Assembly (NCBI GenBank): GCA_965649825.1
Contig: OZ287703.1
Coordinates: 1,111,722 to 1,175,721 of the forward strand
Length of the DNA: 64,000 nt
Direction: 5' to 3'
From: Penicillus capitatus
Taxonomy: Eukaryota > Plantae > Chlorophyta
The notes beneath the pieces are model-generated. The model did no database searches. It saw only the letters and a list, made by a program, of their open reading frames with translations, and had not been told where the DNA came from. The stretch's first letter is position 1, and every line of letters starts with the position of its first letter. Made by a program: the position numbers and the translations under genes. This document shows positions 1-64,000 of this stretch, piece after piece.

Positions 1-2
1 GA

Positions 3-347
3 CTTTGCGGAACAGATGGCGGCTTGACTGTCGAATTGGAGGTGTTCGAAGTGTCTGAAGAAGATTTTAGCGTTCCTCTGAATACGTTAGCGAGTCATGC
101 CAAGTCCTTTACGAAACAAGATGGTCAGCGGCTGGAGCTCATGTTAAACAGGCCCGTACCACTGGTTCCCGGAAAATACTACATGCTCAGTGCACTGATC
201 AAAGGAACGGAATCGCATTGCTGTGAGGACTGTATGGATGTTGTCATTGCTGGAGGTGTGAAATTTACATTTCACATCTGGGAATCACCAAATGGCACAA
301 ACGAACAGCGCGGACAGTTTCCAGAACTGTACATCCGTGTGAAGTGA
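3..347 (+). CDS. 3' end of a PHR-domain protein (BTB-BACK-PHR / E3-ligase type), 5'-truncated by the window
   Basis: C-terminal ...GVKFTFHIWESPNGTNEQRGQFPELY matches the PHR-domain ending (S-x-NGT...GQ-x-P-x-L); TGA at 345-347. Confidence 0.7.
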   Translation, partial: LCGTDGGLTVELEVFEVSEEDFSVPLNTLASHAKSFTKQDGQRLELMLNRPVPLVPGKYYMLSALIKGTESHCCEDCMDVVIAGGVKFTFHIWESPNGTNEQRGQFPELYIRVK

Positions 348-961
348 CGGACACATATCATACGATGGTTCCGGCACCGTCGTGCTGCTCGGTCGGCCGG
401 AAGAGAGGGCGATGGCCGCAATAATAAACATTTGATTGTGTGACCTGCACATCGTCTCCTCTTGTCACAGAAAGTGTGACGGACTCGTCGTGGTATACAT
501 GTGTTCGTACGTCTGAGAGAGTGAGCATGTGTGTGTGAACCATCCAAGAAAAACATGTTGAGCAGTCTTGATTCTTTTGATCTGCTGTCCGCTGCTTCTC
601 TTTCAACGACAACTGGATTGAACGAACAAACAAACATGTCTGATGAGAAATCCGAGACAGCACAGCTCATGGCAGCTGTCGGTCACACAAAAGAAGGATA
701 GTCCTAACGCATCTCATGGGAATGTCTAGAAACGTGTGAAGCTTCATCGGAAAAAGGCCAAGCAGAGCACGACGCCTAAGAACGGCTCGAGGAATACAAA
801 ACGTGATGCCGACCGCAAAGAGAGAGCACGAAAGCGCCGTGAGATATATGCACAGAACACAATTGCTTATATGTTTGCAGTGTCTCACTCTTTTGGAGAA
901 AGTGTGATGTCTGCGGTTAGGTCTTTTCTCAAGGCACAACATCCATCTGACACCGTCTAGA

Positions 962-1991
962 TCACTTGTCTTTGGGTGGTATGCTGCAATGCGTGGCATC
1001 TGGGGCACAGTTCTCATATAACTGTCGCTGCTTTGAATGACTTGTCTCTTCAAAACAAGCGCAACGTTTCTTCTCGTCTGCTCCAGGGAAGTACTCAACC
1101 ACCAGGCGTGGATATCCCACCTTGCACCATACTTCACCACCTGCCTCCATTCCTGCATCACGGATATGAAGCCTTGCTGTATGCGCATACCTTTGCCCTG
1201 CGCCCATCGCGAGTTGCAGGTGGGATTTAGCTTCTTAGCAGCTTCTCTTTGGGCCTTGATCTCCTCGGCTTGACGTGCACCTTCCTCCACGGCCTTCAGT
1301 GCATCGGTCGGTCGTCCCTGGTCATCGTAGAAGGGGCCAATGACGTAACCTTTCAAACCATACTCCTACACCAGTCCCATCATTCAGCAGAGAAAGAGCG
1401 CGATCGTGCCGTGTGATCTCGAAAGAACTGCCTCCATTCGACCAGTCCTCCCTGCTTCTCCGCATTGAAATCTGTCACATCATCTGTCACGTCTTTGACG
1501 AATTCACCCGTAATGTATGCTCGGGAGCCATCTTTTCCGACAAAGCAATAATACCCCTTGTCCATTCCTAAAGATCTCACTCTTTTTCTGTGTGCATGCA
1601 TCCCACAATACATACCGTAGTACTGTTCGCCCTTAGACACATCGTACACTTCACCCAGGATGCCGATGTACAACGGAGCTCCTTCCACTCCATTGAACTC
1701 CGCCAATTCCTCTTTGGTAAAAAGCTTCTGCACAAAGCATGCATATCTCAGGGACAAGACAGACGTGTGAGAGAAGAGACAGGTCGAGCAGGATCAAGGT
1801 GATCCAGATTGTTCACGACGAAGAGAATGATGACGGTCGCAATCAAGAGAAACACAAAGTCAAAAGAAAACAACCCCGGCGGTTGTCTTTTCTCCTCGGC
1901 CCCTCCTATCCAGCGCACTCCACCATCTCCAGCAGCAGAACGATGCCAAGCCTACGGAGATGCGACGGCGAAGTTTCGGTGTTGGATCCAT
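962..1991 (-). CDS. Cytochrome b5-like heme/steroid-binding protein (MAPR / neuferricin-CYB5D2 type), multi-exon, N-terminal TM
   Basis: LFTKEELAEFNG...LYIGILGEVYDVSKG..YY, FVGKDGSRAYITGEF and C-terminal CNSRW..GKG/GEVWC..GYPR...RCACF; TM segment FVFLLIATVIILFVV; includes a GC-AG intron at 1366-1409; start codon uncertain. Confidence 0.85.
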
Positions 1992-2075
1992 CCTTCGCCT
2001 CGGGCGCATGGACGTTGCGTTGACGCATGTCACCACTGTCGCTGCCACGCATTATCGACACGATCGATTCATTAC

Positions 2076-2105
2076 GTATCGATCGATCGATCGATCGCTC
2101 GATAC
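2076..2105. repeat. Near-perfect 30-bp palindrome built on (GATC)n
   Basis: gtatcgatcgatcgatcgatcgctcgatac, lying between two divergently transcribed genes. Confidence 0.85.
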
Positions 2106-2188
2106 GGTCGATCTACGATTGTTCATCATCGGTTGTTCGACTACCGTGTCATTTAGATCGTGTGGAGCGTATTACGTCGCGTTGTGGC

Positions 2189-3846
2189 ATGAAGAAAATG
2201 CGACGCTGCGTTCTCCTTGCGTGCATCGTCCTTGCTGCGTTCCTCGTCACAGCCAACGAGGCCGCCGAGACTGGCACGCACAAGCCTTACTCCTACGAAA
2301 AGGATGAACGGTGAGCGCCTCGCCTCCGTCGCGTCTGTCGATCTTATGCCGCCAACGTTTGCGTAGTCCAGTGCTGATTCCAGGCCAAGCATGGCGTCAT
2401 AACTGCGACCGTCGTCCTTACATAGCGTTCTTGACCTTGGACGGTGGCGGTCTGCGTGGAATTATCTCGTCGACGGTGTTGGTGGAAGTGGAGAAACAGA
2501 TCAAGCAATACGTCTTGACAAATCTTGAAGATTTCGATTTGGCGAACCCTCCACCGGGACGCGAGAAAGAATCCTACAACTACAACACGATCAACGACTT
2601 CTTCATCTACATCGCAGATTTTTTCCACGGAATCGCTGGCATCTCTGCCGGATCGTGGATTTCGGCTTACCTGGTGACGAAGGGCGGCAACGGCCGGGCA
2701 GAAAAAATCCTCCGACATCCATCGATCGTTGAAAAGTACGGCAGCATTCGTGCCGGCGCTGCAGAAGGACTGCGCGTTTTTTTCTTGGAGTACGGTACGC
2801 GTGTCTATCCTCCGGCGTTGTCGCCCATCTCACTAGAGCCACGAGCCTTCGCCGTGCCCCAACCCAAAGTCAAAGGAATCACCAAACCCTTCTTCAATCC
2901 TAAAGGCCTCGAATGGGTCCTCAAAGAGTTCAACGGCGATGTCAAGCTGAGCGAAGTGCATACCTCGCTTCTCGTGGTGACCTTCGATCTCTCTCGCATG
3001 TCTGCCGTCGAGTTCATTGCGGACTACCTGGATGCAAGAATGAACGCGACAGATGATATATATATCAAGCCTGAGATCTACACAGGTGTCTGCATCAGCC
3101 GAAGCGACATAGCTGAAGACCAACGAAAGGCAGTCGAATCGGCCAAGCAGGCCTCAGGATCGGACTCTGTTGAAGAGTGTGGGATACAAGTGGGTTACTC
3201 TGCCATGGAGAAGCTGTGTGGGTTGGATTACTATGTGCGGGATATCGTCCGTGCCAGTTCCGCATTTCCGATGGTCAATCCGTCGAAACTGGTGAAACCG
3301 TTAAACGACGTCACTAACTACTTTGACATGATTGACGGTGCCATGGTGGGCAACAACCCCACGATGCCGGCCATTGCCTGGGCCTTGTCACACAAGTCCA
3401 TCTCATCCTTCACCAAGACCGCCTTCCTCTCGCTGGGAACAGGCTTTGCAGAAGGATCCAGCGAAGAACTGGCAGACGGCGGCGTCGTTCAATGGGCCGT
3501 TCCTTTCATCGGGCTCATCACGGGATCGACGCCAGAGTTTATGCAAGCGCTGATGGACTATGCCTTCTATGTGCAGCGACAGAACAAGGAAGACATCAAG
3601 CCAAACCAACTGCTTCGTATTCAGTTAATAAGAGATGCCTCGACACCCGAAGGCGCTATGTTGCTGAGTATTACCCCTAACCGTCAACAGGCTCTCAAGA
3701 TGGAAGAGATGGCTGAACAACTCGGTGCGCAGTACCGAGAGAATATCTACCAGTTCGTCGAGACCTTCCTCTGCAAGAAGACCGATGCCATATCGAAGGA
3801 AGACAAAAAAGAAGGCGAGAAAGAAGGCGAGAAAGAGGTGGAATGA
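2189..3846 (+). CDS. Secreted patatin-like phospholipase / lipid acyl hydrolase (paralog 1); join 2189-2310, 2367-3846
   Basis: Signal peptide MKKMRRCVLLACIVLAAFLVTA; 56-nt phase-2 GT-AG intron restores frame (1602 nt total); DGGGLRG, GISAG (catalytic Ser), DGAMVGNNP (catalytic Asp), SLGTG. Confidence 0.92.
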
Positions 3847-3920
3847 AACACGTCGGTGTGAAAAGGACCGGATGACTCGGCAGGCATAAGGTCACACATG
3901 TTTACTCTTTTGTCCATACC

Positions 3921-5906
3921 ATGTTATCAAATGTTACCAAATTGCAACGCGACGGGTGTTTATGTGAGCCGCTATTGTACGACAACGCAGCGTTGATCTC
4001 CGGCGTCGTCATGCATCCGGTTCGCCTGACTTTTCGCGAAGTGTGTGTGTCTGGTGGCGACTCGGAAGAATCGCGCAGTTTGAACGATCTCTCTGACGAC
4101 CTGCTCGCGCGCATCTTCGCTTTCGTCGTGGGTCCACTCAAGCGACAGGAGCATTACATTAACAATGGTATCCTGCTTCGGCACGAACACATGCAGCCCA
4201 CAATGGTGTCCAATTTCGATGACTTGGTCGTTCTCAACCTCGTCTGCAAAAGATGGCACGGTATCGTACAGCAGAGGTGCGTGTGAGGCAAAAGAGTGAT
4301 CAGGCATGACTCTTGATAGCGACATAGTCAGGAGCTCTGGAAGAACATACATCTCTCGGCTGTTCTCCTGAGGATTCCTCGCAAGAAGAGCTCCTGGATG
4401 AAAGTCTTCTACTGGATTTCGCGTCATGTGTGGAAGATTGAGTGTCTCCATCTGACGGACGAATCGGCCGTGCGTGACAATACATTGGACGACGTCAAGA
4501 TGGGTGCCCTTTCACTCCTGGGTGTCCATCTCAAGGTCCTGCACTTGGATAACTGCTTTCATCGAGGTTGTGTGGTGATGTGACGGCGGATGGGGTGAGT
4601 GGGGCGTGTTTAGGTGCCAATGCAGATATCTTGGGTATCCTACAGCTGATGCAGAAATTGGAGCAGCTGCAGATTTCGTGCGTCAATCACGATTTTATAT
4701 CGAATGTTCCGGCCCTGTCCCATCTCCGCCGCCTCAAACGTCTTCAGATACAGGTTTTGATGATCGATGGCGTCTGGCGGCCGCCGCCAAAATACATGTA
4801 CGTATAGGGAAACGGAGATTACTGGGATGGCCATTGTCCGGTACTGGCTCTAAAGAGCACAAGCCTGCCGACACAACTCGAAGTCATTTCACTCGCCAAT
4901 GTCCGCGTTCGTGGATTTCATGAAATCATCGATCGTAATGCCACGCCGCTTCTCAAGTCATTCCCTCTCACTCTTCTCACTCTTTGATATCTCCTTCCGC
5001 AGTCTTAAGATCCTCGAACTGGTGTATGTTGAATGGGTCGGGCCATTTGTCACGACGATCGCTCGTCTAGAGGCCCTCCGCAAACTCTACGTCCTCGAAT
5101 GCGACAAGGTGCCGCCCAATCCATCGATCTCTCCCTCTATCGATGCCGTCTTCTAGATTGTGATTGAAGGTATTCCTCCGCAACAGGAGTCCAGTTGGGC
5201 ACATCTCTCCTCGTGCCACCATCTCGAGACCTTTGTCCTGCGCAACGGCCGTTACGGAGATTTCTGTGAGCACATGAGTCATGACTTCTCTGGATTTGCA
5301 GCACTCAGCCATTTGAAAGAACTTGAACTCTGTCCCGAATCGAACGCCCTCGAAGCCTGTCCCTACGTATTTGATGATCACATTGCTGAACTGACCAAAC
5401 TCACGACACTCAAACTGACGAACATTGGCCTCCATGAAGTGCCATTTGCCATAACAGGTCTATACAAGACCACCTCTCCATCTCCTCACCCTTTGTCTTT
5501 GACAGGACTGTCGAAGCTAAGGGAACTGGATTTGACGGAAAACAAACTCGTCTCGCTGCCCTCTCTCAGCGTGTCTTTCGCGACATGTCTACAAAGCCTG
5601 ATCTTAGACTCCAATGCGTTTGCGGAGATTCCCAATCTGATGCAGTACACGTCGTTGACGGAGTTGCACGTTTCCAACAATCCGCTAAAGTTCTACAGAG
5701 ACTGTGATTATCTGGCTTCGCTTCCCTGTCTAAGGGTATTGAGATTGGGCAATCGACGCTTGCTGGACGTGTTTCCCATCTTGAGTGCATCTCAGGTGGA
5801 CGAGATTTGCAAAGATCTGAGGCTGGAGCCCGTCGGCGGATTTCATCTGGGCAGTCTGTGCTCCAGTCTACGTCACAGCAATCCGAAATGTCGTCTGTTG
5901 ATGTGA
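3921..5906 (+). CDS. F-box / leucine-rich-repeat protein, multi-exon
   Basis: F-box-like LNDLSDDLLARIF...LVCKRW; repeated LxxLxL motifs (LKVLHLDNC, LKILELVY, LRELDLTENKL, LQSLILDSNAF, LTELHVSNNPL); start may be 4010. Confidence 0.85.
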
Positions 5907-6579
5907 CGTCCGCTCGCCGCTCGCCCTCATCTGTCTTTCATGTACATTCCGCAGAGCATCACCAACAGAAAGAAAACCGACGTTCGCTCTGCAGAGCAGT
6001 GTTTTTGGAAGAAGCAAGTCATTAGCAAAGCATTCTATTCTATCTTTATTTTTACTTTATCGCGGGGCATTCAGGAAAGAATAAACCTTTCTAGAGGTTG
6101 GAACTGCCATTTCGGGTCACTTTGGGAAAATCTGTAGACTGTATCCGTGACTGGAGCGCGAAAACCGTTGGCAGATTGCATGGTGTTATTGCTGTTGCCG
6201 GAGGCCTTTCCGCACAGACGTCGATCGACGGACGCGAAAAGTGTGAGAACAACATTGCACGGAGATCACACTCGTCCCCCAACCGTTTCCAAGAGACGCA
6301 TCACAGAGAACACAATACTTACGCCTCTTAGATTTGTTTCAGAAAAGAGTGAGATACAGAAAGAAGAAATCACACTTTAACGTGGCGATCTCCGAAAGCA
6401 CGCGATCTTAACTTCTGCCATTCGCGTTTTTTACAGAACAGCGTTGGATCCTCGCCAGAATTGTATCCGTGTCGTCGAATAGAAAAACGACTCGGACGAC
6501 AACCGCTAGCAGCACGGTGCATCGCTGTCGTTGTTGAGGATATCATCAAACGCAGAGGCCGTCGTATCTTGCAACCATT

Positions 6580-8084
6580 CTACAGACAAGCACAGGATGT
6601 CGCGTTTTGTGTGATAGGAGTGAGAAGGATTGTTGGACCTCCCGCCAGAAGATTTGCCCAGTCGGATCCTGGAATGCCGTCCATGATTCCTGTCCAAGCA
6701 TCCTGCGAAAAACATCCGCTACGAGATGGCTCGTCCTCTCTCTCGTCGTTATTTGCGCCGTCGCGTTCTCGCGTCTCTCCGTTCGCTACGGTTGAAAAGA
6801 CAGGCGACGTGTCCTTTGCGATCTCCGCTCGAATGCCGTCCCCACACAGCGCCTCTTGTCCGTAACAACCGTCATGGTAATGCGATCCATGACTGCCATA
6901 GACATTCCAGTGGAGAGCCTCTTTGTTGTCGAAGCAGATGGGCACATCACTGCCCAGCAGAAGCTGCGTGTAGAGGTCGACGGCTGGAGCGTCATTGGAG
7001 CACTCGTCGTAGCCGATGAGTGCATCGTATGGACGGAGATTTTCGCTGGAGGCGGCTCGACTGCAGGACGGTTCGTCGAATGGACGACACCATGTCTCCG
7101 AAAGCGCGTCTTCTGAATGAAGTTCGGCGCTGGCGTCCTCTACATGGGCGCTGTCTTGATTCCGGCTGCGTTTCTGACGCTCCTCCATCTGCTGCTCGTA
7201 GGATTCCTCAGACATCTCGATGTTCTCGTCTTTGTACCGCGAAAGAGCGAAGTTTGTCACAGCCTGCATCGCAAGCACGCACGCACACTTTAGACGATCC
7301 TCATAGAGTGCGAGACGCTATACGCGTTTTCCGCGAAATTTGATGGCGGCACGGTCGTAAGCTTCAGCGGCGGCTTCTTCGGAATCGAACGTGCCCAAGT
7401 ACTGCAGCCAAGTGTATGACAAGACGTTTGGCGGCGGCGGCAGCGACGCCGAGAATGTGTTACCAAGTATTTATTGCCAGCCACGCGGCCTATCCTCGCT
7501 TCCCATTTGCCATGTTGGTGATGACGCGTGACGCCACGAAACTTCGAAGCACCTCGCGAAAATCCAGTGCTGCTGCGTCGCAACATCGCCACGACTTCCT
7601 CCTTGTTCATCGACTCCAGCATCTCCCTCTCCGAATCGTAATCCGATACATGAAACTGAACACACAGCACGACACGTCGCCGCTGTCCCATTGCCACAGA
7701 CAGAGACATTACGTTTAAAATGGCCGTCGGGCCCCAGTACGATACAGCCGCACGATCATATGCCTTGGCCGCTTCGATTTCGTTGGCAAAACCGCCTGGC
7801 AGCAAAACGACGTCTTCGTTGCGAGAAAAGCGTCATGTCATGACCGACCGAGATACACTTGCTTGCCACGTGTGCGTCCTTTCGCTCCTTTTATCTTGCG
7901 CACCACACTCGAATCCCAGAGATGCGCTTCGAACTTGCCCGTCCACCGATGTCTGCGTATATGTCGGCTCTCAGCCGAAGTCGTTGTTACCAAGAGACAG
8001 GCGTCATCACTTCGTCACGCCTCTGAATTGCGATGATCCTGCCTTGTTCTTTCCTTTCTGAGCCACACGCTTTGTTTCGTTCAT
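6580..8084 (-). CDS. Double-AP2-domain transcription factor (ANT/WRINKLED-like), multi-exon
   Basis: [22 protein letters not shown]...[21 protein letters not shown]; linker [44 protein letters not shown]; FRGKR/AVTNF; frame is open further upstream so start uncertain. Confidence 0.92.
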
Positions 8085-8414
8085 AACGCACCAAACATCT
8101 CCCACCACACCAGCGGCTCTGAGATCACACTCGGCGATCGACCAACGATAGCAGCCATGCAGCATTGGCGACATGGCGTTGAGGAATGGCCTTTTCTGTG
8201 CGAATGGATGGAATAAGAATGTGGATGAGGGATGGAGATGGTGGAGGAGAAAGAATAGACCTTCGGTCGAAAGAATCGTTGACGGCCGTCTCGGTGATCA
8301 CGAAAAAACGCCGTTCATGTGACCATTAATTCGCCGAGATCGGACGTTCCGTCAACGCATCGATTCGTCGCGACGTTTGCGTCCATCGCGCACCGACCAC
8401 TGCACGATCTCGCT

Positions 8415-9918
8415 ATGGATGATACGGAAGGAGGGTCGGCCTTGCCGCCCATGGAACCGCGCTTCGTCAATAAAGCCCTCCGTGCTCCAGCCCATTGCCC
8501 AAACGATCCACAAGCGTGGTTGCGGGGTTCCACCCATCCCTATGCTCCCTTTTTCGGAAACGCCCTCACATGGGAGAGCCTTGTTTATGACGACGGCACC
8601 ACGTCAGATCTTCTCTCCCTGGCAGAATCCTGACTCCGTTATCGGTTCAGTTATGAAGGGCTTTGTCGCGAAGAGGCTCCACACGGCAAAGGCATCTTGC
8701 ATATAGGCTACGGACCTGGCGGCGGTATTCAGGACACGTTGAGGGGAGACAAGTAGATAACGCCAGCCACGACGGCGCCTCTCTAGATGCCGCTGTCGAC
8801 TAGGTATGAGGGTGAATTCTATGCGGGTTTTGCCCATGGCATCGGACAGTACACCTCGCGTCAAAGACGGGAGATCTACCGTGGGGAGTTCTACGCTGGC
8901 AAACGTCAAGGGTGTGATATTTTGACCTGTCTGTCCACTCCTTCTACTGAAGTGTGATCTCAGGTGTGGAATGTTGCTTAACTACGGGCCATACCAACGT
9001 CTTGTCAAAAAAGGGGAGAGTCCAAAGAAGGCCTGGGAGAAGACCAAAGAAAAAATCCTCGCCCGTGCAAAGTACGGAACGTGGAAGAAGGATTATTTTG
9101 TGGCCGAACCAGACGAACGCGGACAAAAATACTGTCACATCAATGAGATCAAGTGTCTTTTCACTCCGTTGCCGAGGAGATGATCCTTTTGATCGCGATG
9201 TCTGTAGGGGAACACTGGAAGAAGTCGAATCTGTGTTGACACAGGCACGGATGTTTCAGTGGAAGCCAGACGGAGAAGTAAATGCCTTTGATCCCGCGTC
9301 GTTTTGTGATGTGACGGCGTGTCTCAGGTGACATATTTTTTTGCTCAGGACGCGAACGGAATGCCGCTGAACCTGCTGCAAGATCCTCTGCATTACCCCT
9401 ACGGCACAAAGTTTCTGGCGCCGGGTCCTTTGGGTCAGTGTTTCAATATACCCGATGACGAGGATCTGCAGAAAACCTTGTTGAACCATGCCGAGAACTA
9501 TCAACGGATTCATGACATGTACAACCTGGATTACGATCCAGCACCTGGATCCAACCTGTACAAAGCCCTGGAGTACAAAGCGAAGGTGTGCATCTGTGTT
9601 GGTGTCCGTTCGCCTGAGCCGTGGCGTGAGTAGAGGAGAAAGAAGGCGTTAGCAAAGAAGCAGCAGATGGCAGAGAAGACGGCCAGCGCACGAGCGCTTC
9701 CAAAAAAGAAGTGAGCATCGAGAGAGATGCATGGGTATGGTGGATATGGAATGTGATGTGACAGGAGTGCAGCGCCGGCGAGTGTGTCTGCCGCGTCCAT
9801 GGCGATGGGTATTGCGCAGAGATTTGGGAAGACATTGAATCAATGGGGTGAGAATGTGGCGACGGCCGTTCGTCAAAGACCTCCGTTGTCGACCCGACCC
9901 CGCCCTTCAGAAAAATAA
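8415..9918 (+). CDS. TIC100: MORN-repeat chloroplast import component TIC100/EMB1211-like, 8 exons
   Basis: YDDGT/TYEG..PHGKG, YEGEFYAGFAHGIG, YRGEFYAGKRQG/CG MORN repeats; ARMFQWKPDG and DPLHYPYGTKFLAPGPLGQ resemble recalled TIC100 motifs (ARMFVNKPDG; DPQHPYF...MAPGFINQ). Confidence 0.75.
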
Positions 9919-11049
9919 GATGCAATGATAACGCTCACACGGCACAACGTCTTTTCAGTTTTGTGGACAATTGATCTGGGTAATGACATGTGCAAAATGG
10001 GCCAAGGAGGCGGCGAGGCCACAGAGATGACGACCCAGATGACATCCACGCCACACATCGACAGCAATCAACCATCCGGCAGACGACAGGGATACCTCCT
10101 TCAAGACATGTGCCTCAGATACGACACTCTCGAAAGGAATGCAGAAGATCTGCGTTCAGACACAGCCACCCTCTGAGTCTCACTAATATGGTGGGTATCC
10201 ATCTCACTGACCGTGCATGCGGAAGCTACGACCAGAAGGAGGGAGATGCAACGGGCTGCGGCATTGGACGCTGACGGCTTTGCGTAGGCGTGACTACCGC
10301 AGACCCCGTTTGCTGAGATTGGAACGTACTGTGTGTCTTACTGAGCCGTGTGGGCGATCCAGGAGAGAAGAAGTAGTGTCTGTGTGAGGCGACCTGTATC
10401 CATGGCCATTGAAAAATGCACAGCCGTCGGGCAGTCGTTACAGAACACCATACGCGTCGATGTCCACACATAGCCAAAGAGCAGGGCAAAAACACACCAT
10501 CCGCCCAGGAATCCCTACAACGATCCGTATCTCAGGGCTGCATCCCTCGGGTCAACATCGCAGACATGGAAGAGATGACTCAGAACCTGGCAACATCGAG
10601 CGATGGCATCCGATGCCGAAACCACACTGGCTTCCACCGCTGACGACAGTCGATGTGTTAAAGCACGATGCCTGTCGGCGAGAGAGTGCCCACCCTGTTG
10701 CTGACATGGACTGCTCCACTCAGGCGTGATCTCCTCAAACGATCCTGATCACCATGCACCGTTTCGTTCATCGAAAGCGCACGGGCCAGTCATCTCTGCA
10801 TGACCTCGAGGTCCGGATGGTGCGTAGTACTTAACGACGACCGCCGGCATATGCATGGTAAACAGCTTGGATGGTGTGCGTCTCATGTGAGCTGACCTCC
10901 ACACATCATGGCATTTAAACGAACGATTCGCGTTGGGGTTTGTCTTCAGTGAGGCTGTGCATTGGTTACCGTTTCGCCGATTCTTTGCAAGAAGAGATTG
11001 AGCGTTATCTGCACGTCGCGTTCCGCGTTTCTCCGCATTCGATAGGGCG

Positions 11050-12026
11050 ATGCAGTCGACAGGTGTCCGACCGTACTTTGAGAAAACGATGACGTCGTGG
11101 CGCTCCTTCTCGGCGCGACGCGTCCGACACGAGATCGCGGCGTCCATTCAACGCCGAGCCATTGCGTTTCACCCACCAAGACAACAGCAACAGAGAGTTC
11201 TACGTATGCACTATGCACAGAGTCCCATCGACGCATCTCCACAAGTTCGCATCCGCTTCGTGGCCAGAATGGTCACTTCCACTGCCTGTAGCGTGTGGAG
11301 ACGGTGGGCGAGGTCATGACAACGGGCGTCATCTATACCGTCTTCCCAGACACGCTTGTGATTGACGGTCTCCTGTCGTGCATCTGAGGTTTGTCGGTGT
11401 GAGAAAGATGTGACGGTGTAGCGCTGAAATTGGTGGTGGAGAAACGCATTACGGGTATGCCAGTGGTCAACCGAGAAAACCAAGTGGTTGGCGTGGTGTC
11501 CGATTTTGACCTCCTGGCCATCGACTTGAGAAATGAGACGCGCTCAACGAATATCTTTCCATCGATCGAACAATCTTGGGAGGTTCGCGATGACAGCGAC
11601 AGCTCAGTGCCTCTTTCTTTCCTGTATCCACAGGTCTTCCATGACTTGCAGAACATGATTGAAAAGTCCGCGGGCAAAATGTACGTCCGCCGCCTTTGGC
11701 GAAGACGTCAAAGATGTGACGTCGCTGATTTGTAGTGTGGAGGATGTGATGACGGATGATCCGATTGTGGTCAGAGCTGAGACAAGCATCCATTCAGCTG
11801 CCCTCCTGCTCATGAGGACCCGGACGCGACGGTGATGTCGCCGACAGGCGATTAAATTGACGGTTGACGTTGCATGACGTGTAGATTGCCTGTGGTTGAC
11901 AGTGAAGGTCTATTAGTGGGTCTGCTGACACGTCGCGATATTGTGACGGCTGCTCTTGCGGCACGTCGACAACATCCAGAAGCTTTTCCGTCAGAAGACG
12001 GCGATCTCCTAAGCAGCGTCTCGTGA
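11050..12026 (+). CDS. CBSX: Chloroplast CBS-domain protein (CBSX1/2-like), multi-exon
   Basis: Arg/Ser-rich transit peptide; TVGEVMT, ALKLVVEKRITGMPVV...VVGVVSDFDLL, VEDVMT.DPIVVR, LPVVDSEG.LVGLLTRRDIV. Confidence 0.9.
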
Positions 12027-12126
12027 GAATACCGAGCTTGTCTATTTGATTGTGTCCCTGTTCGCTGAACAAGTGCTTTGAAAATTTGTTTGAACAACGG
12101 TCTGTTATCAACGCTTCCTGTGGCAG

Positions 12127-12136
12127 AACTTCCGCT
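12127..12136 (-). terminator. Candidate snRNA 3'-box (AGCGGAAGTT) downstream of the variant U1
   Basis: Identical 10-mer 24 nt beyond stem-loop IV in both U1 genes; function inferred from position only. Confidence 0.5.
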
Positions 12137-12159
12137 TATGGGTTGCTGGGTAATGGGGA

Positions 12160-12319
12160 GCCGAATTGCGCTTAGCGCATAAACGGCCTATCAAAAATTG
12201 TACCGTGGAACCTCCCGAAGGAAGTCCCTGCCAAAGTCGAGCCACAGTGTGCCATGTGACGCAACCTCGACAAACGCGATGCATGCATGAGCACATCGAC
12301 GCTCCGGTCAAGTAAGTTA
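12160..12319 (-). ncRNA. U1: Variant U1 snRNA
   Basis: 5' AACUUACUUG; helix ACCG/CGGU; SL I GAUGU-GCUCAUGCAU-GCAUC; SL II with loop AUGGCAC; SL III GGGACUUCC-UUCG-GGAGGUUCC; Sm site AAUUUUUG; SL IV; colinear with the canonical copy at 13443-13601 and with compensatory stem changes. Confidence 0.88.
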
Positions 12320-12360
12320 ACCCGATGACACGACGGCCATCCTCTTTATCTTCCTCTCCA

Positions 12361-12370
12361 AACTTCCGCT
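12361..12370 (-). promoter_or_regulatory. Candidate snRNA upstream promoter element (AGCGGAAGTT)
   Basis: Same 10-mer about 42 nt upstream of this U1 and about 39 nt upstream of the second U1. Confidence 0.55.
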
Positions 12371-12431
12371 CGACGTTCTCACAGACATTCGATCATCTAC
12401 CGTCTCTTTCATCTAATCGACCTGTCGCCTC

Positions 12432-13382
12432 ATGCCGTCTCTCTGCCGCTCTTTGCATCGCCTTTGCATTGCATCGCTCTCTCCCCGTGTTGCAGGAGGT
12501 CGACCATGGAGATGGAATAGGAGAAAGGATCGGATCTGCTGGGCAGCCTCGTCGAAAGACGCCCCTCAGGTGTCACCAAATCGACAGGGCGAGGCGACGA
12601 CGGATTTTACGCCCTTTACATTAGTGACCTACTCGCACGACCCGGACGCCGTCTGTCAACATGCCGAAGAGATTCTCGTCGACGCCACTCGCGAACACTG
12701 TTTCCGTATCTGGAACAAATGGGACAACCTCGCTGACTTTCTCGATCTAATTGGCGAAGTATTCTCACTCTTTTGTCATCTCACTCTATATCCATTCCTT
12801 TTTACCAGATCTTCCTGGAAGAAGACAATCCCAACAAGGCGATCATGCTCTGCTACTACCGCTATGGTAAGATGCAGTGCTCTTTGGCATTCGGGATAGA
12901 GAGTGGGTCCTGTTGCAGAGCGCTTGCCCATTTTGCAGATGCTGATCGAATTGCACAAAACGGAGATCCAGACGCCGTCGTTCATCAGGTTTGAGAGCAT
13001 GAGTGGAATGCCGTTGAGCGGGATCGTCGAATTTGAAGAGGTCGATGCTGAACACACACGAGTGAAGCTGCGATTCGAACATGCAATGCCGTCCCAACTC
13101 CGAATGGTCTCTGTCGGCCGCGTGGGTGTCGAGAACCACATGAAGACCATCTTGGAACAGAACTTGGCAACGTTCAAGATGCTGGCAGAAGGGGATCTCG
13201 AATTCTCAGATGAGAAATATGATCAAGCACGCGTTTGGCGTGAGATAGAGGAGATGCGTGAGGCCTATGAGCAGTCCGAGTGGATGTCGACCAATGAGGA
13301 GCCGTTTGAGCTGACGGATCTCGAAGACTGCATGGAGCGTCTTGAAGATTCGCCTATTGTTGTGCAGGACGATGAGATGTAA
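12432..13382 (+). CDS. SRPBCC (polyketide cyclase/dehydrase, START-like) protein, probably plastid-targeted
   Basis: HAEEILVDATREHCFRIWNKWDNLADFLDLIGE/IFL... and IRFESMSGMPLSGIVEFEEVDAEHTRVKLRFEH...LEQNLATFK pattern; N-terminal Arg/Ser-rich extension. Confidence 0.7.
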
Positions 13383-13409
13383 TGTATGCGTGGTGATGTG
13401 ACGTTACTG

Positions 13410-13419
13410 AACTTCCGCT
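13410..13419 (-). terminator. Candidate snRNA 3'-box (AGCGGAAGTT) downstream of the canonical U1
   Basis: Identical 10-mer 24 nt beyond stem-loop IV. Confidence 0.5.
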
Positions 13420-13442
13420 TACAGAAGTGACAGGTGTTCGTT

Positions 13443-13601
13443 GCCGAGATGCGCATAGCGCAAGAACGGCCTACCAAAAATTGTACCGTGGGCACTTCCT
13501 TTTGGAAGCCCCTACCAAAGCGACCCGCCATGGTGCAATGGGGACCGCCTCGGTAAACAAGCTGCATTCGTGAACACAGCTAGCCCCGGTCAGGTAAGTG
13601 C
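13443..13601 (-). ncRNA. U1: U1 spliceosomal snRNA (canonical-type)
   Basis: 5' ACUUACCUG; SL I loop GUUCACGAAU (U1-70K site-like); SL II loop CAUUGCAC (U1A site); SL III CUUCC-AAAA-GGAAG; Sm site AAUUUUUGG; SL IV GCCG..UGCGC-UAU-GCGCA..CGGC; about 159 nt. Confidence 0.95.
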
Positions 13602-13639
13602 CGCAACGACATCTCTGCTCCTTACATCGCGTCATGACT

Positions 13640-13649
13640 AACTTCCGCT
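13640..13649 (-). promoter_or_regulatory. Candidate snRNA upstream promoter element (AGCGGAAGTT)
   Basis: Shared with the upstream region of the variant U1 at similar spacing. Confidence 0.55.
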
Positions 13650-13710
13650 TACTTCAAATGCGCAGGCTCTCTCAAATGTGTCATCATTCCATACATCACC
13701 TTCATAGAGG

Positions 13711-14911
13711 ATGCGACACCTCCCACTGAGCAGTGTTCGCCTGCAGGCGCTTCGCCGTCCCGTCCTTCCGCAACGCAGGCGACAGCGGATCGCACCGAGA
13801 AGCGCCGCCAGAGATCCAGGTCATCCCTGTCACATCAGAGCAGCGCTTACAAGGCATGTGACTGCAGGACCGTCCTCAGCCGGACTCTATGTCCCCAACA
13901 TGAATCTCGTTTTCCCAGAGATGCGTCACGGCGGTGCCGAAACGACGGCGACTGGCTTTGACGAGCATCGACCTATGACGCCACCTCCTGATCTCCCATC
14001 TCTTATGCTTGACAGTCGCATCATCTATCTGGGAATGCCTGTAATTCCGCCTCCTCATCTTCTCTCCAAAGAGAAGCCATGTGGCTGCGTCCAGTTGGTC
14101 TCAGCTGTGACGGAGTTGATCGTCGCCGAACTTATCTACCTTCAATACAAAGACGCCACCAAACCTGTGTACCTCTACATCAACTCTTCGGGCACCACCC
14201 GTGCCGACGGAGAGGTGGTGGGATTTGAGACAGAAGGCATGGCCATCTACGATACCATGCAATACGTGAAAAACGAGGCACGCCATCTGCACCATCGATG
14301 TCATTGCACAGCATCTGACGCTTGTACTAGATCTTCACAGCGGGTGTGGGCATTGCCATTGGACAAGCGTGTATGCTGCTCTCTGCCGGTATGAAAGGAA
14401 AACGATTCATGCTGCCACATGCCTCAGGTGATGGCTGTCACATCATCCTCTTCTGTAACAGTGTCGTGCTGCAGCCATGCTCTATCAACCAACTGTTCCG
14501 CCCACTGGTCAGCGTCAGGCCATCGAGATTCAGATCAAATGGAGAGAGGTCCTTGCACAGAAGCAAGATTTTCTCTCCGTTCTCTCTGAGACCACCGGGC
14601 ACTCCATGGCCAAACTCGATCAAGTGATATACTTAGTGCTGTCAGGGGTGGAAGTGGAGATCGGCTGCCGTGACAGGATATGCAACGGCCGTTGTACATG
14701 CAACCGCAGGACGCCATTGAATACGGCATCATCGACCAGATCATCAAATCTGAGACGCAGGAAGACTTGAAGCTCGTTGATGATGTCAAGTCTCCCGAGC
14801 AATGGGATCACGAAGTGAGATCCATCCCATACCGCCGCCGCCGTCCTGCTGACCTTCCTGTTTCAGGCTGGCATTCGAACGATGCCCACACCGCCGCCTG
14901 GGAGCTTCTAG
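13711..14911 (+). CDS. CLPR3: Chloroplast Clp protease non-catalytic subunit ClpR3-like, multi-exon
   Basis: [78 protein letters not shown]; GC-AG intron at 14278-14330. Confidence 0.9.
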
Positions 14912-14989
14912 TAGACAGCGTGATGTGACGTTCTGCGTCGTATGCTTCTTAACGCATCGCATTTCGCTCTATCGTTTCTCGAGTACCTA

Positions 14990-15567
14990 ATGTCGACACC
15001 GACGCAATCTACAGCGCCGTCCGATTCGGGTTATTTGCAGCAACAGCACAAAGTGTTCGATGTTGCACAGGGCCTCAGCGTCGTGAAGTGGCCCCCGCCT
15101 GCCGTTTTCTTAGCGTCAGTGACGTTTCACTGGCCATTAACGCACGCATCGATGCTGCTCGATGAGGAATGTGTGTCGGACATCTTTCCAGCCGCCGGAT
15201 TTCAGTGGCGTCTAAAATTCAAACCAAAAGGAACGGGGAAACAGACATCCGTCGATGATAGCTTCGCTTCATTTCACATCGAGAACGTCGAAGCTGCGAA
15301 AGGGGAGAAGGGACCACTCGCTTCGTTCTCTCTCGGTGCGGCGCCGTCCTTCAGGAAAGTAAACGACAAGTGATGTGACGTCTATACTTTGTAGGTGTGA
15401 TCAATCAAGACTTCCCTGAGCAATGCGTCTGGCGTCCATGTCAGCACGCGTTCTCGAAGAAGGTCCCAGATTGGGGGTTCCTGCGTTTTATTGCCCTGAA
15501 AGATTTGGTCGATCCCAAACGTGGATTCGTGGTAAACGACAGACTCATCGTGGGCGTTCGATTTTAG
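14990..15567 (+). CDS. Small stand-alone MATH/TRAF-domain protein
   Basis: FHW...SDIFPAAGFQWRLKFKPKG...SFHI, then after intron 15336-15394 GVINQ...HAFSKKVPDWGFLRFIALKDLVDPKRGFVVNDRLIVGVRF*. Confidence 0.85.
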
Positions 15568-15633
15568 ACACAAAGTCAGACCGTCTGAGCAGGAAATTTC
15601 GTTCTTAATAGTGAGTGGGGCACATCTATTCAC

Positions 15634-16253
15634 TTATAGCTGCTGTATTATCAAGAGACGAATCGGCCCATGAAAGGACGTCCATAAGGGTCTCAAACTG
15701 ACGATGCTGCATTGGCGGCGGTTGCTCGCCATGAATCATCCAATATAGCAAACTGGACTTGATAAATGTTGCTCACACCTCTCCTTCGTTCTTGTCAAGC
15801 CTTCCCTCGGACGCATGGTGTGGGACTTTGTGGATTTTGACTGGGTCACCCTAAGTGTGCGATAGATTATTGGATTATCACAAAAATGTGTGAGAAACGC
15901 TGTGTTGAGGGGCGTCCACTTCTTGAACACGCTGAACCGTCTTGAGAACAGCGAGGCGATACGTGCCGAACAGATACGCCACATAGCCGTTTTCCCGTTT
16001 CGTCAGAACGCGCTCCATCTCTCCTCCCACCTTCTTGAACTGCTTGTCGATAGTTGTCGACATGTTTCGATGTTCTTAAACGCGGCGAAACGACATGGTG
16101 ATGGATGTAATGAACAACGTCAGACATCGGGACGGGACAGGGAGTCCGCCTGCATTATACAAAGACAAATGCAAGAGGGACGTCACACACGTTTTGCATT
16201 TCATCACCGCTGTGCCGAAAGCGATAGGCGATGCCTCTCGACGAAGTCTTCAT
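15634..16253 (-). CDS. Hypothetical protein, multi-exon, boundaries uncertain
   Basis: Protein-like exon KNIETCRQLSTTIDKQFKKVGGEMERVLTKRENGYVAYLFGTYRLAVLK with plausible GT-AG flanks; no family recognised. Confidence 0.3.
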
Positions 16254-16568
16254 GTATCTGCACCGCCACACTAATGCGGTTGAAATGCCAATCGGACAAC
16301 GTAGCATAACTGAACGTCTATGGTTTGTGGCACTCGCTGAGCTCTGCTTCTCAACATCCTGATTTCTTCCCCGTCATATCAAGAGCCCTCTCGCAGTTTT
16401 AGTCAGAATGGACGGTAGCTATGGTATTGGTCGGAATGGACGGTGTCGAGACTGGACGAACAAGAATTGATGTGTTTATCAAAGTCACATCGCCATTTTG
16501 TCAGACTTCGTCAGTACGCAGCTGTGCCGCTCCATTTCACTGGCCGCCCATTCGACGCGTTGTTATTC

Positions 16569-17328
16569 ATGAATCTCTGGCGCCGAATTATCGAATGGCT
16601 TCGACGGTCAGTTCCCTCGTTTCTTCCCGGCCACAACGAACTGCTTCGTCCGTCATAGACTGTTCTGGCGAAGAGATATGGAACTGTGCATGATTGGACT
16701 TGGCCTCGCAGGAAAGACATCTCTTGTTAATCTTCTGGCGACGGGAGACTTCAAAGAAAACGTGATACCCACGGTACGTCTCCTGCTCTCTCTATTCTCC
16801 CTGACATCGACTTGTCGATCGCGTCAGGTCGGTTTCAACATGCGCAAAGTTCAACGTGGCGGAATTCTGATGAAAGTATGGGATCTGGGTGGACAGGTGC
16901 ATGCACTTTTGTCTCGAGTGGATGTTGCTTCATCGAGGCATGGGTGTGATTTAGAAACGATTTCGCGGCATGTGGGAGCGTTATTGTCGTGGAGTGGAGG
17001 CTATTGTTTTCGTTGTCGATGCAGCAGATCGAGCGAGCTTTGCCGAGGCAACATCAGAACTGCGTGCTTTGTTGCAGAAGCCTTCCATTGAAGGCATCCC
17101 CATTCTCATCGTGGGTAATAAGATCGATATCAGTGGCGCCGCAACGACGGAGGAACTCAGCGCTGCCCTACATCTAAAGGTCCTCCATCGCTTTATTCTT
17201 TTCGAGAGAAAGAAACGTGTGTGTAGCCGTTGAGTGCTGGACGCGAGATGTGTGTCTACTGCATGTCCTGCAAATCGAAAGAAAATTTCGCAGATGTTGT
17301 GGAGTGGCTGGTGCAGCACTCAAAATAA
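16569..17328 (+). CDS. ARL8: ADP-ribosylation factor-like GTPase ARL8, 5 exons
   Basis: [48 protein letters not shown]/..[25 protein letters not shown]. Confidence 0.93.
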
Positions 17329-17399
17329 AGCGATTTCCGCCTCAAATGCGAGGGATAGAGAACGGACACTTGGCATTTTGGACATGTTTGTTGTCTATT

Positions 17400-20300
17400 G
17401 CTTTCACTCTGCGGCAATGTGCGCGATCAGTAGGCTAGTCTAGGCTGCGTTAGACAGAGGTAAGGTAAAAAGACACATTGATGGCATCCGTCAACAATCG
17501 CACGGCAGATGTTCAAACGATGGCTACCGAGATGTCGATCTGTTACAATGATGACATCCGAGATGACTCGTGTGTGACAGAACAATAGAACAGTAGATAT
17601 CAACGTGTGGATGAGCGAGGACAGATCTTCGCTCATCAAGAACACATTCGCGCATTTATACTGGTAGGCTTTGTGACAGAGCATCAAAGACACAGTGCCG
17701 TTCCGAAAGGCGACTTCATCGACTTCATCATCGCATGCTCTTGCATCTCCTTATGAAGTGGTGCCCTTTAACGGGATCTCGACATCTCCGTATCCTCCTT
17801 CGATCTACCACGTGTATGTGGTGGATGAAGGGATATGGTACGCAGCATTTTCACCGTGTCTTTTGACAAGACAACGACAACTTTTGAGAAAAACGCGTAT
17901 ATAATAATGCTCGAATCGGATCGGAGTGCTTTATCGATGCTGTACCCGACTCTTAGAGTTTTACAATTGAATGGTCCCTTTCTCAATTTGATTGCATTGA
18001 CAGTGGAATACGTTAAGGTTGTCTGCGAGTAGTTTATCAATACAATCCCTTTGACTTCGACGCGTGGACCTTTCCGTCACCCCGCCAAACCCAATAAGTG
18101 AGAGAAACTAGACGATGCAGAGAAGCTTTTGAGCTCAAGAGGCAGCAGAAACGAGACGATCTATACCTTTCCGTATCCATCACTTGAAGGCACCTGTCAC
18201 TTTAGGCACTTGGGTTTGTTGCTTGTTCGTTCCTCAACGGAATAGAGTTGGAACACAACAACGATGCAATCGAAGATATACGACCAGACAGAAGAGAGAA
18301 CTACTATGTCCAGATTAAAAATAGTCGTCGTTACGTTCTGAGAAAAACTGCACCTCGCTCGTTGAGAGATGAAGATGATTACTTAGACTTGGTGGACTTG
18401 GGTCGAGTCGTGCTTGGGGAGCCGAGAAAATCAAGCATAGCAGGAATGATCCCCTTAGTGAAATCCGGCATACAACCCCACTGGTCTACAGAAGAGATCG
18501 ATAAAGAGTTATGGAACACTAACACAGAGAACTGGGGACTTCCAAAGACATCTCCTTCCATTTGAAGGTAGACAGACGTTTGAACCGAAGGTCAAGCTAG
18601 AATATGGAGAAGATTGGTGGTTACCGAGCCAGACTCTTAAGTTTTGACTTAGTTCGCATGCTCGCGAGCTCATAGGCTACTGTAGAAAAGCTGCACGGTT
18701 CGACTATCAAATCAAAGAAATCCGTTGTTTCTCGAGCCCAGCTTGTTTATGCCCCCATTCGTTATATGCATAGCTTCGATCCCTTGCCTTGTTCCGTCTA
18801 CATTTGGGAAGAACTGGCATCTCAATCTGCACAACTCTTGAGCTTTGTTAAATATTCTCTCATTTTGACTTTGACTCAGCAGTTTATTTGATTGGCGCCT
18901 CCCCTGATATACTTGATCAAAAGGAGAAGGTGTAAAAACACAATCAAACAAACCATCGCACTGGGATTATCAAATGATACGAGGCGTGGCTACCTTACTA
19001 TGGATATGATTTGAATCTCGAAAGTCAAGAATCGATCGTCGTTGATGGATCGTTCCGACTATAGGTGGTTACATTTGTGTGAACTCTTATGGTGGATTGC
19101 ATATTATGGTTGACATCGTTTAATGCCTTTAACTCGAAGATTGATAAAACATGAGTAAAACCGAGTCTAGTAAGCTCAAGGCTGTATCATCAACCATATC
19201 TCTGTCGTGGGGGATAAGAGAGAAATCGAATTCCCTTGTGATCTTTAATCTTTTGAGAGAAACGATCTTCCACCGAATCTTGATAGTAGGGTATCGCAGT
19301 TGGCGAAGTATAGAGATAGTTAAGTGGAAGGTGGGTCAACCAGAGATATTTGTTTTTCTTTGCTACCACTTTAGTTTCTGCAATAGATCGAAAGAGCTAC
19401 AGATGAGAATGCACTTTGCACGTTACGATACGACAAAGTTGCACACAACTTGTTTCAAAGTCTTCGACAACTAAGATTACAAAACTGCTCTTTGTAAAGA
19501 CAAAAAGGAAGAGTCGTTATGTCAACTCTCGCAGCTCGTGCGTAATTTTCATTTGCATTACAAGTAGACAACGTCGCTATTAATTTTCTTCACACTTCCA
19601 TCATCGCTTTTTCAAAACATGGTTTTAGAAGGCTACCATTTGCAAGGTACTTCCCTTAATGATTTCTTGCTTTTGTGAAGTGACGAGACAAAGCCATTGG
19701 TCAAAGCAGTTAGTTAACCACATTTTCTAACGACTTGATGTTTAGATTGTAATGCTTTGCAGAATGATGGAATGCAAAATTACAAATCTCTGTGACCACG
19801 AGCAGAAAGGTACGTTATCCTCTTCACGAGAGGAAAACAGACAACATACCCATATTGTGAGCAAGCCAAGGCTTGCTATGACTGACTTTTACAAAAACGT
19901 ACCTTTGGTTTAATACATTCTGTGTGTTGAGAGACGTCAACTTTAACAAAAGGACTCAGAAAGTCAAGCTCCCTTAGGAATCGACAATGTACGGTTGACG
20001 TCAATGACCCAGCTAACAAAAACGAAGCTTAGAAGGTCACCGTCTTAAAGAAGACGGCATACAGGAAGGTTGTCGCATTAAGCGAAAGCACTTATTCATT
20101 ATTGGTCTATTAGAGGAAAACGAGCCGGCCCGTTTCCTTGGCTGCGGCAAATTTATACTTGAGACCGCTATCGATGGACTTGCACACTTGTGGACGCTAC
20201 GAACCTTTCCACTCAGTGCAGATACCGAAATCGCGACGCTTCTTTGGATTTCTGCGACTTCTCCATCATCTGTGGCCAATCGATTGGGAAAAGACGTGCG

Positions 20301-20850
20301 GAATCAAATGCCGTCGAATTTTGGGAAAACAGAAAAGATAAGTCTTGTTATAAACATCGTTGCACAAGAACTTGATGATGGCAGTTCAACAATAATGCGC
20401 TCCCTCTCTCCATCTGGACAATGTTAGCAGATCGCTCTCAACGTGAGAAATACGTATAGAGGGGATTTTTCTCAACCATGTGGATTTTACTAGACAGATC
20501 AGCATTCGTTTATGTCTCAAGGTGAAGTGACTGGTCATTAAGTGGTTAGTAGATCTAGAGAAGTTGTTGCAGAACGCGAGAGCATTACTGGAAATGTGGC
20601 GGCTACCTATCGACGCAATCTAGCGGTGGAGATTTGCCAAGATGCTGTCAAACCTTCGTGCCTAGCTTCAAAGAATCTCGCGAAAAGCTCATCATCACCA
20701 TTCTTGATCTCGCCGACAGAACCAATCTAAAGGCAACACAAGAACAAACACATTCACCACTGTCCCTCAAGCAACCGATTTACGTGATGTGACATTGCTG
20801 CGACAAGAATGAGGGAGAGCATGGTATCCAAGCCGTAGACAAGCTTCTAT
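17400..20850. other. AT-rich (about 40% GC in sampled lines), gene-poor island with fragmentary ORFs; possible decayed mobile or foreign DNA
   Basis: Composition drops relative to flanking genes; only short unrecognisable ORFs; no TIR, LTR or transposase motif seen. Confidence 0.45.
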
Positions 20851-20999
20851 TGAGGACGACGACATGCTCGAGGAGTAGTTAAGGGATAGAATGGCGATTC
20901 ATCAACGGCATCGGAATGATGAAGGAAAGATCGTATTACAGACACATATCCAATGCCAGTCTAGAGTCTGGAAGGTACAGTCCAGTAGCAGTACTTGGG

Positions 21000-21991
21000 T
21001 TAAGTCAAATCCTCGTCTTTCTCTTCTTGGCCAGCCTCAGTTATGTAGGATGCGACATCTCCTGTTGGCAGTTTTTGAGCCAGACGCCCGACGCAAGTAT
21101 CAAGGAATTGAAAGGCGACAGTATCCGAGATGACATGTCGAATCGCTTCAGCATCTCCTGAGCGATACGTATCGAGCAAAGCTCTGGCCGCCTTTTGCTC
21201 TTCACTCGTCTGGAAACTCTCTACACCCGAGGCGTCTCGGAGAACGTTCTCTGCCTCCAGTATGTTTTGGCGATAGAGCCAGATGACGATGGCTCCTAGA
21301 TACGAGCGCCCAACACTCACATGCAAGCTTCTCGTTTCACAGACGGCGGCGAATTTCATCAAGAGCGCTGCCGCCTCCTCATACCGTTCCCTTTTCAATT
21401 CATGGTTCACGGCACTGTGATAGAGGTCTCTACCAATCGAGAAACGCTCATCCTGTTCCAATGCATCAATGGCTGATTGATATAGAGTGGATGCCCGTTC
21501 CACATCTGCATCTTCCATCTTGCGTGCAGCTTTGTACAGAGCTTCGCTGCCTGTGAACGCGATCGACTGCCATTCGGTCAGAGAGAAGACCCATACGTAC
21601 CTGCTTGAGGACGTCCTGCTTCGAAGAACATCTCTGCAGCATGTGTGTAGAGCTCTGCCATGGCCACAAAATCTTGCTGCTCTTTTGCCATCTCAGCTGC
21701 CTTTTCATACATCTTCCCAGCATGCCATGAGCTTCCAAGCTGCTCCTGACAGGTTGCCGTCTTCTCATACGCTGTTTTGGATTTCTCCCATGATTTGGCA
21801 GACTAGAATGAACTGTCACATCACATCTTTTTCCCTTTTCTTGCTCTCACTTTGTAAGCATTGGCAGCTTGCTCATAGAGAGGAAAGGCTGCATTCCAGT
21901 CTGGTTTGAGACGCATTTCGAGCAGAGATGCTTTGCAGAGGTGTGTGGCACGACGCATCAGTTTGTCTCCCTCGGATTCTTTCCCCTTCAT
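21000..21991 (-). CDS. GSNAP: Gamma-soluble NSF attachment protein (gamma-SNAP), 3 exons
   Basis: MKGKESEGDKLMRRA...MRLKPDWNAAFPLYEQAANAYK; helical repeats; YLGAIVIWLY; acidic C-terminus EEKDEDLT*. Confidence 0.88.
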
Positions 21992-22115
21992 TTTTGCTCG
22001 TCAACGTAGAACGGCTTGTCTTTCGTACATGGATGTGACTGCAGTCGGGGTATGAAAACGACGTCGGTTCGCACGTGCTCTACACATTCTACCGCCATTT
22101 CATAGATTTGAACTC

Positions 22116-25100
22116 ATGCAGCCTCGTGGCACACAAGACTTGGCAAACGCCAATAACAGTGACGGGTACTGTCTACGCCATATCTCGGACACGCCACACA
22201 CACAAGCAAGCCCTGACGGACATCCCTCTGACCGAAAACTGGCCCTGCAGGAAACGGACTTGAGCCTTAAGAACCTATCGGCAGCTCTGCTCGATGCGAC
22301 CTTAGGAGCCTTACCTCTATCCCCAGAACGCATTTCTAACGTTCACGGGCCGTCATTGGAGGTTACCAAAATCGATACCCATACCGCCGATATAAAGGTG
22401 ATTCATGGTTTCCGAGCGCATTTTCGTGGATCCATGAAGAAGAGACAAACGGAAGAGACATTTGAGAACTGTTTAATTCAAGCGCCAGGGGAACAGTTGA
22501 AAAAGAGGGTGTTGAGTCGCGGGAGTCTCAGCTTTTCGGATTTGACCGAACTCGATAAGACAGCACCCCGTTGCATCTTGCATGCTTCAGCCCACAGATG
22601 CCAATGGGAGATACACCCAAACGAAATCAAACTCGGTCGCCGCATCGCAGTGGGGGGATTTGCCGAGGTCTTCATTGCAGAATATCAGGTTGGGTTCTCG
22701 CAGAGATTCCAGACACAGGCATCGATCCACGGCATGGACTGTAGGGTACCATGGTGGCTGTAAAGCGCATGTTTGATCACGACGCCACAGCAATCGAACA
22801 GTTTAAACAGGAAATCACGATTCTTGCCAAGCTGCGTCATCCCAATTTGATTCTTTTTATGGGATACTGTCTTACACCTGAGCTCTCCATTGTGTCAGAG
22901 TTTATGCAAAAAGGGTGTCTCTATAATGTGCTTAGAACGCAGGATGGTGTGCCGTTAGCCGATATACACATCGAAGTCATTGCCGTGTCTGTGGCTAGAG
23001 GAATGGCATATCTGCATTCCAGAGACCCACCGATTCTGCATCTCGACTTGAAGTCTCCCAACATTCTGATCGACAGTTGCTGGCGCGTGAAGATCACAGA
23101 TTTCGGTTTGAGTCGACTAAGATACCGAACCCTCATCTCTGGTAACATGGGTGCGCACGGAACACCGCACTGGATGTCGCCGGAGACGATCCGTGGAGAT
23201 CAGATCGATGAGAAGAGTGATGTTTACAGTTTTGGCGTGATTCTATGGGAGCTCTTGACAGGAAAAGTTCCTTGGGGAAACATGAATCCTATTCAAGTCA
23301 TTGCCGCAGTGGGATTCAAGAAACGCTGTTTGCCGCGACCAGACCACGCAGATGCCGTCCTGGTCGCACTCATGGAACGTTGCTGTGCACACGACCCCGT
23401 CGAGAGACCTTCATTTTCAGAGATTTTGCAGATGCTGGATCGGCATTACGCTGAAGCACCGAAGCACAAGATGGCGAAGTTGGCCCTGGGCAAAGGAAAC
23501 ACATCCGAGTCCGTTGAGCCACCCTCACCCGCCGTCGGAACTGTCGTCGAAATCTCATCACCAACAGACCTGAGTTCACCGGGTTACCAAGCACAACGGC
23601 CATCGGATTCGGAAATTGGGGATCCTTTCAAAGAGGGACAGCGACTGAATACCCGTAATATCGATCGCCTACAGGCGTTTGAACACGATCTCCTTTCCCA
23701 ACAGAGCGATGCGACGCCGGGTACCATGGCCTCACCGTTTGCTCAGTTAGCCAGTACACCAATGGATAAAACGACCTCATCTGATGATGAATCTGTGCTG
23801 GACACACGTTCATGCGATGCTGCACTGGAGAGGCCGTCAAATGACGATGCATCTGGACCCACACCTCCAGCGAATTTTTCACCTTTCGCTGCCTACTCTG
23901 CCATGCCGTTTGTAGATTCTGGACAGCTTCCAGTTTCGGCGAATGCACCTGAAGGCGACTACGAGACACAAGAAGGTGCCACGACCACGGCACCTGCCAC
24001 GACAGAACTGCGAGGCGACGTTTCTGCCTTTGCGCACAAAAGTCTCAAGAGTCAGGTGTCGACTGTCTATGATGAGATCCTTCAAAGCCATGCATCGTCT
24101 CAGCAAGGGTAACCTCCTCTTCTGATGTCCTCCTCTCACTCTTTCATACAGATCCAGTCGACTCTCGCATGACGATCAAGGCACAACATTTTTTCACTTC
24201 GATGCTAAAGAAGAAGGAGGGGGATGGAAAATTAAAGTCGCTGATGTGGAGGAAGAGATGCCACCGTCGCAGCACGGTCCTCGGCGCGGCGAGAGTTCCT
24301 GTTCGATCCGTCCCACGTCTCTCATCGACGATGCGGGACCAAGTGCGCGACCTCCATCTTCGATGGGCACGGAGAGAAGTCACGAATCTCTCGATTTCGA
24401 CGGAGATCCAGAGGATCCAGTGCCGCCGACCGAAGACGCAGATCGTGCCACCGTTGGGACATTCATGATCCCTCCCATGCGTTTTCACTATACGCACCGT
24501 ATGGAATACTCAACCTCTCCGAGGAATTCTTAACTGCGCGAAGTGACATCTCTCAATCGATGTTGTTGCGTGTGTAAATCGGACCCCTTTAATATGTTCT
24601 ACGAGGATGAATTCGAAAGTGCGTGGCCCCTATGGCAAGAGGGCATGAATGAGAGGCGCCTCGTCTCGATTGACGTCGCCGTTTGCATCGACCGTCTATG
24701 GACGGCGCTTTTCCAAACGGGCTCAGACTTTCAGGTCAGACCATTCAGACAGCCAAGGCTCGGCAGTCTCGACAATGGGATTGCTGTACAGAAACGAGCA
24801 AACGAGACGCGTCGCTATCGTCAAGTGGAAGAAACGAACTGGACGCTGCATTTCTCAGATTTGCCAACGTCATCACAGTTTCAATGGACACATGCACCCC
24901 TGCCTCTGGTGGAAAAGACTCCTTCTGTTGGCATGATGCGCAAAGTGTGACCCAAAGCATGAGAGACACCACAGCCGCCATTCTGTACCCAGGTGCTTTT
25001 CACCTGTCCAGGCAATTCCATGCATCCAGCGTCCTTCCGCACGGAGCAAGTGGAGCGATGTATGGAGTACATCCCTGGACGTCGCTTTGTTGTGGATGTC

Positions 25101-26006
25101 TGTGTTCTCTCTTCTCCTATCTACTGTGATCGATTCCGTCCCATTGTTCGGTAAAGAAAGCGTGATCGCCATCGTCATCCATCATGCATGGATGTGAGAG
25201 ATCAGGTTCACGGCAGAGAGGCGTGCATCCAAACATGTCCATCTGACAGTGGATTCCCAGCTCGTCTTTGTGGCCAAAGTCAATTTCGTTCTCAAACGTT
25301 TCATCGAATCCAGCGCACGGAGTATGTGCGATCGCAGTGTCCTGTTCAGTGAGTGGCATGTCGTTGTGATCACTAGGTGGAATGGATGACAGTTTCAAGA
25401 AATGGCTCGAGGCGCTCGAGCAGACCTTTCCATCAGCATTACCTAATAATTCTTCCAAAACACAAAGACACATCCACAGACGATCCCAAGACCGGAAGGA
25501 TATCAAGTGAGCATCCTGTACGGAAGGGAGTGCGTGATCGATGCAGGTGTGATGAAAGGTCACATCGTTTGATGGACGTGCCTACCGAGATCGAAGAAGA
25601 AGAGGATGACGAGTCCGTGCGGCGGCGGCGGCGATCCGAAACCGACTCCCTTGCCCTCGCTGTACTCATTCTCTCTCTGTCACTATCCCTTCTGCGCTTT
25701 GTCTGCCTTCTGCTATCGCTCCCTCAGAGGTACGACCTCAATGCCGTCACATCATCTCGCAATGCTCTCGACAGGATGGTCACTGTGGCGCATGGATGGA
25801 TGGCACGCATTCCTTGGAGTCTTGCTCTACAAGGATGTTGCGTCGTGCTCGTGACGGGGATAATATATTCAAGACTCTCTCCTCTCCTAACCCTCTTTGG
25901 CGAAGCCCACTGTCCTTCCAGTGGTTTCGTTTTGTGTTTTGCAATCTCTTTCTTAACGACTAGCTTCATGCGACACGTTCTAGGTTCCACGAATCCGAAT
26001 GTGTGA
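22116..26006 (+). CDS. Raf-like (CTR1/EDR1-type, TKL) protein kinase fused to a C-terminal VASt lipid-transfer domain and TM helices
   Basis: Kinase: IAVGGFAEV, VAVK, HLDLKSPN, DFG, GTPHWMSPE, DVYSFGVILWEL..PWG.MNP.QV; phase-2 intron 24110-24152 keeps frame into VASt-like exons (LWTALF, FVVDVCV..SPIYCDRF, VDSQLVFVAKVNF.LKRFIESSARSG...FKKW); hydrophobic C-terminus. Confidence 0.8.
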
Positions 26007-26365
26007 TATTTGATTGATCCCCTGTATTTTCAAATTGGATTGGTCAGGGAAGCAGGCGCGAAGGGACCATGTGTGACCTGTCTTGTCAACAATGTCAAGT
26101 TGATGGATGATCTTCTGCCGTCGTGGAGTGGTCAGGCATTCGTCGAAGGGTACTGCTGTCACATCAGTGTATCAGCGGAAGGCTGCCGTCATTGTCACTT
26201 CAGGGCACTGACAGTTTTCGTTTGAAGTCACGCGTTCAGCGACCATTCGTTCGCAGCGACTCCCTCGTAGCTACACGTCGTGTTTACGACGGTATTTCAC
26301 GTCGTGCTGTCAAACGTGTCGTTGTCGTCGTCTCTGTTCCGAACGAACGCACCGAGACCGACTCC

Positions 26366-29300
26366 ATGCAACCACCCACCCCTCAGCGCGACGTAAAAAC
26401 CCCCAGCCCGACCCCCGCTGAATCAAACCCTTCCATCTCTCCTCAGCAGGTGGCCGTCGGAATTAGTCCCTCGTTCACTTCGCCACATGCAATGGGACTC
26501 TCACATCAAGTTGAAGAATATTGGACGACTCTTATCAAGGCAAGACATTAGAGGTGAGAGATTACGGTTTGAGAGACAGAGGTGTGTGGCAGGGAGCGAA
26601 TTTGATCAAGTGTGGTCGTAGAGGACAACCGCACATTCATTTCTTCCGTCTTTCTGACAGTCAAGACTCGCTCACATGGGAATCAAAAGTCTGAGAAGAG
26701 GGATGATGGACAATGCATGAGTTGTGTTATTAGGGCCGCTTGCGACGTGTTCCCCTGATTCAAGTGCGCAAGATCCTGCAAGGACAACAGACACAGGTCT
26801 TTCTAAGAAACAGAGGTAACCCGACAGCCAGAGGGTTAGAAAAACAGTCCATGTCTCTTATCTACGGACACAGGCAACCAACGTCTCACTCTTTTCATAA
26901 CTCCACACACCCTCACTCCTCTTAGGCAAGAAGATCGGACTCTGGATGTCATGTGCCAATCTGAAGAAGAATTTCATCTCTGGTATCATGCTTTAAAGTA
27001 TGTTACAGGTATGGCCATTGTGTGAGGTAAGAGTGAGATGGCGAGTGTCTTTCTGTTGGCTGTTTAGATCAAATCCGTTCACAACCGTATGCTCATGTAC
27101 GACATTCTCGTTTTTCCCCTCAGCACCAGTCTCCTCCTTCTTTACACGGTGGAGGTATGAGTCAAGGATTTGCGAACCAGAATCTGGGATTTCCAGCTAC
27201 GGGTAACGTTCCTGGAGATTGTTATATATGGGGAGCACCGCCATCCCCGCAGCAGCCGGGAGTGGAACTTCTTAAGGTCACATCTCCACACTTAGTCCCT
27301 TCCAGTCAGAAGCTCGATTTGATTTACGTCTCTTGTGGACCCAGTCACTTCACAGCAGTCACTCGAAATGGGAATCTCTATACCTGGGGCTCAGGAGAGC
27401 ATGGAAAGCTTGGCTTGGGATCGCCTCAGCACGTACCCATTCCGACGACTGTCCCAAAGCTCCGTGGCGTCACTGCCGTGTCGTGTGGAGATTCAAGTTC
27501 GGCCGCCATCACATCGGATGGAGATCTGTACACGTGGGGTTCGGGATTGAGTGGTCAGCTCGGCCATAACAATACCATTCCCCAGTATTTACCCAAGAGA
27601 GTGACCCATGGGTTCGGAGATATCAAGATTCGACACGTCTCTTGCGGTCCTTTTCACTCGGCCGCGATTTCAGAAGGCGGAGGTGTTTTTACATGGGGAG
27701 ATGGATTTGGTGGGAAACTTGGACATGGAAACGAGACAGCACTGCTCATACCGAAACGTATTGAAGGGCTTCAGGACGTGCATCATGTATCCTGTGGTTG
27801 GTGGCACACTGCCGCAGCCGTGCGCGTCCCATGCGAAGGAGAATTTGACGCATATCGCATGGCGCTTTTTACATGGGGTGGACACTGTACATGGGAAGGT
27901 GACAGTAACAAGGGATGTCTGGGAAATGGGGCCAAGACAGGTGAATGGAGTCCGATCGAAGTCGGAGGAGACCTGGCTGTCAAGCATGTCAAGACCGTTG
28001 CCTGCGGACTCAACTTGACAGTCGTGGTGACCAAGGCTGGTGCTGTTTATCAAATGGGCTCAACAGGCGCCGAAGATGCGTCTGTGCCATGGGAAGGAGC
28101 CAAGACGCCGACACGAGTAGAAGGCCCACTCAAACGCATATATGCAGAACAGGTTACTCTTTTGCACTGCCGCCAGATCTCACTCTTTTTCAGGTGGCGT
28201 GTGGAAAACAGCATGTGGTCGTGGTCGGCACAACAATGACCACGAGGTCCTCATCCTCCGAGAAGAAGCATCACGTAAGCGAAGCATCGTGCCGTTCGGT
28301 TTGCAGAAGACACGCTTTTGGGATTTAGGTCTTTTCCTGGGGGGTTGGTAAACGCGGCCAGTTAGGTTTGGGTTCCCACAAGGATCACACAACGCCCCAA
28401 TTTATCGACGATCTCGGTCTGCGAAAAGTGACCAATGTAGAGGAGCACACATGTCTGTCACTATCTAAACTTGACGAGGGAGATGCTGGCCTTAGGTGTG
28501 TTGTGGAGGTGATTATACATTGATTGTCTGTGCTCATGACCACAAAGCTGTTGTGGCTCAAACAACGGAGATGCTTGTCACCCAGACGCCAGATTACAGT
28601 CCAACAGGCTCAGCACTGCCGCGTCGATTGACATATCAGAACAGTGCGAGTGCCACCGTAGTGTCTGTTAATCAGCTGAGAATTGCAAAAAGAGCGAATC
28701 TGAATCACCGCGATGGTGTTGGATCGTTGGACCACATCTCATTGGCCTCATCGACCTCATCCATTCGCAAAATGAAGTCAGATGTGTTGCTCGGTGCAGG
28801 ACGACTGGATCGGAGTCGTACTGGATCGACACCTATGAGCGATGCCCCTTCTGAACAGCGTACCCCTCATGCCGTCGAGGAGAAAAGGAGTGGAACGGGC
28901 ACGACGCCTGTCGTTCGACCCGGAACGCCCACCTCACTTGCGGAATCGCATGACGGCAGTCGTCATGCATCTGTACCGGAATTTACGGCAGCTGAAAGTT
29001 CAACAACGACAACGACAACGGCACGCCCAAAATTTGATGCCATCCATCCAGGCGAGGCAGAATCGGTGGTGTCGGATCCCGGGGATCGTGGGGACGAAAG
29101 CTCTTCGGATGATGATGCCTCGATTGCCAACACCGACGGTCAATTTCCTAACGATGCGTATTCTGAAGAAGACAGCTCTGCGCATCGCAGTGCGCCGTCC
29201 TTCAGCGAAAAAGGCGGAGATAATGAATACGGCGTATCGAAGCAGCTGCCCGAGTCTTTTAAATTGCCCATCATGCCGTTTCCTCCTTCGACAGATGTGG

Positions 29301-30462
29301 CACCGGTGACGTCTGCACGCAATCTCTCACGCAATTTGGCGACGGCAGCTCGGATTCGCACTCGACAACGAGGCCTCGAACGCCGTCTTGGCATCACAGA
29401 TACGTGGGCATCCGATCGGCTCATCTCGAAGCAGATCAGCACTCCCACAGATGTTGATCTGATGAGCACTGGATGGAATCCGACACATTCAGTGATTCAA
29501 GAAGAAAGCTGCCAAACAGCCAGAGATCTACGATCGCAATCGACGGCCGAAACCAGAGACGCTCATCAACGTCATCGACGGACAACTTCAGAACAGAATC
29601 TCTACCTAAATTCGCTCAAGGAGTCATTGAAGAACGTGGGTGATGCAAAGAAGACAAAAGTGCTAAACTATGGCAAGCTTTTGGAGAGTGTCGAAGAGCG
29701 ATTAATTGTCCTTGCTGCGAAACAGAAGGAAGAAATACGAGATGTAGATCCCGAGTTGATGTCTGTACTAAAACTTCTGGACGCTGATGATTACCAGAAG
29801 CAGATAGGAGCATTCTTCGAAGCTGAGACAGTAGAGAAGACCATACAGCTTGTTCACAAACTCACGTCTGTTCTCAACGCAGCTACTGTTCCGAACGACG
29901 CCGTCACGACCAACGTTCTCTCTCATCTTCATCTGCCTTGACTCCTGTCATGCATTTCTGATGCATAGGCGGATCCGTTGCAGAGTTCTGTATCGAATCA
30001 CGAGATCACCTTGTGTCAGCTGAAAGACATTGTGAAAGAACTGAGGCAGACGCTTGGCTTAACGGCAGAAAATGGGACGGCTTTTCATGGACCGCCGCCA
30101 CCGCCGCCAAAATCCGAAAAAGACCTTCCAGGTGGAGTGGCGGCCAATAGTCCTCCGATTTCAGCCACCTCACGTCTGTCTCTCTCTCCAGGGAGGATGC
30201 GTTTTAACTGACTCTGTGTGGCACAGAGGATGGCGTCACGAATTCTGTTCATCTGTGGATGGAGAAAGTGGATCCAGGAGTCTCCATCGTCTTTCAGAGC
30301 ACCGGAGGAATGACGAAGATCAAGAAGATCCGATTTGCAAAGCGCATGTTTGCGTGGGATGGAGCTCAGAAGTGGTGGGACGAAAATCAGGAACGCCTGA
30401 TTCGAGACTACCAATTGGAACCCGGATACGATCCACTCAACAACTCGGCATCCGAAAGCTGA
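26366..30462 (+). CDS. PH-RCC1-repeat-coiled-coil-BRX protein (RLD/PRAF-like, no FYVE seen), multi-exon
   Basis: PH: GANLIKCGRRGQPHIHFFRLS..DSLTWES; about 7 RCC1 repeats (LYTWGSG..G.LG, VSCG); final exon EKVDPGVSIVF...IKKIRFAKRMF...AQKWWDENQERL matches the BRX domain. Confidence 0.85.
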
Positions 30463-31110
30463 TTGATTGCGATGACATATGGCTGGTCGAATAACAACAC
30501 ATCCGTCAAGATCTTAAATGCTTTCATTGAGACGCTATACATTTGCAGGACACTCATTCTGGACAACACCTTAAACATCGTTCTGTCGGCTTCCTGCTCA
30601 TTTGCCTGCCTGCCTGCCTGTCCGTCCGAGTATTGTTGTTTTCTCTTATTGTCATCGCCAAAGGGCGTATGTATGTGCCTGCTTTTGTGTTGTTGTGGGG
30701 AATAAAGTCTAGTGTCTGCCTTTGGCGAGAAGTTCTGCAGGTATCCTGGACGAGAGGCGTGTGCTTAAACGCTGTCTTGGTCGACCTTGCAAAATTAACT
30801 TCGACGACATGAACACCATCGAGTTGTGAACATACGCACGTTCGTTCGTTCGAATGACGCGACAGCGCCGCTTATCATCTAACCGTCGAGAATACATCAT
30901 GATTTAAGGCGGGCAACTCTACCACGTCTGTTTTACACCCTACACACTCCGTTTACCGCCTGACTTCATTCGATTGCTGTAGCACTCTACAGTCATATAT
31001 TTTCTGCACGACCGTCTTTGCTTTTACGACCAGACCCATCCGTGTTGCCAATACGAACGTACCTACATCCATTAGATTTTACATATAAGTGGCAGTGAAC
31101 GCCTTTTATC

Positions 31111-34100
31111 ATGTCTCGAAATTTATCTCGCCCGCCGAGTTCTGCTTCTTTTCGAAAATCAGCTGAACACAGCGATTTCAATAAGTCTTTTAACAACTCA
31201 GGCAGTTGGTGTTCTGAAGTTGGTCGTCCCCAAACACCGTTGTCAGCCAGAGCACGAATGGGAAGCGATTCCGCACGAGCCACGCCGGTTCCTCGGCCGC
31301 ATTCGGCCATGGGCTCTGCCAGAGGAGGCGACAGCGGAGGAGGAGGCGTCAAAGTGAGCACCGTCCCGACTCTTTCAAAACCCCCATGTCTCGCCGTTGC
31401 TGTTGAGCCATGTCCATGCGGCGACACGTGTGAATCTTACCGCCGAGGCATCACCGACGCACGCGCTGCGGCGCATCTCAGTCGTGATGCCTCGCTCGCA
31501 CACAGCATGGCATGGTGCACAAAACCGCACCCGACTCGAACGCCGTCATTTTTGAGCTACCCACCGACTTCGTTCGACCCTCGCTCGCTCGCCCCCTTAA
31601 CGTTCATTATCCGCACGTTCTCTGTTTCTGACGTGGTGTGGTCTGTGTTCAGGTCGTTGTACGTACACGTCCAGCGAATCAATTCGAATTGAAAGAAGGT
31701 GCGTTTTCGTTGCTGCCGAATCGGTTCGGATGTCGAACCGCTGTATGGGCGCATTGTAGACGGCAACAAAGTGTGCTTCACTGTTGCGACCGAGGAGACA
31801 TGTATGCTACAAGTGGTCGGCAAGAACGATCCCTATACGTTCACGTTCGATAATGTCTTCGGGCAACATTCGCGACAGATCGAGGTTTTCGAGGCGGCGG
31901 GAATTCCGACAGTGGATAATGTATTATCTGGCTATAACTCAACTATCTTTGCCTATGGCCAAACCGGAGCTGGAAAGACGCACACGATGGTCGGTGTCAT
32001 CAAATCTGAAGAATTGCGGGGATTGACGCCGCGTGTATTCGAGTATCTCTTCAAAAAAATCAAGGAAGAGCAGGCAACGCAAACGCCTCCCCCGGAGTAC
32101 AAGGTTATTTGCAGCAATCTTGAGATCTACAACGAGACGATTACGGATCTGCTGACCCCTGGTTCCACGAACCTGCAGTTGAGAAACGACACGAAGCTTG
32201 GATCCGGCACTTACGTTGATGGCCTTAAGGAAGTCGAAGTGAAGAGCGGTAGGACTCCATACATTTCGCCGTGCTTTGTGTGATATGCTGCGTGTGGTTT
32301 AGCCGATCAAGCCCTGGATTTGATGGAAATTGGTACCAATTCCAGAACTGTCTCGGCCACCAATGCCAATCTTACATCCTCTCGATCGCATTGTGTCTTT
32401 ACTTGCGTGATCACACGAAAACAGAAACAAGCCGACGGAGGCGAAAGCAACAAAATCTCCCGTCTCAATCTAGTCGACTTAGCTGGTATGGAAAGGGAGC
32501 TCGCTCTTGAGGATAGGGCTCAGTTTGTGTGTGATCGCTCTTAGGTAGCGAACGTGCAAAGGTCTCGGATGGAAAAGATGCCCAAACGCTCAAGGAGGGA
32601 TGCAATATCAACAAATCCCTGACCTGCCTAGGTCGTGTTATCAAGGAACTGGTGGAGGCTCAACGCAAAGGAGGCAAAGTCCACGTGCCTTACAGAGATT
32701 CAAAGTTGACGGCTCTTCTTCAAGTGAGCATCGACGCGCATCTTGCACGCGATCGAGATGGATGTGCCTGTGGGTCAGGAATCGCTCGGTGGAAACGCAC
32801 GGACCACGATTATTGCAGGAGTATCGCCGATGTTCAGTGCCTCGACAGAATCGCTATCGACGCTTCAATTCGTCCAACGCGCCAAGCACATAAAGAACAG
32901 AGCAAAGGCGAATGAGGCGATCAAGATGGATCCACAGGCATTGCATCTCGAAGTACTGAAGCTGAGATCTCAGATCGAGAAGATGAAGAAGGAAGGTTTC
33001 TCAACGGCAGGCATCGAAACGAGTCCCGCAGCTCCCGTTGCCGCAGAACCCGATCCGGAAGTTCTTGAGAAGCTGGAAGCAAAGGAACAGCGTTGCAGTG
33101 AGCTCGAGTGCCAATTGATGAACGCCAGAATGGAATCTGAGAACTCGCAGATAGAGAACAGGAAACTCGAAAACGAGATTTCTGTTCTCAGAAATCTGAA
33201 GACCGAACTTCAAAACAACATCGACGATATGATGGGACAGTTCACTGGTTGGCAGCAAAAGATCACGGAAGCAGAAGAAATCCAAAAGAAGGCACGCGCC
33301 CACATTTCTTAGCATGGCGCGGCCGAGGGCGTTGGCTTTAGGTGTACGAGGCAGAATGTCAAGTGCTCAAAGAAGACATCCAGATGCACCAGAAGCGCAT
33401 TGAGAACCAAGAGATCGAGAAGAAAGAACGAGATGTCAAGATTGACGAACTCAAAGACACCTTATCGAAGGTCATGTTGGACCTCAGCGAGATGAAGAGT
33501 TCCAACGACGACTTGGCGTCCAAACTCAATGTAGCGAATGACGATATCGATCAGAAAAAACTTCAGATCGATCAACTCAACAAGGTACTGAACAGTGGCA
33601 GCGCTGCTGTGTACAGGGCGATGATGCGTCGCTCTGGGATGTCTGGGCAGAGGGTTGTTGAGTTAGCTGTGGTCTTTAGGACTACCATTCCGTCTCCGCG
33701 TCTTTGAAACTTTCTGATGCTTCTCGAGAGAAACTTGAACAGGAGCTTTCTGCTGCGAACACGTTGATCAAAACCAAAGAGGCCGAACTCGACTCTCTTC
33801 AATCCCAATTGGACCGCGAGCGTTCCAATCTCTCCGATGTCCAGGCAGACAACACTGAGCTCAAGCAGAAGATCGACGATCTTGAAAACGCCAAAGCAGA
33901 ACTGAAGAGGAAGATCTCTGAGACCGAGAAGATGGTAAAGGATCTCGAAGTGCAGAAACGCGAACTGGATTCTGAAATTGAGGTGAGGACATGTCTTGAT
34001 ATCATTTCTAGAACATCTTTGACCTTCGCGATCATGAGCATTGATTTCTTTTCTTTCTTTTCTTCAGTGCCTGCAACAGCATTGCGCTACTTTGGAAAGA

Positions 34101-36309
34101 GCATCCGATGACCTTCGTGCTCAACTCACGGAGCAGAATAAAGAAATTCGCGATCGCGAATCTGAGCTGAAAGAGCTCAAAGCGCAGCTCCATGAGTCGC
34201 AGGAAACTGTTGGAGAGATGGAAGTGAAAGTCTCCAATAGAGATGCCACCATCTTAGATTTGGAATCCAATGTCTCTTCGCTGACCAAAGTCGTCGATTC
34301 CAAAGAATCTGAACTCGCTCAATACAAACGCAATCTTACGGATACCGAAAGTCAGCTTCAGGTAACAAACACTTAGATGGTCCACCCACCCTCCTGACCC
34401 AGACTCCCAAATGACGCCCTGCGCACATCTTGCCTGTACATGCTGTCTATGCACCACAACCTCTCTTTCGTTTGGTGTACGGTGACACATGACGTGTGTG
34501 CGTTTAGATGATCGAGAATCAGCGCACGGAGCTTGAGGCACAAGTGGCTCACTATGTTGAGCTCAGCAAACGTCAGAGAGAAGAGGCATCTGCTTTGAAG
34601 ACGGAGTTCGAGAAGGCCACCGTTGATTTCCAAGAAGAATTGGCTGCCAAAGATGACGACATGCGTCGTGCTCAAGCGAATTACGAGGCGCAGCTTAAGG
34701 CCAGAGATGCACGACTGGCAGAAAGTGTCAAACAGTTTGACGAGCAAAAACAACAGCTACTGGAAGAGCACCAGACCATCGTGCAAGAACTCAAAGAGAA
34801 CATCGCTGAGCTGACCGCCGAACGCGAACGCAAGATTCGCCAGCACAAGGAAGATATCAAAGAGTGGGATAGCAAGTACGCCATCCATCCCCTTGCAAGC
34901 GGCAGACGGTATGGATGTTTGTGTCCGCCCTCGCAGATACAAAGCTTCGATCGAGGACTACGAGATTCGACTAGAAGAGAACGAGAAGAGACACTGTTCG
35001 CAATCCGAAGAGCTCGAGGCCGTCATCCGCAAGAAAGAGGTATCGGGAATGGCACTCCATAAGATCATGGATGCAAGGGATGGATGTTATCTAGAACGAA
35101 CTCCGAGACACGTCGAGTCGATTGAATGCTGACATTGCTTCATTGCAACGTCGTTTGGAGGACGAGGTCGCGAGATACGAGGCGGAGAACCTTGAAAGAG
35201 AGAAATCGATGCAGGAACTCCTTTACCAACATAAGAAGGTCCGTCCGTCCGTCCGTCCGTCTTAGAGCACAGGTAGTATCATACAATGCCGTTGCCTGTG
35301 CAGGAAACGAAGCATCAAGTTCGATCATTAGAAGAGGCTGTGAACAAGTACAAGGCTCTTGTTGAGGATAAGGACTCGACGATCGAGTACCTGGAGAGAA
35401 AACATCAGGACGCCGTGCAAAGCGCTGAATCGAAACTCAAGTACAACTTCTTTCATCTCATGAATGCACTCGCACGTTTTTTCTCCCCATTTATGATTCG
35501 TTTCAAACCATTCTTTCCTTAGAAGATTGTCACAGGCCACCTGTACATCACACATGCTCTTTGGCATGTCAAAAATTTGTGGCGGCAATAAACTTTGTTC
35601 ATGTAACTTTGATATCTTGATGATGATGAGCGAAGACCCCATCTCTATGCTCTCTGTTCGACACGCTGTATCTGATGTTTAGGAAAGAGGTGGCTAAGAT
35701 GCGTCACGAGATTGAAGAGACCAAAGCTGAAGCAGAGGCTGTATCCCGTACCTCCGAGCAACAGATGGACGCTCTTGAGCGCAAACTTGATGAAACCAAG
35801 AAGAAATATGGCGATGAGCTCCACTACAGAGAACAACGCATCCAGAATCTTGAAGATCAGCTCGGGTAAGGGTCCATCCATCCATTCAAGACAGACAAGG
35901 ACTGAGCATCATGGTCGTGCATTGCTGTAGAGAGAAGGACGAGTTCCGCAACTATCTTGAGGACTACAACTGTGCTCTGCATCGTTACTCTCAGATAAAC
36001 CACACGCTCTACAGTGTGCTAGAAGGCATTAACAATACTCTAGCCGAGGTAGACGGTGGCTCTCGACCATCGTCGGTCGCGAGCTCGTACCTGTCGTCCT
36101 ATGAAGACAGGAACACATACGACTGTGAAATCAGCGCTGCGTTCTCGAAAATGCCATCATCCAGGTGAGACACTCTGTTGTTTGTATATCAAGAGATCGC
36201 TCATATGGTTTGCTGTATTTCTAGATTTGGTACTGGGGCAGATTCTGCCTTCCAGCCCTTCAGCCATAGCGATTTTACTAAGGAGGCGTTGTACAATGCG
36301 CGAGCATGA
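31111..36309 (+). CDS. Kinesin motor protein, kinesin-12 (KIF15/PAKRP-like), with long coiled-coil tail, many exons
   Basis: [74 protein letters not shown]; heptad-rich tail; GC-AG intron at 33292-33341. Confidence 0.9.
35239..35260 (+). repeat. (GTCC)n microsatellite at the start of a kinesin intron
   Basis: gtccgtccgtccgtccgtccgt; the first unit supplies the donor AAG|GTCCGT. Confidence 0.8.
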
Positions 36310-37697
36310 TTTATCTCTTGTTCAAGGCACTCTTTTATTTCAACTTAGAGAGTTCCAATTGTTGTGAAAGAAGAAGAAAAGGAAGATGAAAAAGAAGACG
36401 AAGAAGAAGAACACGACGAACATAGGTTTCTATTGCTGAGGAACTGAATAAAGCTGTACCAGTAGCTGGAGGAATGCACCTCTTATAACCTTTGCTTGTT
36501 TTGCCTGCCTGCCTACCTGCCCGCTTCTGTTTCAACGTTCTGTGAAGGATGCGGCAACGACAAGAAGAAGTGAATGACCGGGTTTCTATTTCTTCCCGCA
36601 GGAGCTGTCGGGAGAGTCCATTCAGCATTATCAAAACAACCTCTGCGCCAATCTGTCCGACGTTCAACAATTTCTAGTGCCATTTATTCTCTAGAAAGAC
36701 TGGAGAGTACCTTATTTCCAGCAGCGAGAATTTCTGATTTTTGCCCTGTTCCTGCGAATGGCATTCCTATTTGAGCAACATGAACCACATAAGTTTCCAG
36801 TTTTCAGTGCCTGTCTGTTTAGCTCTATATACAAATCCAAGTCCTTCCCATGAGGGATAAATTGTTGCCCTTGAGTGGAGTTTTGTAGCCTCCCCCTGGG
36901 CTGGATGTGACTGATGCAGTAGAATTCCCGTTTGTCTGATTGTCTGTCCCCTGAAATGAACAAATGAAAAGAAGCATTTATCAGCGAGACCTATTCTTGG
37001 AGGAGAAATGGGAATGATGAGAAGAACAATGAAATCTTGAGACATGCATGCATTCCTGAAGACACACATGGATTTCCCTTTTTCTCAATAAAAGCAATGC
37101 ATGCACTGTTGTTGCTTTTTTGCACGCCATCTATCGTGGGCCCGAAGCCGAGTGTGCTTTGAATAGACATGGCATGTGGGGACCACGATTCGGGAAAGGG
37201 TCTCTGACGGCGGAATCGATCAATAACACTGGATTCGATATAAAAGACAACGTACATTTATTAGAGGGTGTAGGCAATTTACAGCACTATTCTCATACAC
37301 AAACGATATGAAATAGGGCGGCAACATCCCACCCATCGTTTCTGTCAGTCTTTATTCGTGACACCCTGACGATATGGATCTTAATACCGCTCTGAGATAG
37401 TTCTGTAATTGAGCCTGTTACCCCTCTCGGATTGTTCTTTTCGTTTCCTTGCATTTCGTGTATGGCTGTCGACGCATGAAGGTGCAAGGAACAGCGCCGG
37501 ATGTCAGAGACAAGCAGCGCATGGTCCTAACATCAGCACCTCTCCTAATGAGTCTAAAACAGACAACAGAAACAGAAACAACCGAAGAATGAACGTTTGA
37601 GACGATGGTTTCATGTGTTCATAGCCATTTAATGCGACATCTGAGCACATCTTCTATGACATGCTCCATCCCCATCCCATCCCCTCGCGTCCCCCAT

Positions 37698-38464
37698 TCA
37701 TCGCAGCGATGCCACGACCCAAGGCTGAAGCACATCGTGAAGGCCATGCAATGCCTGGGCAGCACGTTTGGTATCCGATTTGCTCGATCGCGTTGTCATT
37801 TCCACGAGGTAATGCGTTTCACTTAACGGTGTTGTTATGGCTGTATCGGCAGCAGTGGATGTGACAGCGCTGCTTGTGATCTTTCCGATCCTTGAGAGCG
37901 TCATCTCGATGAAGAAGCTGCGAAATCGGCACCGATATCGCGTCCCGAATCGCACAAATTTGTGGGATTCTGTCAGCTGGAAGGTCAGACGACAGAGATC
38001 CCACATGGACGCATCGGATGCTGAACATGTCGATTCTGTGACGTCTTGGACGATGCAAGGATACTGAGTGATCCATTCAGGACCTCTCAACGGAATGCCT
38101 TCGACCCGCAGTTGCCATTCCGTCATTCCTCGATTGAGCAGAGAATCGAAGATGATCATCTCGGAAGACAGAACCGGCAGCCGTTTGCACAGACGCACCT
38201 AGAGGTATCCAAAATGCAGAGCGCCACCAGTGACCATTCCTCCAAACTGTTTTCTGAAACTGACGTGTGTCTGTCCTTCGTGAGAGAAAAATGATCTCCT
38301 GCGCTCGAAAGCGCTCCGAAGTCGCTACAGACAGAGATTCCAATATTTGCTGAACGTGGCAGACATCTTCCTTTAAGACTTCTCCCAATAGTCGACACTC
38401 GCGTCCCTATAGCCACCACACCATCAGGCGTCGGGACGTGTCGGTTCGTGAAGACACGGACCAT
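37698..38464 (-). CDS. MED18: Mediator complex subunit 18
   Basis: M/GRECRLLGEVLKEDV..VQQILESL...ERFRAQEIIF, EWQLRVEGIP, HKFVRFG, HYLVEM, LHDVLQPWV resemble recalled MED18 blocks; ATG|GTCCGT 55-nt first intron. Confidence 0.75.
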
Positions 38465-38646
38465 TGCTGGATATACCGATTCTGAGGTCTTGACGCGTGG
38501 CTGATGCGATGTGACGTCAGCTGCTTTCGTTTATAACAACCTGCCTTTTCACAGTACTTCCATCATTCTGCTTCGTTTCGAGACCTTTTGCAGCGAGACC
38601 TGCAACGTTCCGGTCTTGTTCCGTCAACGAACGTGCGTTTTTTGCG

Positions 38647-40169
38647 ATGCAGTGTGCAAAGTATGGAATGCATCACCGGTGGGTCCGCGCTCCGTTGCGG
38701 AGTCCGGCGAAACCAGGCGCTGTGCACTGGCGCCCGCGACCTTCACGTCGACCCTTTCGCGTTTGCGCCACGACCGCCGTCAATCCGAAAGGAAAGAACG
38801 TTAAACGTGCGAAAGAAGGTTCGTAGAGCATGACCGCTACGGAATGATCCCGACAGCAGATGTCGCTCTTAGGCGTCGGTATGAGCTTCGACTACAGTGT
38901 CGTCCAACGGAATTTGGCTCTGGAACTCGTCCGTGTGACGGAAGCGGCCGCTCTGGCTGCGGCGAAATGGTTAGGCAAGGGAGATAAGAACGCAGCCGAC
39001 AAGGCTGCGGTCGATATGATGCGACGCGTTCTGAACACGACGCGTATGGACGGCGTGATCGTCATCGGTGAAGGTGAACGAGATCTCACTCTTTTTTTCT
39101 GTCGTGTCACACATTTCATGTCTGTACCTAGGAGAAAAAGACGAAGCGCCGATGTTGTATTGCGGAGAGAGAATCGGAGATGGTAATCCGCCAGAAGTAG
39201 AGATCGCTGTCGATCCTCTCGACGGCACTACATTAACGGCACAAGGTCTCACTCTTTTCTATGTGTACATAAGATATCACATCTCACTCTTTTGCAGGGC
39301 GCAACGGAGCGGTGACCGTCATTGCGTTGGCTGAGAAAGGCACCTTGCTCGATCCCGGTCCGTGCATGTACATGGAAAAGATGGCCGTTGGTCCGGACGT
39401 CAATTTCGAACGGATTGGCCTCCAGTCTGCACAAATGTCTAAAACTCGCCTCTGGCCTCATGGGTGTGCATATAGATACTCGGTGCGCGAGAATTTCGAG
39501 CAGATTGCTATGGATCTGGAGAAGCCGGTCTCGGACATCACTGTTCTGATTCTGGATCGTCCGCGTCACGAAAAGCTCATCCGCGAATGTCGTGAGGCAG
39601 GAGCTCGGTCATACCATCTCCCTTCCTGTGCCTGCCTAACCCTCTGCTCGACAGAATTCGTTTGATTTCGGATGGAGATGTGTCTGGTGCCATCGAAGTC
39701 GCGAAGGCTGATGCTCCTGTCGATGTCATGATGGGCATCGGGGGCAGTCCAGAAGGTGTCATCGCTGCCTGTGCGCTCAAATGCATGGGTATGTGCGTTC
39801 ATGTTTCCCCAAAGACAACTCCACGGCATCTCGGTGCCTGCTTCAGGTGGTTATATCGAAGGCCGTTTGCATCCACGAAATGAAGAAGAGCAGCGAAAGG
39901 CTGACGAAGCTGGATTGGATACGCAAAGGATCTATACATTGGACGAGATCTGCAAAGGCAATCAGGTTTTCTTTGCGGGGACGGGCGTCTCGGATGGAGA
40001 TCTCTTGAAAGGCGTACGCCTTTATTCGGGAGGAGCAACCACAAACTCACTCGTCATGCGTGCCGAGAGTGGCACCGTGCGCTACATTGAAACGTACCAC
40101 CACTGGGCGAAGCCCTCGATAACCAATATCCATCGCCATGGACCGCATGGCACCATACAAGACGACTAA
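38647..40169 (+). CDS. glpX: Class II fructose-1,6-bisphosphatase / F-SBPase (GlpX) with predicted plastid transit peptide, multi-exon
   Basis: [93 protein letters not shown]; Arg/Pro-rich N-terminus ending RVCA. Confidence 0.95.
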
Positions 40170-40225
40170 ACAACGACCGCTCTCGGCGTGTTTCGCAGAC
40201 CATGTACGACGTTGTTGGATCGATG

Positions 40226-40590
40226 TTAAAGCATTAAGAAATCCAAGAAGGCGGCCGAGCCTTGTTTCAAAGCATCTTTGACGCTTTGCGAGATCCCGGG
40301 CGCTGACCAGACATCCTCCGCTGCGTGGAGGCCTCGCGCCTCGAGCAGTGCGACGACTCGATCGACCTCTTCTGCGATATTCGGTCGGACATACTTCCGC
40401 ATCGATTCCTTCCAGTTCATGGTCCATGTGCCATAGGGACACGCATCCGTTCTAGATGGCATAGCATTTCGAGTGTCCTCTCATTGCTGTGAAGATCTGA
40501 CCGTCCCGTGTTGAGGAGAGAATAGATCTGGTGGGTAATGAAGCAAGCGGGATGTCCATGCAATGTCTCGCTCAGTGGGATCGCCGCCAT
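40226..40590 (-). CDS. Small hypothetical protein, 2 exons
   Basis: MAAIPLSETLHGHPACFITHQIYSLLNTGR/TDACPYGTWTMNWKESMRKYVRPNIAEEVDRVVALLEARG..., joined by a phase-2 GT-AG intron; no family recognised. Confidence 0.45.
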
Positions 40591-40703
40591 ACCGCTCTTA
40601 TCGCGCTCTTCGCCACAGATATAGCACCAACTCATGTTACCTCAGGTATTCTCTGCACGAGACATCCCATCGTCCCCGCCGACGATTCTTTGATGTGTGC
40701 AAA

Positions 40704-41054
40704 ATGAATACGATGTCTCGTTGGTCGCCGTTCTGGAGACGTGGATGGCATACGAGCGCCATTCTGCGTTGCGCCTCATCTCACGGAAACGAAGGATACG
40801 TCTGTCATCTCGCTCGCCTCGGCGCCGTCAACGTTGTGTTGTTTAGGAAGCGTATCTCCATGCCAAGCACATGTACAACATTCCCGCGGTTTTCGCCCCC
40901 CTCCCTTAGCGTCGAATACTTAGAAAAGAGTGATCGTGTACAGATGAAGAATCGCAAGCTGAAGATGGGATTGGCGGTTTCGTTGGTGGCGCTTGGACCT
41001 GTGGGTGTTGGGATCTTTGCCATAAAGCATCAGCAAGCGAAGATGCGTGGTTAA
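40704..41054 (+). CDS. Plant-type small cytochrome c oxidase subunit (COX-X4 / At4g21105-like), 3 exons
   Basis: Mitochondrial presequence-like N-terminus; spliced EAYLHAKHMYNIPA/MKNRKLKMGLAV...GVGIFAIKHQQ matches the recalled HAKHMYN..MK..LKM.L...G..IFAV.FQQ motif. Confidence 0.75.
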   Translation: MNTMSRWSPFWRRGWHTSAILRCASSHGNEGYVCHLARLGAVNVVLFRKRISMPSTCTTFPRFSPPSLSVEYLEKSDRVQMKNRKLKMGLAVSLVALGPVGVGIFAIKHQQAKMRG

Positions 41055-41104
41055 ACAACATACAATTTGTTGACAGCTAATGTTGATTATTGGTTTACAA
41101 ATTC

Positions 41105-41971
41105 CTATTCTTGAACGGCTGGCATCGCTGCGGCATCTTCTCCATTCGAGATCTTGTTTTCGACATCGGACTCGAGCCATTCCCAGTTGTAAGTACCGCT
41201 ACGTGTGACCTGGGGCAAATAGGTTCGACGATACTTCACCTGATGCAGTCGACAGAATTTGAGTGAGAAATAGTGTGATACAGATGTGACGTACAATTGC
41301 AGATTTGACAGCTTGCAGAGCATCTTTGGCGCCTAACATTGTATCGACTACGACCTGTTTGTTCTCATTCTTCTTGTAATCTTCGAAAAACCTAATTAAG
41401 CATGTCACCAACTTCGCGGCAGCTTCCCCAGAGCATACCGTCGAATTTCAGCAATTCTGTGAGGCGGGAGCTCGGAGATATCACGAAAATGTGTGAACTC
41501 TGGATCGTCATGATGCACGGCAATAATTTTATCATCTTGTTCACCTTGGTCCAGCATTTTCATCACGCCAATAGGCTACATCCATCAGTCCGTCCATGCA
41601 TGCATTGAACAAAATCAAAACCGCACGTACTTTGACGCGTAGGTATGCCATGGGGGTCACGATTTCTTGCATAAGAACAAGGACATCCAACGGGTCGTTG
41701 TCATCACACAATGTCTGAGGCACAAAGCCGTAGTTGTGTGGATAGACGACGCTGGAGTGCAGAATACGGTCAACAAAGAGCATTCCTGCGACCGTTGCCA
41801 CGTCTTGTCTACCCGCCGTCATCGACGCACCGTACCTGTTTTCTTATCAAGTTCGTATTTCACTTTGCTGCCTTTTGGAATCTCGATGACTACGTTAATC
41901 ATTCGAGGGGCTTGCTTCCCCACGTGCAAGTCATGCCATGGATGCGAAGCGTGGTCACGTGAAGCTGACAT
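41105..41971 (-). CDS. PPA: Soluble inorganic pyrophosphatase (family I), 5 exons
   Basis: [85 protein letters not shown]. Confidence 0.95.
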
Positions 41972-42157
41972 TCTGGAGTCAATATCAAATAACCAGCGAA
42001 CCAACCTCGGTAATATATCGCGAAAATCGTTCGGATCACGGACTCAAAATGATATGACGTCTTAGCGTTAACAAAATAGATCCTCGTCCGTCCGTTCGTA
42101 CGTACATTCGATACCGTTCCTCTGTGGGATGCGACAAGAGTGGTGTATCTCACTGCC

Positions 42158-43564
42158 TTAGAAGGCCAATTGCGTTTCGTTCTTGAAATCCCATGATCCA
42201 GCATCGATGGGCTTCATAAAAAAGATCTCGATCATCTTGACGGCCATCTGTGCAATAATGGGTACTCTCTGCAACGTCTTCCATGCATCGGGCGCATCCG
42301 ACTTGCCTAAAACATGATGACCCGCATCGCACACGACAACGCGCGTCTTCTTGTGGCTTTACCGATTTCCACGAGTTGCGTGTTGAGTTGGACAAGGGTG
42401 TCCATCTTGGGGAAGAAATCTGGATGCTCCACATCCGGGACGGCCGGAAAGACGCGCGCCGTCGTGCGATTGGTTTCGACGATGACGTGTTGATTGAACA
42501 CCGTGGAATCCAATCCCAATGCGCCATAGAATGCCTTGCGTTGATGGTCGTTGAGATACATCGTGATGTAGACGGACAGGCAGAAGAATCTGGCCCACAG
42601 TTTGGCACCCTGTTCGTTCAGAATATCAGGATTCGATTTCAGAAGCGCGCTGAAGAAATCTCCATGTCTAAGAGAGCCAATCATCTCAAAGCACAGCCAA
42701 AGGCCGTACGAACCTGTTCTCGTCTTGACACCAATTTTCGAAGTATTCAAAGATGGGGTAGATCTGGAAATCTGGATTGCGCTGAAGGTGGCGGTAGATG
42801 GAGATGTAACGCCAGTAACCGATCTTCTCCGAAAGGTACGTCGCGTAGAAAATGAACTTCGGCTCAAAGAAGGTGTACGCCCTGTAAAGGTCCATTTTTC
42901 AGCCAGATGCCATAGGAGATGGTTTAAGGCGGGACCTGTTCTTCGTGAGGAAACCGAGATCGAGTGCCAGATTGAAATCGGACATGGCTTTGTTCAGAAA
43001 ACCGGCGTGGCGCGCTTCGTCTCTCGACATTAATGTGAAGATCTCTGCGACAACGGGATTCGTTTTCTTCAATCGTCGGCCGAGTTCTTTGTACAGCAAG
43101 AAACCCGAAAACTCTGCTGTACAGGACCGCTCCAGAAATTCGATGAAGATCTTTCGGGTCGGTCCAGTGACCTATCCCATCCGTTCAGCATAAAAGAGTG
43201 TGACCGAAAGAGTAACCGTATTGGCTGCTTCTTTGAAGGTTTTGTTTCGAACGAAGTGGCATTGGTTGTAGTCTGTCTTGAATTCGTTCAGCAATGCCTT
43301 CATCTCTTCCATATTGAGATGTGGGTTCTTGGCCGGGTTGAGCAGCGTGTCCATCATTTCGAAGTCCGTCGTGTAGAAACGTGGCGTCAACACGGATTCG
43401 GATGCGGCTTGTTTCACACCGCGTCGCATCATCTTGAATCCCAACGTGTCGGTCGTCTCCGCTTGATCCGTCGCACTGCCGCTGGCTTTGACAGCGACGC
43501 GTCGCGATGGACGCGATGCGGTCTGCGGGGCAAAGAGCGAGACAGACTTCGTCGCGGACAGCAT
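42158..43564 (-). CDS. CHL27: Mg-protoporphyrin IX monomethyl ester oxidative cyclase (CRD1/CHL27/AcsF), 5 exons
   Basis: [83 protein letters not shown]. Confidence 0.97.
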
Positions 43565-43775
43565 CCTCAAAACGGGGTAAAGGGAAAAGGGTTCGATCGA
43601 TAGATCGCGAGATCTCGACGGACGAACGTACGCACGCGATACGGGCGGGCGTCACATCGTCGACGATGGAGACTGGAAGGAAACGCAGGGCCGAGGTAGA
43701 GATCGGCACACCCGCTTTCTGTCGCCGACCTTGTGCCACACGAATCCTGACGTGCGATTCTATTTCGCGCTGCGA

Positions 43776-45694
43776 ATGCCGTCGATTGTCGCTGTGCCAG
43801 GCCGGACGCATTTCACCAAAAGACGGCGACGTCCTGGAACGCACTTACCTCTTTCGTGGATTCCTTAGCCGAGAAGCCACTGGACATCGATATCTCTACA
43901 GAAGACGTGAGCTTTCGCGAAGAATTTCATCGATGGCTACGGGATGTCAGCGAAGAAAAGGGGCCGAGCAATGACGATGCGTTGAAACCAAAGGGACAGC
44001 ATCATCGAAAGGAGCGTGTGCTGAAAGAACCGCTTGTGACGTTGGATGGCGTGAGTCGGCAGCAGGGGGCTGCCGCGTTGTCGTCTCAGACGTTTGGCGT
44101 GGATGACATCGTTGAAGAAGCTGGAAACGTGTTACGATCGCGTGTCACTCCTCCACGTCTCCAGCGCGGGTATCTCACACTTCTGTCACGCTTTTGAATG
44201 ATGTGACGTTTGTATAAAGAGATGCGAATCGAGCGACCGAACCTGAGAAGGAGACAGTGGAGGATGTACGGAACTGCCTTGAGAAATTAGCGTCGGAACT
44301 GAACGGCCCTTTGGAGATGATCACGCAAAAGAACACAAATCTTCGCGGGGTACGTACGCAGCGAGTGTAAAGGAGAGTGCGAGCGGATTTTTTGTAGGCC
44401 CCTTTCCGTCGAAATCTCTTTCGAATGTATGGGAGAATCGCAAAACATCTGGAGGAATGCGAAGGCCGCCTGTTTGAACAACCGACCTCCGTGCGCAAGA
44501 AAACAGTAAAACGACTCGATGCTCAACAGGCGGAGGTCATTCTCACCTCTCGCATCCAATGATATCACTTTGTGTCGTGCAACGTGCCACAGTGCGTCCG
44601 TGAGAAAATTCGAGCACTGGAAGCGAGACTGCCTACTGCAGAAGTGATCGTTTCAGAAACGATTGTCCAGACACCATCACCTGGTCCTTCCTTCGAGACT
44701 TTTTGGCGTCCAGAGTGCGACTTTATTGACCAGGAACTGCCAAGGAGGAATCTGAAGGCAAGAGCGAAGAAATTGTCGGCGGCGATCTGTCCGTCTCGCC
44801 GCAAGACGCAGTTCTGGAAATTGAGATCGTCCACCCTTCTTTTCTCAAGAGTCGAGTACGCACAGAGAATCCATGGCAGCACTGCGTCATGACCGGCCTT
44901 TACAGGGAACGTGCCTGTTGGCACTAGGCCATCACACATTGAAGGATGTGATGGACTTATGCACATGCACTTGCGACGATGTCATGAAGGCATTGGAAGA
45001 ATCCAGAAACCCAAGGTCTGTGCCTCTCTACACATCCTTCTATCTATTCGACAGTCATGGTATCATAGATATGTCTTCATCGAGGGCGTGTTCTACATTG
45101 ACGACGACAATGAGATAGTTTTCAAAGATATTGAAGCCATCAGGTATCTCACCTGTCTGTTACTGTACACAGCTTCTATCTCTTTGCAGGGATTTCTGTC
45201 GTGTGCATGGCAGTGGTTGGCCGTTGGATGTCAGCCCGAGTGCATCGTGCGATTTCCGTGTGGGTTCACTGTCCACGCCGCTCAAGCATATACCGCTCAG
45301 AGCGTCAAACAAGCCACTCTATCTCTATGCGCATCGTGGAGGGTGCGAGCATCTTGTGCACGTTCGCAATGTTCGGCTGCCGCATGCCCGAGACGACAGC
45401 GCACTGCAGATTGGACCCATTCGCACTCGGACAACGCATGTTACTGTTCGGAAATGCTCCATATGCGAAAAGACCGTAAGTGCTCTCTTGTCAAATCTCT
45501 CCCCTATGTTACGACAATGCAATGTCTGGCGATGGATATAGTATGCCGCTTATGTTGTCTATGCCAGCAGCATGAATATAACGGACCCCTGTTTCTACTG
45601 CGAAACCTGCTACTATCTGGCACACTATGATTTCTCTGGAAGAGAGCTTCACGAAGCAAAGGGCCACGTGGTCTATCCATATCGAGGCGGATAA
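43776..45694 (+). CDS. SNAPC3: snRNA-activating protein complex subunit 3 (SNAP50/SRD2), multi-exon; start uncertain
   Basis: LALGHHTLKDVMDLCTC, FIEGVFY.D, YLYAHRGGCEHLV, KCSICEKT/YA...DPCFYCETCYYLAHYD. Confidence 0.85.
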
Positions 45695-45730
45695 CAATGC
45701 CTGTGTCGTGACAAAAAGAATCGTTGCGTT

Positions 45731-47567
45731 TTACACGGATTGTTCCAAAGCCTTTGTCACGGCAATCTCCATGTCCTGTGCTGTGAGGCCTTCTTCTGGA
45801 TGCGCCTCCACACGTGCAAACATTTCAGACATCACAATCATCAGCTCTCGCGGTGTCGAGATCTTCGAAATGTAACTGGAGAAGTCTTCGCCTCTGATCT
45901 GTTGTGGATGCGACCTCGCGATGCGTTCTACAGAGAAAAGAGACTTGCTTTTTTGAACAGGTCCGAGAAGGACATTTCAGATGTGTCTGTCGGATCACTG
46001 CCTTCCTGGAATTCTTCTTTGTCGCGCTCCGATCGTTGAGCGGCACGAAATCGGCGTTCGGCCAGATCCTCCAACTGATGTCTAGACCATGTTAGATCGC
46101 GCACGAAATGTCGATCGAATCGCGCCTGACAGAACGCACTCAACGAAGAACCCGACGGCACAAGATCTCTCACCTCTTTCAATGTCTTGTCCGTGCTCAG
46201 ATCCATACCGAGACGAGAATCTGGAAAGAAGAAGTGCACGCGGCCGAAGTTCAGCAGATCATTACGACAGGCCTCCCGTGCAAAGACCTTAACGGAATCC
46301 GAATAACGCACCTGAGAAGCACCCGATGAAAATGGTTTGGTCAAAGCAGCGGGATCTCGAGTATACGGGATCGAGCAATGTCACTTCGTCAAAGCAATCG
46401 CCAAAGATGGCGATGGACTCGTAACCCAGCAGTACCACCAAAGATTTCAGGCGTTCCAGTTTTTGATAGGCAGACACACCGACGTGCATGCTCCGAATGG
46501 ACTCGATGGAGTCTGCTGGTTGAAAGAGTCGACGGAGCAATCGACCCAACACAGAGGCATTGCTGCCCTTCACCACACGGACATGCGATTGCAACTCCTT
46601 TGCACGTCTGACCCCTGTGGCCTCCCGATGATCCAATGCCAGTTTCGCCACCAATAGGGCGGTGGATGCCAATGCTGTTCCATACAGCTTCTCGTGACCA
46701 CGGAAGCCTGGAAGTGTCTCGCACAATGCATCGTGTAGACGGTCTCCATAAGCCTTTAAGGAAAAATGCGCCACAACACAGCTGCCTTGACACACTGATC
46801 GATTTCAGATGAGTGGGGTGGCGACAGACCTGCCGTGGCGGCGGCGTATGCGGCTCTCGTGGTTAAGACTTCTCGATTCGTGTGCCACTCGGGTATGAGA
46901 TGCTTTCTTAGGTATGCCAACGAAGAAGCGTCCGTCCGTGCATAGAGATGTGCCATCACGAGAAACTGTGTAGCAACTCTTGCGTTTTCTCGCAGTCGCT
47001 TCAAGAAATCGTCCGATCGATTCTCTAACAGACAACCAACCGCCCCATGTCACACAAGTGCGGACCGAAATCGATTGGCTCGACTCGTATCCATGATTTT
47101 GTTGACCAGGTCGGTCAGGGCGTAAGACAAAATGCAATCCACGACATCCGCACCCGTCCACTTTTCCTTGAACTGCGCGTCCCAATTATCCAACTGTGCG
47201 CCAATGCACTCCTACCCGTTGCATCTGTCCAGCATCTGTGCGAAAAAGGGATGATGATCACTTGAAAGTCGGTCAGACACGCCGTCATGTGACCAGGCGT
47301 GCAGAGATCAACGAGGTAGTGTCCGCGAGATCCCTCTCTGGGCGCAGCATTGTACTGTTGGTAAGTTTTCTGCATCATCATACGAATGGTCGTCTTTCCA
47401 GAGCCTCGACGCCCAAAGAAGATGTATGTCGTGTCGTTCGGCACGAAGTCGACGAGATCAGAACGCATATACGTCGCATCGGGATGGAGCTGTGTCTTCT
47501 CTGCCGTTCGATCGGTAAAAGGATTCTTCGTCAGGCGAAACTGGCGCAGAAGATTGGGGGACGACAT
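45731..47567 (-). CDS. Uncharacterised P-loop NTPase, multi-exon, with two hydrophobic segments between Walker A and B
   Basis: LTKNPFTDRTAE, Walker A YIFFGRRGSGKTT, Walker B-like IAIFGDCFDE, late TPRELM; exons join in frame including a 35-nt intron at 46795-46829. Confidence 0.7.
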
Positions 47568-47676
47568 TTCAATGTTCGCGCAAGATGCAATGGATGCATG
47601 AATGATGGAGCCATTCGTTTTTGTATGTGTACAGATAGATAGATTCATCGAGATACATCCATCTCTCACTCTTTCT

Positions 47677-49078
47677 TCAGAAATACTCACAGAAAAGAAA
47701 ACGTTCTCGCGAAACGCCGTGTTCTGTCAGTTTCTTAGTGAGAAAAGTGGAGAGTGGACCGGGAAGTCCAGCCATCAGCACAGCACAATCGGCAGGCGCT
47801 TTCACCAGACCTACACCCGAAGAGAATGCCATCCAGCAGAGACCCTCCAAAGCGATGGACGGACTTGTAAAAGCGTCCTTCTGTTTGAACAGTGTCTCAT
47901 CAAGGCGTTCTTCCATTGTCATACCGCCTCCCGACGAATTCCCGCTGTCGGCCGTCTCATAGAGCGAGACCACGTGCACCTAGAGGTTTATCATGTGTGC
48001 CACGTGTGAACGGTAACGAGACGCATACGCCGTTTTCTCTCCATTTGTCCCACTCTGTCAAACAGGCGACAGATGTCATGCTGGGAGCCATGAGGACGAG
48101 CGAAATCTGTTGCGTTGTTGCCAGTGCCATGACGGGAGACCAGCTCAGAGCGGAACGCATCAATCCCATGCCGGTGGGTCCGTGACAGACCATTAGCAAT
48201 CCTCTCTTCTCCTGTAAACATCTGGACATCCAGAATCACGCTTCTTCGTGTGGCTGGCCTACTTCAAGAGCGCTCTGCAGACCGACATAGGAAGTGAAGA
48301 GGGAGGCAAATCCGCGTCCTAATGCCTGGGTCACTTCAAACACATCTCCCGGTGCCTTGTAGCCCAGTCCATGCTCATTTGGGTCATCCGATCGATCCAC
48401 AATCACCTAATGGAAATGAAGACCATGTCCATACGGCCGATTCCTGCACATGGTTAGATGTTACTTCCAGGATCGTGGCATCCAACAAGGCAGAATCCAC
48501 ACGCGCTTCGTTGGGCGACGATGTGATTGCCAAGAGCTTTTCGGCACCGTTGCTTGCAGCGTTCTGATGAATGCCCCGGACGCCGATGAACTGACCGGGG
48601 ACCGTGAAATCATCGATCCATCGTGGAGCCTCCTGGATCAGCTTCAGTTTACGACCATCCACATAATCCACCTTCACTCACACATCTCACACTTGTATAG
48701 AGAATAGAGAATATCGACATGGTCTTCGATACTCAGCACCAAGATGCGAATCGTGCCGTCCACCGAAGCTGCTCTGAATGCGAAATGTTTAGCGGGTCTC
48801 CAGGAATCCGTTGCGCACTTGTTCTCGATAACCGTGGCTCTGGACCACTTCAGACGACGTCGGATTTCCTGACTGCCCTCGAAGACACGCTGGCCGAATT
48901 TTGGAGCCTCCGACGTCTCTCCCTCGGATTGTGTACAACGCACGCATTCCTTAACCGACTTTTCTTTTCTCGGTCTCCGAAGGGGCGACGCTCGTAAGGA
49001 ACACGCTGCATATGGACGCTTTCCAAAGTCAAAGCGCGCGATCCGACAACGTGGCGGGTGAATGCGAATGGACAACAT
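47677..49078 (-). CDS. Plastid ferredoxin-NADP reductase-like (FAD/NAD(P)-binding, FR-type) oxidoreductase, multi-exon
   Basis: Transit-peptide-like start; FTVPGQFIGVR..LLAITSSP (FAD module); LLMVCHGPTGMGLMRSAL, EWDKWRENG/VHV, AVLMAGLP, LTEHGVSRERFL (NAD(P) module). Confidence 0.75.
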
Positions 49079-49275
49079 GTCTGCAAATCACACGTCCCTT
49101 TCTCAACGCATGTTGGATGAGCACGTACGTTCGTCATCATCACTCGCGCAAAATGCTCAGATGCAAAAGAATCCAGATGTATTGGCATAACACGCGTTGT
49201 TCGGTTGCAATTTGGACACTCCTCATTAGAAAAAATCATACTAAGCTGGCATTCACTCCAGTTGAGTGTCATCCA

Positions 49276-50756
49276 TCACACACGGTAGACGGATCTGAAC
49301 TTCGATGGCTGCGATTCAGGTGGCTTCTCCGGTTCGGTTGCAAAAATGAAGTGCTCGACGAAATGTTCGAGGTCTCTACGGAAGTAATTTCTCGCGCCTT
49401 CACCAAGCTCTCTGTACTCTTCCATATGCTTGGTCGAGAAAAGGTTTCGCAGAGCATCCTCATATCCGGAGCCCCGTTCTGCTTCGACTTGGAATCTCCG
49501 AAATTGACCCTCCGCTGCCTCCAGCAGTCGGTAAACCAATTGGAAAAGATTTCCTTCAGTAGCTGCGCTTCCACCAGACAAAATAATATCGAACAAATCT
49601 CCAGAAACTAACCATCCGATGCCCGATCCTACATTCTCAGAGAACTGACCGATCGCGGACCCGGTTCCAAGCGATATAGTGGCGATTCTATGGATTTCAT
49701 TGATGTCTCTCTCGCGCGACATGAAATTGATAGAATGCAGTGTTGGGTCTGCTACCAGTATCGCTCCATCAATGCACAAGTAACTCTTATTTGTCACGTC
49801 GATAGGAAAGATGTCCTTTGCGATGTGAAAAGCTGGAAAGGCGCTGCTGCCTCGACCGACATCTCGAATGAAAAAGTCCTCGAAGAAGATATCGAAGAAT
49901 TCTACTTCTCTCATGTCCGGCGTGAGGCGCTCCATCTCTGTTCCTTCAAGAGTATAAGCAGTGGACGAGTGGACAAGGGTCGCTGCACTGCGGGGGGTGT
50001 CCAACTCCTTGTTAAACGTGAAAAGTATCGGGGTTCTGTGATTAACATCAAAAGCATGAACGATCATTGATGTGTGCAGATCACTGAGCTTTGTGTCGCC
50101 ATAGAATGTCGTAAGCACCTCCTCTAGTCCCTCCTCCGAGAACACAGGCGCATTGATCCCTGGGATGTCCAACGAGAATCTCCAGCGACCGATACGAAAT
50201 CTCGGAAGGCGGAAACCAAACATCGGAGGCGGATAGATTTGGTCCCCGTACTCTTCAAAGAGAACATCGAGTCCAGCTGCGGCTCCAGGATAGATATCAC
50301 CATATTTCTGAATGATATCGGGTCTTCTAAAGAGATTGGCGACGGCTCCGTTTCCACCTTTGGAGGAGTAGTAGAGCCCTGTCCACGATCCAGCAGAGAC
50401 ACCACCGATGCAAGTGAAGTGATCGGCAAGCTGGACTTCGAGCTCATCACCGGATTTGACGTCTCTTGCCTCTTGTGGAAGAAGCTCAGGGTGCCGAAGA
50501 TAGTAATTCTTAATCTGCGCTTCGAGCTCTTTCAAGATTTGGTTCGTCATATGAAGACGCATACCGCCTCCTTCGATAGACAACAAGGTGCGGTAGTACC
50601 TGTCCGGCGGAGGCGTCACATAATATCTAGGGTCGGGAATCAAAGGTCTAAGTGTCGCAAAGGAGAATAGACAGAGATAAACCTCTTCTGTTGTGCGACG
50701 ACGCCATTGATGCAGACAACCGCCAGCAGTACGAGGACGCCTGACGGCAGTTTCAT
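49276..50756 (-). CDS. Secreted patatin-like hydrolase (paralog 2); join 50756-50683, 50647-49276
   Basis: Signal peptide MKLPSGVLVLLAVVCINGVVA; 35-nt phase-2 intron 50648-50682; EGGGMRL, GVSAG, DGA, SLGTG; spliced length 1446 nt. Confidence 0.9.
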
Positions 50757-51348
50757 CGTTGCTGTTCAGAACGCTCCAACGAATAAAAGCCACCGTGCCA
50801 CTCCAACAGCACTCAGACTCTGCACCACTTCGAGGATGACGATGGAATCAAATGAACGCTGGCCTCTCATTAACCCCAGGGATTATTGGCGGCTAGATGG
50901 CAGATCACTTTGTGATCGGCAACTTTTCCAAGGAATGGCGATAAGAACTCTCCTTCGACTGAAATCCTATGTCGATACAAGACAATAGAGAAAGCAAGAA
51001 CACTGGGAATGAAAGGAGATGTCACAGAAGACACATAAAACGCATGTAATCCGTTTTCCTTTTTCGGTGGGAGTATTGAGAACTCGAAGTCTTTTTGACG
51101 CACGGACGAATAGTCTCTTGCGATGCCTCTCAGTCTTCCGGTGTTCGAAACAGTCAGATGCCCAACTCTGATTTGCATCCAGGGGTCACATCTTTATTTG
51201 TGTTGCATACCCACGACGCATTTCTATCGAATACGAGAGGCATGGAGCTGCCGAAAGCGCCCACGAGCGGGGTTCTTCGTGGACACCTGACAAACGTGAC
51301 CGTTTGAACGATATCTGCTTTTCTCTGCGATACTTTCCACGTGCGATC

Positions 51349-52173
51349 TTAATGGTATTCTGTCAAGAAGACTGACTCCGCGCAAAAGAATACATTCGTT
51401 CTTGCCTTTCGTGTCTTAGAAAATACGAAGACGTCAGCATGAGATAATAAGTGCCAGAATCTCGACCAAGGGACAGACAACGCTGCCTCAGTCCAGCACT
51501 CTCGATGTATCCCGCACGACACGCTCATTGACGGCCATCTCATCTCCTTGACTTGATCGAGCGATGTGAAGCTTGACATTCGTCTGTCAATCAGATCTTG
51601 GTAATGTTGCTCCAGTAACTTCATCGTTTTAATCAGGCTATCGAGTGTTGTAAACTGGATGGCGTATAGAAAACTGTCAACAAATCGTTCGGATACTGCT
51701 GTGCGTTCCATCTCGAGATCGATTTGACATAGAGGGCTAAACTGTCGTCGACGGTTCACGCCGAACAACGAAGAGCTCCGTGCACAAGTGCGTCGCTAGA
51801 TAATTGAATAGCATGATCTGCCTACGGGTCGCTGAGCACTTGCTTTCGACGACTGTAGCCCTGAACCACTTCAGAAGATGTCGAACTTAAGGACTGCCTT
51901 TGGAGACGCATTGTTTTGGCCAGTTTCGTAACCTCTGATATCTCTTGCCGACAAACGGCACACAAAGCATGACATCCTCGACGAAGTGTTCCTACATCGA
52001 TCTCCAGGGAGGGAAAGACACTCGAAGAAAACGCATTGGACGAGAGGATTGTCGATGTCAAAGAACGCGATCTGATAAGATGTCAGCGTATCTGAAACGC
52101 ACGTCCGTTGCACAGAGACTTTCTCTACCCCCACATGAATGCTTACAGAAGCATGTTTTCTCATTCCGATCAA
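51349..52173 (-). CDS. Hypothetical protein or pseudogene fragments between patatin paralogs 2 and 3
   Basis: Two protein-like ORFs (51349-51768, 51871-52173) that could not be joined confidently; no family recognised. Confidence 0.25.
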
Positions 52174-52282
52174 TGGCTTGCTTTTGCAACGTTAAAGATG
52201 GCACAGAGCCGCAAAACGTTTCTTTTCCCCATGTACTGAATGAATCTATACCATACGCGTCATGCAGAACAGGATGGATGAC

Positions 52283-53749
52283 TTATGTGGCCGGCATGGC
52301 TTCCGGTTCACTGCTTTTGTTGCTGAACAGGAACTTATCAACGAAGTCTTTCAGGTCACCCTTATACTGCTCAGCGGTGATTTGGCCAATTTTCTTGAGT
52401 TCCATCAAGTGTTCGACATGAGTCAGGGAGTTCAGAGGTTCATCGTACCCCGAGTCTTTCTGAGCAAAGGTCTGAATTCTCAGAAACTGACCTCGATCGA
52501 AGTGCAACTGCTCATAAAAAAGGTAATAGAGGTTGGATTGCACGGCCTCGTTGCCACCGTCATATATGATGCTGAGCAGGTCTCCACTGAGTAACCAGCG
52601 CGCACCTCCGCCCACATTCACGGTGAAGTCTCCAATCACACCACCAGTTCCGAGTGAGATTGTGGCGATTCTGTTGATATCGACGACACTGCTCATCCCT
52701 AACATAAAATTCAGCGAGTGCATTGTGGGATTCGGCGCCACCAGTCCTCCATCGACACACTGATAATTCTTCGTCGAGTTGCTGATGGGATGGACAACTT
52801 TGGCATGGTGAAATCCAGGCAATGCGCTACTGGCGCGACCAATGTCTCGAATATAGAAGTCCTCACGAAGAACTTCAAGGTAGCGTCCCTCTCTCGAGGT
52901 CTCTTTGGATCTCTCTGTCTCCCCAGCGGAATGCAAGATCAGAGCATCACGCGATTGTACCAAGGTCGCTGCGCTGTACGTTTCTTTGGCTTCTCCGTTG
53001 AATGAGAAGAGAATGGGATTCCTCTGTCGAACATCGTAGGCATGGACGATGACCGATGTGTGCAATTCGCTGAGCTTCGTGTCTCCAAAGAAGAGTGTCA
53101 ATGCTTCCTCGAGGCCGTGGACTGGATAAAGAGGCGCGTTCATTCCGGGGAACTCTACCTGAAATCTCCCTGTTCCAAAATCAAACCTCGGAAGTTGCAG
53201 GCCATAGAATCCCGGCGGGTAGATTTTCTTTCCAAATTCTTCGAAAAAGACGTCGAGTGCGACGGCACTGCCAGCATAGAAGTTACCGTACTTGTTCACG
53301 ACATCTGGTTTCTTGAGAAACTTTGCGGCAGCTCCGTTTCCTCCCTTGGAAGCATAATAAAGAGCCACCCACGATCCAGCAGAAACGCCGGCCATGCAGG
53401 TGAAGTAGTCGGCCAGATGAACCTCGAGTTGATCCGGAGATGTCACTTTTTCCGTGCCATCCGGAAGATGCTCCGGATGTTCGATGAGGTAAAGCTTAAT
53501 CTGATGCTCGAGCTCTTTCAGGATTTGGTTGGTCATGTGCAGACGGAGGCCGCCGCCATCTAGGGACAACAAGGATTTGTAGAATCTTCCTCTCGTCGTC
53601 GGGTTCACGCAAATCCTGCGGTACAAGCATCCGAAGGTCGTTAAGTGGTCAGCCGCAAAAAAAAAACGAAACCTGTCGGGGTTCGCGTAGGAACGACACG
53701 CACACAGGATTCCGAGTAGGATAACGATACGGAACGCTGTTTCTTTCAT
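52283..53749 (-). CDS. Secreted patatin-like hydrolase (paralog 3); join 53749-53673, 53615-52283
   Basis: Signal peptide MKETAFRIVILLGILCACRSYA; 57-nt phase-2 intron 53616-53672; DGGGLRL, GVSAG, DGG, SLGTG. Confidence 0.9.
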   Translation of the reverse strand: MKETAFRIVILLGILCACRSYANPDRFRFFFAADHLTTFGCLYRRICVNPTTRGRFYKSLLSLDGGGLRLHMTNQILKELEHQIKLYLIEHPEHLPDGTEKVTSPDQLEVHLADYFTCMAGVSAGSWVALYYASKGGNGAAAKFLKKPDVVNKYGNFYAGSAVALDVFFEEFGKKIYPPGFYGLQLPRFDFGTGRFQVEFPGMNAPLYPVHGLEEALTLFFGDTKLSELHTSVIVHAYDVRQRNPILFSFNGEAKETYSAATLVQSRDALILHSAGETERSKETSREGRYLEVLREDFYIRDIGRASSALPGFHHAKVVHPISNSTKNYQCVDGGLVAPNPTMHSLNFMLGMSSVVDINRIATISLGTGGVIGDFTVNVGGGARWLLSGDLLSIIYDGGNEAVQSNLYYLFYEQLHFDRGQFLRIQTFAQKDSGYDEPLNSLTHVEHLMELKKIGQITAEQYKGDLKDFVDKFLFSNKSSEPEAMPAT

Positions 53750-54753
53750 GGTGACGAAGAAAGACCTCAACGAATGGCGACGGGCAAAGATAGCAAGCAG
53801 CTCTGTAAACGCCTCGGTCCGCAAAGAAATGAATGGCTCTAATCTGATATGGGACGGTTGGCTGTCTTCATGACGCATCAACAGATGCATTCTGTAGGAG
53901 GCAGCCGAGTGGAAAACGACCAGCTGTATGGCAACGCATCTGTGAAGGAGAGAACGAGAAGGCAGTCGTCGGAAACGAAAGGGATGGGGATCCGGTTTTT
54001 CCGGACGTACTTGGTGGCCGTGCGCTGGATGCGGTGTTTGGTTCACCGTTTCCAATGGCATGAAGAAAAAGAGACGTAAGCGTAGACGTCCGTCGGAGGA
54101 AGGTCCTGTTTCGGCAGTCTTCCATCGCGTGACCACTGGAGCAGCAAATGGTCTTTTGAAATGGGAACATTTCTGCGCCGTCTTCTCTTTGTTGGGCAGT
54201 AAATTATCGTCAGAAGAAGAGAAAGTCATTTGCCAGTGAAAAGCGATGGATTGTGCGAGTCAATTCTCACAAAGAAGCCATCCACGTGTTTCTTGAGTAT
54301 CAGGTGAGCATCGAGTGAGTAGCTGGGAGAGTACAATTGTTGTTCTTGTGTTTGATGAAACCATTAAAGCATCCTTAAGGCTGATATCTTCCTTGTTGGG
54401 AAATCGTTCGAGATGGTCGCGTCGCCTTCGCATTCGTTGAGGCCAATGAAGTCATTTTTCAGCACCATGCAAATATTGTCAGCTTTTTAAACCGAATGCC
54501 TTGTTGAGTAACGATTTATGTCCGCTATGTGGGTACGAACAACATATCTGTTTGACTTCAGTATGTGGCAGAACAGCAAAAACGCGTCCAGACAAAATTA
54601 AGAATCAGAGTTTTCAGGATACCAGCGAAAGAGTTCTAAGATATCCCATGGCAATCACCACTGTGTGTGGTTCTATGTGCATACAACGAAAAAAGTACAG
54701 ACGACCAAACATATAAACAACGCCCAGAAATCGCCATTCTATGATTTTTCATC

Positions 54754-56411
54754 CTATGTGTCTAGGATGTTAATATGCACATCTCTAATTAAATACTTCG
54801 CAATGAAGCTGTTCAATTCGTTTGTTTTCTCTTTTGCCACTCTCTCGCCGAGAGCTTTGAGTGTCTTATGATATTCCCAGCCCGCTATTCGACCAAGGGC
54901 TTCGACAGCATCTGCTTCGGCGCTTTCTCGGGATGCATAGAATTGAATTCTGAGATGTTGATGTTCTTCAAGGTATAACAGCTCTTGAAGGAGAACTTCG
55001 ATACTGGACTGTAGTGCTTCTGCTCCACCGTTGATGACCAGGTTGTGAAGACGTCCACTGAGGATCCAATCATCGACACCTCGTGCGGAAATCTCGTCGC
55101 CCAACTGACCGATCACACTTCCCGCCCCGAGTGATAATATGGCAATATCTGTGTTCGTTCTTCGACGATCTGTTTTGTATTTTCTCGTTTCGGAGGAACG
55201 GAGTAAGAAGTTCAGTGACGGTAGCACTGGATTCGGTAGGACCATGGAGCCATCGATGAACGTATACGCTGTCTTCTCCGGTCCATGAACGGGTTGCATT
55301 TCTTTGTGTGCGTGATACACGGGCAGTGCACTGCTGCCTCGAGCAATATCTTTGATATAGAAATCGACACCATCGTGGATGCCGATGCTGTCCTTAGATT
55401 TGTATCTCATGCAATCCGGCCGCGTAGACTGGGCAAAATTTGCAGTATCTATGTGGTATGTCTTATTGAGAGTAGAATCGGGGGATGTGTCACGGACATC
55501 TGCCTCTGTTATCGAGAGGGCAGTTGATCGCAGGAACGTCAGGGATGTATCAGCCGGTCGGCATGCATTATCCAAAGCAAAAACGGCGGGAGCTCCATAC
55601 TGCATCTCGTAGCTGTAGATCAAAACTGACGTGTACATTTCGCTGAGCTGCATATCACCGTAGAGTTCTTCCAATCCTTCCTCCAGCTCTTTTTCTGAAT
55701 AGACCGGGCAATGCCAGTCACTGTCATCTTTAGAAGAGCGAGCAGTGTTTTTTAGAAAAAAGTTCTTCACCTGATGATACACTGCTAGTAATGAGGACCA
55801 TGCATTGTTCGGCGGATGGAGCTCTGTCGAGCAAAACACGTTGACCGTATGGTAGATCTGACCGCCGTACTCTTCGAAAAATGCGTTGATGCCTTTGGCG
55901 CTGCCGCGATAGATTCCAGGGTACTTCTTTACGACTTCTGGATGATCAAAAAATCTACTATGTGTGCCTTCGCCTCTCGATGCGTAGTAAAGGGCTGTCC
56001 AAGAACCGCTTGATACACCAGCTATGCAATCAAAGAAATCGGCAAGGTGAACTTCGACTTGCCGCGAGGCAGATACAGTTGTCTTGTTCGTAAGCAGCTG
56101 CTCTCTATTTGCGTATATATAGTCTTGCAGTAATTCTTCGAGTCTGACGAGTACTTGGTTTGTCATATACAAACGTAGTCCACCGCCGTCAAAGGAAAGT
56201 AACGTTTTGTACTTTGCCTTGGTGCCAATGCGCTTCGAAACAAAGCTATGTGCAAGGAGATAGTTGGCAGAAGACAGGCAGATGATCATCTGACGCACCT
56301 CTGTTCTGCCTCGACGATGAAACTCAGGCAGATGAGCAATACGAATAGCACGCACGACTAAAAACTCCTTGTAGATGTTGGTGAACGGACCGGTAGTTTT
56401 GTCGCTGCCAT
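54754..56411 (-). CDS. Secreted patatin-like hydrolase (paralog 4); join 56411-56391, 56357-56299, 56245-54754
   Basis: Spliced signal peptide MAATKLP/SCVLFVLLICLSFIVEA; 33-nt and 53-nt introns; DGGGLRL, GVSSG, DGS, SLGAG; spliced length 1572 nt. First exon is less certain than the rest. Confidence 0.82.
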
Positions 56412-57529
56412 GAACCTGCGCTATTTCGCCAAGAAAGCTCGGTGAGTGTTGAATGTAAGCGTGGTATGCAGACTTTAACACCATCGATAGAGCATAAGAG
56501 TTTAATGTGCCAGGAGATGGTGAGTGGTAGAAAGAGGCGTGCACACGTGGCGGATGGTCGGCTCATCAGGTCGACGTCAAGATTATAGATCCAAGAACGT
56601 ATGGCAGTCTTCATCGCCGATCTCAACGCCGCGTCACGTCTGTTCACGGATACTTCAAGTGCCACTGGTATAAGGGCGACCCTGAATGAAGACGGGGCTT
56701 GGACAGAACGCAAAGGAAAGGGAAGACGTTGTGAAGCTGTCTGCCGCCTGGAGACATCGTCGTTAAGGAAGTCGTGGCATCGATGGATTTCAGGCGCCGT
56801 GTTCTCGAGAGCAAGCGTTCATGCAAGTTTATCGACAGCAAGGAAGGTCCACACTCGGCTGAGTTCTTGCTGTTACTTTTGGAGACCGCGCACGGCGAAC
56901 AAAAACATTGAAACACGACGAAACCTTTCCGTTCAACAAATCTTTCATCTGCTAACGGTGTAGATGCTTGGGAATGCCATTGGCGAACGATACATGAAGG
57001 AAGCGCTCCCACTATGAACAGCGACCATGAATGCATGCATACACACATTCATCTTGACAGGCGAGAGAATAAACATCATTTCTCCAATCATCAAAAATCA
57101 TGCACCCTCCACGGTACTCCAAGATGTGTTGGCTACAGGATGTGCCACCTTCCTGATCAACTAAATCGCTCATGCAGTCGGAATCACAGAAAGAAGTCGA
57201 CAATCGACGCTGGCTGTAAGTTATATCCACTAATTGGCGAAGAAAAACACGAGGACAGCACATACAGGTCATGTGCGTCAAAAACACAAAGAATAAAGCA
57301 GAGGACACAGATGGTGCTTTCCATGGATCCTGAGAAGATTCATGAAGCCGAGCACACCTTTCAATATTCCTGCATGTATTCAGAGACAGCACCAAACGAA
57401 GTCTGTCCTACGATCTTCTTGAATCCATCGGGGAGACGGAAGCAGCCACATGCACGAACCCCTTGTCACATCAACTCACCGTGCTCTTCTGGACGTACGA
57501 TCCTTTTGTTTCGCCTTTTGCTCGCCGCG

Positions 57530-58884
57530 ATGTTGGGACCTCTGTGGAAATTCATCACCGGCAACGACAGGATCCATATTACCTTCTGCGTGACTGGTAG
57601 CTTCTGTCAGGAGTCTACGTCACCGAGTCGGCGTGATGTAGGCATTGTCGGCTGTCTCATGTTGTATGGTGTCCTGCAAGAGCGCATCATGGCAGAGCCT
57701 TTCGCTCCAGACGGAGCCATGTTTAGAGATTCACTTTTCCTGGTAGAGAAGGGGAGGCGTAGATGTGTTCTGAACGCATTGTTTTGCATATTCAGGTTCT
57801 GTGCAATCGCACTGTGACCACATTGGTGTCCCTCTTTGCGTTGATTATGTTCAATTTGGATGTCAAGCCTGTTGCTCCTGTATACTCATACTTTGCCGTC
57901 TCCTTCTCGAATGTCATTGCAACGACATGTCAGTACGAGGCTCTCAAGTTCGTGAGCTTTCCCGTTCAGACACTGGGTAGGCTCGAAACGCATCTAATTG
58001 GAAGAGTGAGAAAGAGTGATCGGTGTTTAATTTAGGCAAGTGTGCTAAAATGATTCCTGTTATGATTTGGGGAGCAGTGATGTCAAGAAAGCGATATACA
58101 TTCAAGGACTACATGGTTGCTATTCTGGTGACTGGCGGATGTACGCTGTTTCTACTGACGGGTGAAGTCAAATCAAAGAAGGCAACGGACAGTGACACCA
58201 ATATGAAGGGCCTCCTGCTCATGCTTTCCTATCTGGCCTTCGATGGGTTTACGTCTAACTTTCAGGACAGTCTGTTCAAAGGTAGGATGCGATCGATGAC
58301 CCGTCAAGATGTTCATAAAGGGACATCTGCAGGGTATAAGATGACAATGTTCAACCAGGCATTCTATGTGCAGCTGACGGCGACGGCGCAGTCGCTTTTC
58401 GGACTTGTGACATCTGGGAAACTCTGGAGTGCTTTGGATTTTGTGGTCAAACACCCTGCTGCTCTCTGGTCCATTCTCGGTCTGTCTTTGGCCGCGACCA
58501 TCGGTCTGTTGATGCTGTTGTTCTCATTGCGATGTTATGTGTTGTTGGTCTGATGTAGGTCAACTGTTTATCTATCATACGATCAAGGCATACGGAGCGC
58601 TGCTGTTTGCAACGGTGATGACAACACGTCAGTTTCTGTCAATCCTCTTATCTTGCATTCTCTTCGTGCATCCCCTCACACCCTATCAGTGGCTGGGAAC
58701 GTGCATCGTGTTCGGAACGCTCTACTACAAAGCATTCGGCAAGAAACAAGACCAAAAAGAGACGGCAGCGTCACAGATGACATCACCAAAGAAGGAAGAT
58801 GGAACGCTAGAAGAGAAAATGCCAGTGCTGTCGGCGACGCCAAAGGACGAGTACGAAAAGAAGGATCCGTTCGAGACTGCCTAG
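57530..58884 (+). CDS. Nucleotide-sugar / PAPS transporter, UAA family (SLC35B2 / plant UTR-like), multi-exon
   Basis: [89 protein letters not shown]. Confidence 0.93.
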
Positions 58885-59142
58885 ATACAAAGTGGATCTG
58901 TTCTTCTCATTTATGACATGTAATAAAGACCGCTGTTGAGTGCATTTGTCGCAAAGAGATAATGACCGCGATCCACGCGCGTGCCCTTGAGAAAGCGCAG
59001 AAATTGATGGAGAACAAGGACGCGAAGAAAAGGATCCCGGTGTGATGCATCGTTTCTTTTCTCTGGTATATGGGGTTCCGTTTCTCAGGGTGACATGAAA
59101 TGCTGCCATGCTGCGTTTCGTCAGACACTCTGCAGTATAGAC

Positions 59143-60690
59143 ATGCACAACGCGCCCATTTCTCGTCTGTCTCTGAGAGAGATAAAAAAGGCACGGCCAT
59201 TATCCGTTCGAAAGACGGCGGCCGCCATTAAACCGTCAAAGAGAGAAGAGGACAAGGACGTCATCCATCCAGTTGTCTGCAGCGTTCTTCAATTGAGTGA
59301 CGATCGGAAAGAAGCATGCGCCGAAGGGCGTCGACGAAGAGAACTGAGGGCCGAAAGCGCATGGACATTGCTGACGAATTGGCATGCCGATTGCGCTAGA
59401 CGGGAGAAAAATGAACTGCGAGAGAAGAAGCGTCTTGTAAAAGGTCTTCCCTCCTATTGTCTTCTTCGCTGGACGGCATCCGTTTCCTATGCGTCTCTGT
59501 CGATTGCAGCAAACCAAAGGGCGCTTCTCAATGAACAGATGCAGAGTAAGATTGAAGAGAACCATCGCGCAGAGATGGATGCAAGAGAAGAGAGGAGGAT
59601 CATTGACGCCGCCGTGGAAAAGGATCAAAAGAGAGGCCGCGCTCTAGCAGAGAAAAGACGGACGAAAAACGAGCAGACGAAGCAGTCGATCCTTGAAGAA
59701 GTGTGCCGTGTTGGTACTGAGCACGATAAAGGATTTTGGTTTCGTCTCTTTTCAGATGGAAAAGAGCTTACAACAAAAGAGAAACACTAAAGAAGCTGCA
59801 CGAGCTGCAGAGAAGCGGGAACTGGAACGGCTGGCAGAAGAGTTGTCTAAAGAAAAGCAGAAAGAAGTCGAGAAGCAGAAACGACGCGCAGCAGAGTTGG
59901 CGAAGTATCATCGAGAAAACACACTCAGAAGCGAAGAGAAGAAGAATGAAGTGAAGAACGCATCGCTCAGAGATGCTCGTCTGATGCAGGCAAATACGGC
60001 GTATGATTTCATTGTCTGGGAGAACGGGAAGGTCTTTCAGGAGATGCTTGCGCTGTTGGAAAAACGAGAGCGAGAAAGAGAGAGCAGCTTGTTGGAATTT
60101 CGTGCGAGAATCGAAGCCAGGGCACAGGCAGCAGGAGGAGCCATCGTCGAAGAGGCGAAGAAGAGGCAAGAAAAGGAAGACGAACGACTCCGCAAGTTCC
60201 AGGTGAGAACGAAAATAATAGACGAGGTAACAGAGACAGTACATACAGGAAGCTGTCGATGTCCGGTGCCGAGAGAAAGCGCTGGCTCAATCCGAAAAGA
60301 AGGCAGAAGAGCAGTTGCGCTTCGTTGAGTGCTTGGATTCTCAGATGCGCGAATTGAAGGAGACTCGACAGCGTGAACGCGAAGCGGCGCGGCAGTACTC
60401 CGTTCAGGTTCTTGTTCTGTGCGGTGGTGGGCGATGTTGACGTGTCCACCTACGTAACTCGGCTATAGGTCGAAGAAGGCCTAAGGCAACAAGATAGGAA
60501 GATCGCTGAGGCGACGGATAAACGGCGTCGGCGCAATGCACGATATCAGACAGATCTTCTGGAACAGATTCGCGAGCAGAGGACCAGAATGGTGTGTAGC
60601 GGCATTGATATGAACCACGCGGAACGTCAGCTGAACAAGACGCTTGTCGATCAGGCACGGATTCCGTTGCCAACCGGACAGCAATCGTAA
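59143..60690 (+). CDS. Glu/Arg/Lys-rich coiled-coil protein, possibly flagellar (TPH-like), multi-exon
   Basis: Continuous E/R/K heptads over several exons; C-terminal YQTDLLEQI...MNHAERQLNKTL; family assignment tentative. Confidence 0.6.
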
Positions 60691-61236
60691 CTGCCAACCT
60701 CGTTGCGAACCAAGGACACAACGCAGCAATAAAATAGAGATATCTGGGCATATCAGAGAGCAGCAATTAATAACTTCTCTATTTGTCAACAACGAAAAGA
60801 GGACTCTGTTGAGCAGCACGTGTCACGTGTGGGTGAACAATGAGTGGTTGGTTGGTTGTCTATGAGATGCGGTCGAAATCGTCGAGGTTCTTCTCTGCAC
60901 TTTGCCCGCCGCCAAGCGGCCATGGGGTTTCAGTGGTAACAGACTTGCTGTGTCGTCTGTCGACCTCGCCCTCTGACCAACCATCCTACGAGTGCCTCCT
61001 ATCGATCGTTTTTGTTCTTCATAGAACTAAAGTTCTACTGCGGCCCTGGCAGGAAGCTCAGCGTTGAAACGCGAAGAGCGGCACGGTAATAAATACTGCG
61101 ACGACGGATGATGCTTTGGACATCCACTCGGCCGATCGTCTTGTCCGACCACAGTAGTACTCAAAGAGATGTGACATTGAGAGACAGATGATGGCATTCG
61201 GCTGCATTCCGAGACGCGCGTTCGTGTTTACCGCCT

Positions 61237-64000
61237 ATGTTCCGCACCATTCTCTTGCTTTTCTTCCTTCTTCGGATCTATGCAGATGATCATCGCGAAA
61301 ACTGCGCCGCCATTGTGGAATACACAGCTTCAACGGGACACCCCGCCAAGGCAAACAGTTCCGCCCTCTTTCGTGGATTCACACAGATTATCTACGGCAC
61401 AAGATCCGACGTGCGTGGCCAAATCTGTCCTCCGTGACGAAACCAAAAGACATGCATTGTATAGACAGCTCAGAAGAATGCCCCGATTGTTGTGGGATGG
61501 ACATTTGCGGGAGGGGAGATCATTCAGGGAGAAAAGGATATCTTTGAAGATTTCTCGCACGAGTTTCCAGATGGGACGATTATGGACATTGTATTCGGCT
61601 CCCTGACAAAGGCAGATACGCAATCCATCGAAGTGTCCATCGTTTCCCGTTCGCCGAGATTCGAGATCAACTGCTCTCTGATGATGGAGACGGTATCCAG
61701 GCGATCGTTCTCAAATCCGGTTAGGATTTATTGGATACAAAGGGAGCAATACAACGACCAATGCTCAATTAGAAGTGAATACGGCATATCGAGTGGCTTT
61801 GCCTCAAAGTTTCCTCGTGGATGAGATGTTCTGCCGATCCGCACCGATTTTGTTCATCTCTGAACAGTACATCAGCCAACCAGAGGAGAAAGTCGTTCCA
61901 ATGGGACCTGGAATTCGTCTTCAATACCTGCCGCTGGAACCACACGATGCCCGCTCTACGAGTGGGCTCTATTCTGTGACCTCTCTCTTTGCCTTCAAGT
62001 CCTTTTCTCACATCATGTGGACTGTACAAAGTATGTTCATTTGTGCCGTGCAGATTGCTCAACACGCATTCGGCTACGGTGAATTTGCGTCATGTGATGG
62101 TGGAGTATTGGTTCGATGGGGACGTCACATACGGAATCGATGAAGGCCATGCCGCAGGAGCACTCCCTTACGAAAGCACATGCGTTGGCAGTTCCATCGG
62201 TTTCTTGATGCACTGTCAGGACGGAAGCACTAACGACATAGATTAATGTGTGACAGGGTGTTCAAATATACAGATCATTGTGCGAAGAGGGCTTGATAAT
62301 ATTCGAGGTGCTCGCTACAAGGCCGTCGTGTCTTTCACCGAAGGAGCTGGAGTGTTGCCGCCCAATCAGACAGAAGCAGCCGTACGGTTCAGATCTCCTT
62401 TACTCGGCTTGCCGAGGTGCTGTGTCTGTGAAGCACGGGACTGGGAATATCATCTACGTTGTGGTAAATATCACTTCACTGATTGTCTCTTCGCATATGA
62501 ATGTGACATCCGATTACTCTTTCATGGACACGACGATTCTGAAGAGCAATGAAGATGGCTTTGAAGAGATGACCATTCAAACGCCCGAAGAAAATCCACG
62601 CATGCCAGTGTTTTATCTTGGATGGCGAGTCTGGGGTAGTCGTCCTATAGCAAGCGCTACCAAGGTCCTATGCCTCCCTTACCTGCAGAGAGAGCGCTGA
62701 TGCTGTTCACACAGGTGAATGTCAGCGAGATCGATACAGATGGAGGCTTTTGCTATCTTAAGTCCAACACCATTCCAGTACGGTCGCCATTGGCACCACT
62801 CTGTCTCTTTTACACGATAGCTGCTGCGCAGCAATGTGGACTGAAAATGCGATACTGCTGCGAAATGAACGCAACGTATGGAGGAAGTGTACCGCTCAAT
62901 CTGGTTGGGGAATCCCGAGAGTCATTCGAGAATATGAATGGGAATGAAGAGATCGTTGGCGAGAAGAGCGGCGAACCGCAGGCACCCGACAATCGTGTAC
63001 ACAACAGAAGGGTTTCTGCCTGCTTCATTAGCTTCCTGGGTATACAAGTTCCACATTCCTGCAATCGGCGTACCTGGCAAGAATACTGTGCTGTAGTCAG
63101 TCTTTTGTCACTGTTGCTGTTGCATTGCATTCGGTTCGGCATCCGACATCGCACAAGGAAGAAGGCAGTGTCCTCTTTTGTGACGATGATCGATGCCATG
63201 GCCGATCCGATCTCTCCCTCGAATATCATCCAAGATGCAATTGGACCGTCCACGTGGAGCACTGTTTATTCATGTTCTCACTTTTACAAGCGTTTTCGCC
63301 GGTCCAATAGAAATAACCGATTTCAGGGAGTGAAAGCCATGAAAGGATCTTGAACAGATGTGAACGATCATCGAGCAATGCCTTAGTGTCAGAGATACGG
63401 TATCATACAGTCCCGTCGATTCTGGAATCTGAAGATCACACTGTTCGTCAAATGCTTGAAAGACAAGAAAGGTCATCCATTTCCAGGTCTCCTCCCACTC
63501 CGAGTCTCTATCATTAACTGCCGCTTCGTTCTGTGTTTAGCAATCATCGCACGTGGGCAGGGTGCATCGATTGTATCTGGGAGCCCTGGGCCATGACCAA
63601 GGTGTGCCGTACCAAGACAATGGCATCTCCTTGCAAAGGACTGGCAACGTTCAAGACGGCCACTCACGAGATACGGAATATCCCATTGGATGTGGACTAC
63701 GCCACAGAGATCGAACCCTTTTTGGGTTCTCTCCTGGTAACGGACATTCTTTCATCTGCGAAGATTCCTTCTGACAGATGGGGATGCAGGGAGAGGGAGG
63801 ATTCGGTCAAGTCTATGCGGCCACTTGGAAAGGACAGCCCGTTGCCGTCAAAGTAGTCACCTCACTTGCATTTCTCCTCTGTCTGTCGAAAGTGTGACTG
63901 TCATCTCAGCTGATGCGGGTGGATACAGAAGCGATGCACAAGGACTTGAGATACGAGGTTAAACTGACAAGCCATATCTGCTGCCAACACATTGTGCGTT
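61237..64000 (+). CDS. Receptor-like TKL protein kinase (signal peptide, large ectodomain, TM, kinase), 3'-truncated by the window
   Basis: Signal peptide MFRTILLLFFLLRIYA; Cys-containing beta-rich ectodomain (IVVGWTFAGGEII); spliced TM VSACFISFL/VSLLSLLLL followed by RHRTRKK; kinase start GEGGFGQVYAATWKGQPVAVK; exon joins in the ectodomain are approximate. Confidence 0.7.

Follow-up and report, generated by a model that had tools for sequence, protein, structure and literature searches.

Does the second U1 snRNA gene of the green alga Penicillus capitatus encode a working U1 and, if so, does it read a different class of donors from the U1 gene beside it? The question arises from a 64,000-nucleotide stretch of the genome (hereafter the window), in which a canonical U1 gene and a divergent one lie 1.1 kb apart, both on the minus strand. 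To our knowledge, few RNA sequences of eukaryotes vary as little as the U1 5' end, in which C9 is universal. The single-stranded canonical 5' end ACUUACCUG is complementary to CAG|GUAAGU; SL I of the RNA binds U1-70K, and the AUUGCAC of SL II binds U1A. snRNA paralogues usually homogenise, and distinct functions for variant U1s have thus been doubted. The initial annotation of this DNA took the divergent copy for a structurally intact paralogue, not a decayed pseudogene, with a 5' end tuned to AA|GT donors.

The 64 kb window was scanned for RNA families with cmscan and Rfam release 15. The U1 model RF00003 matches the variant over its full length (model positions 1-166) with 75.9 bits and an E value of 5e-17, above the gathering score of 69.5, in the covariance-model check that had been proposed along with the annotation; the canonical gene, also covered over the full model, scores 92.4 bits. 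Even at E<=0.1, the window holds no RNA family other than these two U1 matches and no further snRNA gene. The parts of both genes are collected in Table 1. The 5' end reads ACUUACUUG in the variant, which keeps eight of the nine positions of the canonical sequence, including the intact intron-pairing hexamer ACUUAC. The difference is a T at 12311, the C9 position in human numbering, where all four canonical genes compared here carry C. The true transcription start may lie 1-3 nt upstream of 12317.

The two loops that contact proteins differ as well. The SL I loop is GCUCAUGCAU in the variant and GUUCACGAAU in the canonical gene, with fixed U-to-C and A-to-C differences; against the Rfam consensus GAUCAaGAAG, the variant agrees at 7 of 10 positions and the canonical loop at 8, the UCAnG core being kept and A35 (human numbering) replaced by C. 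In SL II, the variant has no consensus U1A site, and the loop context and closing pairs are preserved. The upper stem of SL I is GAUGU/GCAUC instead of GCUGU/GCAGC, the Sm site is AAUUUUUGA instead of AAUUUUUGG, and the SL IV stems of the two genes are the same. Direct reading therefore finds every difference that the initial annotation had listed for the 5' end, the SL I loop, the SL II loop and the SL I stem.

Table 1. Features of the two U1 genes and of the gene between them (window coordinates)
Feature	Position	Strand	Basis or remark
Variant U1 snRNA gene	12159..12319	-	ACUUAC from 12317; RF00003, fold z = -5.1, syntenic orthologues
5' splice-site recognition sequence ACUUACUUG	12309..12317	-	Direct reading; identical in 3/3 variant orthologues
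SL I loop GCUCAUGCAU	12283..12292	-	Position of the U1-70K binding loop; variant lineage keeps GCUCA(U/A)GCAU
SL II loop heptamer AUGGCAC	12249..12255	-	Position of the U1A-binding AUUGCAC
Sm site AAUUUUUGA	12191..12199	-	Fits RAUUUUUGR; invariant in variant orthologues
SL IV	12159..12188	-	9/9 pairs invariant across 7 genes
Upstream box AGCGGAAGTT (core GCGGAAGT) of variant	12361..12370	-	Ends 44 nt before ACUUAC
Downstream box AGCGGAAGTT of variant	12127..12136	-	Core from 23 nt after U1 3' end
Three-exon protein gene between the two U1 genes	12450..13382	+	Synteny anchor; first intron donor GAA|GTATTC, -1A
Canonical U1 snRNA gene	13442..13601	-	ACUUACCUG from 13599; RF00003, 92.4 bits
Upstream box AGCGGAAGTT of canonical U1	13640..13649	-	Ends 41 nt before ACUUAC
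Downstream box AGCGGAAGTT of canonical U1	13410..13419	-	Core from 23 nt after 3' end

The variant also folds as a U1 RNA. Taken alone, in a single-sequence minimum free energy prediction, it forms helix H, SL I-III and SL IV at -69.4 kcal/mol (z = -5.1), and the four-way junction of helix H, SL I, SL II and SL III, followed by the single-stranded Sm site and SL IV, is reproduced. In an alignment of seven U1 genes, 47 pairs were scored, and 99.6% of the cells are paired. Seven of these pairs are changed on both sides, compared with 0-2 in slid-register controls; two are in SL I and five in SL II. The compensatory re-pairing claimed in the initial annotation for three stems thus holds for SL I and SL II and falls away for SL III, where the changes are one-sided and wobble-compatible (G-C to G-U and U-A to U-G) and the UUCG loop is conserved in the variant.

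The locus can be followed into related genomes. Both U1 genes sit in the intergenic spacers flanking a three-exon protein gene, the whole lying between a CBS-pair gene and a ClpP/ClpR-like gene. Homologues of the three-exon gene, at 84%, 62% and 54% identity, were found on contigs L001, L002 and L003, all of which are syntenic with the window over about 20 kb and carry the canonical U1 at the expected place (93-95 bits with Rfam). The presence of the variant was judged in L001 and L003, the L002 contig ending before the expected position, and in both it occupies the syntenic place (L001 9226-9386, 75.9 bits; L003 9277-9437, 73.5 bits). Three genomes make up the sample of relatives; a further contig, L004, was reached through a Raf/CTR1-like kinase encoded in the window, and its flank is too short for the U1 region. 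The best named matches of this kinase are green algae at about 50-55% identity, Picocystis and Cymbomonas coming before core chlorophytes and these before land plants; the window further encodes a double-AP2 protein, a plastid-type CBS protein and a Clp protein. By these matches, the source is a chlorophyte, and one whose lineage has been little sampled.

Wider searches returned little. A JGI metagenome pattern scan for U9-type U1 genes with any stems gave no match, and neither did a second JGI scan, which allowed both U1 types of this clade; the clade is thus missing from the scanned data. A protein search with the spurious open frame that runs through the variant U1 returned the L003 copy, with no further contigs or transcriptome assemblies. 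Automated "protein" calls do lie over the U1 genes of the relatives (L003 9184-9504, minus strand; L001 10568-10732, minus strand), P0125 being a 106-aa ORF across the L003 variant. Such spurious ORFs populate protein databases and could in principle be used to find snRNA loci by protein search.

Each of the two lineages keeps its own set of functional sites. All three variant orthologues have ACUUACUUG, GCUCA(U/A)GCAU, AUGGCAC, AAUUUUUGA and the SL III UUCG loop, and all four canonical genes have ACUUACCUG, GUUCA(C/U)GAAU, AUUGCAC and AAUUUUUGG; the SL II heptamer is invariant within each lineage, and the 3' loop bases vary. The lack of an orthologue with conserved U9 had been named beforehand as a result that would speak against the variant: the syntenic copies of L001 and L003 do have U9, together with the Sm site and the two altered loops. 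Between the window and L001, the variant is 100% identical (159/159), and around the locus the identity is 64-76% in introns, 66-91% in intergenic DNA and 86-88% in exons. Between the window and the distant relative L003, the identity is 93.1% for the variant and 93.7% for the canonical gene, and about 55% for the proteins neighbouring the locus. By these figures, the variant evolves no faster than the canonical gene. With an identity of only 66-73% (about 71%) between the two paralogues, the duplication long predates the split of these genomes.

The eleven differences between the window and L003 variants fall in a bulge and at variable loop positions, or change a closing pair from U.G to U-A, a C-G pair to U-G and, in SL II, an A-U pair to G-C, beside which one A.A mismatch has arisen. 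This means that, apart from the SL II A.A mismatch, substitutions within the variant lineage are confined to structurally tolerant positions. The diverged flanks argue against a recent gene conversion of the relatives' copies. There are no tandem repeats around the two U1 genes, and a reading of the pair as the remnant of a tandem array was set aside. Covariation and conservation together are the mark of a functional RNA under purifying selection, and the pseudogene reading is thereby effectively refuted. The initial annotation was right, then, to see a structurally intact paralogue instead of a decayed gene, on the agreement of RF00003, the fold and the conserved orthologues. We conclude that the variant is very probably an anciently duplicated, selectively maintained and functional second U1 paralogue. 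snRNA paralogues normally undergo concerted evolution, and their orthologous groups rarely persist beyond the genus (PMC4291461); yet these adjacent copies have stayed this different, and therefore selection for divergence is suggested.

The variant carries the same external gene signals as the canonical U1 of the same genome. Each of the two U1 genes has the exact 10-mer AGCGGAAGTT on either side, upstream and downstream, and these four minus-strand copies are the only ones in the 64 kb. In all seven genes of the four genomes, the core GCGGAAGT is unchanged at both places, in flanks that have diverged beyond alignment. The distance from the end of the upstream box to ACUUAC is 41 nt in all canonical genes and 44, 44 and 42 nt in the variants, and the downstream box starts 23-24 nt past the 3' end in 7/7 genes; the downstream box of the variant is identical to that of L001 at 10/10 positions, and the surrounding spacer diverges. 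An A-rich, (A/T)TAAAGAG-like stretch about 25-30 nt upstream is a weak feature. From position and conservation, the upstream box is probably the proximal snRNA promoter element of the lineage, and the downstream box probably a signal for 3'-end formation or termination. Since the variant has both boxes, it would be expected to be expressed as the canonical U1 is. Were the start site fixed by its distance to the box, the variant RNA would be 1-3 nt longer at its 5' end, as in (UU)A-ACUUACUUG.

That a single 8-mer, GCGGAAGT, in the same orientation, occupies both the promoter and the 3'-box position is unusual. Presumably, the box also differs from the land-plant USE. The green-algal USEs reported so far include ACCCATAA, CCCRTAA and ACCCAYAW (PMC8287931), and the box is unlike any of them (PMC8287931). 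A copy of ACCCATAA directly before the downstream box of the variant was judged coincidental; it is not conserved in L003. Further copies of GCGGAAGT at window position 40393 and at L001 17229 were likewise dismissed, as they lie in ordinary-looking sequence with no RNA-family match, about two per 64 kb being expected by chance.

The next question is whether the genome offers donors that U9 would read. Introns were inferred from adjacent conserved exon blocks: every frame-preserving GT/GC...AG junction of the window and of the distant orthologue was considered, and the pair with the best-aligned junction peptides in the same phase was chosen, with no donor model beyond GT/GC...AG. L003 and L002 served as informants; L001 was left out because it is too close, so that introns align too and junction calls become unreliable. 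After margin and length filters, 31 window introns of 45-62 nt were accepted. The genome is rich in such very short introns, as seen throughout window positions 7300-27100 (for example 12759-12808, 14278-14330 and 26540-26592), and in L003 they measure about 37-50 nt.

In the window, the base before GT is G in 18, A in 8, C in 3 and T in 2 of the 31 introns; when the orthologous introns of L003 and L002 are pooled with them (n=69), the counts are 39, 17, 7 and 6, that is, 57% G and 25% A. Among the inferred donors, 72% have A at -2 and 80% have A or G at +3, and about 10% are GC donors. Positions +4 to +6 are nearly uninformative (+5G in 33%), and the donor information is mostly exon-side, in -2A and -1G/A. 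All 17 pooled -1A donors are AA|GT, compared with -2A in 26 of the 39 -1G donors (Fisher p = 0.0055); in the window alone, the counts are 8/8 and 9/18 (p = 0.023). The -1A donors are not compensated on the intron side, with +5G in 6/17 of them and in 12/39 of the -1G donors. In modelled 9-mer duplexes, the mean energy with -1A donors is -4.45 kcal/mol for the variant ACUUACUUG and -1.95 kcal/mol for the canonical ACUUACCUG, a modelled preference for the variant of about 2.5 kcal/mol; with -1G donors, the values are -2.99 and -5.61 kcal/mol. A sizeable donor class therefore fits the variant and not the canonical 5' end (8/31 in the window, 17/69 pooled), in a small sample that comes from one 27 kb syntenic block and in which orthologous introns are not independent.

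These counts raise the plausibility of the proposal that the variant is tuned to AA|GT donors, as part of a two-U1 splicing system, and the modelled duplex energies favour the variant for that class. U9 also wobble-pairs with -1G; "broadened" is for this reason a safer word than "tuned", and C9U could be nearly neutral for donor choice. Codon usage (GAA, CAA and AAA before phase-0 introns) or a general preference for -2A could account for part of the AA|GT pattern. The C/U preference at -3 that the initial annotation had added does not appear, the -1A donors having C in 7, G in 6 and A in 4.

We propose the following mechanism. The variant would be transcribed from the shared snRNA-type promoter, assemble an Sm core and form a U1-type snRNP. 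Its 5' end ACUUACUUG would pair uninterrupted with NAA|GU donors, at which canonical U1 has a C9:A mismatch, and therefore the two U1 RNAs together would cover the AG|GU (about 57%) and AA|GU (about 25%) donors. As positions +4 to +6 are nearly without information, pairing on the exon side should carry unusual weight. Through the fixed changes in their loops, SL I and SL II may bind U1-70K-like and U1A-like proteins with a changed affinity or have other partners among them; considering the established roles of SL I and AUUGCAC, and that each loop is conserved within its own lineage, each is presumably still read by a protein. In our judgement, the best-supported reading, with an even chance of being right, is a functional second U1 through which the recognition of 5' splice sites is extended to, or divided in favour of, AA|GU donors. 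For donor-class partitioning or broadening as the actual role, we put the chance slightly below even; specialisation of the variant for a donor class is plausible but unproven. A bolder and more tentative model is a dual-U1 major spliceosome, in which C9 and U9 snRNPs with different SL I and SL II loops, and possibly with distinct U1-70K-like or U1A-like proteins, would divide the introns between AG|GU and AA|GU and be kept apart by selection against gene conversion over 1.1 kb; we would not expect it to hold in full, although it deserves to be named.

The variant could instead be a functional U1 isoform with no donor-class specificity, serving a particular condition or stage or the dosage of U1, or selected for protein binding only, with C9U tolerated through the U9:G wobble. 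The wobble is possible under established base-pairing rules, the loops differ as much as the 5' end does, and a switch between U1 paralogues without a proven change in splice-site choice is the commonest known situation (PMC4291461, PMC10645366, PMC10870369). However, U9 is invariant in the variant lineage and C9 in the canonical one, the copies have long remained unhomogenised at a distance of 1.1 kb, and the 25% of donors with -1A are exactly the AA|GT class that fits U9, with a strict -2A. Such an isoform is a reading we hold to be unlikely, if well worth keeping in mind. Alternatively, the RNA might act outside splice-site selection, in the control of premature cleavage and polyadenylation, in the regulation of a few transcripts or in the titration of U1 proteins. 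For human vU1s, roles beyond splicing have been proposed (PMC3561869), and the altered SL II loop may have lost U1A binding, given the specificity of U1A for AUUGCAC; against this, ACUUAC, helix H, the Sm site and SL IV are intact, as 5' splice-site binding and snRNP assembly require, and the data point to no specific alternative target, which makes such a role improbable. Finally, a decaying or silent pseudogene that only looks intact might be suspected from the Rfam score below that of the canonical gene (75.9 vs 92.4 bits) and the non-consensus protein-binding loops, but is scarcely credible for a gene that is identical to L001 at 159/159 positions where introns are 64-76% identical, is 93% identical to L003 with its stems paired bar the one SL II A.A mismatch, evolves at the rate of canonical U1 and has both flanking boxes conserved at fixed spacing.

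How does a second U1 that extends donor recognition compare with known systems? Variant U1 genes are well known in animals (PMC3561869, PMC10870369, PMC8457000, PMC10645366). Like the variant described here, the human vU1s and the embryonic and adult isoforms of mouse, Xenopus and Drosophila are extra copies with changes in the U1-70K and U1A loops as well as in the region that reads the 5' splice site; their promoters and 3' boxes are of the canonical type, and a cap and bound Sm proteins are known for some of them (PMC3561869, PMC10870369, PMC8457000, PMC10645366). For the human variants with altered 5' ends, mostly no dedicated splicing role has been shown (PMC3561869, PMC10870369). The animal variants differ in that they form families under concerted or birth-and-death evolution, whereas the alga has a single divergent paralogue (about 71% identity) at one syntenic site. 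A recent study of tunicates, in which 95% of introns are non-canonical, notes that these animals did not resort to a divergent U1 duplicate (PMC13326754).

U1 RNAs with an altered 5' recognition sequence are rare. In Entamoeba (ACAAAC), Mastigamoeba (ACGUAC) and Physarum (ACAUAC), as would be the case for the variant, the U1 5' end is altered to match an atypical donor class (bioRxiv 10.1101/2022.06.08.495308). In Entamoeba and Mastigamoeba, however, it is the only strong U1 candidate that is changed, on the intron side (+3/+4), whereas here the canonical U1 is retained and a second U1 is changed on the exon side (-1). For Physarum, both standard and modified U1 variants are mentioned without details (bioRxiv 10.1101/2022.06.08.495308).

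Two further systems are alike in concept. U11 of the minor spliceosome is a second Sm snRNA that reads 5' splice sites and serves a distinct intron class beside U1; the analogy is functional only, since U11 has no sequence or structural relationship to the variant, which would read GU-AG introns. The possibility that the variant is itself a U11 was set aside, as it scores as U1, keeps ACUUAC and was seen to have no U12-type features. The "left-handed" and "right-handed" 5' splice-site classes of LUC7 share the concept of exon-side versus intron-side complementarity to U1 (bioRxiv 10.1101/2022.12.07.519539), and the donors here are strongly exon-side; in the LUC7 system, U1-associated proteins separate the classes with one U1 RNA, whereas two U1 RNAs are proposed here. 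In a limited literature search, no deeply conserved, syntenic U1 paralogue of algae or plants was found described whose recognition sequence is changed on the exon side.

The locus thus presents a natural, long-lived U1 pair that differs at a donor-pairing nucleotide and in both protein-binding loops, in a genome with a large class of AA|GT donors, very short introns and little intron-side donor information. Provided that the variant is expressed, one could test directly whether the major spliceosome can use more than one U1 specificity for different donor classes, and the pair would lend itself well to the study of how U1A-like and U1-70K-like proteins and their loops evolve together. The GCGGAAGT box common to both genes may represent a new snRNA-gene signal, that of a green-algal lineage so far unsampled.

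Several other features of the window were recorded. Between an Arf-like gene and a SNAP gene, positions 17330-21000 form a stretch of about 3.6 kb of low GC (down to 0.42) with few ORFs; between matched gene ends, the gap measures about 55 nt in L003, about 50 nt in L002 and about 2.9 kb in L001, and it looks like an insertion or expansion specific to the lineage of the window and L001. Strand asymmetry is marked at 32000-36000 (AT skew 0.13-0.18) and at 58000-60000 (GC skew 0.13, AT skew 0.12), which suggests purine-rich coding or repeat content on the plus strand. At least four ORFs encode patatin-like phospholipases (PF01734), at 2311-3846 on the plus strand and at 49276-50793, 52283-54229 and 54754-56544 on the minus strand; with three of them clustered at 49-57 kb, they are a local gene-family expansion.
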